64,000 nucleotides of DNA from assembly GCA_964276515.1 (NCBI GenBank), contig OZ193909.1, positions 13,888,001-13,952,000 of the forward strand, written 5' to 3'. Under the pieces are notes generated by a model. The model worked only from the letters and a program-made list of their open reading frames with translations, did not search any database and was not told the DNA's origin. The translations under genes were made by a program, and so were the position numbers. This document shows positions 1-64,000 of this stretch, piece after piece. This DNA is from Gordius albopunctatus (taxonomy: Eukaryota). How positions within the stretch are numbered: position 1 is the first letter of the stretch; the number at the start of each line of letters is the position of its first letter.

Positions 1-657
1 TATCGGTACACCTCATTAATATGCTCATTATAATGGCATTTCAAAAGCAAATTTTTTAAATTATTTAAATGGGTCTAACGCTCAGGCAAGTCCCTAAGTT
101 TTCAAACAAGTAAGGCCAGCCTAAAATAAAAAAACTGATACGGTTGATCTGACCTTGTAAAAACGGGTTACAAATTCGTAATTTGTATTTCACAGAATTT
201 TATATTATTGGAAATAAAAGTTGGCATGTTGTCGCCCCCTTGTAATTTACCCCCAAAGACTCATAATATACATTTAAGTTAAGCTGAAAGCTTTACATTA
301 AATCACTTTTCCATCTAAGAGTAATAATTCGGCTTATTTATAGGAGTGCTCTAAGGTGCTAATCCTATTAAGCCTAAATTCAGGCTTCTCTTTGACATGA
401 TAATATGCTATTTTCAGCTCGCAAATTGGCTAATTGGCGTATGATATATAAAATTGAATTTAGAATTAAGTTTGAATTACTGTAAGTGGCGTTAATTATT
501 TAATTAGATTTAAGTTCGGGGTTGGAGTTAAAGATTTTTCTAATTGCATGGTAGGACTTAGTAATTTATGTGTTTGCATAGAAAGCCATAAAGTAGGATC
601 AACATCCAGAATAAACAGCACGTCCTAAATTGACGAAAATAATTTTTTTTAGCTCTT

Positions 658-1113
658 ATGACAACTACAAATCCTAAAGGATTAGGATATTATCCTTCTG
701 CTTATGAGCCTAAGATTCACGGACCTTATTATCCTTGGCGTTATTACGGAAAACGTAATTTAAATATTGTGAACATAAATATTTAATATAGCTGATACTC
801 GTTTTCGGGATCTAAAATTAAATGAAATTTGGGGATGGTTAGGAAGGCGATCATATACACCTGGTGCCATGTATAATGCTGTCAGCAGAGGTAATAACTT
901 TTATGTATTTATCATATTCTTTATAGCCATGTGGAGATATAATTATAAGTGGGTTGATACCAAAGTTGGAATAAGTGCACCATTATTTCATTTGGCATTT
1001 AGCGCTATGCTATTTTCCTATATAATATTCTTTCCTAGATTCCGTAATATATATGTTTATTATTCTATAATTAATCATTTTTAGATTATGAAAGAAAAAG
1101 AAAGTACCATTAG
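658..1113 (+). CDS. ATP5MF: Mitochondrial ATP synthase subunit f; 4 exons (658-754, 792-890, 927-1043, 1085-1113), 113 aa
   Basis: Spliced translation MTTTNPKGLGYYPSAYEPKIHGPYYPWRYYGK-PDTRFRDLKLNEIWGWLGRRSYTPGAMYNAVSR-AMWRYNYKW...FPRF-HYERKRKYH* fits the subunit f (WRW family) pattern. GT-AG introns of 37, 36 and 41 nt keep frame. An AG acceptor at 652 means an upstream exon is possible. Confidence 0.9.
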
Positions 1114-1776
1114 TTTGAAGTCACATAGATTGACTTGTGTGAATTGGCTTCATTACTTTCTTTTAATTTGGCTGTTTTTTAATTATATTTAATACATTTA
1201 CTCTGCTTTGAACTATTATAATATTTTTTTCTTACATATTGGTATTTTTGGTAATCAAAATACAAATAATTGTATAATTCATCTTTACTATACATATCAA
1301 TTAATTATTTATCAAATTTTTATAAGATTGGTGAGTGAATATTAGTCAGTTATAAGCAATATATTTCTAAAAGCGTACAGAGATAGAACAGTTTTAATCC
1401 ACATGAGTAAATCCTAAGTTTAATTCATACTCACATATAATAGATTGGTTCAAAAATAACTTTTTCAATTTTTTATAAAGGACATATTCATTAAGCCTCA
1501 CACCAATATTGGCAAACATTGTTAATGGTCTTATTGTTTTTGCTACTATGGTAATGTATTTTCTAATTTACTTAAAAAGAATAAAAAATCTCATAGAAAA
1601 AAAATTTTAATCATTTTTTAGTAAATTAAATTACATGATTTGGCAAAAGCTTAATAAAATTCAGATGCCTTAGTTCCTCAAGTAGTTCCAAATTTTTTAT
1701 TAATGCTTTTAGTTAACAAAATTCACATAAATGGAGAGAGGGAGAGAGATATGTGTTATTCATAGACTAATAAAAA

Positions 1777-1812
1777 GGTGCCCTATCAACTCGCCGAAAA
1801 CTATCTTGCCCA
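1777..1812. repeat. DNA-transposon-like terminal repeat; perfect inverted partner at 5377-5399
   Basis: aggtgccctatcaactcgccgaa (1777-1799) is the reverse complement of ttcggcgagttgatagggcacct (5377-5399); related sequence at ~4750-4800 and ~8210-8230. Confidence 0.6.
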
Positions 1813-1833
1813 ATTCACCCTGAGACATTAAGT

Positions 1834-4720
1834 GTGAAAAGTATACAAGGGTCACCGCCTCACTCACAACGAAGGCGGTTAAGGAACCTAGTTGTCGAAC
1901 GGACAAGAGTGGCTAGCTGGAATGTGGGCACGCTGACGGGGAAGAGCATCGAGGTTGCGCAGATGCTAAAAAGGCGAAGGATACACATAGCGTGTCTACA
2001 AGAAACGCGGTGGCATGGAACAAAAGCCAGGGAGCTAGGAGATGGTTACAAGCTATACTACTCGGGTTCCCCATCACGGAAGAACGGGGTCGGTATAGTG
2101 CTTAGCGATTCCTTTAAGGACAAGGTAGTCGAAGTCAAACGATGCTCGGATAGATTGATGTGCATAAAGCTGGCGGATCAAGGCGGCCTTGTCAATGTTA
2201 TTTGTGCGTATTCGCCCCAGGTTGGATGTTCCGAAAACGAGAAGGACGAATTCTATGAGAAGCTCGAAGAAGAAATACGCTACGTGAAGCCTGACGAGAA
2301 TCTCATCATCGGAGCAGACTTTAATGGGCACGTTGGGAAAGAAAGGGGCGTGTACGAACGAAATCACGGCGGGCATGGCTATGGAGTGTAAAATAAAGAG
2401 GGAGAGAAGTTACTACAGATGGCGCAAGCTTACGATATGGCCATTGTGAATACCTTCTTTCAGAAGCGTACCGAACATTTAGCGACGTACAGTAGTGGAA
2501 ATCACCTTACACAGGTCGACTACATATTAGTGAAGCGCATAAATTTGTGGCAAGTTAAAGATTGCAAGGTTATACCGGGGGAAGAAATCGCCAAACAACA
2601 TCGGCCAGTTGTCCTCGATATAGCAAGAAAGATTTTTCCCGTAAGGAGAAAAGTCTACACACCAAGGACAAAGTACGAAAAGCTTAAGGATGATCATGCA
2701 AATGAAATGTTTCACACTCGAGCAACTCCGCTCTTGAAGGTTGCAGGCTTGGAGGGCGACATTAACAAAAGGTGGGGCACCGTTGCAAATGTTCTAAAGG
2801 AAACGGCCTTACAAATATTGGGACGAACTATGGTGGTGGAATGACTCGGTCAAGGAGGTTATAGAAGAAAAGAAGGCGTTGTACCTACGATGGTACAAAA
2901 CGAAGAAAGGAGAAGACTACGAGGCATATCGTGAAGCGAAACGCAAAGCTAAGATAGCGGTCGCGATAGCGAAGAACAACGCTTACACCGAGATGGCAAA
3001 CAAGTTGGATACCAAGGGCGGCGACATAGTCATGTATAAACTCGCAAAGATCAGGGAGAAAAAAAGTCGAGATGTCGGGACACTTAAAGTCATTAAAAGC
3101 GAAGAGGGACGAACGTTGTGCAAACCGAAGGAAGTCATCAAAAGATGGAAAGATTATTTACAAAATATGATGAACAAAAAAATGATAGAAGACCGCTAGA
3201 GAGGGTGGAACCGAACTCGAACTTGGTTTTACCATTTCAGGCTTATGAAATAGGAGCACAACTAACGAAGATGCGGAAAGGGAAAGCGCTAGGTCCCGAT
3301 GATCTACCGATCGAAGCATGGCTTGGGTGCAAAGGAGAAGGAATCGACATAATGACAGGCCTATTTAACGCTATGCTGTATGAGAGTCGTATCCCTGACC
3401 AATGGAGGGAAAGTACGATCATACCCATATACAAAGGTAAAGGAGACGCGCAGGAATGTGGCAACTTTAGAGGTATCAAGTTGACCTGCCACTCACTAAA
3501 ACTACTAGAAAGGGTGCTAGTGAAAAGGCTCAATGACGAAGTTTGTCTCTCGCCCAATCAGTTTGGATTTGTGGCCGGTAAATCAACGATGGACCCAATC
3601 TTTGCGTTGAAGCAGACGATGGAAAAATATGGCGACATAAGAAAGAAATTACACATGGTCTTCATCGATTTAGAAAAGGCCTACGATACGGTTCCGAGAG
3701 ACTTAATATTGTGGTCCCTTAGAGCCAGAAATATACCCGAAGGATATGTTCGACTTATCAAGGAAATGTATAATGGCGCGGTTGCATCTGTTAGGACTAC
3801 CGTAGGAGTAACGAAACCCTTCCGAATAATGATCGGACTACATCAAGGATCAGCGTTAAGCCCATTCTTGTTTAATCTAATTATGGATACAATAACAAAG
3901 GACTTGCACAAGCCAGCCCCTTGGACTATGCTATATGCCGACGATATTGTCCTATGCGATGAAACAAGAGAAGGGGTTTTTCATCAGGCGAAAAAATGGT
4001 CAGAACGTTTCTCGGAATTCGGGTTAAAGGTCAGCGAGAAGAAAACGGTTTACATGCAAACGATGGTCGGTAGTCCGCAAATGCACAAAATTGACGGTCC
4101 AAGGTACACGGAGGTTGATAAGTTCACATATCTTGGCTCGCTATTACATCAAGAGGGAGGATGTACCGCCGAAGTCCATTCTCGGATCAAGAAAGCATGG
4201 CTCAAGTGGCGCAGCATCTCCGGTGTCATGTGTGACAAAAAGATACCAATTTGGTTGAAAAGCAAGGCGTACAAAACCATCGTGCGACCGGTCTTGCTTT
4301 ACGGGAGCGAAACATGGGCTGTAACCAGCGCGGAGGAGAAACTCTTGCAAGTCACGGAAATTAGAATGGTGCGATGGAGCTTAGGCTACACCAAGCTGGA
4401 TCGCATGAAGAACGAATCCTTGATGACAAAGATGGGTATACAAGCGACGAAGGACTTCTTAAGAGAAAATCGACTGCGGTGGTACGGCCATGTATTACGA
4501 AGAGACGAAGACGATGTCACACGCCGAACGCTGGAGATGGACGTGCCTGGAAGAAGAGGAAGGGGCAGACCACGTGCCACCTGTAAACGACTGGTCGAAA
4601 AGGATATGGACGTCAAACAGATGGAAATTGGCATGGCATTCACACGACTCAGATGGAAGAGGCTGCTGAAAACGTACCCCACGTCTGTGGGATTTTCAAC
4701 ACGATAAAGAAGGAGATTTG
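1834..4720 (+). mobile_element. RTE-clade LINE copy 1 (APE endonuclease + reverse transcriptase), disrupted by a stop and frameshifts
   Basis: ORF pieces 1834-2391, 2419-2844, 2879-3199, 3118-4707: SWNVGTL, CLQETRW, GADFNGHVG, QVDYIL (APE); FIDLEKAYD, GLHQGSALSP, YADD (RT); LRWYGHV and RGRGRP (RTE C-terminus); short GAA-like tail. Confidence 0.95.
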
Positions 4721-5251
4721 TTGGGGGGGGGGGAGCATTTTTTAACATTGGGACATTCAATTCGGCAAGATGATAGACTGCCGAACAGCTGATAATTTTT
4801 CAGCAAGTATGGAAACCGTTATTATGTGGGAATTATACCCTGACAATAGAAGTCAACATAATTTATTGTTTTATATTACTTATTTTTTTAAATTAAGCAA
4901 ATAGTCTTACTTATTTTCTTAAACATTATATAAAGGAGAAGTATAAATATACCAGTGGTGGAGTTTTTCCCAGTAGCGTAGCTAGCCTTTTTGCCTTGGG
5001 GGTGGGGGGGCTGAGCTGGTCAAACCATGGGCGTAGGTAGGGGGATTTTCCCTACGAAAACACTTAAAAATTAAAAATATTTATGTTTTGCCCCCCCCCC
5101 CCCAATCCAAAACTTGAATACGACCATGGGTCAAATTCAATTTAAAAAATTTTCCATCATAAACGTTGGACAAACTTAAAATTCCGCTACTACTTTGTGT
5201 ATTTTATCTAATAACATCACACTGGTATGTCTCCTCGTGTTTATAGGGCAT

Positions 5252-6272
5252 TGGTGATGCGGAAAAACCGAGTCGAGACAAGAATTTTAAAAATGGAGTC
5301 GAGATCGAGACGATAATTTTGATGCCGAGACGAGAAGATACGAGATTTTTATGATTTTAAATTAGGGGACATTAAATTCGGCGAGTTGATAGGGCACCTA
5401 ATAAATATTATATATTTTTGCAAAAAATTTAAAATTTGGCAATCATTTACCCAAGCATGGTTGATCCTTATTCCTTAGCGTATGTGAATAATTTTATAAT
5501 ATATTTATCACATATTTTATGCATGGCATTATTGAATATTAAAAAATGTTAGGCTTAGAATGAGTTCTGATTGAATAGTAAATACTACTAAAGCATATTT
5601 AAATTTAGCAGTTACTCATCCAGCATGATGCGGTAATTATAAATTGGCGTTCAATCAGTTTGAACAATTAAACAAGTTAAGCCAAGGTCGCTGGAGATTT
5701 TTTAGCACCAGCCTAACGATTTTAAAATTACAATAGAGTATTTAATGACACCGTAATAAATTAAATCTTAAATTATGAGTTTTCTAGAAGATTTATGATT
5801 CAACTAATAGTATACCTCCTAAAATCTTGAACCATAATAAGTAGACATTATATTAATACATAGTTTTGTCATATGCATTATTTTTTACATATAAGCTGGG
5901 TGGATAGGTGCATTTAAATTACTATAATTTCTATAAACTAAGTCAACTATAAGAGATTTTATAATTTTCTAAGTCTATTTTTAGTTGACAAGTAAATTTA
6001 TTTATATTTTTTTAGTCTGCACTTTTCATAGAAAATGTTATCTTTATGAATTAATTCATATCTTTATATTGTCAATGAGATATCGTGTCCCGCTAAATCG
6101 TAAAAAATGTGCATTTGGATTTTTTAACACTTATTTAATATTTTTAATCAAACAGGAGAAATTTTTATTCCGTATATATATTTTTTAAAAGTCGAGACGA
6201 GATCAAGATTTTTTTAGACCGAGACGAGATCGAGATTTTCATAATCGCTCCCGAGACGAGATCGAAACACTA
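5252..6272 (+). mobile_element. Non-autonomous hAT element (MITE family A) with 8-bp TSD
   Basis: Ends TGGTGATGCG...CGAAACACTA, subterminal CGAGACGAGA repeats, TSD tagggcat at 5244-5251 and 6273-6280; homologous to copies at 10172, 30628 and 32339. Confidence 0.85.
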
Positions 6273-6589
6273 TAGGGCATAAAATAAATAAAATTTATTC
6301 ATAAATAAAACAAAGTAATGTAGTTGAAACAATATAGAAAATTTCACATGGTATAATAAGTTTTGTATAAATGAATTGTAAGGGCGCTAAGTGGAACGGG
6401 GATATTGACAAGAAATCTTTGCCTTTAAAAAACAATACAAATAGTTAAAAAAAAAACTATATAACAAAGTTTTTTTTTAATTATTGCCACAACCACATAA
6501 ATCTTGACCATATATATAACAAATTTTAATTTTACATATGCAATATTGGCAGCATTTTCAGGCATCATTCATATCAGGAAAACAATGAG

Positions 6590-7085
6590 AACATTTAAAA
6601 GCCCTTTTTAAGGTGAATTTCAAAAAGCGTAAATATAACATAAAGTATAAAAAAAATTAATTATGAAATTAAAATTTGTTCGAGAATGAGTATTTATAAG
6701 TTATTGCCCCTGATATTATAGATATATTTGCAAAACCTCCCCCCCCCCCCTTTACACCACCTAAAAATTGTAATGAACAACCTTAAAAATATTCTGTCAA
6801 AATTAAATGAATCAAAATTTTATTTAATAATTTTAGATGAAATTAGAGATGTGAGATGCAGAGAACAACTTAGCCTCCAAAGACAAACGTAATGAATTTT
6901 TTTAGGATTTTTATACCCTGAAGGTTTTGATGCGTTAATAATTGTCTATAAAATTCAGAAATTTTTTATTAATAATATTTATCAAACTTATGATGGGATA
7001 TCCCTAATAAGGGGGGGGGGGGAAATGGTGTACAAACTATTTTTTGGATAACTATTGGCTTGATATCTGCATGTGGTACATAAAG
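6590..7085 (+). pseudogene. Degraded hAT (ZMYM1-like) transposase, N-terminal/core part
   Basis: Broken frames give LDEIRDVRCREQLS, EFFLGF, QTYDG...NGVQ, resembling the DET.D..EQ / FLGF / YDG..GVQ motifs of ZMYM1-like hAT transposases. Confidence 0.55.
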
Positions 7086-7149
7086 ATATGCAAGATATGT
7101 TTAACAAAAACAATAAGCATGTGAGATGGACAAATAAATTAAATCCAGG

Positions 7150-8085
7150 ATGGAATTTTTGTAAATTTAATAGTATTTTAATATATTTTGAAAGTGTTTA
7201 AAAATTAAAAAAAGTTTAAAAGCCCAGATAATTTTTCATTAAATATTAAAATTAGTCTTTTAATTGTAGTTCATTACGCCTTTTACTTAATCAAGATAAT
7301 AAAATTTGGAACACTATTAAGGGCAATATTTTAATAAATCAAAAATATCATTGCATTTAATTTTATTCGAAGATAAAGAATTATAATATAATACATAATT
7401 TTTTGCCATTTTACTTCTGATAAAAGAGATTTATCGCAAAAAATGTGATGAAGGGTTTATACATTCTAGGGACTTATATAAATTACAATTACCGAAAATC
7501 TTATTTTTAATTCTGCTATTAAATTAGTAGATTCAAAAGAGTAAAATGTGTCATAATTTTTTTGTTTTTTAATACGTTTAGAAGGTAATAAATCATAAAT
7601 TGCAGCTAAATCTTTCGCCTTATTATAAAGAATTTGATAGTGATCCTCATTTCTAATATCATTTAAAGTAAATATTAGGCTATCAACCGTTGTAATTGCA
7701 TTTATTAAACAAATATATTGGAATATTATTAAATTCGGAAATGTATCAAAAGACAAAAGGTTATGTAAAATCCCATTGGCTTGAGCCATGTCTTTTGTCC
7801 TTTCTAAATTTTTAAGATAATTAATTGTTGCAGAATAATTATGCAAAAGTCCCATCATCGATTTTAAATTACTTGTCCATCTCACTGCACAAGGCAGTTC
7901 AATGGTTTGATGCTTAATATTTAACATCTCTTGCATATTTTTTAGTCCCACATGGTGGACAGCTGAAACTGAAAAAAAAACTATGCACATTATGTAATAT
8001 ACTAAAAAAGGTATTGCCAGAAGGGATTGTGGTGCAAATTGTCATGACCAAATTTAATTTGTGAGCATAAATAAAAAAATGGCTT
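7150..8085 (-). pseudogene. Degraded hAT (ZMYM1-like) transposase, C-terminal part
   Basis: ORFs 7914-8162 and 7466-7990 contain YAHKLNLV, CAVRWTS and AQANGIL, typical of this hAT group; frameshifted. Confidence 0.75.
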
Positions 8086-8254
8086 AAGGGACCCAAGATT
8101 TTTCCCTTGGGGGGGGCCATGGGGCCCGGTTTTTGATCTTGGTACGCCACTGGTTTTTCCATAAAGATGGCAGCTATAATGGTGTCTGAAGGATTTCAAT
8201 AGTAAAAATTAGCTGTTCGGCAGTCTATAATTTTATTAGTCTGTGGTACTCTGA

Positions 8255-8520
8255 AGGAAAACGACTCAAACCCCTGTGATCTGGGGTCAGAATAGGATCT
8301 CCTCTCCTCGCGAGTCGTACAAACCGACGAAGAGGTTGGCGCCAGGAAGGGCATCCGGCTGTAAAAACTGCTCCAACCCCTTATGAATACAAAGGCAAAT
8401 TAAAGGGCCTGACAAAACACGATTCTCATGTTCGGATAAAATGGAGGAAATGGATTAGGGGAAAACAGGCCAACCCAGGAGATCCTGGAAAACGGCCTTA
8501 AAACGACGAAGAAGAAGAAG
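8255..8520 (+). mobile_element. Bipartite RTE-derived SINE-like element (RTE 5'UTR motif + RTE-like 3' end + GAA tail)
   Basis: ggttggcgccagg...ccggctgtaaaaactgctccaa matches the 5'UTR of RTE copy 3 (from 35708); the 3' part translates RIKWRKWI, like an RTE C-terminus; ends in (GAA)4. No clear TSD. Confidence 0.7.
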
Positions 8521-8749
8521 GTGTTAGTAAATATCATGAACTATAATGTACTCCGTTTCCAGACATAGTAAGACGAATTTTGATAGGGGAAGGGGTTTAC
8601 GTAAACGCAAATAAATTTAAATATAGAGAACAAAAAATAAGAAAATGGACCTATAGATGAAACTTTAATCAACATGAATATATTAATATTTTTCACTAAA
8701 TAGCAAAAATGCCCGGCAATATAGCCTCAAAAGGGGTTAAAATAGTCTT

Positions 8750-8893
8750 TTTTGGCACCTTCAACCTCGTTTATCAAAAATCTCGAAGTTTTGGGAATAA
8801 AAAAAGAGATTAGTGTTCGGCGCAAAATTCTCTATCAAAATTATAAGTATGATTGCAGGATGGAATTACAAAGTCAACATTTCCGACCTGTGT
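8750..8893. repeat. Dispersed repeat (Tc1-like MITE end), second copy at ~38630-38768
   Basis: gcaccttcaacctcg...ctatc...ggatggaat.acaaagtcaa..acctgtg is shared by both loci. Confidence 0.5.
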
Positions 8894-10171
8894 AATTGTT
8901 GTCGGGGCGAATAATAAGCGATCCTTGTAAATTTGGAAGAAATAATAAATATTAGATGTAAAAATTATTAACAATCTGGTGATCGTGCTTTACAGTCACA
9001 ATAGATGCAGACATCTAGACAAATGGGTGTAAATTCTACATGAGCTAGTATATCTCCTTCAAATTGTTTCAAACACGCTTCCATAAGACCACTTATATAA
9101 TAACAAATCTTAAATTTAGCATTTAATATAAATAATTTTTCAAAGATTTATTGCATTTGAAATTAGGGATTTTCACTCATGAGTTATGGGAACGGACCTT
9201 GATTTCACTCAAGTGTGGAGGAGGCAGAAGCTGGCTGAATTTTTTTCCTATACTTGCTTCTAAAATCTAATGGTCAATTGCTTTAGGTCATTTCTCCCCT
9301 GCTTAAATCGTACCTTTTTAAGTCGATAAATATGTTTTCAATCAGCTTAAGTTTTCACTCTTGGTCAAACCAAAAAAATTAGCCCTAATTTAATTTTAAA
9401 TGATGAAAACTTATTGCATTTTAAACGGCTATATATATTGAGTAGATACAATTATATAGTGTATAGTAGATCCCGCAAAGTCACTTTCTTTCAATCCGAC
9501 CCGATAGCATTTAAATTTTTTCAACCCGAACCCGACCCGAATGCGTTTAAAATTTTTCAACCTAAACCCGAACCGAATCATATATTTTTCAAACAAAAAA
9601 TTGGAATCAAATACAAAAAATATTCATTTCGGAAGCCAGAGGTGTCGTTGTTATTGAAAGGACCCGTTTTTAGGAAAATATCAAATTAATACATACATAT
9701 GTATTAAAGTCGTCGTGTGTGAAAAATAATTTAAGATCAATGTTTTAGCTCTCTGATACAACTGTTATGTTCTGCTGGGTGTTAACTGTAATGCTCGGGT
9801 ATAGGGGGAAGGCGTCTTATGATTGGGTTTGCAGGATCAACTATTAGATTGGGGGTGTCTCCGGTTAGATTGGTGGTTGGACGATGGGAAAAATGTCACT
9901 ATCCTCGTCATTTATTTGACTATTGACGTTAAACACGTGCCACGAAGTTTTTTATTTTATTGATGTATAAGGATGATGTCACGAAGTTTTCTTGGAGAAG
10001 GTCCGTGTTTTGGGGTTTTATTGAGGGGAGGTAGGATTCAAGGGGTACATTCAGCGTGTTAAGGTAGCGGTTCGTAAGGCTATGGGGTAGGTAGGATAGG
10101 AGTATGGACAGGTCAACGGGAAAGGGTTTATGCGGTTACTGGATAAATACGACAAAGTGGGGGAAAATAAC

Positions 10172-10745
10172 TAGTGATGCGGAAAAACCGAGAAAAATCT
10201 CGGTCTCGTCTCAATAAACCGAGACGAGAATTTGAAAAATGGAGTCGAGATCGAGACGAGAATTTTAAAGTCGAGACGAGAAGATACGAGATTTTTTCGG
10301 CGAGATCTCGACTTTTTTTCGTTAGATCTTAGTAAATTATTGTGTATTTTAATTTTCATGATTTACATTTAAATCAATATGTATAGAATATATTTGACAT
10401 TAAAAAAATCCCTGTAAATATTATATTTTTTGCAACATTCATCTAAGTATGGTTGACATTTAGGGTATGTGAATAATTTTATAATATCTTTATCTCATAT
10501 TTAAATCCATAGCATTATTAAATATTACAAAATTATAGACTTAGAATGAGTTCTGATTGAATAGTAAATACTACTAAGTCAAATTTTAATTTCGCAGTTA
10601 CTCATCCTGCATAATGCGGTAATTATAAATCGATAGTCAATCAGTTTGAATAAATAAACTAGTTAAGCTAAGGTGGCTCGAGATTTTTGAGCACCCGCCT
10701 AACGATTTCAAAAGTACAATAGAGTATTTAATGACGCCTTAATAG
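10172..10745 (+). mobile_element. hAT MITE family A, 3'-truncated copy
   Basis: Starts TAGTGATGCGGAAAAACCGAG; internal sequence aligns by eye with 5252-5760. Confidence 0.8.
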
Positions 10746-11393
10746 ATTTAATCCAATACACTAATGGTCGGTTCGTAACACACCTATATTGAATTTATTC
10801 CCAAAAAAGGAGACTAACAGTTTGGGTCTGGCACTTTTTATTAAGACTACACCGCCTCAACAGACAGTAGGGTGCGCCCTTCACAACACTAAATTGCAGT
10901 TTAAATCCTAAATAAAATATTTTATGACTTAAACTTTGGAATTAACAATCAATTGACCATATCAAGTGTTAAATAAAATATATAAGGGTTGATACTAACC
11001 TTTCAACCGTTTCTAAACTATACTATTTATGAAAAGTTAAATCTAGAAATATAAAACTTTCAATATATTCTATTAAGATTTTATTATTAGCTTAAATAAT
11101 TTCTAATTTTCTACAAACTACCAAAATTTTAAAATGATCAAAAGTTAAAAACTTTAAATATTTTATAATATAAATAATACAATATTTATATTAAAAAAGC
11201 TTTAAATAGACTGATCTCTGACTCCTTAGCCTAATTTCTATGACCTTTCTAAATAACTAATTGCAAATAATGTGATAGCTTTTGTTTAGAATTCTCTTTA
11301 GGCAAACATCAAAAGTTCTAGCCTTAGATATTATTAAAGCCAGTAAATATGTAAAAACAAATAACATGCAATGTATAAAAGCTACGAACTTTA

Positions 11394-12330
11394 TTAAGAC
11401 AATATCAATGGTTCTAAAGCTTTGTAATAATTAAAATTTAAGTGATTTTTCATTTCTTTTTTGGTGAACCATTTATGATTGTCAAACGAGGCTAATTTTT
11501 GAACATCTTTTGATTTGACATAAGCCAAATAGAAGAACATCTTAATATAAAAGATCTAATATTAGCTAATTAAAATAATGTCATATTATAAACTAGTGAC
11601 AATATAAATATCCATTGATTTTAAATAATTTATATTAGATACCTTTGCACCTATATAACCAGTTGTATGCTTTACTGGTTTTGGATATTTGTAATGATAG
11701 TATCCCATAGGAGCATGGCCAATGAATAAAGGATTTATATTTGTAAAGAATGTTTTAAATGCTCTGTCAGCCGTCTTTATCAAAATATATAAAAAGCCTT
11801 TAATATTAATTAACTTGCAACAAAGTCTCCTTTCCATTCCATTGTTGTGTGGGGCATATTAGATATAATTTTTGTCCCAGTTGTTGAGGAGTAAAAAAAT
11901 ATACTTTTTCATCCAAATTACAGTTAATTTTAAAATCTACAAATTCTTTGAATATGAAATAAATATATGATTAGATCATACTAGTGTTCCTAGAAGCTGG
12001 ATGAAATGTTTTTAATTCATCTAAATATTTATCCCCCAACTCCTGGGTTGTTAATAATGATTTCTGTTTTCCGCTTAAGTTTTCTACTTTTTGAAACTTA
12101 CTAATATTATTTAAATGCAAACTATTATTAAATTACGATTCTTTAATCATTTTTTTTTCAAAATCAGATAAAAAGCTATCTCTTTCTTCTTTTTCATATA
12201 ATATCTTATTAAACTTTTTTTCAATCTCATTTAATTCTTTGGAAATAATTGGAGGTCTTTGAAGACAACAGGCGGCAAATATTTGCCAAGTTTTTTGTTC
12301 ATTATACAATATCTTGCCCAAAGAGCACAT
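11394..12330 (-). CDS. MRPL46: Mitochondrial ribosomal protein L46; exons 12330-12137, 12100-11982, 11936-11815, 11774-11643, 11540-11394 (true start may lie upstream)
   Basis: WQIFAACCLQRPPIISK...RDSFLSDFE; TQELGDKYLDELKTFHPASRNT; WNGKETLLQ-TADRAF; FIGHAPMGYYHYKYPK...GAK-MFFYLA...KWFTKKE match mL46 motifs. GT-AG introns of 36, 45 (or 36), 40 and 102 nt. Confidence 0.9.
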
Positions 12331-13520
12331 GTAAATATTTCTGCAGGCACTTGGATACTAATCGACTTAAACTAGACCGTCTAAGGTGATTCTTTTTATA
12401 CGATTAAGTGGAAAGATTATGTACATAATATTTTCCCCTAAATATAAATACGCTATTTAATTTAAATTATATTTAATAAAGAAATTTATTTTGCTACTGG
12501 ATTACAGCTTTAAAAAATGTAGCTGGTCCAATGCCCTCTATAAAGAATAATAGAAAAATGCATTTTTTATTTTGAATTATTAATCTATCGCTTAGAATAT
12601 CATATCTATATATTAACTTTCATATAGAACGATTATTATGAGTGGGGTATATATCTATATTTAAAGTGTTTTATTAACTAATTTGTTTTTGCTGCTTAGC
12701 TATCAAATGATCGAAAATAAATGACGTAAAGTCTGTATAAACACGTTGATAGAGATTTCTTCTTTGTTTGAGGCTTTATTAATAAAATATAGCGAATTAT
12801 GAAATAAGAAATAATACTTTGGCAATTGATTGCTGGGGAGCTTGATGTCTCATTTGTTTTCACAAAAATCAAGACTCATGTCGAAGTTTAATAAGAATTT
12901 ATCTATATTTTTAAATTAGACATTAAAGTTTTGAACAATATAAAGGCTCTTAAACTCAATATATTCGCGTTTTTTTAAAATTCTCTATCCATAGCAATCA
13001 AGTATGAATAAAATTCGGTATGTTAGCAATCAAGGGCCTTTAAATTTGGCCACCATTTTTTATACTTTACATCATAATTTTCTACTCCTAAAACCAAAAT
13101 AATTTTGCTCTTATCCCCTTTCACTTTTATTCAACTATACGTTTATGAAAATTTATATTGGTGCAAGTAATTTACATTTAATTATATATAATATATGGTT
13201 ATATAATTGGACGTGTACAGCAGGGAGGGCGGCTGTCCTCCTCCAAATTTATAAATTCCCGGAAATTTCATATAATTATGGCTAAAATTTCCAAAAATAT
13301 GATTTTGCCCTTCCCTAGATTATAATTACCCCCTCTAGCTCCAATCCTGGCTACGCCCATGGACATGTAGACGAGCGTTTTAATTAATTTCGTTTTGCAT
13401 CTATTTTTTATTAATAGCTCCTGGCTATTACTCTCTATTATATACAAATATAATTATACCAAGAAATTCATTTTTTCGTTTCACAGGATATTTCACAATT
13501 AATTTCAATAAATCTGTCTC

Positions 13521-16500
13521 ATGTATTTAAATAATGTAATATTTCAGATATTGTTGTGTCAAACATTGTTTATTACAGGTGAGTATAAAAATTTTCTATT
13601 TACAATATATAATTTTATAATTTTATAATCTTAAACGCTTTATTCGGGTAGAAACCGAATTAACAAGGTCACCTAATTATATTTATCATATTTACTTTTT
13701 TATATTTTATTCAAGTTTCATATTCTTACATTTAAAATTAATTAATAAATGCTGTTTAAATAATGTTTTTAAGAAGATAATAATAACCCATTTTAGGAGT
13801 GCCGCAATTAAATTAAAAAGTTCACTCTAATTGGCGATTTTAATTAGAGACTAATTTGACTATATATATCCCTATCTTTTTTTTATCGTGTGACTCGAAT
13901 ATGATAATAGTAGGGAAACAAATTTCTTTACTATCCCATGACGAACACAAATCTTTTTTTATAGGACAGGAAGTCGGTATATCCAAAAAATTATTATAGA
14001 TTTAATAAAAATATGGCTAAAATATATAACAATTATTTGGGCCCTCCCTAAACCATTATTGCCCCCCTCTAATTTTAATGCTGGCTACGCTCATACACTT
14101 CAGCCTAAATTTTTTAGAAAAATAACCTTGAACTTTTGTTTTGTGAATATTATTTCATCACCCCCAAAAAATATTTATTAAAACACCTTACACATTAGCT
14201 CTGATACGAGTCTATAGACTATATCTAATAAATATTTTTTGGGCTCTGAGGGCGGTTCGTTGTTTTTTAACATTTTGTTCCTATCTAACGTTTATATATA
14301 GCTCGCCCTTAAATTTTTAACTACGCAAATACGAACACCATATAAATTTATTTGCTTAAATAACACACGTTACCTGTAAACTTTGAGAGTTGCTTTAAAC
14401 AAATTCACTTCTTTCCAAATTTGAAAATTCATGCATTGTAATCAAGCATATTTATTCCTATATTTTTCACACGTGTCTGTGCTGCTTTAACACTACCTAA
14501 GACGGTTCCAAATCCGTGTAAAAAAAGCTCCAAAACTATGATAGTTTCAAACAAGATTTTACAAGAAAAGTCTAGGGCGTCCTCCACAAACGACGCGCAC
14601 TGCATACCCCGCCCGTGCAATGTAAAAAATACACTAGAGTTACTGCCCAACTCACAACGAAGGCGGTCAAGGAAACTAGTTGTGGAAAGAATGCGAATTA
14701 CGTGCTGGAATGTGGGAACGTTGACGGGGAAGAGCATCGAGGTCGCACAGATGCTAAAAAGAAGAAAGGTACACATCGCCTGCCTACAAGAGACGAGGTG
14801 GAACGGAACGAAAGCTCGGGAATTAGGAGAAGGATACAAGCTTTTCTACAGTGGGTCATCAAATCGTAGAAACGGGGTCGGTATCGTTCTAAGTGAATTG
14901 TTCAAGGACAAGGTGATGGAAGTAAAGCGTTGTTCCGACAAGCTAATGTGGGTGAAGATTGCAGATCAAGGGGGGGGGAGAGCTCCTAACCGTTATGTGC
15001 ACGTATGCCCCCCAAATTGGATGTTTGGAATCAGAGAAAGACATATTCTTCGATTTATTGGAAAAGGAAATACAAGGAATCGGACAGGAAGAAAGGCTAA
15101 TTATTGGGGCAGATTTCAACGCTCACGTTGGGAAAGATTGCCTCGGGTATGAACGCAATCATGGAGGCTATGGGCATGGTCTGAAGAACAAAGAAGGGGA
15201 AAAACTTCTCCAAGTATCCCAAGCATATGACATGGCGATCGTTAACACCTATTTTCAAAAGCGCGAAGATCATATTGTGACCTATAGAAGTGGGAAGCAT
15301 TTTAGTCAAATCGACTATTTACTTATACGGCGAAAGGACTTATGGAGTATCAAGGATTGCAAAGTGATAACGGAGAAGAAATCGCCAGGCAACATCGTCC
15401 CCTTGTTATGGATCTTGATAGAAGAGTATTTCCCGAAAGAAGAAAGGTCTATGAACCTCGAATTCGATACGAAAGGCTAAAGGATACGTCGAGGAACAAA
15501 GAATACCATCAAAAAGCCTGCTCACTCTTGGGTGCAAGGAAGTTGCAAAGGGACGTAGACGACGATTGGGAGACGCTATCTAAGGACATTAAGGAAACAG
15601 CGATTCGTGTTCTAGGACAGACCAAAGGAGGCAAAGCTATGATAAGGGAACTATGGTGGTGGGATCAATCGGTTAAAGATTTCATCGAAAGAAAGAAAAA
15701 TCTATATAGACGGTGGCATAAATCAAAAAAGTCGGAGGATTATCAAGAGTACAGGTACGCAAAGAGGGCCGCAAAAAAGGCCGTTGCAAAAGCGAAGAAT
15801 GCCGCGTACACCGAGATGGCAAACAAACTGGATCATAAAGGTGGCGATAGGCTTATGTACAAATTGGCCAAGATAAGGGAGAAGAAAAGTCTCGATGTCG
15901 GAGTTCTTTAAATAGTCAAAAGCGAGTAGGGTCAAACCTTATTCAAGCCGAAAAAAGTGATGGAAAGGTGGAAAGGATATTTTAAGGAACTTATGAATAT
16001 TGCAAACGACAAGGATTCCCTTCCCGAAATTATGGTCGAACTCTTTCAGGAGGATGAAGTTAGGACACAAATGAACAAGATGCAAAAAAGAAAAGCAAAT
16101 GGTCCAGATGGAATACCTATGGAAGCATTGCTCGGATGTCGTGAAGAAGGAGTCACCACCATGACGAACCTCCTTAACAAGATATTGGTAGAAGAGCGAA
16201 TCCCTAATCAATGGAGAGCAAGCACGATTATACCCTTATTCAAAGGAAAAGGAGACCCTCAGGACTGCGGCAATTACAGAGGTATCAAGCTAACTTGTCA
16301 CTCCTTTAAGCTTTTGGAAAGGATCTTAGTAACAAGGCTCAAAAGCGAGGTGGAAATATCGGCTAATCAATTCGGATTTGTGGCCGGCAAATCCACAATC
16401 GACCCAATCTTCGCCCTGAGACAAATGATGGATAAGTATGGTGAAAAGAGGAAATACCTACATATGGTTTTTATCGACTTAGAGAAAGCTTATGACACGG

Positions 16501-18107
16501 TCCCCTGCGACTTAATATGGTGGTGCCTGAGGAGACAAAATATCCCTGACGCATATATACGGCCTATGAAAAATATTTATGAAGCTTCAAACTCTTGCGT
16601 TAGGACGACAGTTGGAGACTCTAAACCTTTTCGGGTTAATATTGGATTACGTCAAGGCTCTGCTTTAAGTCCCTTTTTATTTAATATAATTATAGACACG
16701 ATAACGAGAGACGTTCAAAAGCCTTCGCCATGGTGTATGCTATATGCCGATGATATAGTACTATGCGAGGAAACAAGGGAGAAAGTATTCGAAGAAGCCG
16801 AAAAATGGTCCAAGCGCTTAGCTGGATATGTTTTAAAGGTCAACGATAGAAAAACGGTATACATGGAAATGAACGGTACAGGCACCCCGTCGCTGGATGA
16901 CCACCTAAAGTACCCAAAAGTAGACAGGTTCACATACCTCGGCTCGATGTTACATCAAGAGGGAGGTTACACAACAGAAGTCAATGCTCGGATCCAAAAA
17001 GGATGGCCTAAATGGCGAAGTATATCCGGTGTAATGTGTGACAAGAAAATGCCAATATGGTTGAAGAGCAAAGCTTACAAATCCATCGTAAGACCGGTGT
17101 TACTCTATGGAAGTGAAACATGGGCATTAAACACCACGGAAGGAAAGCTATTACAAGCCACAGAGATGAGAATGATACGGTGGAGCTTGGGGTATACTAA
17201 GCTCGATCATATGACGAATGACTTTCTCATGACAAAAATGGGTATTCAATCTATGGCAGACATGATTAACGAAAATCGGCTAAGGTGGTATGGTCATATA
17301 CTAAGGAGGGATACAGATGACGTAAATCGAAAAGTACTGGACATGGAGGTACCGGGGAAGAGAGGAAGAGGAGTTATGGAAACTAAAGATATTAGTCAAG
17401 CCATAGCACTCACCCGGTCAAGATGGAAGAAACTTATCAAAACAAACCCCACCAATGTGGGACCAAATAACTGATAAAGAAGAAGTCTGTGCTGCTCTAA
17501 GGTTAGTTTTTCAAAGTCATTTTTCTAATGAAATAGGGCTGTAACTTTATATGGCTCAGATTTATTTGAAAAAATTTTTAACAAAAATTATCCCATAAAA
17601 TTCTAACAATTAACTTATCAAGAGCATATTGCTGCGCTGCGATTTAATTTTTGATAAGCTTGAGGAGTGCTTCTTTTAGATCATTTTTCTCTTTTTTATA
17701 TCCATTTTAACTCTTAAATTAATTTACTTATAATCGCATATCAAGCTTAAATTATCTCGATTTATAAGCAAATGTGTTCTGCTTCCACTATCCTTATTCG
17801 GACAACTGGAGATGGACACCCCCCTCCCAATTTTAAATAAACCCTAACATTAATGTTGATGTAAAATTTGATGTTTAACACATGAAGCAATTAAACTCTT
17901 TTCAATTGTTATTTAACTTATAAACGACATTTATTTTTTTTAAATATTTTTAATAAATTCGCTTGTACATATAATTTGATATTATATTTATGGACCATGT
18001 AGGCTCATCTCATGAAGTACCACCAATCTATTTTAACTTTACAGCTCAGTATGACGACCATTCGTTACATACAAAGGACGCTGGCAGCAAACAATTTGAA
18101 AATTTAA
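13521..18107 (+). CDS. Putative secreted protein, first two coding exons (13521-13578, 18003-18107); downstream exons not located
   Basis: Exon 1 MYLNNVIFQILLCQTLFITG (signal-peptide-like) ends at a strong GTGAGT donor in phase 1. Phase-compatible exon SSHEVPPIYFNFTAQYDDHSLHTKDAGSKQFENL is flanked by TAG/GTATG. RTE copy 2 would lie in the intron. Confidence 0.4.
14488..14527 (+). ncRNA. Twister ribozyme, 5' portion (mutated, 3' part deleted) at the 5' end of RTE copy 2
   Basis: T^AACACTACC-TAAG-ACGG-TTCCAAAT-CCGT follows the twister order UAA/P2(CACU)/T2/P4/L4. Confidence 0.7.
14489..17484 (+). mobile_element. RTE-clade LINE copy 2, essentially full length, frameshifted, with TSD
   Basis: APE and RT ORF pieces 14538-17474; (GAA)n tail; TSD gtctgtgctgct(t/c)taa at 14475-14490 and 17485-17500. 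Confidence 0.95.
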
Positions 18108-18136
18108 GTATGCTATACATATTAAGTTACTGAAAT

Positions 18137-19080
18137 TTTTTTTTGTTAAAAAGTTTATTTTCAAGAAACAAAGTTACATTAATAAGCAAAATACAAAAAT
18201 TAAGACATATTGGTTAAATACAAAGATCTATATCATTCTCTTCTAAAATGGGCCATGAGTCGGCAAAGGATTTAAAGTTGTATCCTGCAACAAGAATCCC
18301 TACTTGTTGCCTGAGTAAAAAGGACGTGGAAATTTTAGATTTCGGGGTGCGTTTTCCGATTTCTTTAAAAAACCCCATTGCCTGTTTTCCAAAAGACCCA
18401 GAGCACGTGGCAACGACAGGGATAAAAATATTGGATACCAAAAGGGCAGAATACTTTGTAGTTTTACGCCCTTCTTCTGTAGCGATAGGGTCGTAATTAA
18501 AATGGGAAGGTGCAAAAAGGTCAATACAAGTAAAATCCCATTTGAGGGATAGGCCATTTTGCCAGGGGACTAGAGAAGAGCCGTCAGGGCGCATCCTACC
18601 TTCAAGGGAGGGATCGGACGGCTCAAGGATTGAGGGGATTTTGGCCTTTTTAAGGGCAGCTTGAATTAATAAATTAGCTTTAGTGTGCCTAACGTATTTA
18701 TATTTGTTTGCTAGGCAGTGTAGAGGGTGCCTAGCATATTCGTCTACAACGGTAAGGCAGTTTTGACAGTTGAATTCTCTGCTGTAACTAATCCCTAACC
18801 TTAAAGCTATGGAATATCATAGCTCAAAGTCTTCAAGCAGCATTCCCAAAAGTTTGCTAGGATAGGCTTCAAGCCACTCGTGACCGGAACCGTCAAAAGC
18901 GAGGGACCTAAGGTTGTAATGCTGGCTATCATCGCTGCTCGATAAGAGGTAATCAACGGAGCGCGATACTAGCCCAGAATCCCAATCCTTTTGTCTCGTA
19001 CTTTGAGGTTGGATGGTCTCGGGTGTGACATTCAAATTCCAAAGCTCCAAGGCTTGAGTTAGCAGGGGGTCGGAATCATA
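18137..19080 (-). mobile_element. CRE-like non-LTR retrotransposon 3' fragment (CCHC finger + restriction-like endonuclease) with polyA end
   Basis: RPDGSSLVPWQNGLSLKWDFTCID motif, upstream WLEAYPS and C..C...H..C; AATAAA and A-run on the minus strand at ~18137-18160. Confidence 0.8.
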
Positions 19081-19708
19081 TTTTATGAAATTTAATTAAA
19101 CAATATTAAACCTAGATTTACAATTAATCATATATTTAGCAATATTTTAAGGTGCGTAGGTTATTACTATTTTGGCTAACATTGTATAACTATTATTTTT
19201 TTCCAAATAGAGATTTTAATATTATACAATTTGCACTAATATAACGCGTTGGGCATATCAGATAAAACCAAGTCATAAACGAAAAAAATGGGTCCAAGCA
19301 TTTTACAACGGTTTTAAAACTAGAATTTTCTTGCAGAATTTTTTCATCTATTGAATCGAGTTATTAAAATTATTCTACCTAGGCTGTGTAAAGAAACTTT
19401 AGATTTCTGTTTAAGTTTGACCCTCACTAAACAAATACTATGTTATATTTTGTTATTGCATTTATTAACTTAACTCCATCTTTCATATATGCCTTGTATT
19501 ATCTTAACAAAATTTTGAAGTAATGTTGCATCCATTTTTTTATTAAAACATAGCATTTAAAGATATGCTTTCATATTTATGTTTTTAGAATAATTGAGTA
19601 TTCTACTAAATATTTGAAATATGCACTCAAAATTTTAAAAATTTACTAATATTAATGCATTAAGCATTATTTTATTTTGGCTAAAGCAACTTTCATATTA
19701 TGACACTA

Positions 19709-22700
19709 TGTGGTGAGCTGCGTAGTTTATATATGTATATTTGTGTTGTGTTGTATGTGTACTACCAACTGTTAACGAATTGCGTGTGATATACTACTAA
19801 TTTCCATTTCGCGATTATCAACAATCATTATCCTTCGGCTCGATGATTCTAAATATCTTCATTTAAATAAACTATGACTAAATCATATCAACGTACTAAC
19901 AGTGGTGACACCGACGTTAGTTTCAAGCTTCCCGAGTTCGATTCTGATAATTCCAGAGGATGGTTTGCAAGGATAGAAACACTATTTCGTCTACGCAAAG
20001 TAAGCAACCCTACAAATAAGTTGGCCTTGCTACTCGATGCATTACCTCAAAATGTTTGTACAGAGGTTAGAGGTGTGCACGGATCAAATTTTTTTGATCC
20101 GATCCGATCCGAGGGGTTTTTAAAAAAATTCGTATCCATCCGATCCGAGTTTTTTAAAATCTAAATCCCATCCGATCCGATCCGAAATTTTTTAATTAAA
20201 TCTTTACGAACAAAACTTTTTATTGATGATTAAATTCAAAATACATAAAAATAAGGTATAGCAATTTTAATATACTTGAAATATAAAATTTTATTTGACT
20301 AATTCCATGTTATCATATAAAAATAATAAAGAATCTAAATTTTCTGGTTTAATTCGCGTTCTTCTTTCTTCTAATGTTCTTCCAGCCACCGAGAAATTTC
20401 TTTCCGAAGTGGTAGAGGTAGCAGGTATAGCTAAAGATTTATTTGCCAGCTTATAAAGCCTTGGCAGGAAATTTGTCAAATGTATTTTTAGCTGAAGTTT
20501 TTGGAATACATTTATAATGCAAAAGATGGGAACTACCTCGAATGGAATTATATGTGTAGATATGATGGCATTTCTTGCATATAACATAACCGGTGTATGT
20601 ATCATTTTCATTTAGAAGGTCAAAGTAACTCCAAATTTGACTTTTTCCATCTTCTTTTTTAACTTGTTTGAGAAGATTTTTTTAAAATTTTTTTTTATTA
20701 TTTCTTCCATGACGGTTTTTAATCTGATAAACAATATTGGTGTATTTGCTAGCTGTTACGAATCCAAATGATTATTTCCAACACCCCCCCCCCCATTATT
20801 TTTTCCCCTTAAGTCAGCGTGACTCACACCAGACAATAGCCCTGCTGCAGCATGGAGATTGCTTCTAAGAAGGCAAGCTACATCATTCATGATTACCCGA
20901 AATCAAGAGGGAAAGGAGCTACGCGTGTGCTTTAAGGAAAGGGGAGAGTGATTGATGATTTTCGGAGTTGAGTTGAAATGAAATAGAAAGAGATGCGTGT
21001 CTACGTCTAGCTAGGGAAAAACGCTAGGGAAATTCCGATAAATATATTAGGGTAAGTAAGGGGTAAGGAGGTGATATTGGGCATCAAAATTGGTAAAGTA
21101 AAAAAAGAATGCAAAGATAATTACGAAAAGGTATACTAAAAATTATTAATTTAATTATTATTGTATCCGATCCGATCGGACTAAAATAAAATGTTGATTT
21201 GATCCGATCCGATCCGACTTCCAAAATTAAAATGTTAATCCGATCAATTGCCAGGTCACTTTACCAACATTCTCGCAGTTTTCGCTACTGAGCAATGTAC
21301 GTCAAAATTAGCCGAGATGGCCGATCAAATAGCTGAGGCAAATCAGAGCAACACCATACATAGCTTATCTACTAATAATGAAATTTCAAGCCTAAAAGAG
21401 ATGGTGAAGAAATTATCACTGGAAGTCCAGAAACTATCGGCAAATTCTGCCAGATCCCCTACTCGGCCGTTTCCCCCCCCCCCATAACTCACGTCGCTCT
21501 CTTTCCCCTGATTATAATAACGCCAGCGACGTGTGCTAGTACCATAAAAATTTTAAAAACAACGTCAAAAAATGTGCTCCTCCCTGCTCCTTCGCGTCCC
21601 GATTTTCGACAAACGCCTATACCAGCCGGGAAAGGCGACGCCCGAGCTCGGTCATATTCATCGTAGTCGCCTATTTTATATCATTGACAAACTTTCCGGA
21701 CACCGTTGGCTCGTCGATACCGGCACGGACATCAGCGTCCTGCCAGCTAAATCAAGTCAATGTTCCCTACCTGCCCCTTTTCAATTACAATCTGCTAACA
21801 ACAGCTGTATCAAAACCTACATTCAAATTCTTTTGTCGCTTGATCTCGGCTTACGAAAAACTTTAAGGTGGTTATTTACGATCCCAGACGTCAAAACACC
21901 CATTTTGGGGGCGGATTTCCTCGATTTCTTCAATCTCACAGTAGATTTAAGAAGGAAAAGATTGTTACACCCGCAGACAGCGACAATACCAAATGGTGTA
22001 CCCATCTCAACAACATCTTTAAGAATTCAGTCTTGCTCCCTACCGTTGGAGAATGAATTCGCAATTTTATTAAACGAATTCCCGGAAATAACCAAACCTC
22101 CGGACTACAGAAAGCAGGTGCATAGGCCGTACATCACATTCCCACTAAAGGACCGGCATCTTACGCCAAACACGGCGATTAAACCTGGAAAAGCTTACAA
22201 TTGCAAAGGAGGAGTTCACACATATGTTGGAGCTTGGAGTCATTCGACCATCACAAAGTAGCTGGGCTTCTCCTTTGCATATGGTTCCCAAAAAACTCAG
22301 GGTGATTGGCGACCCTGTGGAGATTATCGTCACCTAAACAATCAGACGATTCCTGATCATTATCCCCTACCCCACATCCATGATTTCTCAATAAACCTAG
22401 CTGGAACCACAATATTTAGCAAGCTTGATTTAATACGGGCGTATCATCAGAACCCCGTTGCTCCCCAGGATATTTACAAAACGGCGGTGATAACACCATT
22501 TGGAATCTATGATTTCTTGAGGATGCCATTTGGTTTGCGGAATGCGGCTCAAACGTTCCAGCGTTTCATAGATCAAGCTTTCCGAGGATTTCCTTTTACT
22601 TTTGCATACCTGGATGATGTTTTGGTCGGAAGCAAGTCTAAGGAAGAGCATATTCATCATCTCCGTCAGGTATTCACACGGCTAAAACAATATGACTTAA

Positions 22701-23595
22701 AAATCAACACTAGCAAATGTCAATGGGGGCTAAGTACGGTAGATATTTTGGGACATAAGGTTTCTCCGACGGGTTTAGCTCCACTACCAGAGAAAGTTAC
22801 AACGATAGAAAATTTTTCTATTCCTAGATCTATAACGCAACTTAGAAGGTTTATAGGCATGTTAAATTTTTATCCACGTTTAATTCCCCAGTGTCCTCAC
22901 CTCCTCAAGCCACTAACCGACTTGCTGGACGATAAAAAAAGGGCCAATCATCATGACGAAAGACTCTATAGACGCTTTTAAGAAGGCAAAAGGAGCTATT
23001 GCTGACGTCACACATTTGGCACACATTGAGGAGGGCGCAACTCTTTTGTTGACAACGGACGCTTCAAACGCAGCTGTAGGAGCCGTCCTCAATCAAATGA
23101 AAGGTGGTAAAACTAGCCCTATAGCCTTTTATTCGCAAAAACTTACGCCGGCACAAGGCCGTTACAGTACTTTTGGACGGGAGCTACTTGCCATTTGTTT
23201 GTCAATAAAACATTTTAGGCATGAACTTGAAGGTCGTGACTTTGCAGTTTATACTGACCCCTTTGACCCATGACTTGTTTTCCACACCTGACAGGTATTC
23301 CCCCCGAGAAACTAGACATCTAGATTACATATCGCAGTTTACGTCAGATATTAGGTTTATCCGTGGCCATACTAATATTGTAGCCGACACGTTGTCCCGC
23401 GTGGACATAGACAGCATTCACCTTAAAAGTTTATCTTTAGAGCAGATAGTTAGATCTCATGAATTAGAATTTTACAACCCCGACCAGCTTTCGTCGCTTA
23501 AAATTTCCGATTTCCCTATTCCAGGTTCAAATTTGACGGTTAAATGTGACACCTCTTGCGCCACACCACGCCCGGTTATACCTACTTCGATGACG
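19709..23595 (+). mobile_element. Gypsy/Ty3 LTR retrotransposon, internal region (PBS-like site, gag, protease, RT, RNase H), truncated before integrase
   Basis: TGGTGAGCTGCG PBS-like site at 19711; gag KLPEFDSDNSRGWFARIE; protease [22 protein letters not shown] and YLDD; RNase H LTTDASN...RYSTFGRELLA; many frameshifts. Confidence 0.9.
20068..21246 (-). mobile_element. One-ended non-autonomous hAT element in Gypsy gag, carrying a hATC dimerisation-domain remnant
   Basis: Terminus TAGAGGTGTGCAC, (ATCCG)n subterminal repeats; ORF 20291-20611 LAIPATSTTSERNFSVAG...RTRIKPENLDSLLFL. Confidence 0.85.
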
Positions 23596-26180
23596 AGTCT
23601 TTTTCGGAACAATATGCAAAGGAGAAGCCATATGTGCGAACTCCTCATTTGCAATTATAAGCTTTTCCATGTTTAATCGCCGAGGTTTGGCGTAAGATGC
23701 CGGTCCTTTAGTGGGAATGTAATGCACGGCCCATGCACCTGCTTTCTGTAGTCCGGAGGTTTGGTTATTTCCGGGAATTCGTTTAATAAACTTGCGAATT
23801 CATTCTCCAACGGTAGGGAGCAAGGCTGAATTCTTAAAGATGTTGTTGAGGTAGGTAAACCATTTGATATTGTCGCTGTCTGCGTGTGTATCAATCTTTT
23901 CCTTCTTAAATCTACTGTGAGATTGAAGAAATCAAGGAAATCCACCCCCAAAATGGGTGTTTTGACGTCTGGGATCGTAAATAACCACCTTAAAGTTTTT
24001 CGTAAACCGAGATCAAGCGACAAAAGAATTTGAATGTAGGTTTTGATACAGCTGTTGTTAGCAGATTGTAATTGAAAAGGGGCAGGTAGGGAACGTTGAC
24101 TTGATTTAGCTGGCAGGACGCTGATGTCCGCGCCGGTATCGACGAGCCAACGGTGTCCGGAAAGTTTGTCAATGATATAAAATAGGCGACTACGATGAAT
24201 ATGACCGAGCTCGGGCGTCGCCTTTCCCGGCTGGTATAGGCGTTTGTTGAAAATCGGGACGCGAAGGAGCAGGGAGGAGCACATTTTTTGACGTTGTTTT
24301 TAAAATTTTTATGGTACTAGCACACGTCGCTGGCGTTATTATAATTAGGGGAAAGAGAGCGACGTGAGTTATAGGGGGGGGGGGGGGAGAACGGCCGAGT
24401 AGGGGATCTGGCAGAATTTGCCGATAGTTTCTGGACTTCCAGTGATAATTTCTTCACCATCTCTTTTAGGCTTGAAATTTCATTATTAGTAGATAAGCTA
24501 TGTATGGTGTTGCTCTGATTTGCCTCAGCTATTTGATCGGCCATCTCGGCTAATTTTGACGTACATTGCTCAGTAGCGAAAACTGCGAGAATGTTGGTAA
24601 AGTGACCTGGCAATTGATCGGATTAACATTTTAATTTTGGAAGTCGGATCGGATCAAATCAACATTTTATTTTAGTCCGATCGGATCGGATACAATAATA
24701 ATTAAATTAATAATTTTTAGTATACCTTTTCGTAATTATCTTTGCATTCTTTTTTTACTTTACCATTTTTGATGCCCAATACCACCTCCTTACCCCTTAC
24801 TTACCCTAATATATTTATCGGAATTTCCCTAGCGTTTTTCCCTAGCTAGACGTAGACACGCATCTCTTTCTATTTCATTTCAACTCAACTCCGAAAATCA
24901 TCAATCACTCTCCCCTTTCCTTAAAGCACACGCGTAGCTCCTTTCCCTCTTGATTTCGGGTAATCATGAATGATGTAGCTTGCCTTCTTAGAAGCAATAT
25001 CCATGCTGCAGCAGGGCTATTGTCTGGTGTGAGTCACGCTGACTTAAGGGGAAAAAATAAGGGGGGGGGGGGGGGGGGGGGGGGGGGTTTGGAAATAATC
25101 ATTTGGATTCGTAACAGCTAGCAAATACACCAATATTGTTTATCAGATTAAAAACCGTCATGGAAGAAATAATAAAAAATTTTTAAAAAAATCTTCTCAA
25201 ACAAGTTAAAAAAGAAGATGGAAAAAGTCAAATTTGGAGTTACTTTGACCTTCTAAATGAAAATGATACATACACCGGTTATGTTATATGCAAGAAATGC
25301 CATCATATCTACACATATAATTCCATTCGAGGTAGTTCCCATCTTTTGCATCATAGATTTATTCCAAAAACTTCAGCTAAAAATACACTTGACAAATTTC
25401 CTGCCAAGGCTTTATAAGCTGGCAAATAAATTTTTAGCTATACCTGCTACCTCTACCACTTCGGAAAGAAATTTCTCGGTGGCTGGAAGAACATTAGAAG
25501 AAAGAAGAACGCGAATTAAACCAGAAAATTTAGATTCTTTATTATTTTTATATGATAACATGGAATTAGTCAAATAAAATTTTATATTTCAAGTATATTA
25601 AAATTGCTATACCTTATTTTTATGTATTTTGAATTTAATCATCAATAAAAAGTTCTGTTCGTAAAATTTTAATTAAAAAATTTCGGATCGGATCGGATTT
25701 AGATTTTAAAAAACTCGGATCGGATGGATACGAATTTTTTTAAAACCCCTCGGATCGGATCGGATCAAAAAAATTTGATCCGTGCACACCTCTAACCTCT
25801 GTACAAACATTTTAAGGTAATGCCTCGAGTAGCAAGGACAACTTATTTGTAGGGTTGCTTACTTTGCGTAGACGAAATAGTGTTTCTATCCTTGCAAACC
25901 ATCCTCTGGAATTATCAGAATCAAACTCGGGCAGCTTGAAACTAACTTCGGTGTCACCACTGTTAGTAAGTTGATTTGATTTAGTCATAGTTTATTTAAA
26001 TGAAGATATTTAGAATCATCGAGCCGAAGGATAATGATTGTTGATAATCGCGAAAATGAAATTAGTAGTATATCACGCGCAATTCGTTAACAGCTGGTAG
26101 TACACATAAAACACCAGGAATATCGAATTTACACAATAAATGACACAAATATACATATATAAACTACGCAGCTCACCAAA
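23596..26180 (-). mobile_element. Inverted duplicate of the Gypsy 5' region (PBS, gag, protease, RT start)
   Basis: Reverse complement of 19709-22299 with scattered substitutions and indels; ORFs 23673-24284 and 24317-24613 mirror 21572-22261 and 21248-21487. Confidence 0.9.
24614..25794 (+). mobile_element. Mirror copy of the hAT element at 20068-21246
   Basis: ORF 25257-25577 nearly identical to 20291-20611; terminus GTGCACACCTCTA at 25794, at the same gag position. Confidence 0.85.
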
Positions 26181-28317
26181 ATATCATAATATTAATGAAC
26201 GGGACATAAAATAGATATAAGATAAATTTGAATCTTGATAAGGTAAGTCTAATAATGTTATCAAAAAATCAATTTATTAACGAGCTGGCGGAGAAGATTT
26301 TGAGCGGGTATTCAAACCAGTGTTACACAAATAGTTACGGATAAGATAATTTGTTATATACATTTGGTTTTAAATAGACCCCATGATTTTTCCTAGTGAA
26401 ATACGAAATACTAATTGTTAATTTAGATGGAGATATGCCGATGTCCTATTTTAGGTTAATTTTTCCCTTTTTGTATTGTAGTATTGTTGCGAATAATCGA
26501 CAACCATAAGATAAAAAAATTATTGAATTGAATAGAAGCACCCCTTATATAATTCGATTCTGAAGTCCACACAATACGTTTTTTTGGTTTAATCTAAACA
26601 TATCGCTATCGTGATTTGGTATTACAGTTAGACATTCTGATTTATTAATAAGAAAATATGAGTCAAAAGGTTTGCCTAAAGATAAAAGAAAGGGGTAGTG
26701 TCATTATAATCAATAGCTGACATCTAGGATATAATGCAACTAAGATTTAGGGCAAAATGGCATAATATCTACATTTAAAATAAGTTTTACAACATATAAT
26801 GTGGGCAGCCGCCTCTGAGACCTTGAGTTATATGTTAAATAAAAACAATAAAATGCAAATCTAGTTTAATAATTCAATTTATTACCTATGAATATAAAGG
26901 TTAGAAATGTTTTGTAATCATTAATCAATCAAAAATTAATATGTTTATGAAATTATCAGACAGGCCTTTTCGAAATGTTTATTTTACAAAATGATAATAA
27001 TTAAATGTGAAATTAGATTCACCAATACAGTCAAATGCCCATTATGCACAAGAAATCATCCATCACGAAAAGGGTATATGAATTCAACTTACAATTATCA
27101 ATTTGTCTTTACTGTAAGACTCCCCTTTAAATCAAATATTCTCTTAAAAATAATATCTCGGTTGGTGTAATTTTGAACTGCCTTATAAAAACAGTAGGAG
27201 AGTTTTTAAGTTAAAACGTTATATTTTTCCTTGTTCATCACTTTATATTAAAAAGTTCCACATCTGTCCCTTTCATTTTTTTGAAGGGTTAAACTGTTAT
27301 GCCAACACGTTTGTTGCCTCCTCCATCTTTATGTTTTTGAAATTAGTTTGCCTAGGTTTGGTACAAAATATTGATTATAGTCGAATATGCAAACTGTATC
27401 TATGTTTATGTTATATCACTTGCCCGCCCTTACAAAAATTTTATTCGCATAGATAGCTTAATTTGGGCGTGATCAATTCATTCTGCAAATTATACCAAAC
27501 TTTATATAATATATGTTTGCCAAGGAATGTTCTGCTATCGCTTTTTTATAAATTAAATATAATCTTTTCAGACTTTGATTAAATAGTAAAAATCCATTAA
27601 TATTATCGAATTATGACAAGCGCCATCTTTAGTTGTGCCCAATATAACGTTAAAATATAAGGAACGCTAATGGTATAATTTTAAAATATGTTTATTTTTT
27701 TAGTATTAGTTAAAACATCAAAGAAACTTTAAAAGCAATTGTGTTTTTGAATCTAGGATAACAAATCGTGGTTTACGACATTAATATTTGTATAAGTATA
27801 GATTTAATTTTATTTGAGCTAAATTTTAATATGTCTTAATAATAAACAATACGAAACTAAAAATTTTCTCACTTTTACCGAGCAAGTTCTATGTGTTTAA
27901 AATTTTTAAATTAATTGGTAATAGTCAAACGTCTCAAAGAGTGTGGATAAATTTCTTTTTTAACTGATCTGTATGTCAAATAATGGACACAAGATGTAGC
28001 CTATTTAATAAAATTGAAGCTATGGTCTGTATTAAACATTACACGTCGGATATTTTTACATATACCACAGCTTTTGTATAAGTATAATTTATATTTTAAA
28101 TTAAACAATGTAAGAGTATACTATATTTTTTGATAACTTTATTTTCCTACAAATGTCATAACACATAAATATAGACCTGAAGCACGGTGTATAAAAATAT
28201 AAAGAAATAATATAAAAGAAATATTACACGATAAACGGACTCTATGTGTAATAAAAACGAACCCTAAACAAAAACTTTGGCTTGGCATTATACTTTATAG
28301 CGTGTATTGCACGCTCA

Positions 28318-29309
28318 TTAAGCTAGTAAATCCATGATGCGATTTTTGTGGAGAAAGTTTTTGAAGTGCCTTATGATGAGGATATTTCTCATGTATTTTT
28401 GACTCTTATCGTTAGTGTCATTCATTTTTACAATTTTAATGCCTTCGTTTTCGACTGATTCATTGTCCTTAGTGAGCAAGACTTTCAGATTGCATATAAC
28501 ATTGTTGATGCTGAAAGTGAGTTGGTGCAAATTCTGATGAATTAATTTGCCGTCTATCTTATCGTTGATGATGTAATTCAAAAGGCTATAATAGATCGAC
28601 AATTTTTCCACGGCATACCTTAGGTATTTAGCTTTCTGTAATTGATAGATTAAGTATAATCATAGTAAGGAAAAAAGCTATGTTGTATAATAATACTAAA
28701 GGGGTTTTACCGGTGTAGACTCTTCCGTAAATAAAGCATCGAGCGGTTTCTTTATAATCAAATCTAAATCATTGTAATTTATGATATCGAGCATTTTATC
28801 TTCCATCGATAACACCTCCATCTTTAGTATAATAATATATTATAATTAATGTCTGATATGTGTAAATTACCATCACGTCATACACTTCCTTGATTTTTAG
28901 TTTCATTTCATTGAGCCTTGTGTCCGTAGAATCAATAATCTCTTTTTTAAGTTTGAGTTGTTTTTGAAAGGGCATGGATTCAAAATCAAAATTTTTGAGA
29001 TGTTTGCAAGTCGCCGCTCTTTTGACTCTTCTAGAGAGAGTTTCGTCCACTTTCGCTAGAGCTTTGTCGTTCCCATCATATAAGTCATAAGATACAGAGA
29101 TTGGTTTGAATTTTGAGCTTTTCACTTCATCCGAGGTAAATGTATTGGGAGAACCAAATGTCACAGCAACATAGATGATCCATATAAAAGGAATTATTGC
29201 TATGAAAATTTTGAAATTATGTTTGTGTTAAAAATAAAGCCATTAAAAATAATGTAATATAAAATAGCTAAATCATAGCTATCAAGTATAATAATGGCTT
29301 ACAATGCAT
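28318..29309 (-). CDS. Secreted 254-aa protein, candidate Unpaired/IL-6-like four-helix cytokine; exons 29309-29303, 29199-28871, 28821-28711, 28635-28318
   Basis: GT-AG introns (103, 49, 75 nt; phases 1, 0, 0) give one open frame: signal MHSIIPFIWIIYVAVTFG, furin-type site RRVKR, AATC, amphipathic segments, NNVICNLK, C-terminal RNILIIRHFKNFLHK. The gene model is well supported; the family call is inference. Confidence 0.75.
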
Positions 29310-29390
29310 TTTATTAATCCTAATCGATATAGATAAGATTTTGAAAGATATTGTTTACAAATAATTATAAAAAGGTGCACGTTAAGGCCC

Positions 29391-29580
29391 TTTTATATAT
29401 TTTCGCCTATGCTGTGATTATGACTTGGAAGCATTAATTAACAGCGTATCACATATTCAGGGAAATTCACTTAAAGATTAATAACTTTCTTCCATAATCT
29501 ATTTTCTATCTCATTAATTGTTATAATTATGCGAATGTACACAATCTTACTGCGTTTATTATTCACCTTAATTCCTTGAA
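29391..29580 (-). promoter_or_regulatory. Putative promoter of the cytokine-like gene: TATA box, kB-like site, STAT site
   Basis: TATAAAA on the minus strand at 29391-29397; GGGAAATTCA at 29460-29469 (9/10 to GGGRNWYYCC); TTCCTTGAA at 29572-29580 (TTCN3GAA). Confidence 0.45.
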
Positions 29581-30429
29581 TCTCACCTGCAAATCCTCTA
29601 TTGACGACATCGGGAAAATTTATACAGAAGGAGAATAACAAAATTTGTTTTTGTATAATGTAAACATTGATTAAAATTTAATAACACGATATTATTACAT
29701 CATACAAAATTTATATTGCCCTTTAAAAACGGAAACGGTACCATAATTAAGCCTAAATCAGTTGTGAAATTTGAGCGCTTGGATATTATTGACAAGATGC
29801 TTAAATTCGATTTAATTCAAGTCCCCAAAATCCCCCTCCTCAACTAATTAATAATTAATGCCTTAGACATTTGGATCACCTTGTAATATGAATTATTCAT
29901 TTAAGATTTAATTATATAAGTGGAAAAAATTGCAAGGTGTAAAACAGTGGCGTAGCTAGCATTTTTCCCTTGGGCCGGCCGAACTTAAATTTTAAACCAG
30001 TGGGAAGGTGTCAATAGCGATTAAAAAAAATTCCAAGTCATTTTTCAAGCTTTATAATCTGCCATTCCCAATTTCTTTTTCAAGATCCACTTGACCTCGT
30101 ACCTTTTTGAGTCTATATCAATATTATGTTCCCAAATTTTAAATCTTCCCTAATTCGTTTACATTCAACTTACACACGGCCAAATTAGAGACATGCAACG
30201 GGCCTCTTTAGGTTAATCAGCCAGCCCGTTACAAATTATTGGCTGGGTCCAAGCCCATCAAAATGATAAATGATACATCCGGTCCGCTAATTTTTTACAA
30301 AGCCCGATTCCATATAGAAATATCTGGCGTCTTTTAATATTCGATTGTAATTTTTTCATTGAATAAACAATATATATATGTTATAGAATAATAATAATGT
30401 AAAAATTTATACTTATTTAAATATTACAC

Positions 30430-30627
30430 TAGCCTCTTTGAAGCAAGAGCTCGTAGGTTCAATCCCGCCTTTGGCACTTATTTCATAGATTAAAAATATC
30501 TCACATCGTCAGCACGGCTGTCAGGCCTGGATAGTCGAGCATCACCCCTGATCCAAGTGCTTCATGGAAGTTCAGAATAATAAAAGTAATGAAAGCGCTA
30601 GGGCTTCCTCCGTAAACGAGGCGCATT
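30430..30627 (+). repeat. Possible tRNA-derived SINE remnant
   Basis: B-box-like GGTTCAATCCC (~30456) in a GC-richer segment; no complete cloverleaf. Confidence 0.35.
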
Positions 30628-31935
30628 CAGTGTTTCGATCTCGTCTCGGTCTAGAAAACAAAATCTCGATCTCGTCTAGTCTAGTTTCGACGAGAATTCT
30701 CGTCTAGATTTTCAAAAAAAATATATACGGAATAAAATTTCTCCTGTTCTATTAAAAATATTAAATAAGTGTTAAGAAATTTAAATGGCAAACTTTATAT
30801 TTTTGAAAAACTTTAATACACTTTGTTAACGATTAGGCTGGACACGACATCTCATTGACAATATAAAGATATGAATAAATTCATAAAGATAACATTTTCT
30901 ATGGAAAGTGCAGACTGAAAAACTATAAATAAATTTAAGGTATAGAAAATTAAATTTTATTTTTCTAGCAAATTATAACATTTACATCAAATTAACTGTG
31001 TTTGTCAACTAAAAATAGACTTAGAAAATTATAAGTTCTCTTATAGGTGACTTAGTTGTATAATTGAGCAAATTGAGATCCTTCTTTAATTTTATGATAA
31101 AAATCCTTATAATCAAATTTGTATTCTAATTAATTACCTTCTAATCTAACTAACTTTGACATTAAATATTAATTTATCTAGTACAGTATAGGTTCGTGTA
31201 CTTATTTAATATTGCATAATTATAGAAATTGTAGTAATTTAAATGCACCTGCCCACCCAGCTTATAATGTAAAAAGTAATGTATATGACAAAACTATGTA
31301 TTAATATAATGTCTTATTAAGGTTCAAAATTTGGGAGGTATACTATTAATTGAATCATAAATCTTCTAGAAAACTCATAATTTAAGATTTAATTTATTAC
31401 GGTGTCATTAAATACTCTATTGTACTTTTGAAATCGTTAGGCTGGTGCTAAAAAATCTCCAGCGACCTTGGCTTAACTTGTTTAATTATTCAAACTAATT
31501 GACCCCCAATTTATAATTACCGCATCATGCAGGGTGAGTAGCAAAATTTAAATATGCTTTAGTAGTATTTACTATTCCATCAGTACTCATTCTAAGCCTA
31601 ACATTTTTTAATATTCAATAATGCTATGGATACAAATATGTGATAAATATATTATAAAATTATTCACATACGCTAAGGATCAACCATGCTTGGGTAAATG
31701 ATTGCTAAATTTTAAATATTTTGCGAAAATATATAATATTTATTACCTACACTTAGAAATTTTTTAAATATCAAATATATTCCATACATATTTATCTACA
31801 CTAAATACCTTAAATGTAAATCATGAAAATTAAAATACACAATAATTTAATAAAATCTAACGATCGATAAAAAGTCGAGATCTCACCGAAAAAATCTCGT
31901 CTCGTCGCGACATCAAGAGACTTTCCGCATCACTA
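30628..31935 (-). mobile_element. hAT MITE family A, longer copy in reverse orientation
   Basis: CAGTGTTTCG...CGCATCACTA ends; reverse complement aligns with 5252-6272; no TSD seen. Confidence 0.85.
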
Positions 31936-32779
31936 GTAAACACTTGATTTTCTGTTAACGTATAGGACGAAATATATTCAGTTTGTAAAGGAGTGAGTAG
32001 GGAGTCAACTGAATTATTTGATTGGTGTCATTTTTTAAATCAAGCCTGAGGGAAACAGCACGAAATACCAGAGTTAGACAAAAACAGTCGTGAAAACGAG
32101 ATTTGCGGATAGTCGTTATGGCGGATAGTGATCTGAAATTAAAATAACGTATGGTGTCACAAAACTTAAAAGTGTTTAAGAGTTCGAGCGTGACAGTATA
32201 CAATAAGGCATTAGGATGATAAAGATTTTTCATTAACCTGTAAAATGGTCAAAAATATATGATCATTGATGGATTAGGAATAATCCAAACTCTTTTAAAA
32301 ATCATAAAAATATTTATGATAATAGCCATAGATTTGCCTAGTGATGCGAAAAATCAGAAAAAATCTCCATCTCGTAAGACTTTAGAAAATTGGGTCGAGA
32401 TGATATATAAGCATAAGCTTAATTGATAAATTAATTTGTTGCTGATTTATTTAAAAAATGGAATAAGTAAATAAGTTGGGTATGAGGTCCTACACTATAA
32501 TAGAATCGTGTAATTTTTGAATATAAAGTATTTGCTATATAATTCCATATGTGCAATTTATTGAAAACCTCAAAACTTTTATTCCAATCAGTGGCAATGC
32601 TACTTTTATTGTTTTTTTTACAACGTTGTAATGTGTGAAACTAATTACTTATTGTCGTATCCCCTATGCAAAAGTTACGGATTTCCCCGACCCCCCACCG
32701 AGCTTCTATACACACGCGTTTGTAATACCGTGGCACTTATATACACAAATGTTGTAAAACTGCGTATCTCATACAATAC

Positions 32780-33100
32780 TGACCATATGACGAATGACTT
32801 TCTTATGACAAAAATGAATATTCAACCTATGGCGGACATGATTAACGAAAATCGATTAAGGTGGTATATGAAGATATACTAAGGGGTACACGAATGACCT
32901 AAATCGAAAAGTACTGGACATGGAGGTGCCGGAGAAGAGAGGAAGAGGACGACCCCGTGCCACATGGAACAGGCAAGGCGATAAAGTTATGAAAACTAAA
33001 GAGTAGTTAAGACATGGCACTCATCCGGTCAAGATGCAAGAAACTTATCAAAACAAACCCCAGGACCGTGGGACCAAATAACTGATAAAGAAGAAGAAGA
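32780..33100 (+). mobile_element. 5'-truncated RTE fragment (same family as copies 2 and 3)
   Basis: DHMTNDFLMTKM...ENRLRWY and 3' end gggaccaaataactgataaa(GAA)n match copy 2. Confidence 0.9.
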
Positions 33101-33726
33101 TTCAAACAAATAGCTTCACCCCTGTACCCCGGCAGGGGCTGCCCCTCTAAAAACAATGAGACCCTATCGCAATAAAGCTCGGTTGGCGGCCAAAGCTGGT
33201 GTAAGCAGAATTGTAGTTTGCCCAAATAAGTGAAAAGCTGGACGCGCTAAAATATGCTCAGGCGCAAAAATAAAACAGATTTTCAGGGCGGGTTGGGGTT
33301 TTGATTGAACTCCGAAAACGACCATTTGCCAGAATCGTGATTTTGCGGTAGGACTAAAAAAAGTTTTTAGCACATTTAATAAAAAAACCTGTGGCAATTT
33401 ACAAATTAAATAATTCTTTAGATATGTATTAATTTATTTGACAGTATATTTATATAGGCAAAATGTGTAAAGCAAAGCAATAAAAAATTTGATGTTAAGT
33501 ACTTTATCTATTTATATTTTGTATTTAGCGTGTTAATTCTTCCTGTTCCTACATTAAGTCCGTGAATTATTTCTCATAGGACAACTATATTTTAATCGCT
33601 CATTATATGATCGAGGCATAACGGTGAGCATGCACATCACTTATAGTATCTTCTAGAAATAATGTATATAGCAAAACAGTAAACTATAATATACTGCGGA
33701 TGAATAGAAGGGAGTTATCATAAATT

Positions 33727-34766
33727 AATTGCTATGCAATTTATGGGCTCGTTTTTGGTTGTCCGTCGTCCGTCCGTCGTCCATCCACCAAGTTATTGGC
33801 GCCAGCTTTTTTTAAATTAAATTAATATATTGTTTTAACACCATTGATAATATGACTTTTTGACCGTCCGCAGGCTACTGACCATTGAAAAAAATTACCA
33901 TTGGCCAAATAAATCGAAATTTTTTGTTCGTTTTTGAATAGGTTAACATTGATAATTACCCTATACTTTTTAATAATTGCTATGCAATTTATCTAGTTTT
34001 TGGGTTAGAATCCCGGAGTTTTTTTTGACTCTTATGATTGTTCTTGTTACTATCAATGATAATAAGACTTTTTGGCCGTCCGCTGGCTGCTGACCAATGA
34101 AAAAAATGACCATTGGCCAAAATGTGTATCCGAGTTTATTTTTTCGTTTTTTTTGACTATTATGAATTTATATCCACTTTTACCGTGTCCTGGCTGCTGA
34201 CCAATGGAAAAAAATGACCTTTGGCCAAAATGTTAAGATTAATAGCTTTTGCTCACTTTCACTTATCAAGAATATCGTTTTATATTTAATTTTCTTATAA
34301 TTTCCTCGTCTTTAGGGTATTTTCGCTTTTCTCATATTAACAACCTTTGACACCCATTAGTTAAAAAAAACCTAAGTATGACCTTTTCCCCTAAAAAAGA
34401 ATTAGTAATAAATAATTCATTTGGTTAACATCGATAGTTACTGTATGCTCTCCCCTACAAAGGCCCTTACCTCTACTTAAATGGTTCCCCGTGCCGCTAC
34501 AAAAGCTGGCTCTACTAATGTGAGTTCGAATCCCGGAGAAGGCAATTTTTTTTTAATTAAATCGAAAATTTGTATTAATAATTAACTAATTATTTTACAT
34601 TTAATACCCCCCCCCCCCGCCTATAGGCATTCTCACCCCTTCCCACCTTTCTCGCCCATAAATTGCATAGCAAATATGATACATTTATACGGAGTGTAGA
34701 TGAGTTCCCCCTTCCCTCCCCTCCTCCCCTTCCCCCTTCCCACGAGGGCCGAAGGCCCGAGTTTTT
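33727..34766 (+). mobile_element. Helentron-associated (HINE/DINE-1-like) non-autonomous element
   Basis: 20-bp subterminal inverted repeat (33729-33748 / 34654-34673), GTCC microsatellite at ~33761-33786, three internal ~50-bp repeats, 3' hairpin GGGCC-GAA-GGCCC (34746-34758) followed by a T-run. Confidence 0.55.
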
Positions 34767-35680
34767 ATAAATTGATCGATTTTAATTCAAACACCGAACA
34801 GGATTTATTTTTGAAATAACATCGTTTTTATTAATATTTGGCATAGCCAGCATTGGAATTAGAGGGGGGGATAATGATTTAGGGAGGGGCAAAATGAACA
34901 TATTTTGCAATTTTAACCATAATTTCAACAAATTTTTGGATTTAGAGGGGGGAAGCCACCCTCCCTGCCCCCCCCGGCTACCCCTAGCGATGGGAATGTG
35001 GATATAAAATTTTTAAATACGATTTAATTGCTCCTATTATCCTTATGTCATATCTTCTAATCAGAGGCTATTAATACAAGTTAAAGTTATTGAAACATTA
35101 GTAATTGGCCTATGTAATATTCAATCATGTTTTCAAATAAGGTTTTATAATGATCAGCCAAGGGAAGGCAAGTATGGACATTACTACTACCTTTTTTTGT
35201 CCCATGCTGGCTACCTTAGGGTTCTTTTCTTTTTGAAGGATAAATTCATTAATCACTTAAAAATTATAATTAAATGGCAGGTAAAAAATGTGAATTTAGA
35301 TTCATGTTGACTATGAAATATCTAATGGGCTTAACAGGATTTGAATGGGGTGGGGTTGGGGCTAAAATATCAGTTAAGGATTTTGGGAGCGGCGAAATGA
35401 GGATTTTAAGAATTATATATATGTTTAAAGATTTTTAAATATAAGGGGGAGGCCCCTCCCCTCCTAGTTTCCCCCTGGCAATGTCCATGTCCTTTTTTGA
35501 ATGATTAATTTATTATTTATAATTATATTTTATTTGTCATAATACTGTTATTTTTAGAGGTGCCACGTGAAAATTTCATCTTTTTATCTTAAAAAATTTG
35601 TATCAATTCAGCCGTTTACTTTAAAATATTACTAAAACTTCAAACCAAGTATTTTGTATATTAAGGATTAATAATTAAAA

Positions 35681-35714
35681 TCCCAAGTCCGTGTGCAAAA
35701 AGTGGAGGGTTGGC
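35681..35714 (+). ncRNA. Twister ribozyme, 3' portion at the 5' end of RTE copy 3
   Basis: TCCCAAGT-CCGT...AAAAGTG-GAGGG-TTGGC corresponds to twister L4/P4'/P2'/L1'. Confidence 0.75.
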
Positions 35715-38037
35715 GTCAGGTCGGAAACCGGCTATAAAAATCAACTCCAAAACTATGATAGTTTCAAACAGGATTTTACAAGAAAAGGCTAGGGCGTCCT
35801 CCACAAACAACGCGCACTGCATACCCCGCCCGTGCAATGTAAAAAATACACTAGGGTTACTGCCAAACTCAGAACGAAGGTGGTAAAGGAAACTAGTTGT
35901 GGAAAGAATGCGAATTACGTGCTGGAATGTGGAAACGTTGACAGGGAAGAGCATCGAGGTCGCACAGATGCTAAAAAAAAGAAAGGTACACATCGCCTGC
36001 CTACAAGAGATGAGGTGAAACGGAACGAAAGCTCGGGAATTAGGAGAAGGATACAAACTTTTCTACAGTGGGTCATCAAATCGTAGAAACGGGGTTGGTA
36101 TCGTTCTAAGTGAATCTTTCAAGGACAAGGTGGTGGAAGTAAAGCGTTGTTCCGACAGGCTAATGTGGGTGAAGATTGCAAATCAAGGGGGCCTCCTAAC
36201 CGTTATGTGCGCGTATGCCCCCCAAATTGGATGTTTAGAATCAGAGAAAGACATATTCTTCGATTCATTGGAAAAGGAAATAGAAGGAATAGGACAGGAA
36301 GAAAGGCTAATACGTTGGGAAAAATCGCCTCGGGTATGAACGCAATCATGGAGGCTATGGGCATGGTCTGAAGAACAAATAAGGGGAAAAACTTCTCTAA
36401 GTATCCCAAGCATATGACAAGGCGATCGTTAACACCTATTTTCAAAAGCGCGAAGATCATATTGTGACCTATAGAAGTGGGAAGCATTTTAGTCAAATCG
36501 ACTATTTGCTTATAAGGCAAAAGGACTTATGGAGTATCAAGGATTGCAAAGTGATACCGGGAGAAGAAATTGCCAGACAACATCGTCCCCTTGTTATGGA
36601 TCTTGACAGAAGAGTATTTCCCGAAAGAAGAAAGTTCTATGAACCTCGAATTCGATACGAGAGGCTAAAGGATACGTCGACGAACAAAGAATACCATCAA
36701 AAAGCCTGCTCACTCTTGGGTGCAAGGAAGTTGTAAAGGGACGTAGATGACGATTGGGAGACGCTATCTAAGGACATTAAGGAAACAGCGATTCGTGTTC
36801 TAGGACAGACCAAAGGAGGCAGAGCTATGAATAGGGAACTATGGTGGTGGGATCAATCGGTTAAAGATTTCATCGAAAGAAAGAAAAATCTATATAGACG
36901 GTGGCATAAATCAAAAATGTCGGAGGATTATCAAGAGTACAGGTACGCAAAGAGGGCCGCAAAAAAGGCCGTTGCAAAAGCGAAGAATGCCGCGTACACC
37001 GAGATGGCAAACAAACTGGATCATAAAGAGGGCGATAGGCTTATGTACAAATTGTCCAAGATAAGGGAGAAGAAAAGTCGCGATGTCGGAGTTTTTAAAA
37101 AAACTCTTGCGTTAGGACGACAGTTGGAGACTCTAACCCTTTTCGGGTTAATATTGGATTACATCAAGGCTCTGCTTTAAGTCCCTTTTTATTTAATATC
37201 ATTATAGACACGATAACGAGGGACGTTCAAAAGCCTTCGCCATGGTGTATGCTATATGCCGATGATATAGTACTATGCGAGGAAACAAGAGAGAAGGTAT
37301 TCGAAGAAGCCGAAAAATGGTCAAAGCGCTTAGCTGGATATGGTTTAAAGGTCAACGATAGAAAAACGGTATACATGGAAAAGAACGGTACAAGCACCCC
37401 ATCGCTGGATGACCATCTAAATTACCCAAAAGTAGACAGGTTCACATACCTCGGCTCGATGCTACATCAAGAGGGAGGTTGCACGACAGAAGTCAATGTC
37501 CGGATCCAAAAAGGATGGCCTAAATGGCGAAGTATATCCGGTGTTATGTGTGACAATAAAATGCCAATATGGTTGAAGAGCAAAGCTTACAAATCCATCG
37601 TATGACCGGTGTTACTCTATGGAAGTGAAACATGGGCATTAAACACCACGGAATTAAAGCTATTACAAGCCACAGAGATGAGAATGATACGGTGGAGCTT
37701 GGGGTATACTAAGCTCGACCATATGACGAATGACTTTTTCATGACAAAAATGGGTATTCAATCTATGGCAGACATGATTAACGAAAATCGGCTAAGGTGG
37801 TATGGTCATATCCTAAGGAGGGATACGGATGACGTAAATCAAAAAGTACTGGACATGGAGGTACCGGGGAAGAGAGGAAGAGGACGACCCCGTGTCACGT
37901 GGAAAGGGCAAGTCGATAATGTTATGGGAACTAAAGAGATTAGTCAAGACATGGCACTCAGCCGGTCAAGATGGAAGAAACTTATCAAAACAATCCCCAC
38001 CAATGTGGGACCAAATAACTGATAAAGAAGAAGAAGA
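35681..38037 (+). mobile_element. RTE-clade LINE copy 3 with an internal deletion of roughly 0.7 kb
   Basis: Highly similar to copy 2; the junction at ~37095 joins copy-2 position ~15905 to ~16589; (GAA)n tail. Confidence 0.95.
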
Positions 38038-38361
38038 CAGTCGAAACTTCTTAATCGCAAATCGGATTATCGCAAAAATCTTTTAATCGCGAAGTTAACC
38101 GCCATTTTTTTTTGTAACGATAATATTAACAAAAACATCGTTTATTGACAAATAGCTTAATAGTAAAAATGGGATATTCACAAACATTTTCGAGTCCTTA
38201 AATCAACCAGATAATCATATAAAATATCGTTTTATTGCGAAGCGTAACAAATAAATATTTAATATAATGTACATATACTTTTTCCCCATCGTTTAATCGC
38301 GAAATATCGGTTAATCGCGATTTTTTAGGCCCAAGGCTTTGCAATTAAACGGTTTTGACTG
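38038..38361. mobile_element. Tc1/pogo-type MITE
   Basis: CAGTCGAAAC...GTTTTGACTG followed by TA; internal TTAATCGCGA repeats. Confidence 0.6.
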
Positions 38362-40183
38362 TACACAATTACAAAGATTTTAAAAATATTTCTCTCAAAA
38401 CTCAATAAAATAGGCCTTAAAGACATCTTTATCTTTGAAAGTCAAATTCAAGGTTGTCATATATCTGAGGTTTCTCCCTAAAAAGGACGAAACGATTAGA
38501 GGGTTAGTTTTTTTTAATGTCCCAAAATCCCCACCCCCCACATGTCAAATAGGAACAGCAGAATGTGTAGAGGCTGAGGTGAACCACTAATACTCGTAGT
38601 GACTTATACATTTGTATCTTAAAATAAGCATTTTTGCACCTTCAACCTCGTACTGGAGGATTTGGAAAATTAATAAAAACAGATTATTTTTCATCGCAAA
38701 ATTTTCTATCAGAATCGTTGATCTGATTGTGGGATGGAATCACAAAGTCAATATTTGTATACCTGTGAATCATATTTATTATCGATTACTACAATAAATT
38801 GAAAAGCTAATTCGATTTTCCTTTTATTAGTCAAATATAAAAATTAGAAATGGTTTTATATTATATCCAACCATTCTTACTTAAAAAAGTGCTAAGCATT
38901 ATGCAGTGTCTTTTTTGACCAGCAGGTGCCCTTTAAATTAGGAAAACGGACATTTTTTGGCATATATTTGAAAATTTAAATCTTTTTTTAGAAAACAGAG
39001 TTTTATTAGCATCCTAAACTCGACGCTATATTTATTTGTTAACCGCTTTCACAGTAAAAAATATAAAATATACCTATACATCAACTATGTTTAAATGAAA
39101 GGATATGAATTTTTTTTGATTTTATAAACCGTAAAAATTTTTTAAATGCTTTTGGTTTTAATGATCAATTGCGTTATTTAATCCCACTCTATTTTTTATA
39201 CTTTTTGCGAAGTTATAGCTAAAAACAGAACATTTTGGGTCGGTATGAATGAAGACGCTCCTGTATCATTCATAAAACCAAAATGTAAGGTTAACATAAC
39301 AAGTTAATACGATGTTAAAAACGGATGCGTGGCACAATCATAGACTGGTATAATAACTTTCAACTATGGTCTAAAGAGAATTGACGCCACTTTTTTCATG
39401 TCAATCATTTCCCCTTGATTTCAACGCTAATTGCATTGACATGCTTTGATATAAATGTTGTTAATTTTTTACATTTATTTATATTACTAATTGATAGTCG
39501 ATGACGGCACATTGTATCCCTGGCAAAAACGGAAGTTACAACATTAGTCTATAAGTTATGTAATAACTGTTGACCTAAATTTTACACCATTATCACATTA
39601 AATATATAAAATACACATTTTAAATATATATTCTCGATGAGTGTTTTTCGATTGAGGGGGAGGTATGATATTTTCTACCCCTTCCAATCCTTTAATAAGA
39701 CTTTCTCGCTCTGGAACTTTAGAATTGATCATTTTAAACTAGGGGCTAATTAATATCAAATTACCTTTTTTATTTTCCGATTTTTAATGATAAAATTCGC
39801 CCTTTTCTAATACATTCTTTATGAAATTAACTACTGACCCCCGCTCCAAAGAAAATCATTACATGAAATCTTAAAAGTGATTATTATCACGATTAATATA
39901 TAATTTACTAAATTTGTCTTGCTACTTATTTTGTTTCAACACTATATCCATAGGCGTAGCCGGGGGATGGCAGTGAGAGACGACTATCCCCTCTAAATCC
40001 GAAATTCCCAAAAATCTAATACGATTATGGCTTAAATTTTGAAAAAAAATAGCAGTCTTCTCCTCAGCATTCTTGCCCCTATCTAGTTCCATCCTTGCAA
40101 CTCCCATGACTATATTTATAAAAATTAGTGATAAAACATTTGTTTACTAATTTATAATTTAGTCAAATATGAGACATTCGTAC

Positions 40184-40958
40184 CAGAGACCAGATTTATT
40201 TTCGGGCGGGCCCGGGCGGGCGGGACGAAGATAGGATTCGGGCAATTCGTGCTTAATAAGATTTTTTAAATAGTGTATTATTTTGTTACTTTTTATTTTA
40301 TTGCATATTAAAATGCTAAAAAAGTTAAGAAACTTGATTTCGCCATCACAAATTTTCTCCAATTAACCTTTATTATTCCCTTATCATTCGTCGCTTTCGC
40401 TAAGTTACTACTTATTTTCATGATAAAAAATTTCTATACCTTTCTTTTTTGCTTTAAGTTAAAAGAATTATCCATAAATTGCATTTAAATTCTATTGATA
40501 AATTATTGTCTTTTTATCAAAAAAGTAAGTTTTAACAGAGCACAGATTGACTAATTGAACTAATTTTATTCATTAAGAAGTTTATTTATGGGTAGGGCAA
40601 AGGGGTTAACTCAAAAGGGGAGTATAATTTTGTTTATTGTAATATTATTTATTAAATATGTAAACTTTAAACTTAATTAAAAATTGCTACATAAATATTT
40701 TCATGGACTTGTTTTATTAAATATGCCATTAATTTAATGCTTATTTTTTAATTGTGGTTGAAAGAATTTGAGATCGCAAAATTTCGGGCCTAACAGGCAA
40801 ATTTAATATTTCGGGCCAAGCAGTTTGGGCAGCTTTAATGTTTCGGGCGGGCCCAGGCGGGCACATAGAAGGTTCGGGCGGGCTCGGGCGGGCAATGAAG
40901 TTAAAAAATTGAACCGGGCCGGGTTCGGGCATAAAATTCCTAACAAATCTGACCTCTG
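40184..40958. mobile_element. hAT MITE with 8-bp TSD
   Basis: CAGAGACCAGATTT...AAATCTGACCTCTG; TSD attcgtac/attcctac (7/8); CGGGC subterminal repeats. Confidence 0.8.
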
Positions 40959-42036
40959 ATTCCTACCGCCTAAATTCAATAATAGGGGAATGCTTAGTTT
41001 TGTTGTTGATACAGTAACTTAAGTAGGCTACATTTTAAATATAGACTAAACTTTTAAAGTAACTTGTGAGAGTAGGATATTAGAGGAGACAAAATAAATA
41101 ATAGTATCAAATAACTCTGGGTGAATGCAGTGTTTTACAGGAATAAGCCTGACATTTTAAGAAATGTTCTTCGTTGCGGTTATTTTATTTAGCAAATATA
41201 ATTTAAATCTTTTTTAATGAATATAATAGAGCATGTCCGTTAGATTAATCCTTATTTCTCCATAATCTCCTGCGCTGATAGTGATAAAATCTGCATATAA
41301 ATGTGTCATTTGGTTTGTGTGTTCTTAAATTTTTTTATTTCATTTAACTTTATTTATAAGTCATGTAATTAAAATATTTCAACATCAAGGAGCTTTATCA
41401 CGTGTACATTGCTGTTAAAGCCATTTATTTTAAAATTTTATAATCTACAACTGCGGGCATCAACAATGATAATTAACTCGTAATTTTTTCTAAATTGAAT
41501 ATAAGTATTTTTATAACATTCTCATTGTTTTCACCGATAGCATTTGGTAGTACAGAAGGCTTAAATAGATTTTAGTCGCTAAAATCATTATAGATTCTTA
41601 AAATCGTCAAATGATTCGTATAAATTAATTAAAATTTTTAGTTAATGATTGTATCTTCCATTTTGAATCAAAATAAAATCATAACAAATCATAACGCACA
41701 ACATTTTTAAAAGACATGTTGTATAATATTCGAGACATCAATTAATGTAAATATTAATAATTATATTCCATATTAGGCACAACTATTATTAAGAGCAAGA
41801 TGTTTAAGTGATACCTTTACCATGTCCTCCCCATTAATTTACTCATTGAAATATAAAAGGTGTCAGTAGCAAAGGAAGTAAGTGTGTCTCGTACAATTAC
41901 GCATACATTGATTGCCATGAAACTTATCCTTTATTCATATAATAGCAATAGTTCACGAATTGACTTATTTGATCCAAGAAATTAACACATTTTACGAGAA
42001 ATTTTACCATAATTTAGGGAGGAAAATTTCTTAAAA

Positions 42037-42831
42037 ATGAATAAATCACATAAAATTTCAAACATATCATCTATCAATATCCAATCATCTCTTTCAAATA
42101 TTGGCGTCAAACAAGTGAAAACTTCAAATTATTTGCAAATATCAGGTAAAAATGACAATCCGAAATTAGATGTAGCATATTCATCCTCTAAGACATGTTC
42201 TAAAGAAGAGTACTCATCCGATGATGAAATTTGCCAAGAAAACTGTTGTGTTCCAGATGAGAAATTGAAGTATTTTCCATACAATTTCAATAATTATCCA
42301 CCAACTTTGAAAGAATCCCTAGAATTTCGTAAAAATACGAAAAATAGATTTTCAAATTGTTTTTCAGCCCCACGTCAAATTTATTCGTCAGAAAATCATT
42401 TCATGCCATCACCTTTATTAATGTCCAGCTCTATGCACGAACAATACGCCTTCTTGCAAACTTATTTTAAAGCCCAACATGCTTTAGCCGATTCCTATCG
42501 TAGCTATAACCAATCAAACACAACCAATCATAATAGTAATACATTGTTGAGAGAACATACTAAATCACAGTCTAAGCTTCACTGCGAGACGATAAAATCT
42601 CCAGAATCGAGTTCCCAAAGAAATACCAGGTTTTTCAGAGCCCCTAAATGTGCCCGTTGCAGGAATCATGGTTTAATTTCGGCCTTGAAGGGTCATAAAC
42701 GGTTTTGTGGTTGGAAGGATTGCGAATGTGCTAAATGTTGTTTAATTACTGAAAGGCAAAGAGTTATGGCAGCCCAGGTTGCTTTAAGACGTCAACAAGC
42801 TCAAGAAGATTTAGTCGCTGCAGATGTTTAA
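42037..42831 (+). CDS. DM-domain (doublesex/mab-3 related) transcription factor, closest to the DMRT4/5 (Dmrt99B) type; DM domain at the C-terminus
   Basis: [65 protein letters not shown] at 41852; AATAAA at ~42947. Confidence 0.93.
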
Positions 42832-43731
42832 AAAATATAAAATACACAAGATTTGATTTTTTGTAAAACTTTTCTCAGCTAAATTTGTAAATTCCTATCA
42901 TTTTAACATATTTTACCCTGACAATCGGTGCATTTGTTTTATTTGCAATAAAATTTGAAATTCCACCATTTATGGATAAAGAATAAGCTTTCTTATCTTC
43001 GATACATTTTATTACCGTTTTCAAGTTGTTTTGGCAATTTTGTTAGTAAATGCGCTTTGAACAAAGTATTCAAAGCTGGAAAATGAAATATTGATTCATT
43101 TCTAAAAAATATATTTGCCAAAAATAAGGTGTGCCATCCCATTTTTAGGGTTAAGCATAGAATTCTACCTAAACTGAATTTAAATTATCTATATATCCTC
43201 CGATAAATTAAAACTAAGTAACCAATTAAAACTAATCGTGAAAAATAAATAGAGAAATTAAATAATTTTTGAAGAGGTAAGACTTTATCATATAAATGTT
43301 TTAACAAGTAAAAATTTAAGGTTTAATGGCTAATCTATGGTAATTTATTAGTGTGCTGCCTAAAAAAGTGATTTTAGGCAAATCTTTAGGTAATAATCAG
43401 CAAATAAATTAATTCCAATCTCTAAGGGATATTTGGCTAAATAATAGTCATGATGAGAGTAACAATTAAATTATTAAATTGATAGGTTACAATGAATGAT
43501 TTTTTTTATATAATTGGGTTTTAAAACCTCAAACAAAATTAGCCCAAATTAACTAATATGCTCAAAATATCTCTTTAAACAATTAAAACAAAATTATTTT
43601 TTTTAACAAATACTATTTTGTCTCATCTTAAATCAAATGTTACTTAATTAATCAGGAATGTATAAACATTCCGTTTGTTATAGGTGACCAGGTGGTTATT
43701 GAGACAAAATTAATATTAATAATTTTAATTA

Positions 43732-44585
43732 GGGGAGGCCGGGGCTAGTCGTAGCCCGGGGTTACTATTATCTTTGTAATTATTTTTTAAAATAATAATG
43801 ATATATAATTAAAATTTAAACCATATGCGTATTTTTTCATAAGGTATAAGTAAAAAAATTTTTGTTTAGAAAAAATAAAATTTAAAATTTTTATAGAAGA
43901 AAAACAATTTTCGGGCTATTTTTGCATATATAATTTATTTGGATTTATATTTTGGACTAATTTATCTTTTATGTTATAAAGGGATATTTTTTATATAAAA
44001 ACCGTCTAATGATTAAATTTTTATTCTCAATATAACATGTTATATAATTAATTATTCATATAAATAGAAGTCGGGGCTAGTCGGAGAGGGGCTAGTTCTA
44101 GCCATTTTTCATTGTGTCTTACAAATGACAAGAATTAAAAAACAAAAATGTTGTTTATAATCCAACTTAGTGTAATTTAGAATAGAAATAGACTATGATT
44201 ATACTTAAAATACAACTAAAAGTTTTTTCCATTGCAGAATCTGTCTTTTAAGTGTACTTAAGTAAAATTGTCATCTTGACCCTTTTTTAATTTGTATTAT
44301 ATAAAATATAATCATAATAAATTTGCTTTTTCTATGTTTTTTATAATGTAACAATATTTTTATTGATTTGAGTTAGCATGCTCTATTAAGAAGTGAAAAC
44401 GTCAAGGTTAATCTATCCCCTGAACAGAGCTACAACTAGCCCCGGGCACTTTTTATAAACTCAATTTATAAAAAAAAACTATAAGCCCCTTTTTCTCATT
44501 TTTTTTTCTTATAGTAGAAATAGACAATTAAGTTCTTTTAAAAGGTGATTTAATTTTTTATGGCAGTTTAGTCCCCGGTCTCCCG
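43732..44585. mobile_element. Tc1/mariner-pogo-like MITE with TA flanks
   Basis: TA|GGGGAGGCCGGGG ... CCCCGGTCTCCCG|TA; internal GGGGCTAGT repeats; partial copy at ~51916. Confidence 0.7.
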
Positions 44586-45834
44586 TACTTATAATTTATA
44601 TCATACCTTTATGTTGTTAACAAGACAGTTATCTTTATTATAAATTAATACCTAATTCAAATTAACATTTAAAAGGCACGGTAACATAGGACATGGGCGT
44701 AGCCACGATTTGGATGAGGGGGGAGGGAATATTATCGAATATTTTTTGATATCCGATCAAAGGTCTGCATGAGCCGGGCCAAATGTAGCCAATTAAAATT
44801 TGTGGGCCGGGCTTGGGCCTAGATGAGTAAAGCTGTTCGGATTTTGTTTTGCTGCTTCAAAATTATGAATATAAGAAGGAAGGAATGCACATAGTATTTT
44901 TAGGGAAATAAAATTTAATTTATAATTATATAGGCTTGCAACGCCCATGACATATGAATAAGACAATAATAACATAAAATCACCAATTCAAAAAAGGTGT
45001 TTCTCGGACTATGAGAAAGCAAACTTCTGTATTGGTATTAATTAGTTAATTATTCTTTTCGATATTTATACTATTCATTTATGCCTTATAATTTTAATGT
45101 GAGTCTGTAAGTTAAAGTTTAGCATATTAATTTTAAAATATGATAGAACAAAAATCGTTAAAATTTGCGATTTTCTTCTACAAAAGTTTTTCCCATTGAT
45201 GGTTACTAAAGATAAATCAAACTACCTTCATTGACAATTACATATAATCAGTAACACCATGTAAACAAATTTGTTTAGGCAAATCGTCCCTTATAAATTG
45301 GCGTTTTGATTCTCATCACCTTTTCATTATTTTAAGTTTGCATGTTTAAGATTAAGACCTGTCTTTTCAATAATATTTCTAAATTGTTAAATTAAGAATT
45401 AATTTAAATCCAATAATTATTTCAAGTGCTCTAAGAAAATCCTATCTCATGTTAAACATATACCAATTCCAAAAATTAAATTAACTCCCTCAAAAAATTA
45501 AAACCTATATATTATTTTTCAGAGAAACACTCTTCAGATTTCGACTACGACCATAATTCAAATTAAAAATAAATAAAAATCAACATTCATTTCAGCAACT
45601 TATTAAAATCAATAATAAAGTCATTTTTAATAATAACTTCTGCATTTAAACTATGTTAAAAGTCGATATTTAGATTAATAATTTTAAAAAAATCAAACCC
45701 ATATTATGGGTTTGCAAAAAATAGAACATTATGTTAAAACCTCTATAAACCCCTTCAATAGAAAATAATTTTTTATACATTAAAAAATATGCATTTCACA
45801 TATAGCGTTTTTACATATGTAGTTACAAATGAAT

Positions 45835-50466
<4,632 letters not shown>

Positions 50467-50550
50467 AGTAATAAAAAGCCAGCATGGTAGTGTGAGGGTA
50501 CAAATCGATATGAAAGATAAGATGCGAGATTTATCCATAGATAATAAAAG

Positions 50551-52849
50551 TAGTGATGGGAAAACGCTTAGCAGTAGCGCGCTTAGCACCTCCCCGCTGA
50601 TGGGAATAGCCTATTAAATACGCTATGTCTACTAGCACATAGTCACTTTAAGTGCTATAAGCTATAGGAGATGGGAGGTTTGAGGTGCTAGAGCTATAGG
50701 AGATGGGAGGTTTGAGGTGCTATGAGCTATAGGAGATGGGAGGTATGAGGTGCTATGTGCTATAGGAGATGGGAGTTTGAGGTGCTATGTGCTATAGGAG
50801 ATGGGAGGTTTGAGGTGCTATGTGCTATAGGAGATGGGAGTTTGAGGTGCTATGTGCTATAGGAGATGGAAGTTTGAGGGGCTATGTGCTATAGGAGATG
50901 GAAGTTTGAGGTGCTATGTGCTATAGGAGATGGGAGTTTGAGGTGCTATGTGCTATAGGAGATGGGAGTTTGAGGTGCTATGTGCTATAGCCGATTGCAC
51001 TTAAATGCGCTACTCCTATAGCACCGGCGCTAACACTGGGAATAATTTTTTTAATTGTTTATTTTGTTTTTATTAAATATTAAAATACATCTGAATATAA
51101 TTTTTTTGCCCTATCTTACCATCTAACTACGACTTATTTTAATATAAATATTTAATTAAATGTATGACTTTAATTTTATTTTGCATTGCTTCTACATTTA
51201 TTTTATCAATAAGTCGCCCCGCCCCCCTCTGAATGACGGAAAAAAATTTTTTCCAATGTACCTTACATATTAATAATTTTTTTTTATTTAGCCCCTCCCT
51301 AATTCAACTTTTATTTTAACCGTTTGGCCCCCCCCCCTTAATTCAAAACCTAGTTATGCCCTACGCCCATGTTTTTGAGAATAAAAAAATTAAACTCCCC
51401 CTTTCCTTAAGTTAATATGTTTCAATTAAAAGGAAAACAATACTATTGAGTGAACTTTTATGCGTTTGCGTACTCAGACTCAGACAGTCTTAGTCTGAGC
51501 TGAGTCATAATTACCAAGAAAAGGTTACGGTTATCTCCAACTTCCTTAAACCAAATGCTATGCATGAATAGCTGGAAAGTCAATAATTAACAAAATATTT
51601 GCCTGTTTTATTATATTTATCAATATAACTAATATATATATAATGCGAAATGGTCGAAAATAAAGTTATCGTAGTTTGTGATTTTTAACGAGTGTGTTTT
51701 CATATAGACGTTGATAAAGATATCTCACTTGGGAAATCTTTTATTATATTTCCCAAATGTAACATAAAATAAGTACTTTAACCGGCTGATATAAAACACA
51801 TTGGAAATATTACACTTAAAGATTAAATTTGTTATTTAAGTCGGATTTATATTGGTTATTAATTAGTGACCAACCATTACCTTTTTTAAATATTCTTAAC
51901 ATAAGTTTTATGTTGAGGTGACCGGGGCTAGTCGTAGCCAGGTAAATAATTATTTTTCATAAAATTAATATTTTTATGTTGAGTTGAAGAAAAGGATAAA
52001 GATATTAAAGATGAGAGCGAAAAATTAATTTTCTTTTTATCACTGACTGAATAAAAATAACATGGCATGAGTGAGTATGCGTACTCAGACTCTGAGATCT
52101 GAGTACGCATTAAAGTTCACTCTTCTTACTCTTAGGTTTTCCTTTTGATTGAAACATAATCGCCCTGATGGGATATGGATTAACTTAAGGGAAGGGGGAG
52201 TTTAATTTTTTTATTCTCAAAAACATGGGGTAGGGTAGGGCATAACTAGGTTTTGAATTAACCCCCCCCCCTCCCCGATTGAAAAAAAGTATTTTTTTAA
52301 ATATTAAACATTTTGTTTAAAATTTATAATTTAAAATACTTAGCATAAATTACTTAGCAATTTGTAATTATTTACTTAGCAGTTAAATAACACCCTTTTT
52401 TAATTTTGTTTTTTCGAACAATATATTTTTAATGGAAAATTGTTTATTAGATTACACACAAGTTCATATTAACTCTATTGTTTTCATTGAAATTATTCCC
52501 AGTGTTAGCGCCGGTGCTATAGGAGTAACGCATTTAAGTGCAATCGGCTATAGCACATAGCACCTCAAACTCCCATCTCCTATAGCACATAGCACCTCAA
52601 ACTCCCATCTCCTATAGCACATAGCACCTCAAACCTCCCATCTCCTATAGCACATAGCACCTCATACCTCCCATCTCCTATAGCACATAGCACCTCAAAC
52701 TCCCATCTCCTATAGCTTATAGCACCTCAAACCTCCCATCTCCTATAGCTTATAGCACCTCAAACCTCCCATCTCCTATAGCTTATAGCACTTAAAGTGA
52801 CTATGTGCTATAGCTTTAGCTCCTTAAAAACGCTATTTCCCCATCACTA
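50551..52849. mobile_element. Foldback composite hAT insertion: two inverted MITE copies (50551-51038, 52500-52849) plus a captured, partly palindromic middle; 8-bp TSD
   Basis: Both outer ends are TAGTGATGGG in inverted orientation; aataaaag at 50543-50550 and 52850-52857; inner inverted repeat ~51338-51480 / 52098-52261. Confidence 0.85.
50655..50990 (+). repeat. 32-33 bp minisatellite, ~10 units (mirror array of ~7 units at ~52548-52790)
   Basis: Unit gctataggagatgggag(g)tttgaggtgctatgt, no spacers. Confidence 0.95.
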
Positions 52850-53112
52850 AATAAAAGGCTCCCCCCCCCCCCAAAAATCCCAAAACGCCAGAATCCTCAA
52901 AATATTACCACTCGCCAAATTTAACATATGTTAAATTGTGCTTAATATTATGGAAAACGTGGGAATCTCTTTGACGCAAAATCTTCAAAACAAAGAAAAT
53001 ATATGTGAGCATTAGTATTCAAGTGTAAATATATTGTTGTAGGGTTTAAAAAACCAAAGAGAAAACATAAAATTTTAACCCTCTTTATATATCAAAGTTA
53101 AAGAGGGAAAAT

Positions 53113-54030
53113 ATGAACAAATGTATTATAAGTGCAGCAAGTACAGTAAATATCAATGCCCAGGAAGGGTTGTGCTTAAATCTAATATGTCAAATAACAT
53201 CAGAACATTCCCTTAATTGTATACAAAAGCATAGTCAGCAAAGTAAGAAATTTATAATTTAAATTAAGTATTTAGTTGTAGAAAATATCTCCATACCCAT
53301 AGAGGATCAAGAAAGTAAGAGATTTTAGTATTTTTTTTTATTTTTTTTTAGATTTACGTCAAGAAGCAATTTTATTGAACTCATTAGATAATATTGAACA
53401 AGCCCTTACATCAGATGTTAATGGAAGTAAGAGATTTGAGTATATTTTTTAAAATCTTTATTTATTTTAGATTCAAGTCAAGATGCCATATTAAACTCAC
53501 TAGATGATATTGTAGCAAGCAATTTGACATAATTCAATGTCACATAGTTAATGTTTAACTATCTTATTTATAAATAGATTCCAACAATGATGCTTTACGT
53601 GTTAATACCCAAAGTAAATTCATTTTATATTTCGTTTATGTAACCACACTATAATTTAGATATAACATTCTTGCCATCCCAAAAAGGGAAAAACATTTTA
53701 GTCCTTAATAACTATCTTTATGTAGTTGACAAATCTACAAAAACTTGCACTTATTATCGATGCAGGCATTCAAAATGTCCTTGTAGACTAATATTTTCTG
53801 AGAATGTAGCAAAAATAAAAAAAATCATAACCATGAACCTGAAACTGATGAGTATCATTGCCTTCTGACAAAAAGTAATTTAAAAAGGATTTACAAAATA
53901 TATCCATGGAATCAATTAGAAAGGTAAATATATAATAATTGATCTATTTAGGTATACAATGATGTATTTACCAAAAAAGGGAAGAAGTTGAGGATATTTG
54001 GCAATACCCACATGCTCTGCCGTCTTTAAA
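53113..54030 (+). pseudogene. Intron-containing FLYWCH zinc-finger (MULE-transposase-like) gene relic
   Basis: Short phase-1 exons with GTAAGA donors lead to SQKGKNILVLNNYLY...YYRCRHSKCPCRL; the HNH is out of frame in an A-run at ~53820; in-frame stop at ~53530. Confidence 0.65.
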
Positions 54031-54045
54031 ATCCGTGAACGGAAC

Positions 54046-54539
54046 TAGAGGTCTGCAGGGGCCGGGCCAGCCCGCAGGCCCAAGCCCGGCCCGCGGGCTG
54101 GGCCGGACCTGAAAATGAGCACTAAAAAAAGTGCGGGCCGGGCTTGGGCTTTGATAAGTGAAAAAATTTAAATATATTGAACTCTATACTATCATTATAG
54201 TATTGACACAAAAAAATGCATTTATTATCTTGATGATAAAAAATTTATTTTTTCTAACAAAAATTTGCTATTTAAACAGTATTATTTTGAGGAAAAATTT
54301 AATCTTATATTTTTCGCTAATTAAGTAACGTTTTTATAAGCTATAACAATTTTTTTCACACATGCAAAATTGTTCCTATACAAATAAATTTTTTTGAAAA
54401 CACTGAAGCTTTTATCTCCTGCGGGCCTGATGCGGCGCATTTTTTGTTGTTTTTTTGCGGGGCGGGTATGGGTAAAAAATATATTTGTGCAGTTATGGGC
54501 CGGGCCTGACCCTGAAATTTCGGCCCATGCAGGCCTCTA
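54046..54539. mobile_element. hAT MITE with perfect 8-bp TSD
   Basis: TAGAGGTCTGCA...TGCAGGCCTCTA; TSD aacggaac at 54038-54045 and 54540-54547. Confidence 0.9.
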
Positions 54540-54574
54540 AACGGAACACTGAATAGAATCGTTCATGAAAACAG

Positions 54575-56214
54575 GCCTATTTTCCCGGGAAACTTCCCTG
54601 GGGAAAAATGATTTTTCCCCAGGGAAAATTCCCCTAAAAAATATATTTTTTAAATCAAATATGTATGATCTAATTTAAGTTATATATTATTTTAATTTAC
54701 TTTAATTTCATATTTACCTCGTGGTAACCAATATTTTAAATATTTCCTAATTTATAATTTGTGAAAATTTGCTTAAATACTATTAACATCTAGTTGTTAA
54801 CTTAAAAGATTTTGCAATCTACACTAAAGTTAATTATCTCAATAATCAGTTAAGACAATATACCCTAATAGTTACATTAACAATTAGTTCTCTAGTATAA
54901 AATTTTTTCCATATAAGGTAAATTTACCATGCTTGTAAATTTAATTCAATGTTTAGCAAAATCATTTAAATTTTATATTGCCATTTTACTCTAAATCTGA
55001 AAATATTATATACCAACTTAATAGTAAGTATAAGTAATATTTAAAAAATATATCAACTTGTTATTTAACATTAGAGAATTTGCAATCTACACTGAAATAA
55101 TTATTACAATAATCCTAGATAAGCTTTTAAGTTATATTAACAGATAAATTTACATATGCTTGTAAATTTAAAATATTTAGTAAAATCATTTAAATTTTAT
55201 ATTGCCATTTTACTCTAAATCTGAAAATATTATATACCAACTTAATAGTAAGTATAAGTAATATTTAAAAAATATATCAACTTGTTATTTAACATTAGAG
55301 AATTTGCAATCTACACTGAAATAATTATTACAATAATCCTAGATAAGCTTTTAAGTTATATTAACAGGTAAATTTACATATGCTTGAATATTTAAAATAT
55401 TTAGCGAAATCTATTATATTTTTATTGCCATTAACTGTGAATAAATTAAGTAATCTTAAATAGATATTTATTTTATGCTAGTATTTAGTTTTTTTATATA
55501 GAAGTATTTTTTATATCTAACTAAATTAAAATTTCTACATTTTATTCTGGTAAAAATAATCTGTAATCCTTTGAAAACAATAAATGTAAAAATTTAATAT
55601 TATTAAACTTATTTTTTTGACTAATAGATGCCACGAAAAACATCTGACATTTGGAAACATTTTTCTAAACATTTATCTTCAAATAAGAAAGGTTGTATTG
55701 CTGTTTGCAATTATTGCAATTTAAAATATACATTTCCAAACTCAACCAAAATGATAAATCATATAGCTAAGTGACCAGATTTTATAAAGGAAAAGAATTG
55801 TCAAGAAGTTTTTTTAATGCCTCCCTCTCCACAATCATCAATTTGTGAGGTAATGCTTGAAAAATGCCCTATACAACAAACATCTGCTTCATGTGACCCA
55901 GAACCATCAACATCCAATATTATTAGTTACTTTTATAGCATGACCCAAACTCAGCAAGAGAAATTAGATGAAAAATTAGCATTGGCTATTTAATGATTTT
56001 CTTGTATTTGCTTCTTTATATTGTTTAACTAATAAATTTTATTAATCTTAATCATACTCATGGACATTTTTTTATACTAATTTACCTGTCTTGCTCGTTA
56101 TTTCCCCTTAATTTCTTGTTTTCTCCCGTTAATTCCCGTTTTTTCCCCATTATTTCCCGTATTTTCCCGTGAATTTTCCCTTAAGCAAATTTCCCGGGAA
56201 AATATCCATCCCTA
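54575..56214 (+). mobile_element. Deleted hAT element with BED-finger remnant and ~224-bp internal tandem duplication
   Basis: TTTCCC-rich subterminal repeats, right end CATCCCTA; MPRKTSDIWKHF...CNYC...MINHI at ~55628-55770; duplicated block starting at ~54964 and ~55188. Confidence 0.65.
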
Positions 56215-56229
56215 ATTGGAATCATATAA

Positions 56230-56510
56230 AGTTCTATATATTAACATTTATCATGAAGTTTCTTTACTTATTGGATTGAGTCCAATATACCAAGCATAAA
56301 CTTGATGTTGAACCATCTTATAATTTACTATAAACGTTAAAAGTTTAATATTGAATAAAAAACAGAAACAGTTCTATATATTAACATTTATCATGAAGTT
56401 TCTTTACTTTTTGGATTGAGTCCAATACACCAAGCATAAACTTCATGTTGAACCATCTTATAATTTATTATAAACCTTAAAAGTTTAATATTTAATAAAA
56501 AACAGAAACA
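56230..56510. repeat. 140-bp tandem duplication
   Basis: agttctatatattaacatttatcatgaag starts at 56230 and 56370. Confidence 0.85.
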
Positions 56511-56897
56511 TGGGATTTTGAAATCGTACATATGGAAATTTGAAATCTTAGTTGTGGCCAAATCGTAGTTTCGGGATTCTGGCCTTTCGGGATTTAGAGG
56601 GGTTCCCATAATAAAACAATATAGTCTATGGATTTATCTATACATATGCCTCAAACTTGTCATTATTTATTGTAGACAATTTAATATTGATAAAAAGAAC
56701 GTCATTGGCTTTAAGATTTCTTGCTTAATACTCTGAGCAAGTCAAAATAGCATTCCTGCATATTGAACAAGTCTTTATTTGTACTCCTGTAAAGTATTTT
56801 ATGTTTTTATAAATATTCTTAAATTATTTTCATAATAAAGCCAGGTGTTTGTGACATTTATATTTCATTATTTAAATATAATATAATATGAACGTTT

Positions 56898-59800
56898 TAG
56901 TGTTGGTAAGAGAATCTTTATTAATTTTTGGAGATGACAAAACAAAACGCACGATTAAACATTTGTAGCGAAGATGTAGTATTAAAACATAGGAATAGAT
57001 ATGTTACGAACATTAATGGGATAGAGTAACGTAATCCTGTAGTTATGTCATGGGATGTAGTGAGGAGAAGAATTCAATGTAATTAGAGAATTATGTGTCA
57101 CCTCTACAAATTTTCAATTGGCTACCTAATGTCGCCAATGTCTAAACATTGCAATACTCCCCTTCCAGATATATTTAAAGTTTTAAATATGTCGATAAAA
57201 ATTGACTGAAAATTATGTGATGTATTCACGAAGGTTTTTCGGCCAATGGACTTTTCTGCCTTTTCTAGTTTATTTGGCTGGTTCTTCTGCCTCTTGTGTT
57301 GTTGCTTCAGCTTGAGTTTCGTCGGCGGTCTGAAAGAATGGTTCCTCTTTACTTAGATGGCAGGGTTTTAATCTGTCTATTGATACTGAATCTCTTTTAC
57401 CATGTTTTTCTATGACGAAGTATTTGGGTTCGCGTTTTAAAACTTTAAACGGTCCGTCATACGGTGAGGTGAGTTGACTACCAACTGTGTCGTTTCTGAC
57501 GAAAACATGAGGTGTTTCTAACAAATCTTAACTAACCTGGTCTTTTGGTTTCCTGTGGTGTTGCGGTATGGGGTACGGTATTGCAATCATTGCCTTTCTT
57601 AGTTTGTCTACAAACATATGCAGTTCCGCTACCGATTGTTGGTTGGCCTCAGGTTGCTCTAGAAATTAATCTCCAGGGAGTCTTATGTTGGTTCCATATA
57701 CGAGTTCAGATGGTGTTAGTCTAATGTCTTCCTTGATTGTGGCACGGATACCAAGTAACGCAAGTGGAAGAACTTTACTCCATTTGATTTTTTCGGTGGC
57801 TTTTAACGATGCCTTTGTGATAGGCGGTGGTTTTTATATGTTTGCACCCTAATGTGTTGGAAAGTTGTCTGAGAAGTCCTAACTGAAACTGAGATCCTCT
57901 GTCGGTAGTAATTGTACTTAGGACACCGTAATTGGCTATCCAACTTTCAATTAGCTTGGAAACGATCTCTTCGTTAGATGTTTTTTTGAGTGGAACGGCG
58001 ATGGGCCATCTCGAGAAACGATCGATTGCTGTCAAAATGTGAGTTAAACCGTTTGAAGGTGGTAGTGGTCCAACTAAATCGACATATATGTGTGAGAATC
58101 GTGCGTCTGGTTCTGCAAAAGTTCCGGGCGTCGTTATAGTGTGTTTATGATAGAGATGCACCGATACCACTATTTTGTGCCGATACCGATACCAGCCGAT
58201 ACTTAAGATTTTTTTGCCGATACCGATACCATGCCGATACTTATAATAAAAAATTTTTATACTAAAAAATATATGCAAATTAAATATTATAAATTAAGTC
58301 ACATCCAAATTTTGGTAGATCAGAATTTTGACGATAAAACAATTGTAATATAATATTAATTTATAATAATAAATTTTGTTATTAATTAATTCATAAGTAT
58401 TGTAATTAATAGATCAAAAAAGAAATTTAAATTTTATTATGGTACACTTTATATTTTATTAATACATAAATTTATTTTATAAAAAAGGAAATATACGTGT
58501 AATATGCTTAAATTAAAAACTAATATTGAAAATTTAGTTCTCTTATGTTCAACTTAACAATTGTTTATTGTTCTATTTTCTCCAAAAGAAGCCTTCTTCT
58601 CCTATTAGAATCTATCTCACTCATCATACTGAATAATGATTCTGATGGTACTGTTGTTGGTGGTGGGCCTAGATATCTTCTGGCTAATTTCAGAAAAATA
58701 ACGTCGACTTAGAATGAAATATTTAGGACACATTTTTTTATTAATCTATTAAATCCAATATCTTCTACAATTGAAAAGGGTTGTGACTTGTGAGTCCAAT
58801 GCAATCATTTCAGCAATTAATTGAGTAATACTCTCTGCTTTATTATGTGTACTATCCCACATTTTATTAAGTTCAATCACTTCCTTTAATGTAGATTGAA
58901 TACCAGAAGCTGGTTTTTGTTTATTCAAATTAATCTTTTTTGTATTAATATCACTTTAATTTTTAAGAACACTGCGAAATTCGATTGGATGTCTAGTTTT
59001 TAAATGTTTCCTTAAATTTGAAGTATTAACGGAATCTTTGTCTTTGCCCCCACGACTTATTTTAGCTTTGCATAATTCACAGATTACAATATTTTCATCT
59101 GCTGACACAACAAAATAACTCCATAGTGTATCTAAAGAACCCATTTAAGGCTTAATATATAATAATTTTTAAAATAATATTTACTTAAAAGCGGAGTTAT
59201 TCGGAACAGATGGTGAATGAGTTTATTATACTCAACATAGAAATATTTATAGCCAATCAAATGAAACAATTTTAAAAAAATTTAAAAAGTCCTCTATTTT
59301 TTAATGGTAGGAGATACTATAAATATTATTTTTTGAGTTTCATATTGAAAAAGGTATCGGCTTGGTAATTGCCGATACTAGCAATGTATCGGCAAATACT
59401 TTTGGCAAAGTATCGGCGCCGATACCATGCCGATACTTGGTATCGGTGCATCTCTAGTTTATGAACTTTGTTTAGTTGGCATTTTAAACAACACTTAGCC
59501 CAATTTCTAACGTCTTGGTTCATCGAAGGCCAGACTACTCGATTTGTAATTATCTTCAAAGTGGCGCGTATGCCTGGGTGTGATATAGCGTGGAAATGGT
59601 CGAAAACTGTTTTTCTGAGTGTTTCTGGAATGACCGGTCGAGGTTTGGTAGTTGAAAGATCGCAAAGGATTTTTCTCTCGAATGCTGGCATTGGCAATAA
59701 CTGTAACTTTAAAGATGATGATTCCTTTAAGCTTTTCAGGGATTTGTAATTTATCTGTTGTCTGCTAACTCTTCTAGATCGGGCATTTCTGGCAACTTGA

Positions 59801-62290
59801 TAGCATCCACTCCTAACCGAGAAAGTGTGTCCGCGACTCATTTCGCTTTGCCTTAGATGTATTGTATATCTGTGGTAAATTGAGATATAAAATCCAGTTG
59901 CCTGGTTTCTCGTGGCGAGTATTTGTCAGGTTTCGCATTAAATGCGTAGGTTAAGGGCTTATGGTCGGTAAAAACGGTGAAGTGTCGACCTTCTAACATG
60001 TGTCAGAAGTGTTTGATAGATAGGTAGATGGCGAGGAGTTGTCGACTGAACGTGCTGTACCGTGACTGAGCTGGTTGAAGTTTAACCGAAAAAAATGCCA
60101 CAGGCGAAGTTTTTTCTGATACAGTTTGTTCCAACACTGCACCCACCCATGAATTGGAGGCGTCTGTCGTCAACGTAATTTTGGTTTTTGGGCTGGTGTC
60201 CTAATAATTTAGAGTCGTGAATTCACTGAGCGCGTCTTTAGCCTTGTCGAACGCTTTGATCTGACTGTCGTTTAAAACGACGGATTTTCGAGGATTTTTA
60301 AGTATGTCAGTTATTGGCTGTAGGGTGTGTGCCATTCCTGGTAAGAATCTCCGGTAAAAATTTATCATACCGAGGAATCTACGGAGTTTTTTACTTGAAT
60401 CCGGAATTGAAAAATTTTGAATGGCATCAATCTTCTCTGGTAGGGGGTTTATACCCGTAGAAGATATTCTGTGTCCCAGAAATTCTAATTCTCCGACTCC
60501 GAATTGGCACTTGGCAGGATTGATCCTCAAATCATACTCTTGTATACGTTTAGCAACGGTTTTTAGGAGCCTTTCATGGTCCGCGTCGGACGAACTAGCT
60601 AATAGTATATCATCTATATATGCGTAGGTTCCTTCTATCCCTCTTAAAACTACGTCGATAAACCTCTGGAAAGTTTGTGCGGCGTTTTTTAACCCAAAAG
60701 GCATTCTACGAAATTCGTAGAGTCCGAACCGTGTCGTTACGGCTGTCTTGCAAATGTCATCTTGTGCAGCCGGAATATGATGGTAAGCTCTTACCAAATC
60801 CAATTTAATAAAGACTGTTTTTCCGCATAGATTTGCTGTGAAATCGCGGATGTGGGTTATTTGGTATCGGTCGGGAACCGTTACTTTGTTCAGGCTTCTA
60901 TAGTCCCCGCAGGGTCTCTAATCGCCAGATTTCTTAATTGCCAAGTGTAAGGGGGAAGCCCAATTGCTTTGTGATTCCCTGATAATGCCGAGTTCTAGCA
61001 TATACTCAAATTCTTTTTTAGCTGCTTGTAGCTTGTCGGCCGCCAATCGTCTGGGGCGTGAATATTGTGCTGGGCTTTTGGTTATTATATGATGAAGAAC
61101 GTCGTGAGCTGGTATTTGTTGGGAAAAATATAGAGGTGATAGGAGCGACGGAAAATCTTTTAACATGGCCTCTAATTTAGAATTCTGATAAGTGAATGCT
61201 ACACGAATTCCAAACGTTTGGTGAGGCGAGGTGAATCCTCTTGATGATAGGTGTGTCACTCCGTCGCTTAATATTTTTTTTTGATGTCCACAATTAAATT
61301 GTGTTTGTGTAACAGATCAGCTCCTATAATCGGCGTGTGAACGTCTGCTATCAGGAAAATCCATTGTATCTCACGTCTTAGGCCTAGGTTTAAAGCTAAC
61401 CTTTTGTCCAAAAGTGCAGATGTTACTTTTGTTGGCAGCTTGCAAAACCGGACCATTTAGAATTTTGGGGAAATTGGTTGGCGGTGGAATAATGCTCACT
61501 TCGGCACCAGTGTCGATAAGAAATTTTTGTTTCGACGTTTGGTACATAATGTAGAAAAGACGAATGTTTGAATCTGAGCCAGTAGTAGCCGTCGTCTGAA
61601 CCACCCGGCCTGTTAGTTTTTTTGATTGTCATCACTGAAGGCGCAGGACTTTACGCCTTTGCGAGCCTTGTCCTGGAATTTGGAATGATAATAACAGTAT
61701 GGGTGCTTTTGTGTCCTGATCCGTGAATTACTTCTTGTCCGTACTCTTCCATGGTAGGAACGTTGAGATAAATTGTTTATCTTTACCTCTAAATTACTAA
61801 TTTTTTGTGTTAAATCCTGTATTGCCTTGTCAATATCTGTGGATTTAACTATAGAAGTAATATTACTATTTTGTGACATTGTTTCATATATCCGGTCAGC
61901 GACTTCAGCTAAACTTGATAGAAAATTTTCCTCCCCCAAACAGGTTAGAATTCCAGTAATCTCTTTAGGCATTTTGTTTACCTATAAGTTCCTAAGAATT
62001 GTATCGCTCATTTGATGCTCTCCTAGTAGGGACTTTAAATGTCGTAATAATTGAGATGGGGATTTTTCACCCATGTAAATTTATTTAAAAAGGTTTTGGA
62101 TTCTCTTAGTGTCACTTTGTCCAATTTTTTTTAATCAATGCTTGTTTTAAGGCATCATATGGATTCTCTTCAGGGATGTTAAGGATGAGATCTGCGACCT
62201 CTTCTGCCACTTCTACGGGGAGAGATTCTAATAAATATGCCTATTTTACCTTCTGAGAAGATATCTTCCTGGTTGAGAATATAGCATCGA
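56898..62290 (-). mobile_element. Gypsy/Ty3 LTR retrotransposon (second family): gag-PR-RT-RH-IN plus 3' LTR (~56898-57156); degenerate, 5' end lost
   Basis: FLIDTGAEVS, YIDD, HPGIRAT...WAKCCLKCQ, VDLVGPLP...TDRGSQF, GPF motif; polypurine tract GGAAGGGGAG at 57157-57166 on the minus strand. Confidence 0.92.
58151..59456 (-). mobile_element. Internally deleted hAT element (BED finger + hATC remnant) inserted in Gypsy integrase
   Basis: TIR TAGAGATGCACCGATAC; TSD gtttatga at 58143-58150 and 59457-59464; ORF 58956-59144 LWSYF...CELC...NTSNLRKHLKTRH. Confidence 0.93.
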
Positions 62291-63035
62291 CCTGTGCTAT
62301 CCAAATCTGCCTATCCACAAACATCAATTCAAAATGATTGAGATGCTTGTTTGGTTTCGCGCTCCGTTGCTCATTTACTTTCGAGCAGCGACACCAAACA
62401 ACATTACAACCTTCGCTCATTGGTGTTTGATAAATCTGGCCACAAATGGCTTGAGGCTTACACCCTAAATATTCAAATATGATGTTGGAGGATCCCGAGC
62501 TATCTCTACAGTATAGCTCTACGCCTTAGCATTAAATACACCAAACCATATGCCTGTAGGAATTGCGACTTGCCAGTTGACGAAGAAGCCCTTCATCCAT
62601 TACATTGTAGTTTAAACAAATTCAGACACATACGACACTCTAAAATCAACTCCATCATCCAGTCAGCCCTTAAAAAGGCTAAAATCCCCTCCATTCTTGA
62701 TCCGTCAGACCCTTCTCTTGAGGGTCGAATGCGCCCTGACGGCTCCTCACTTGTTCCTTGGGAAAATGGTCTATTCTTAAAATGTGACTTTACATACATT
62801 TATTTGTTTGCCCCTTCAAATCTCAATTATGATCCAATGGCCCTCGCCGAGGCCGCAAATTAACAAAATACAAGGCCCTTTTAAGCTCAAGTATTTTTAT
62901 CCCCATAGTTTCATCCTCTTCCGGCTCTTATGGGAAAATGCCATTAGCCTTTTTTAAAGAGCAGACGATCTCCTCCTTCTAAATATTCTCCCGCATTTCT
63001 ACTAAAACAATCAATTGCAATTTTAATCGCAAAAA
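62290..63035 (+). mobile_element. CRE-like non-LTR 3' fragment A
   Basis: HPLHC...RHSKIN...RPDGSSLVPWENG; homologous to 18137-19080. Confidence 0.8.
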
Positions 63036-63769
63036 CGGATCGGGTCACGAGTGGCTAGAAGCTTATCCTAGTTCACTTTTTGGACTGATGTTAGAGGACC
63101 CAGAGCTTGCATACTCTATCGCCCTCAGACTAGGAATTCTCTATTCAAAGGAATATTCCTGCCGCAAATGCTCCCAGAACGTTTTACAATAAAATTAAAT
63201 ACACAAGGCACGAAAAGGTTAATAGCCTTATCCAAGCCGCTCTTAAAATTTTGAGCCTTCTGACCCTTCGTTAGAGGGAAGGATGCGACCAGACGGCTCT
63301 ACCCTCATCTCTTGGCAAAATGGTCTTGCCTTTAATGGGATTTCGCCTGCATAGACATTTTCGCCCCCTCTAACCAAAACTACAACGCTCTCACCCTCGC
63401 CGAACACCGCAAAACGGTAAAATACCAGGCCCTCCTACCCTCGAATATCTTTACTCCAATCGTTGCCTCATGTTCTGGGACTTTTAGTCCTGTCGCCATC
63501 AAGCTTTTTAAAGATATCAGCCGTCGCTGCCCGCCCTCTAAATATTCCACAAATTTTTTACTTAAACAAAAAATTGGTATTTTAATAGCAAAGTACAATT
63601 TTAAATCCCTAGCCGACAGCTGGCCACTTTTATTAGATGATTCATGCGACGCTTTTTAATTATAATTTTTTTTTATTTTGTTTTATTCCCGCTCTTATAT
63701 TTTTCGAATTTTAACACTTCGTTTTTTATAACTTTCTTACATTCAAATAAACAATACATACAAAAAAAA
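63036..63769 (+). mobile_element. CRE-like non-LTR 3' fragment B with polyA end
   Basis: GSGHEWLEAYPS, RPDGSTLISWQNG, ADSWP; AATAAA and A-run at ~63746-63769. Confidence 0.8.
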
Positions 63770-63841
63770 TGTTAGGTCTAAAGCTTCAATTGCCCCTCCT
63801 AATTGTTGATTTTGTAATTGCACAGTAATTAATAATATGAA

Positions 63842-63995
63842 CATGTGCGTAGCCAGGGCCCCCCCCCCTAAATGGCGAAAATAAAATTCAATGCAAAAAC
63901 CCTTAAGAATTAAAAAAAATTATGTTTTGCCCCTCCCTAATTGAACTTTTAAATGTTTTGCCCCCCCCCCCTAATCTAAAACCTGGGTAGGCCTA
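63842..63995. repeat. Short G/C-tract MITE of the CATGGGCGTAG/CAGTGGCGTA type; related copies at ~5026, 8090, 13220, 14040, 29945, 34840, 39948, 44691, 47830, 51330, 52225
   Basis: Recurrent ends (GGCGTAGC / GCTACGCCCATG) with poly-G/poly-C tracts. Confidence 0.6.
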
Positions 63996-64000
63996 TGAAA

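Follow-up and report, generated by a model that had tools for sequence, protein, structure and literature searches.

A decayed RTE-type LINE that begins with a probable 5' remnant of a type-P1 twister ribozyme

Introduction

Why does a decayed retrotransposon copy begin at exactly the letters at which it does? The question is raised by an RTE-type LINE (hereafter copy 2) in the window, by which we mean the whole 64,000-nt stretch of Gordius albopunctatus DNA that was analysed. An earlier note on this DNA had placed the start of copy 2 at the cleavage site of a predicted twister. An HDV-like ribozyme lies wholly 3' of its own cut, whereas a twister depends on the host flank for one strand of P1. 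RTE, Baggins and R2 elements carry HDV-like ribozymes at their 5' ends, and these have been proposed to free a promoter-less retroelement from a co-transcript that is often intronic (accessible text of PMC6765202). Twister “T-variant” ribozymes are described at the 5' end of Perere-3, an RTE-clade element from Schistosoma mansoni, and in the accessible text of that report they cleave in vitro and in reporters, leaving a 5'-AA product (Liu et al. 2021, PMC8501958).

Our main reading, to which we give a probability of roughly 85%, is that the head of copy 2 is the 5' remnant of a type-P1 twister which heads an abundant family of RTE-type LINEs; this twister likely cuts the element RNA from a read-through transcript just before AA, with new copies starting AACACT, and copy 2 itself, its catalytic half gone, is predicted to be dead.

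Results

Copy 2 spans 14489-17484 (2996 nt) and is a decayed RTE-type LINE between target-site duplications (TSDs). The 29 nt that the earlier note had quoted as its start are found as written at 14489-14517/14519. Its features are as follows.

14475..14490 (+), 5' TSD, of host origin, from which the 5' strand of P1 would also come; 12 nt exact, or 16 nt with one mismatch
14488..14490 (+), UAA (loop L1), three letters common to the TSD; predicted cut between 14488 and 14489, position according to the accessible text of PMC8501958
14491..14527 (+), retained twister parts: P2 5' strand (14491-94), T2 5' strand (14495-96), P4 (14502-05/14514-17, 4/4 pairs), then the linker and the first two letters of P2'
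14506-13 (+), loop L4, with two changes relative to copy 3, one of which breaks a T2 pair
14527..14528 (+), junction left by the loss of 42 nt, comprising the remainder of P2' together with L1' (GAGGG) and P1' (UUGG)
14538..17474 (+), single frame for AP endonuclease and reverse transcriptase, broken by two stops and divided into three frame segments; its first in-frame ATG is at 14538
17475..17484 (+), 3' end, very short, with GAA repeats
17485..17500 (+), 3' TSD

The exact 12-nt duplication (14475-14486 / 17485-17496) occurs nowhere else in the window, and a duplication of at least 12 nt arose by chance in 4 of 4980 random pairs of 40x40-nt flanks. It is followed by a T/C mismatch at 14487/17497, after which identity resumes through TAA (14488-14490 / 17498-17500). 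On a rough estimate, the TSD is more likely to be of 16 nt, with one subsequent change, than of 12 nt, since three extra matches would be expected by chance in about 4% of cases in this base composition and the copies diverge by 6-7%. Two T's stand between the exact 12-mer and the AA of copy 2; the 12-nt reading would place them inside the element as extra letters, which would count against our main explanation.

The UAA of the proposed ribozyme belongs to the target as well, which leaves the boundary ambiguous by the three letters TAA, and not by the two (AA) that had been claimed; from copy 2 alone, cleavage and microhomology-guided joining are therefore inseparable. On a reading that we consider less likely than not, the family twister is real and the end of copy 2 was set by microhomology: reverse transcription would have run to the end of the RNA, or halted at most 2 nt before it, with joining at the target's TAA, so that this copy would say nothing on the exact cut. 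The TAA present in both copies of the TSD speaks for such joining, as does a sister copy of the same family that is truncated inside the ribozyme (copy 3, below); against it stands the coincidence of the end of copy 2 with the majority start of the family in four sequencing runs. At the level of the family this alternative is compatible with our main reading.

The locus, including its deletion, is represented by one contig each in runs X1 and X2, which are possibly the source of the window itself, with 0 differences over 14400-14557; no contig of the empty site was found among the matches listed for public contigs aligned to copy 2. The depth of the contig over 14400-14557 is below that of most other single-copy contigs (274.5 against 326-653 for long records in X1; 77 against 79-205 in X2), perhaps reflecting a haplotype-specific or hemizygous region, contig depth being a poor measure.

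The identification of copy 2 as an RTE element, made earlier from the sequence, holds on the evidence of its frame, its Pfam domains and its homologs. RTE elements carry a single ORF, with an AP endonuclease followed by a reverse transcriptase (RT) and no ORF1 (accessible texts of PMC8501958 and PMC13295347), and this is the arrangement of copy 2. Its frame, which opens 49 nt from the 5' end, is colinear with homologs of 992-994 aa (the breaks were counted against those of 992 and 994 aa) and contains Exo_endo_phos, below cut-off, and RVT_1. The length of 2996 nt, the GAA tail and the TSD agree with the ~3-3.5 kb, the short 3' end with a tandem microsatellite and the variable TSDs of RTE elements. 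To our knowledge the clade lacks a C-terminal CCHC motif, and the CCHC pattern matches none of 108 full-length homologs. With the RT piece as query, 498 long proteins among 3614 candidates were recovered at E<=1e-50; the best 120 of the 498 are 40-46% identical, mostly ~1000 aa long with endonuclease and RT, and come from plants, insects, fish and contigs, and no named RTE reference was among the matches listed.

The first 39 nt of copy 2 correspond to the 5' part of a type-P1 twister. In an Rfam scan of 201 nt, twister-P1 (RF03160) at 14484-14528 was the best of seven rows, at 17.4 bits and E 0.27; the gathering cut-off is 67.2 bits, and the head thus falls below the score for membership. The same scan of the whole window returned nothing at gathering level and, at E<=10, nine unrelated weak rows with no twister among them. 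The Rfam comparison that the earlier note had recommended therefore bears out its proposal locally, in the identity of the best row, and fails to do so in score and across the window. A custom model built on two related natural twisters ranked the flagged site first of 14 rows in the window (E 0.49), and the half carried by copy 3 was absent from its results. Taken alone, the 40-nt stretch lacks significance as a twister; the reality of the ribozyme in copy 2 rests on the evidence of the family.

That evidence begins within the window, which holds the following relatives of copy 2.

35681..35713 (+), sister copy 3, ~93-94% identical to copy 2; 5'-truncated at loop L4, with L4, P4', P2', L1' and P1' present
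35703..35744 (+), the 42 nt of copy 3 that are absent from copy 2
32781-33096, 3' fragment of the family of copy 2
1774-4735, copy 1, of a second RTE family (~70% DNA identity) for which the window shows no twister head

Copy 3 supplies the twister half that copy 2 lacks, although Rfam gave no twister match on its head. The two halves are also contiguous outside the window: public contigs with a 5' half like that of copy 2 stop matching it at 14527 and continue into the L1'/P1' strand. When the strands of copies 2 and 3 are combined, 13/13 pairs of P2, P4, T1 and T2 can form, the assignment of the T1/T2 pseudoknot being our own assumption as Rfam prints none. The family twister has (N)AA in L1 directly before P2, and in comparison with the twister at the head of a distant RTE element (L002, below) four of its pairs are compensated by double changes and none is broken. 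Its L1' and P1' letters are identical to those of S. mansoni twisters in Table 1 of PMC8501958. Chance likeness in a 40-nt stretch would agree with the window-wide scans, which returned no significant score; the presence of the missing half in the sister copy and in public contigs, the complete set of pairs with their double changes and the letters shared with S. mansoni largely refute it, and we consider it very improbable. The start of copy 2 is thus read as a fragment of twister-P1, in agreement with the twister of the earlier note, on the strength of the best local Rfam row together with the family fold. Pattern scans for intact twister heads gave no hits in metagenome contigs and none in viral contigs.

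In copy 2 one of four P2 pairs is left, and no GAGGG (L1') occurs within 60 nt of the head. The host flank offers one of four P1 pairs in the standard register and five of six, three of them G-U, with a shift of 2 nt; for comparison, the P1' of the family (UUGG) finds three or four partners in ~31% of random flanks from the window. The 42-nt deletion has taken the strand with the catalytic G (L1'). With the L1' strand and half of P2' gone, one T2 pair broken, a flank that forms one of four P1 pairs and a broken ORF, copy 2 is predicted to be an inert relic; both the loss of P2'/L1' and the probable inactivity had been noted before, and the deletion and the broken frame uphold them. No other contig bridging the deletion was among the matches listed, though a bridging contig would rank among the longest. 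The 42 nt may have been lost after insertion, as the earlier note supposed, or already during reverse transcription; if cleavage made the end of copy 2, the donor ribozyme was intact and the loss occurred no earlier than reverse transcription.

Both family copies in the window (2/2) are damaged inside the 55-nt ribozyme, copy 3 stopping at L4 and copy 2 skipping 42 nt from within P2'. A speculative reading, which we think unlikely, is that the folded twister obstructs the element's own reverse transcriptase and leaves a share of the daughters dead on arrival. Were this true, the host flank would decide which intact copies can cut again; and, with the plant-like heads of two related loci described below, twister processing would characterise a single RTE lineage found in both animals and plants.

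The 5' ends of the family were investigated by aligning public contigs to the head of copy 3 in four runs from two studies with two organism labels, X1 and X2 again being possibly the source of the window. Loose ends before 35681 formed the top row in each of the four runs (130/5263 contigs in X1, 103/1705 in X2, 108/2488 in X5 and 137/4712 in X3). In all four the majority sequence had the identical 17 element letters from AACACT; the 13 letters before them were exclusively A or T and differed between the runs. The agreement of these loose ends was 0.56-0.64; simulations with 17 shared and 13 unrelated flank letters gave 0.59-0.65 at 75-85% conservation and 0.70 at 95%, and unrelated flanks likewise gave majority letters that were all A or T, with an agreement of 0.56-0.64. 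The anticipated pile-up of 5' ends at AACACT, the cut site, beside unrelated flanks is thus borne out in 4/4 runs and both studies at the level of majority letters, which describe assembled contigs and not single copies, and derive from the best 24 of 932 loose-end rows for copy 3.

Copy 2 itself was matched by 125, 67, 121 and 1 contigs in the four runs. Among the matches listed, other copies match it from 14485-14489 onward only, and the upstream loose ends, with 2-4 contigs a row, have an agreement of 0.56-0.68, no better than unrelated flanks. Sequence common to the copies 5' of the UAA, which would speak against the proposal of the earlier note, was not seen among the matches listed for contigs on copies 2 and 3.

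Related elements were sought by a profile search of metagenome contigs, which yielded 78 loci, five of which hold the start of the endonuclease. Two of these five have a twister-P1 at the start of the element.

L002:21-85, twister-P1 at 59.4 bits, E 2.5e-11; GTT tail; AA at or next to the element start
L016:117-178, twister-P1 at 55.1 bits, E 4.3e-10; GTT tail; AA at or next to the element start

Both are distant RTEs (41-42% protein identity) that begin at the same ribozyme position as the family of copy 2, and their GTT tails we take to be plant-like. In L002 a 7-nt match adjoins the AA, as judged by eye; also by eye, the remaining three of the five loci seem 5'-truncated, with AT-rich flank right before or inside the ORF. 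Rfam at gathering score returned nothing on 20 of the 78 loci, since both heads lie under the cut-off, and the custom two-sequence model, applied to all 78, added no more than two loci to its two training sequences, L077 at 16.3 bits (E 0.055) and L064 at E 0.25. No clear TSD emerged from a search at copies 1 and 3 or at the five loci with the endonuclease start.

These starts bear on a further explanation, in which transcription starts at AACACT from a promoter inside the element, as is the case for L1 or R2-unrelated LINEs, and the twister fold is vestigial or serves translation, with no part in 5' processing. A fixed start site would also predict a fixed 5' end, and a cleaved ribozyme does affect translation according to the accessible text of PMC8501958. 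The end nevertheless falls on the known twister cut, so that precisely the 5' strand of P1 lies outside; compensatory changes preserve the pairs; and the distant RTEs start at the same ribozyme position. We therefore regard an internal promoter as improbable, if less so than a chance likeness.

A short element of ~255 nt without an ORF, at 8260-8520 (+), shares a block of the RTE 5'-UTR with copy 3 and has a GAA tail. Its head is not a twister; it looks HDV-like to us, an assumption, and Rfam gave no ribozyme match in it.

Discussion

Under our main reading, a twister that cuts the element out of a longer RNA, the element would be transcribed from an upstream promoter, and its RNA would fold with the P1 5' strand borrowed from the host flank. 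The predicted twister would then cut 5' of AA, whatever letter precedes. By analogy with the accessible text of PMC8501958, the cut RNA would be translated and copied by target-primed reverse transcription, as a result of which the new TSD would abut AA; at copy 2, the 5' AA may have been joined to the matching TAA in the target. The earlier note had suggested that the read-through transcript was possibly host intronic; a crude splice scan and the list of ORFs gave no clear host exon beside copy 2. The only clear piece of a host gene found in the window is a coding exon with a DM domain (doublesex/mab-3 type; Pfam DM, 77.7 bits) at 42013-42831 (+), located on the strand of copy 2 and 27 kb downstream of it.

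The likeness to Perere-3, as described in the accessible text of PMC8501958, is extensive: a twister core heads a single-ORF APE and RT element, the TSD adjoins AA, the host flank gives the P1 5' strand, L1' GAGGG is followed by UUGG, targets are non-specific and the 3' end is a short tandem repeat. The differences, on the same source, are in the host, here another, AT-rich animal genome in which the activity of the family is predicted from sequence, and in details of the element. P2 is CACU/AGUG in the family and CUCC/GGAG in Perere-3, and T2 is AC/GU as against GC/GC; P4 closes with A-U and P3 is reduced to ~4-5 unpaired letters, unlike in Perere-3; the linker between P4 and P2' has 8 nt instead of 5; the distance from AA to AUG is ~91 nt instead of ~147 or 112; and the 3' tail is GAA instead of GTAA. 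With RF03160 the copy 2 fragment and the heads of L002 and L016 share the order and letters of L1, P2, P4, L4 and L1', but copy 2 is without P2'/L1'/P1'; within the family, the comparison covered the fragments in copies 2 and 3.

Because the arrangement is published for Schistosoma Perere-3 (PMC8501958), the family of copy 2 is a further example of it and not a new principle. RTEs freed by ribozymes with HDV-like folds were known earlier still than the Perere-3 twisters (accessible text of PMC6765202); the job proposed for them is the same, and the fold is unrelated. What differs here is a matter of detail, read from the letters: those of P2, T2 and P4, a near-absent P3, a longer linker and another host. 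Our search of the literature found no report of twisters in non-LTR elements besides PMC8501958; most subscription journals lay outside it, and wider reports may exist. With the family, twister-guided processing of RTE 5' ends would be known from an animal besides Schistosoma, in a variant fold that is compact and compensated; each sequencing run offers more than 100 distinct 5' junctions, on which the influence of the host flank (P1) on the continued mobility of copies could be tested.

Two further features of the window concern other repeats. A large inverted duplication at 19748-26114, 92-99% identical, holds gypsy-like and hAT-like pieces, and at 50609-52814 a minisatellite of 32-33 nt forms two arrays in inverted orientation, with ~1.5 kb between them, an arrangement that resembles the ends of a fold-back element.

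Follow-up and report, generated by a model that had tools for sequence, protein, structure and literature searches.

Positions 35681–35714 of the forward strand most probably carry the 3′ remnant of a twister ribozyme (probability about 0.88), situated on a 5′-truncated copy of an abundant RTE-like retroelement family. Fuller copies of this family hold a whole twister core of A–U type and start at its predicted cleavage site, where the RNA is likely to cut itself free of the host transcript. The window analysed here, 64,000 nt of Gordius albopunctatus DNA, contains two partial versions of the ribozyme, at the heads of two related elements (copies 2 and 3), and the joined core comes from contigs of public runs.

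Twister remnants in copies 2 and 3

The segment at 35681–35714 corresponds to the 3′ portion of a twister of type P1 and heads the RTE-like copy 3. It opens with L4 (UCCCAAGU; 35681–35688), which includes the CCC strand of pseudoknot T1 and, at 35687–35688, the 3′ strand of pseudoknot T2 (GU), and which is also the 5′ break point of the copy. The 3′ strands of P4 (CCGU; 35689–35692), L2 (8 nt; 35693–35700) and P2 (AGUG; 35701–35704), all compared with the Rfam twister-P1 consensus, lead to the 3′ strand of L1 (GAGGG; 35705–35709), a T1 strand, and then to that of P1 (UUGGC; 35710–35714). The predicted general base is G35705, a role assigned from the matching position in the rice twister Osa-1-4. 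The letters are those given by a sequence-only reading of this DNA, and its identification of a twister is borne out: the window has a single match to TCCCAAGY-N8..22-GAGGG, a pattern absent from all of 100 shuffles, and copy 3 scores 19.0 bits (E 7e-5) against a profile made from 14 natural twister loci.

Copy 2 reaches 8.6 bits (E 0.12) with the same profile. Copies 2 and 3 are the only places in the window that the profile finds, and 20 shuffled windows gave at most 6.4 bits, although there is some circularity in these scores, a similar motif having served to find the training loci. Rfam scans of the whole window and of 35640–35780 returned no twister, only chance matches. This null result is uninformative, since the window copies are partial and complete canonical type-P1 twisters also fall below the gathering score (57.9 and 60.6 bits versus 67.2). 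Minimum-energy folding of the remnants is uninformative for a double pseudoknot.

Copy 3 opens with the initial base of L4. Its break at 35681 shows no microhomology, and no target-site duplication, exact or mismatched, was found for this copy. Copy 3 had been described as a complementary half of the ribozyme. We regard it instead as a truncated and decayed copy, which is predicted not to cleave alone because it lacks the 5′ strands and the site of cleavage. A 6-bp hairpin is predicted in its 5′ untranslated region after the ribozyme (35719–35733, forward strand; −6.9 kcal/mol, pair probabilities of at least 0.9), and an A-rich run comes after it.

Copy 2 retains the 5′ portion of the ribozyme at 14489–14517 of the forward strand, comprising A+1, A+2, the 5′ strands of P2 and T2 (AC), L2, the P4 hairpin and a decayed L4. 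U14488 precedes the AA (14489–14490), after which come CACU (14491–14494), AC (14495–14496), ACGG (14502–14505) and the decayed L4 (14506–14513). A 42-nt deletion after 14517 has removed the 3′ strand of P2, GAGGG and the 3′ strand of P1. L4 carries two changes (14507 and 14512), and both T1 and T2 are broken: copy 2 on its own holds both partners of one T2 pair, A14495 and U14513, and the other pair has lost its G, at 14512. The flank of copy 2 offers no in-register P1 pairing. Lacking the general-base strand, copy 2 is likewise predicted not to cleave alone.

Copy 2 is bounded by a 14-nt target-site duplication (14475–14488 on the left and 17485–17498 on the right, both on the forward strand). 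Its left member ends in the U that precedes the predicted cleavage site (position −1), and the duplication therefore adjoins A+1. When 14475–14490 is set against 17485–17500, 15 of the 16 letters match, the last two being the first AA of the element. Because the match ends in the element's AA, the target supplies U−1 together with 2 nt of microhomology with the element start, the AA at 14489–14490 matching the target's next letters at 17499–17500 across the 5′ junction.

Copies 2 (14489–17484) and 3 (35681–38037) are 96% identical over 2250 aligned bases. The endonuclease–reverse transcriptase frame of copy 2 (14538–17484 with its GAA tail, forward strand) is broken by two frameshifts and two stops. 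That of copy 3 (35755–38022, forward strand), a single frame encoding an AP endonuclease and then a reverse transcriptase, is also broken by frameshifts and stops, has a 676-nt internal deletion in the reverse transcriptase region relative to copy 2, and is followed by a short 3′ tail with GAA repeats (38023–38037, forward strand). The ATG of copy 3 aligns with residue 1 of the full-length homologue P0016, and the frame shared by copies 2 and 3 is colinear with homologues of 991 and 996 amino acids from their start. There is one AP endonuclease–reverse transcriptase frame (Pfam PF03372, PF14529 and PF00078) and no separate ORF1. Homologues, which carry no clade names, are found in insects, fish and plants at 40–46% identity. 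GAA tails end both copies, and a target-site duplication is found in copy 2 only. Architecture and homologues thus fit an RTE-like family. A related RTE-like family, about 70% identical, is represented by copy 1 (1833–4717, forward strand), at whose 5′ end the twister profile scan detected no remnant. A 3′ fragment of the copy 2/3 family, 88% identical to copy 3, lies at 32781–33100 of the forward strand. Target-site duplications, exact or mismatched, were not found for copy 1 or for this fragment.

The complete core across the family

We aligned contigs of the public runs X1, X2, X3 and X6 (two studies) to 35620–35900. Contigs with loose ends before 35681 numbered 129, 138, 102 and 108 in X1, X2, X3 and X6, respectively, and the same 17-letter consensus, given as letters without per-position frequencies, stood upstream of 35681 in all four runs: AA, CACU, AC, CUACG and ACGG. 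Within 35681–35721 no alternative letter was listed at 3% or more among the contigs of the four runs. Depth rises about a thousandfold at 35681 in all four, a step that is not a copy number. The evidence on the family consists of these contigs, and the run contributing most may be the window's own source. As 102–138 contigs per run join both halves, the family core is complete, and AC and GU, which the sequence-only reading could place together only by merging copies 2 and 3, occur in one molecule in four runs. The merged core is right overall apart from one letter of L2, where the family has CUACG and CUAAG is a private change of copy 2. Its P2, P4, T1 and T2 pairings hold in the contig core.

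In L4, in P2 with its internal loop and in both pseudoknots, the core has the features of a type-P1 twister. L4 reads UCCCAAGY and is closed by P4, as seen in copy 3 with the 5′ strand of P4 taken from copy 2 and the contigs. P2 and L1, with N^AA on one side and GAGGG on the other, are both present in the family, each window copy having one side only. T1 (CCC/GGG) and T2 (AC/GU) are able to pair in the family, the 5′ strand of T2 being absent from copy 3. Both predicted catalytic residues, the general acid A+1 and the general-base G, are kept.

Upstream of the AA the consensuses of the four runs disagree and are AT-rich, and position −1 is U in two runs and A in the other two. Flanks unrelated to one another would be expected to look like this. 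In run X1, coverage of copy 2 jumps close to 14489, where a flank depth of 274 gives way, over a few bases, to one of about 34,000. The disagreeing flanks and this step in depth indicate that the shared sequence starts at the predicted cleavage site. Since it starts at AA, the element encodes neither N−1 nor the 5′ strand of P1. The proposal that this strand comes from flanking DNA is therefore upheld, both by the differing flanks of the family contigs and by the copy 2 duplication that adjoins A+1. Runs X7, X9 and X10 gave 13, 1 and 2 contigs on copy 2, none over the ribozyme part, and no cross-species covariation. No family copy, complete or otherwise, was present among 72 metagenome stretches scanned.

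Known relatives and the A–U pair in T2

The twister-headed RTE is already known as an arrangement, and the family adds another example of it. Passages of Liu et al. 2021 (PMC8501958) describe Perere-3, an element of the RTE clade from Schistosoma mansoni with a 'T-variant' twister; each of its 113 full-length copies has a twister at its 5′ end. Perere-3 duplications adjoin AA, the target forms P1, and the ribozymes cleave in vitro and in reporters. As in Perere-3, a type-P1 twister heads a single-frame endonuclease–reverse transcriptase element in Gordius, the element's 5′ end and the duplication lie at the predicted cleavage site (in copy 2 and at the family boundary), the duplication adjoins AA, the 5′ strand of P1 derives from the target, and UUGG starts the 3′ strand of P1 after GAGGG. 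Unlike Perere-3, the Gordius family has no P3 stem and its T2 is AC/GU, as against GC/GC in all seven rows of Table 1 of that paper. Its ATG lies 45 nt after GAGGG (about 112–147 nt from ribozyme to AUG in Perere-3), its tail is GAA rather than GTAA, the host differs and its cleavage is predicted from sequence.

In its core the family closely resembles Osa-1-4 from rice, which, in passages of Kobori and Yokobayashi 2016 (PMC5113685), has the same P2 strands, L4 and L1 and no P3. At G13–C31 and C20–G35 of Osa-1-4 the Gordius family has A–U, and these are the only differences outside L2 and P1. L2 differs, its 3′ strand being 3 nt longer, and P1 is not self-contained. In its element, the family resembles HmRTE-e01 and BmRTE as described in passages of Tay et al. 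2010 (PMC2887409), with a single frame of about 990 amino acids for AP endonuclease and reverse transcriptase, a very short 3′ untranslated region with GAA repeats, short duplications and many 5′-truncated copies. The copy 2 duplication is 14 nt long versus 6–12 nt in those elements, and a ribozyme is unmentioned in those passages.

The occurrence of AC/GU instead of GC/GC in T2 had been called a double compensatory change. In fact one pair is changed on both sides (G–C to A–U) and the C–G pair of T2 is intact. Nor is the form surprising, an A–U pair in T2 being frequent in natural twisters and its rescue having been measured in rice in 2016. The consensus of both Rfam families, twister-P1 (RF03160) and Twister-P5 (RF02684), is GC/GC. 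When either letter was allowed in viral contigs, GU was found in three of nine distinct matches and GC in six. Over both scans, 50 of 75 distinct twister matches were parsed (25 were unparsed, and at least locus L015 is mis-assigned). Those with GU in L4 had AC as partner in 35 of 45 cases, GC in eight (a wobble) and another dinucleotide in two, and those with GC had GC in five of five, counts that are not overall frequencies because the metagenome scan asked for GU only. The AC/GU loci L001 and L005 pass the Twister-P5 gathering score, and L011, L026, L033 and L072, also AC/GU, match twister-P1 with E values of 1e-6 to 3e-11. An endonuclease frame lies downstream in five GU loci. As L072 is among them and has AC, the pair also occurs in another retroelement family. 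In L033, type-P1 twisters (237–291, 645–708 and 956–1010) alternate with RAGATH-11 RNA (318–434); L050 has four twister matches, at least three of permuted type, ahead of short genes.

The double-mutant matrix of Osa-1-4 (supplement of PMC5113685, values located by counting matrix columns) gives relative activities of 0.17 for G13A and 0.89 for G13A/C31U, and of 0.94 for C20A/G35U, the other pair swap of the family. The displayed portion of the G30A row has values of 0.11 or less throughout, except for the rescuing C14U; G30A is a change carried by copy 2. Hence, the disrupt-and-rescue experiment on T2 has already been done in a close relative. No values for T2 stand in the passages of PMC9901934 or PMC6765202. 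The A–U form of T2 is common and already shown to be active in a rice twister, and the covariation is not new.

Target-supplied P1 and rival explanations

A plausible life cycle can be drawn by analogy with these systems. A host promoter would read into an intact copy, as is assumed from Perere-3. The core would fold with T1 and T2 and cleave between N−1 and A+1, as in Perere-3 and Osa-1-4, which would free the RTE RNA from the upstream host transcript. The cleaved RNA, with a 5′ untranslated region of about 91 nt, would be translated and then, on the Perere-3 model, copied by reverse transcription at a new target. This target would supply N−1 and any 5′ strand of P1, and P1 would probably tune cleavage rather than switch it.

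P1 is the one stem of which the element encodes the 3′ strand only, so that its pairing depends on the flank. With UUGGC as 3′ strand, in-register P1 helices of at least two pairs are available at 27% of window sites, and at 50% there is no pair next to the junction. The insertion site might thus act as a strong on/off switch, such that only copies with a UUGG-pairing flank cleave and stay mobile, a view compatible with the twister fold and close to one that the sequence-only reading had raised. Passages of Liu et al. report rates that vary with the flank and propose an effect of the insertion site on activity (PMC8501958). Against this, passages of McKinley et al. 2024 (PMC11662667) report that the length, stability and imperfections of P1 had essentially no influence on cleavage and that any of the four bases was tolerated at −1, and in passages of Kobori et al. 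P1 is called non-essential, although both assays are end-point and may hide differences in rate. We consider strong insertion-site dependence doubtful because natural twisters tolerate P1 imperfections and any base at −1. McKinley et al. also find cleavage sensitive to mismatches in the 2-bp pseudoknot (PMC11662667).

The same frequent lack of good in-register P1, and its complete lack in the flank of copy 2, could suggest that the fold does not cleave at all and is kept for structure, in translation or in handling of the reverse transcription template, with the AA boundary made by an internal promoter or by reverse transcriptase run-off. This seems improbable, as the family keeps the catalytic residues and both pseudoknots, its boundary falls exactly at A+1 as cleavage predicts, and passages of PMC11662667 report activity for about 94% of the natural twisters assayed, with no loss of cleavage when P1 was imperfect. 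That copies 2 and 3, which together cover the whole core, assemble a ribozyme in trans is very unlikely: they lie 21 kb apart, they overlap in P4 and L4 such that the copy 2 hairpin competes, their breaks are independent and their frames decayed, and the family already has complete cores. A chance resemblance or an artefact of merging would account for the lack of an Rfam match in the window, but the shuffles speak against it and it is refuted by the more than 100 contigs per run that carry both halves joined. Hence, we favour a cleaving twister at the head of the intact elements. The family adds one host to the link between twisters and RTE elements, which in the literature found was tested only in Schistosoma, and the link holds with an A–U pseudoknot pair and without P3. 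Liu et al. 2021 and McKinley et al. 2024 point, in their passages, in different directions on P1, and a high-copy family with a fixed core and many natural flanks is a convenient panel for whether target-supplied P1 matters.

A bulged hairpin lies within 36 nt after GAGGG in eight retroelement-like loci (L013, L041, L048, L055, L059, L068, L072 and L077). Its first base is the second or third nucleotide downstream of GAGGG, within the 3′ strand of P1, and an A-run follows its end. In a nine-row alignment, with copy 3 among the rows, pairing is possible in 78.5% of cells and five of the nine pairs change on both sides. The covariation score of this alignment is 0.284, and 2 of 500 shuffles scored as high, which is only a lead because the structure came from the same sequences and the set is small. 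In copy 3 (35710–35740) UUGGC stays outside the best hairpin, which is displaced in the 3′ direction. Such a hairpin is unmentioned in the keyword passages of PMC8501958. We offer, as a speculation with the odds well against it, that RTE twisters are built to regenerate their cleavage site: the 5′-AA would anneal to a target AA, as in copy 2, the target would give N−1, the wobble-rich UUGG would accept many flanks, and the downstream hairpin, conserved in related families, would compete and set the extent of P1, making a position-sensitive switch of mobility.

The window holds other repeats and part of a DM-domain gene, which marks the host as an animal. A long inverted repeat at 19748–26114, with arms of about 2.4 kb that are 92–99% complementary and 1.5 kb apart, surrounds broken, LTR-retrotransposon-like frames that include a reverse transcriptase. 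Reverse transcriptase, integrase zinc-binding and integrase core pieces of an LTR retrotransposon lie at 57775–60917 on the reverse strand. A foldback-like element at 50609–52814 has inverted ends made of 32–33-nt tandem repeats. The segments 18214–18816 and 62483–63138, in opposite orientation and 71–73% alike, each have an open frame with no Pfam match and may be the nuclease end of a further non-LTR family. An open frame at 42013–42831 ends in a DM DNA-binding domain, as in an exon of doublesex/DMRT type.

What the first reader, a model, noticed from the sequence alone, without database searches (positions are those of the whole stretch)
50543..52857. Foldback composite transposon with two identical hAT ends and one 8-bp TSD, inserted in the DDX47 upstream region
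Seen: neither MITE copy has its own TSD, but the whole 2.3-kb unit is flanked by aataaaag. Both outer ends are the same TAGTGATGGG terminus. The inner ends share ~10 bp of flank (ggaataattt), a second inverted repeat lies inside, and both arrays share a rare unit variant (ggtatgagg). Established: alternative transposition of maize Ac/Ds (hAT) makes composite insertions and inverted duplications with 8-bp TSDs, and FB elements have minisatellite-rich arms. Inference: an FB-like element formed from a MITE, sitting 85 bp upstream of the ATG of an essential gene; it may supply or displace the promoter and form a hairpin.
Basis: partly seen in the sequence, partly recalled or inferred. Interest (0 to 1): 0.7.

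Follow-up and report, generated by a model that had tools for sequence, protein, structure and literature searches.

The report
Foldback-armed hAT-type transposon beside DDX47
This is one copy of a many-copy, gene-less jumping element with long mirror-image arms that likely jumped in one piece, likely recently, to 85 bases before a ribosome-assembly helicase gene; it was not built at this spot, and any effect on that gene is untested.

Summary
The structure is real: a 2,299-bp unit (50551-52849) with an exact 8-bp target duplication, 10-bp TAGTGATGGG tips, two long inverted arms (416 and 321 bp) carrying 10 and 7 units of a 32-33-bp minisatellite, inner CAGTGTTAGC tips and a second inner inverted repeat. 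The ends are not identical: 82 and 39 bp of unlike cap follow the tips. Public contigs show that the left tip is a very high-copy terminus with many flanks, that the whole interior is repeated (about 20x and 99.5% alike in one run), that shorter 1.4-kb and 0.9-kb versions exist, and that no listed contigs leave the inner tips into mixed flanks. Flank contigs of two samples stop fitting exactly at the insertion point, so the site is likely empty in them. Best reading: a young, likely polymorphic insertion of a non-autonomous hAT-type family with foldback arms, shared with a related organism. A composite built here by Ac/Ds-style alternative transposition is not supported. An old origin from an inverted pair of MITEs stays open, because a sister hAT family in the window pairs the same two tip types. 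A promoter role is untested and unlikely to be an evolved function.

The parts
50543..50550 (+). Target-site duplication, left copy (AATAAAAG)
   Evidence: Exact 8-bp match to 52850-52857; 7 and 9 bp do not match
50551..50560 (+). Left outer tip, 10-bp terminal inverted repeat TAGTGATGGG (fits the hAT motif YARNG)
   Evidence: depth step of 270-1,257x and mixed flanks exactly before 50551 in 4 of 4 runs laid
50561..50632 (+). Left-type cap, unlike the right cap; holds a decayed copy of the right-type tip at about 50598-50618
   Evidence: Alignments; high depth over the whole cap
50633..51048 (+). Left foldback arm (416 bp), inverted copy of 52490-52810
50652..50990 (+). Minisatellite, 32-33-bp unit, 10.5 copies (10 whole units), rich in GCTA
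51029..51038 (-). Inner hAT-like tip CAGTGTTAGC (likely relic), followed inward by the shared 10-bp GGAATAATTT
   Evidence: no mixed-flank loose ends here among the 24 of 475 rows shown
51049..52489 (.). Non-coding interior, a mosaic of repeated pieces; repeated in the genome along its whole length
   Evidence: Depth in all 30 bins far above flank in organism A; single X2 contigs at about 20x flank depth with 4 other letters in about 750; no Pfam hit in the 10 interior ORFs of 35 aa or more; no Rfam hit
51222..51361 (+). Relic of another small element nested in the interior (71% like 63861-63993); its end at 51361 is a free terminus in organism B
   Evidence: 12 and 14 contigs with mixed flanks behind 51361 in X3 and X5
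51338..51494 (+). Second, inner inverted repeat, left copy
   Evidence: 75% over 187 columns to 52083-52261, with a 51-bp core at 98%
52083..52261 (-). Second, inner inverted repeat, right copy
52490..52810 (-). Right foldback arm (321 bp), with the inner tip CAGTGTTAGC at 52500-52509
52548..52791 (-). Minisatellite, same unit, 7.5 copies (7 whole units)
52811..52839 (-). Right-type cap; other copies appear to carry about 33 bp more between this cap and the arm
   Evidence: loose ends before 50621-50624 in 4 of 4 runs share 17 letters with this cap-arm border
52840..52849 (-). Right outer tip, 10-bp terminal inverted repeat
52850..52857 (+). Target-site duplication, right copy
50410..50466 (-). 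Likely first coding exon of the DDX47/RRP3-like helicase gene (ATG at 50466); host context, not part of the element
   Evidence: exon 49865-50050 hits Pfam DEAD 1.9e-15 and human DDX47 3ber_A 1.9e-27, next best 8.5e-12
52950..53927 (+). FLYWCH-domain gene or relic, head to head with DDX47, with frame changes inside both domains; host context
   Evidence: Pfam FLYWCH 1.7e-6 and 6.6e-10; three-frame reading

Best explanation
The unit is one copy of a multi-copy, gene-less DNA transposon family with foldback arms, which a hAT-type transposase made elsewhere in the genome likely cut and pasted here in one piece, likely recently, duplicating 8 bp of target. The working ends are the two outer 10-bp tips with their unlike left and right caps; the GCTA-rich minisatellite in the arms would serve as extra transposase binding sites (inferred from Hermes and Galileo, untested). 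The inner CAGTGTTAGC tips are likely relics that travel as cargo. The interior is a mosaic of other repeats and varies among family members by deletion. The insertion widened a 176-bp head-to-head gap between a DDX47-like gene and a FLYWCH relic to 2,483 bp; it is likely polymorphic and would be neutral or mildly harmful rather than a co-opted promoter.
For: Shown: exact 8-bp duplication and YARNG-type tips (motif from PMC3014272, passage). Depth rises 1,257x, 1,240x, 270x and 356x at 50551 in runs X1, X2, X3, X5, with 16, 28, 7 and 10 contigs leaving into mixed flanks before 50551. At the inner tips there is no such step: summed depth at the two inner ends over the adjoining interior is 0.99, 1.33, 1.29 and 2.06, and none of the 24 loose-end rows shown of 475 lies there with mixed flanks. 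Three X2 contigs tile 51506-52191 at 20-21x flank depth with 4 other letters in about 750. Joints 51490 to 52361 (X2, 14x flank; 51480 to 52361 in X1, 9x) and 51063 to 52472 (X1, 1x) give 1.43-kb and 0.92-kb versions if the ends are the same. Two other elements in the window have YAG tips and exact 8-bp duplications (5252-6272, 54046-54539). Known: hAT ends need to be unlike (Hermes LE/LE nearly inactive, RE/RE inactive; 10.1101/2022.09.16.508221 section 13); foldback arms arise in several superfamilies (PMC4079207 passages).
Against: No full-length second copy with its own duplication was seen: no genome is held and no contig spans the unit, so whole-unit movement of the family is inferred from depth and joints, not read. 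The 88 unfitted letters were not printed, so the empty site is inferred. No listed contig bridges 50550/50551 (32 of 1,021 pieces shown), so the filled allele rests on the window alone. In X5 the inner ends are 2x deeper than the adjoining interior, which leaves room for arms with other neighbours. Summed contig depth is not a copy number. No cognate transposase was found, so hAT membership rests on tips and duplication length.
Confidence: 0.8

Rival explanations
1. Origin story, compatible with the best explanation: the family began as an inverted pair of one ~400-bp hAT MITE (GTGATG tip, array, GTGTT tip) that moved as a macrotransposon on its two outer, same-type ends; a ~47-bp cap added to one end restored left-right asymmetry and the pair then amplified as a family.
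For: A sister family pairs GTGATG-type with GTGTT-type tips (5252-6272 with an 8-bp duplication; also 30628-31935 without one). Each arm here runs from a GTGATG tip to a GTGTT tip. A decayed copy of the right tip lies at about 50598-50618, just inside the left cap. In organism B, 2 and 3 contigs turn unlike behind 50598, so the cap looks like a separate module. Ac macrotransposons can excise and gain copies (PMC9910405 passages).
Against: No free monomer was seen. The same arms could come from one end being copied over the other inside a single element, as in Galileo copies whose long repeats recruited inner sequence (PMC3573991 passages). Maize macrotransposons use one 5' and one 3' end. Which tip type is 'left' or 'right' in the autonomous partner is unknown.
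Confidence: 0.3
2. One reading: a one-off composite insertion or inverted duplication made by alternative transposition of two nearby MITE ends, carrying host DNA from a donor site.
For: One 8-bp duplication around two inverted MITE-like halves that lack their own; shared 10-bp inner flank. Maize composite insertions are bounded by transposon termini and an 8-bp duplication (PMC4270019 passages).
Against: Composite insertions hold copied flanking host DNA of the donor locus; here the interior is repeated about 20x at 99.5% in X2 and 9-15x in organism B, with deletion variants. The caps differ, which a fresh duplication of one MITE would not give, and the right-type border recurs in all 4 runs. 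No donor or tandem duplication lies in the window.
Confidence: 0.05
3. Two separate MITE insertions into an existing repeat, with the outer 8-bp match by chance, or an assembly artefact.
For: No listed contig bridges the left junction; the target 8-mer is AT-rich and occurs 14 times in the window's two strands.
Against: Chance of the match at fixed ends is about 1-2e-4; neither half has a duplication; flank contigs stop fitting at the last base of the duplication; the copy has its own variants against run contigs (9 letters missing behind 51578).
Confidence: 0.05
4. The element has been co-opted as promoter or regulator of the DDX47-like gene.
For: It sits 85 bp before the ATG in what would otherwise be a 176-bp head-to-head gap; the arms can form about 350 long-range pairs.
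Against: The site looks empty in both samples of organism A and in organism B, so the gene seems to be maintained without it.
Confidence: 0.07

Closest known systems
Non-autonomous hAT elements (Ac/Ds, hobo, Hermes, Tol2 type)
   Same: 8-bp target duplication, YARNG tips (PMC3014272 passage), short terminal repeat, unlike left and right subterminal stretches with a short repeated motif (Hermes preprint passages), deletion derivatives and nested pieces of other repeats (as in hobo_AC, PMC3014272 passage).
   Different: Carries 320-420-bp inverted arms with a minisatellite just inside the caps, and a second pair of hAT-like tips inside. No transposase found.
Foldback-like elements (Drosophila FB, Tetris, Galileo; sea urchin and Chironomus elements named in PMC4079207)
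   Same: Long modular inverted arms (flanking part, tandem array of unequal length in the two arms, inner part), variable non-coding middle, no gene.
   Different: Most foldbacks are placed in Mutator and Galileo in P (PMC4079207, PMC3688188 passages); this one has hAT-type tips. The long repeat does not reach the tips: 82 and 39 bp of unlike cap intervene.
Tol2 with its internal inverted repeats from the Angel MITE
   Same: A hAT element that carries an inverted pair of MITE-derived ~300-bp repeats as cargo (10.64898/2026.01.12.699174 passages).
   Different: In Tol2 they lie mid-element in an autonomous copy and come from an unrelated MITE; here they are subterminal, hold a minisatellite and have hAT-like tips.
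Maize Ac/Ds composite insertions and macrotransposons
   Same: Several transposon ends in one unit, one outer 8-bp duplication.
   Different: Those are single events with one 5' and one 3' end and copied donor-flank DNA; this is an amplified family with a repeated interior.

Membership tests
Non-autonomous hAT element | 8-bp target-site duplication | tested here: met
   Exact 8 bp, not 7 or 9
Non-autonomous hAT element | Termini fit YARNG | tested here: met
   TAGTG at both outer tips; motif from PMC3014272 passage
Non-autonomous hAT element | Short terminal repeat followed by unlike left and right subterminal regions with short repeated motifs | tested here: met
   10-bp repeat, 82- and 39-bp unlike caps, GCTA/TAGC motifs
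Non-autonomous hAT element | Dispersed copies with different flanks | tested here: met
Non-autonomous hAT element | A hAT transposase element with matching ends in the genome | not testable with these tools
   No genome held; only an unrelated-looking, weak transposase-like piece at 7469-8041
Foldback-like element (structural class) | Long inverted arms with internal tandem repeats of unequal number | tested here: met
   416 and 321 bp; 10 and 7 units
Foldback-like element (structural class) | Non-coding, variable middle | tested here: met
   No Pfam hit in 10 of 10 interior ORFs; deletion joints
Foldback-like element (structural class) | Long inverted repeat continuous to the very termini | tested here: not met
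   Unlike caps lie between the 10-bp tips and the arms; so it is foldback-like in shape, not a textbook long-TIR element
Mutator-type foldback | Duplication of about 9-11 bp and G-starting termini (recalled) | tested here: not met
   8 bp and TAG tips
Ac/Ds-type composite insertion made by alternative transposition | One outer 8-bp duplication | tested here: met
Ac/Ds-type composite insertion made by alternative transposition | Interior is copied host DNA flanking the donor elements; structure is a one-off | tested here: not met
   Interior repeated about 20x in X2 and in the related organism, with shorter versions
Ac/Ds-type composite insertion made by alternative transposition | Built from two elements that also exist and move singly | tested here: inconclusive
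   No mixed-flank loose ends at the inner tips among 24 of 475 rows shown; a sister family has that tip pairing

The most novel reading that the evidence does not exclude
A hAT MITE dimer turned into a new family: two copies of one MITE, tail to tail, moved on their two same-type outer ends, one end gained a short cap that restored the left-right asymmetry hAT transposases need, and the composite then amplified in two related animals as a foldback element. The inner tips and the decayed tip inside the left cap are the fossil record, giving a traceable route from MITE to foldback in the hAT superfamily.
Probability: 0.3. Interest if true: 0.5.

Novelty: new variant of a known kind. Interest (0 to 1): 0.3.

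Why it matters
As it stands this is an undescribed non-autonomous transposon family in a repeat-rich animal genome, notable for combining hAT-type tips with foldback arms; three paper searches listed no such hAT foldback, though they cover open-licence papers only and I read listings, not every paper. If the dimer origin holds, it would show how foldback arms are born and how a same-ended composite gets round the end-asymmetry rule known from Hermes. The likely polymorphic insertion 85 bp before a DDX47-like start codon is a ready natural test of how much a hairpin-forming element disturbs a compact head-to-head promoter.

Tried and rejected
No whole genome is held, so no direct search for full-length copies. 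No RNA holder listed: nothing on start sites, expression or small RNAs. Two scans of metagenome contigs found nothing. One viral scan gave 2 single 17-letter matches that extend to at most 30-36 aligned letters, taken as chance. No earlier findings by sequence or by place. No Rfam match at E 0.1 in 50400-53100. No Pfam match at E 0.01 that passes a cut-off in 48 of 48 short ORFs from five stretches of the window, the interior included. A tight pattern search for tip pairs with an 8-bp duplication found only this unit; it missed the elements at 5252 and 54046 because their tips fall outside the pattern, and these were found by eye and checked. Considered and dropped: the inner inverted repeat as a separate TTAA- or C-run-flanked insertion (no joint 51337 to 52262 among the 15 of 22 joints shown, and its first 24 bp belong to the nested small element); an in-frame ATG at 50538 as the true DDX47 start (possible, untested). 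The paper search gave 0 papers.

Full report
Observation. The unit runs from 50551 to 52849 (2,299 bp). AATAAAAG lies directly on both sides; the match is exactly 8 bp and would arise by chance about 1-2 times in 10,000 at fixed ends. Both outer ends start with the same 10 letters, TAGTGATGGG. After that they differ: 82 bp on the left and 39 bp on the right (tips included) align only patchily, and the two arms become near-identical only from 50633 and 52810 inward. The arms (416 and 321 bp) hold a 32-33-bp minisatellite, 10 whole units left and 7 right, with one GGTATGAGG variant each at different ranks, then about 55 bp ending in a hAT-like tip (CAGTGTTAGC read inward-out) and 10 shared letters. 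A second inverted repeat (51338-51494 / 52083-52261, 75%) lies inside. Neither half has its own duplication.

Surroundings. The window is AT-rich animal-like DNA full of mobile elements ('animal' inferred from a DM-domain-like ORF at 42013-42831, label recalled). To the left, on the minus strand, is a DDX47-like helicase gene: one exon hits Pfam DEAD and human DDX47 far ahead of other helicases (1.9e-27 against 8.5e-12); its likely ATG is at 50466, 85 bp from the tip. That the gene is essential is recalled from yeast RRP3, not tested. To the right, on the plus strand from an ATG at 52950, is a FLYWCH-domain gene with frame changes in both domains. Without the insertion the two ATGs would be 176 bp apart; now they are 2,483 bp apart.

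Tip types in this genome. Two other elements in the window have YAG-type tips and exact 8-bp duplications: 54046-54539, and 5252-6272, which pairs a GTGATG-type tip with a GTGTT-type tip. A further copy of that sister family at 30628-31935 has the same tip pair but no matching duplication. YARNG tips with 8-bp duplications define hAT elements (PMC3014272, passage).

Evidence from public runs. No genome is held. The run search listed 6 runs, 2 of organism A (0.79 and 0.77 of words) and 4 of a related organism B, none on record as RNA; I laid 4 of the 6, all contigs. On 49800-50655 the flank is covered by single contigs (depth 406 and 204 in X1 and X2; 0 and 3 other letters in 751). From 50551 the summed depth rises 1,257x, 1,240x, 270x and 356x, and 16, 28, 7 and 10 contigs leave into mixed flanks before 50551 (agreement 0.40-0.53; 24 of 105 loose-end rows shown). 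The left tip is therefore a true, very common terminus in both organisms. Loose ends before 50621-50624 in all 4 runs match the right-type cap border and add about 33 bp that the window's right arm lacks, so the two caps look like set types of the family, not decay of one end. Organism B contigs turn unlike at 50542-50543. The likeliest reading is an empty site in these samples, but the letters were not printed. Against: none of the 32 of 1,021 pieces shown bridges the junction, so the filled allele rests on the window.

On the interior, 50991-52547, all 30 bins are covered in all 4 runs. In X2 three single contigs tile 51506-52191 at depth 4,021-4,208, about 20 times the flank, with 4 other letters in about 750 plus one 9-letter gap; in organism B single central contigs stand at 9x and 15x flank, about 95% alike. 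There is no step at the inner tips: summed depth at the two inner ends over the adjoining interior is 0.99 and 1.33 in organism A and 1.29 and 2.06 in B, and no mixed-flank loose end lies there among the 24 of 475 rows shown, whereas such ends do show at 51361, the tip of a nested small element (12 and 14 contigs in B). Joints 51490 to 52361 (X2, 14x flank; a like joint in X1, 9x) and 51063 to 52472 (X1, one contig, 1x, shorter side 23 letters) point to 1.43-kb and 0.92-kb family members (15 of 22 joints shown). Summed depth is no copy number; the single-contig ratios are rough estimates.

Mechanism. Shown: duplication, tips, unlike caps, arms, repeated interior, many flanks at the left tip, deletion variants. 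Inferred: a hAT transposase encoded elsewhere binds the caps and the GCTA-rich arrays, cuts at the outer tips and pastes the whole unit. Tandem repeats in Galileo's long arms bind its transposase (PMC3688188, passages), a model for the arrays. The arms can pair (about 350 long-range pairs, longest stack 86), so a hairpin would form if the unit were transcribed; nothing here shows that it is. High identity among copies and the likely empty sites point to a young, polymorphic insertion.

Rivals. A one-off composite insertion of the maize kind holds copied donor-flank DNA between a 5' and a 3' end (PMC4270019, PMC9910405, passages); the repeated interior and set cap types speak against it (0.05). 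An old dimer origin stays open (0.3): the tip pairing of the sister family, a decayed right-type tip at about 50598-50618 inside the left cap, and 2 and 3 contigs of organism B that turn unlike behind 50598 all fit. But no free monomer was seen, and copying one end over the other, as in Galileo (PMC3573991, passages), gives the same picture. Chance or artefact 0.05; co-opted promoter 0.07.

Comparison and novelty. It works like a non-autonomous hAT element and is shaped like a foldback. It meets four hAT features tested; the partner transposase could not be sought. It meets two of three foldback features; the long repeat does not reach the tips. Foldback shape is thought to arise repeatedly, mostly in Mutator, with exceptions (PMC4079207, passages). 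Tol2 is a hAT with a MITE-derived inverted pair inside (10.64898/2026.01.12.699174, passages). Searches (listings and abstract starts only; PMC9659126 passages) named no hAT foldback; subscription papers, repeat databases and supplements were not seen and may hold one. Verdict: real, a new variant of known kinds, modest interest (0.3); 0.5 if the dimer origin is shown.

Noticed in passing
window 5252-6272, 10172-~10760, 30628-31935, 32339: Sister hAT-type family with GTGATG and GTGTT tips and CGAGA-rich subterminal repeats; the 5252-6272 copy has an exact 8-bp duplication, the 30628-31935 copy has none.
   Followed up: partly
window 54046-54539: hAT-type MITE with TAGAGG tips and an exact 8-bp duplication, just downstream of the FLYWCH pieces.
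   Followed up: partly
window 52950-53927 (+): FLYWCH-domain gene with two domains, each broken by frame changes; head to head with DDX47. May be a decayed gene or homopolymer errors.
   Followed up: partly
window 50536-50538 (-) and 50459-50478 / 50531-50550: In-frame upstream ATG 72 bp before the likely DDX47 start and 12 bp from the element tip; a 20-bp imperfect direct repeat spans both ATGs.
   Followed up: no
window 50551-50599: The first 48-49 bp of the left end may be a separate module: contigs of organism B turn unlike behind 50598 and the stretch ends in a YAG-like tip on the other strand.
   Followed up: partly
window 7469-8041 (-): 191-aa frame that looks like a piece of a hAT-derived transposase (Atlas hits 0.93-0.94 to FAM200/GTF2IRD2-like clusters, recognition below threshold; no Pfam hit of that kind). 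Lead only.
   Followed up: partly
window 19692-22226 / 23629-26195: 2.6-kb inverted duplication at 95% identity around broken Ty3/gypsy-like retroelement frames (label from motifs, recalled).
   Followed up: no
window 1774-4707, 14442-17474, 35737-38033, 32781-33100: Several broken RTE-like LINE copies of two subfamilies (label recalled).
   Followed up: no
window 42013-42831 (+): Frame ending in a DM-domain-like zinc motif (doublesex/Dmrt type; label recalled, not scanned).
   Followed up: no
window 63850-63993, 47830-48022, 51222-51361: Small elements with GGCGTAGCCAGG-like tips and G/C runs (Harbinger-like, label recalled); one lies in a DDX47 intron, one is nested in the unit.
   Followed up: partly
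window 54919-55432, 56230-56510: Tandem duplications of 224 bp (2.3 copies) and 140 bp (2 copies).
   Followed up: no
window 57775-61981 and 18214-18993 / 62330-63632: A second broken Ty3/gypsy-like element, and pieces of another retroelement-like frame present three times.
   Followed up: no
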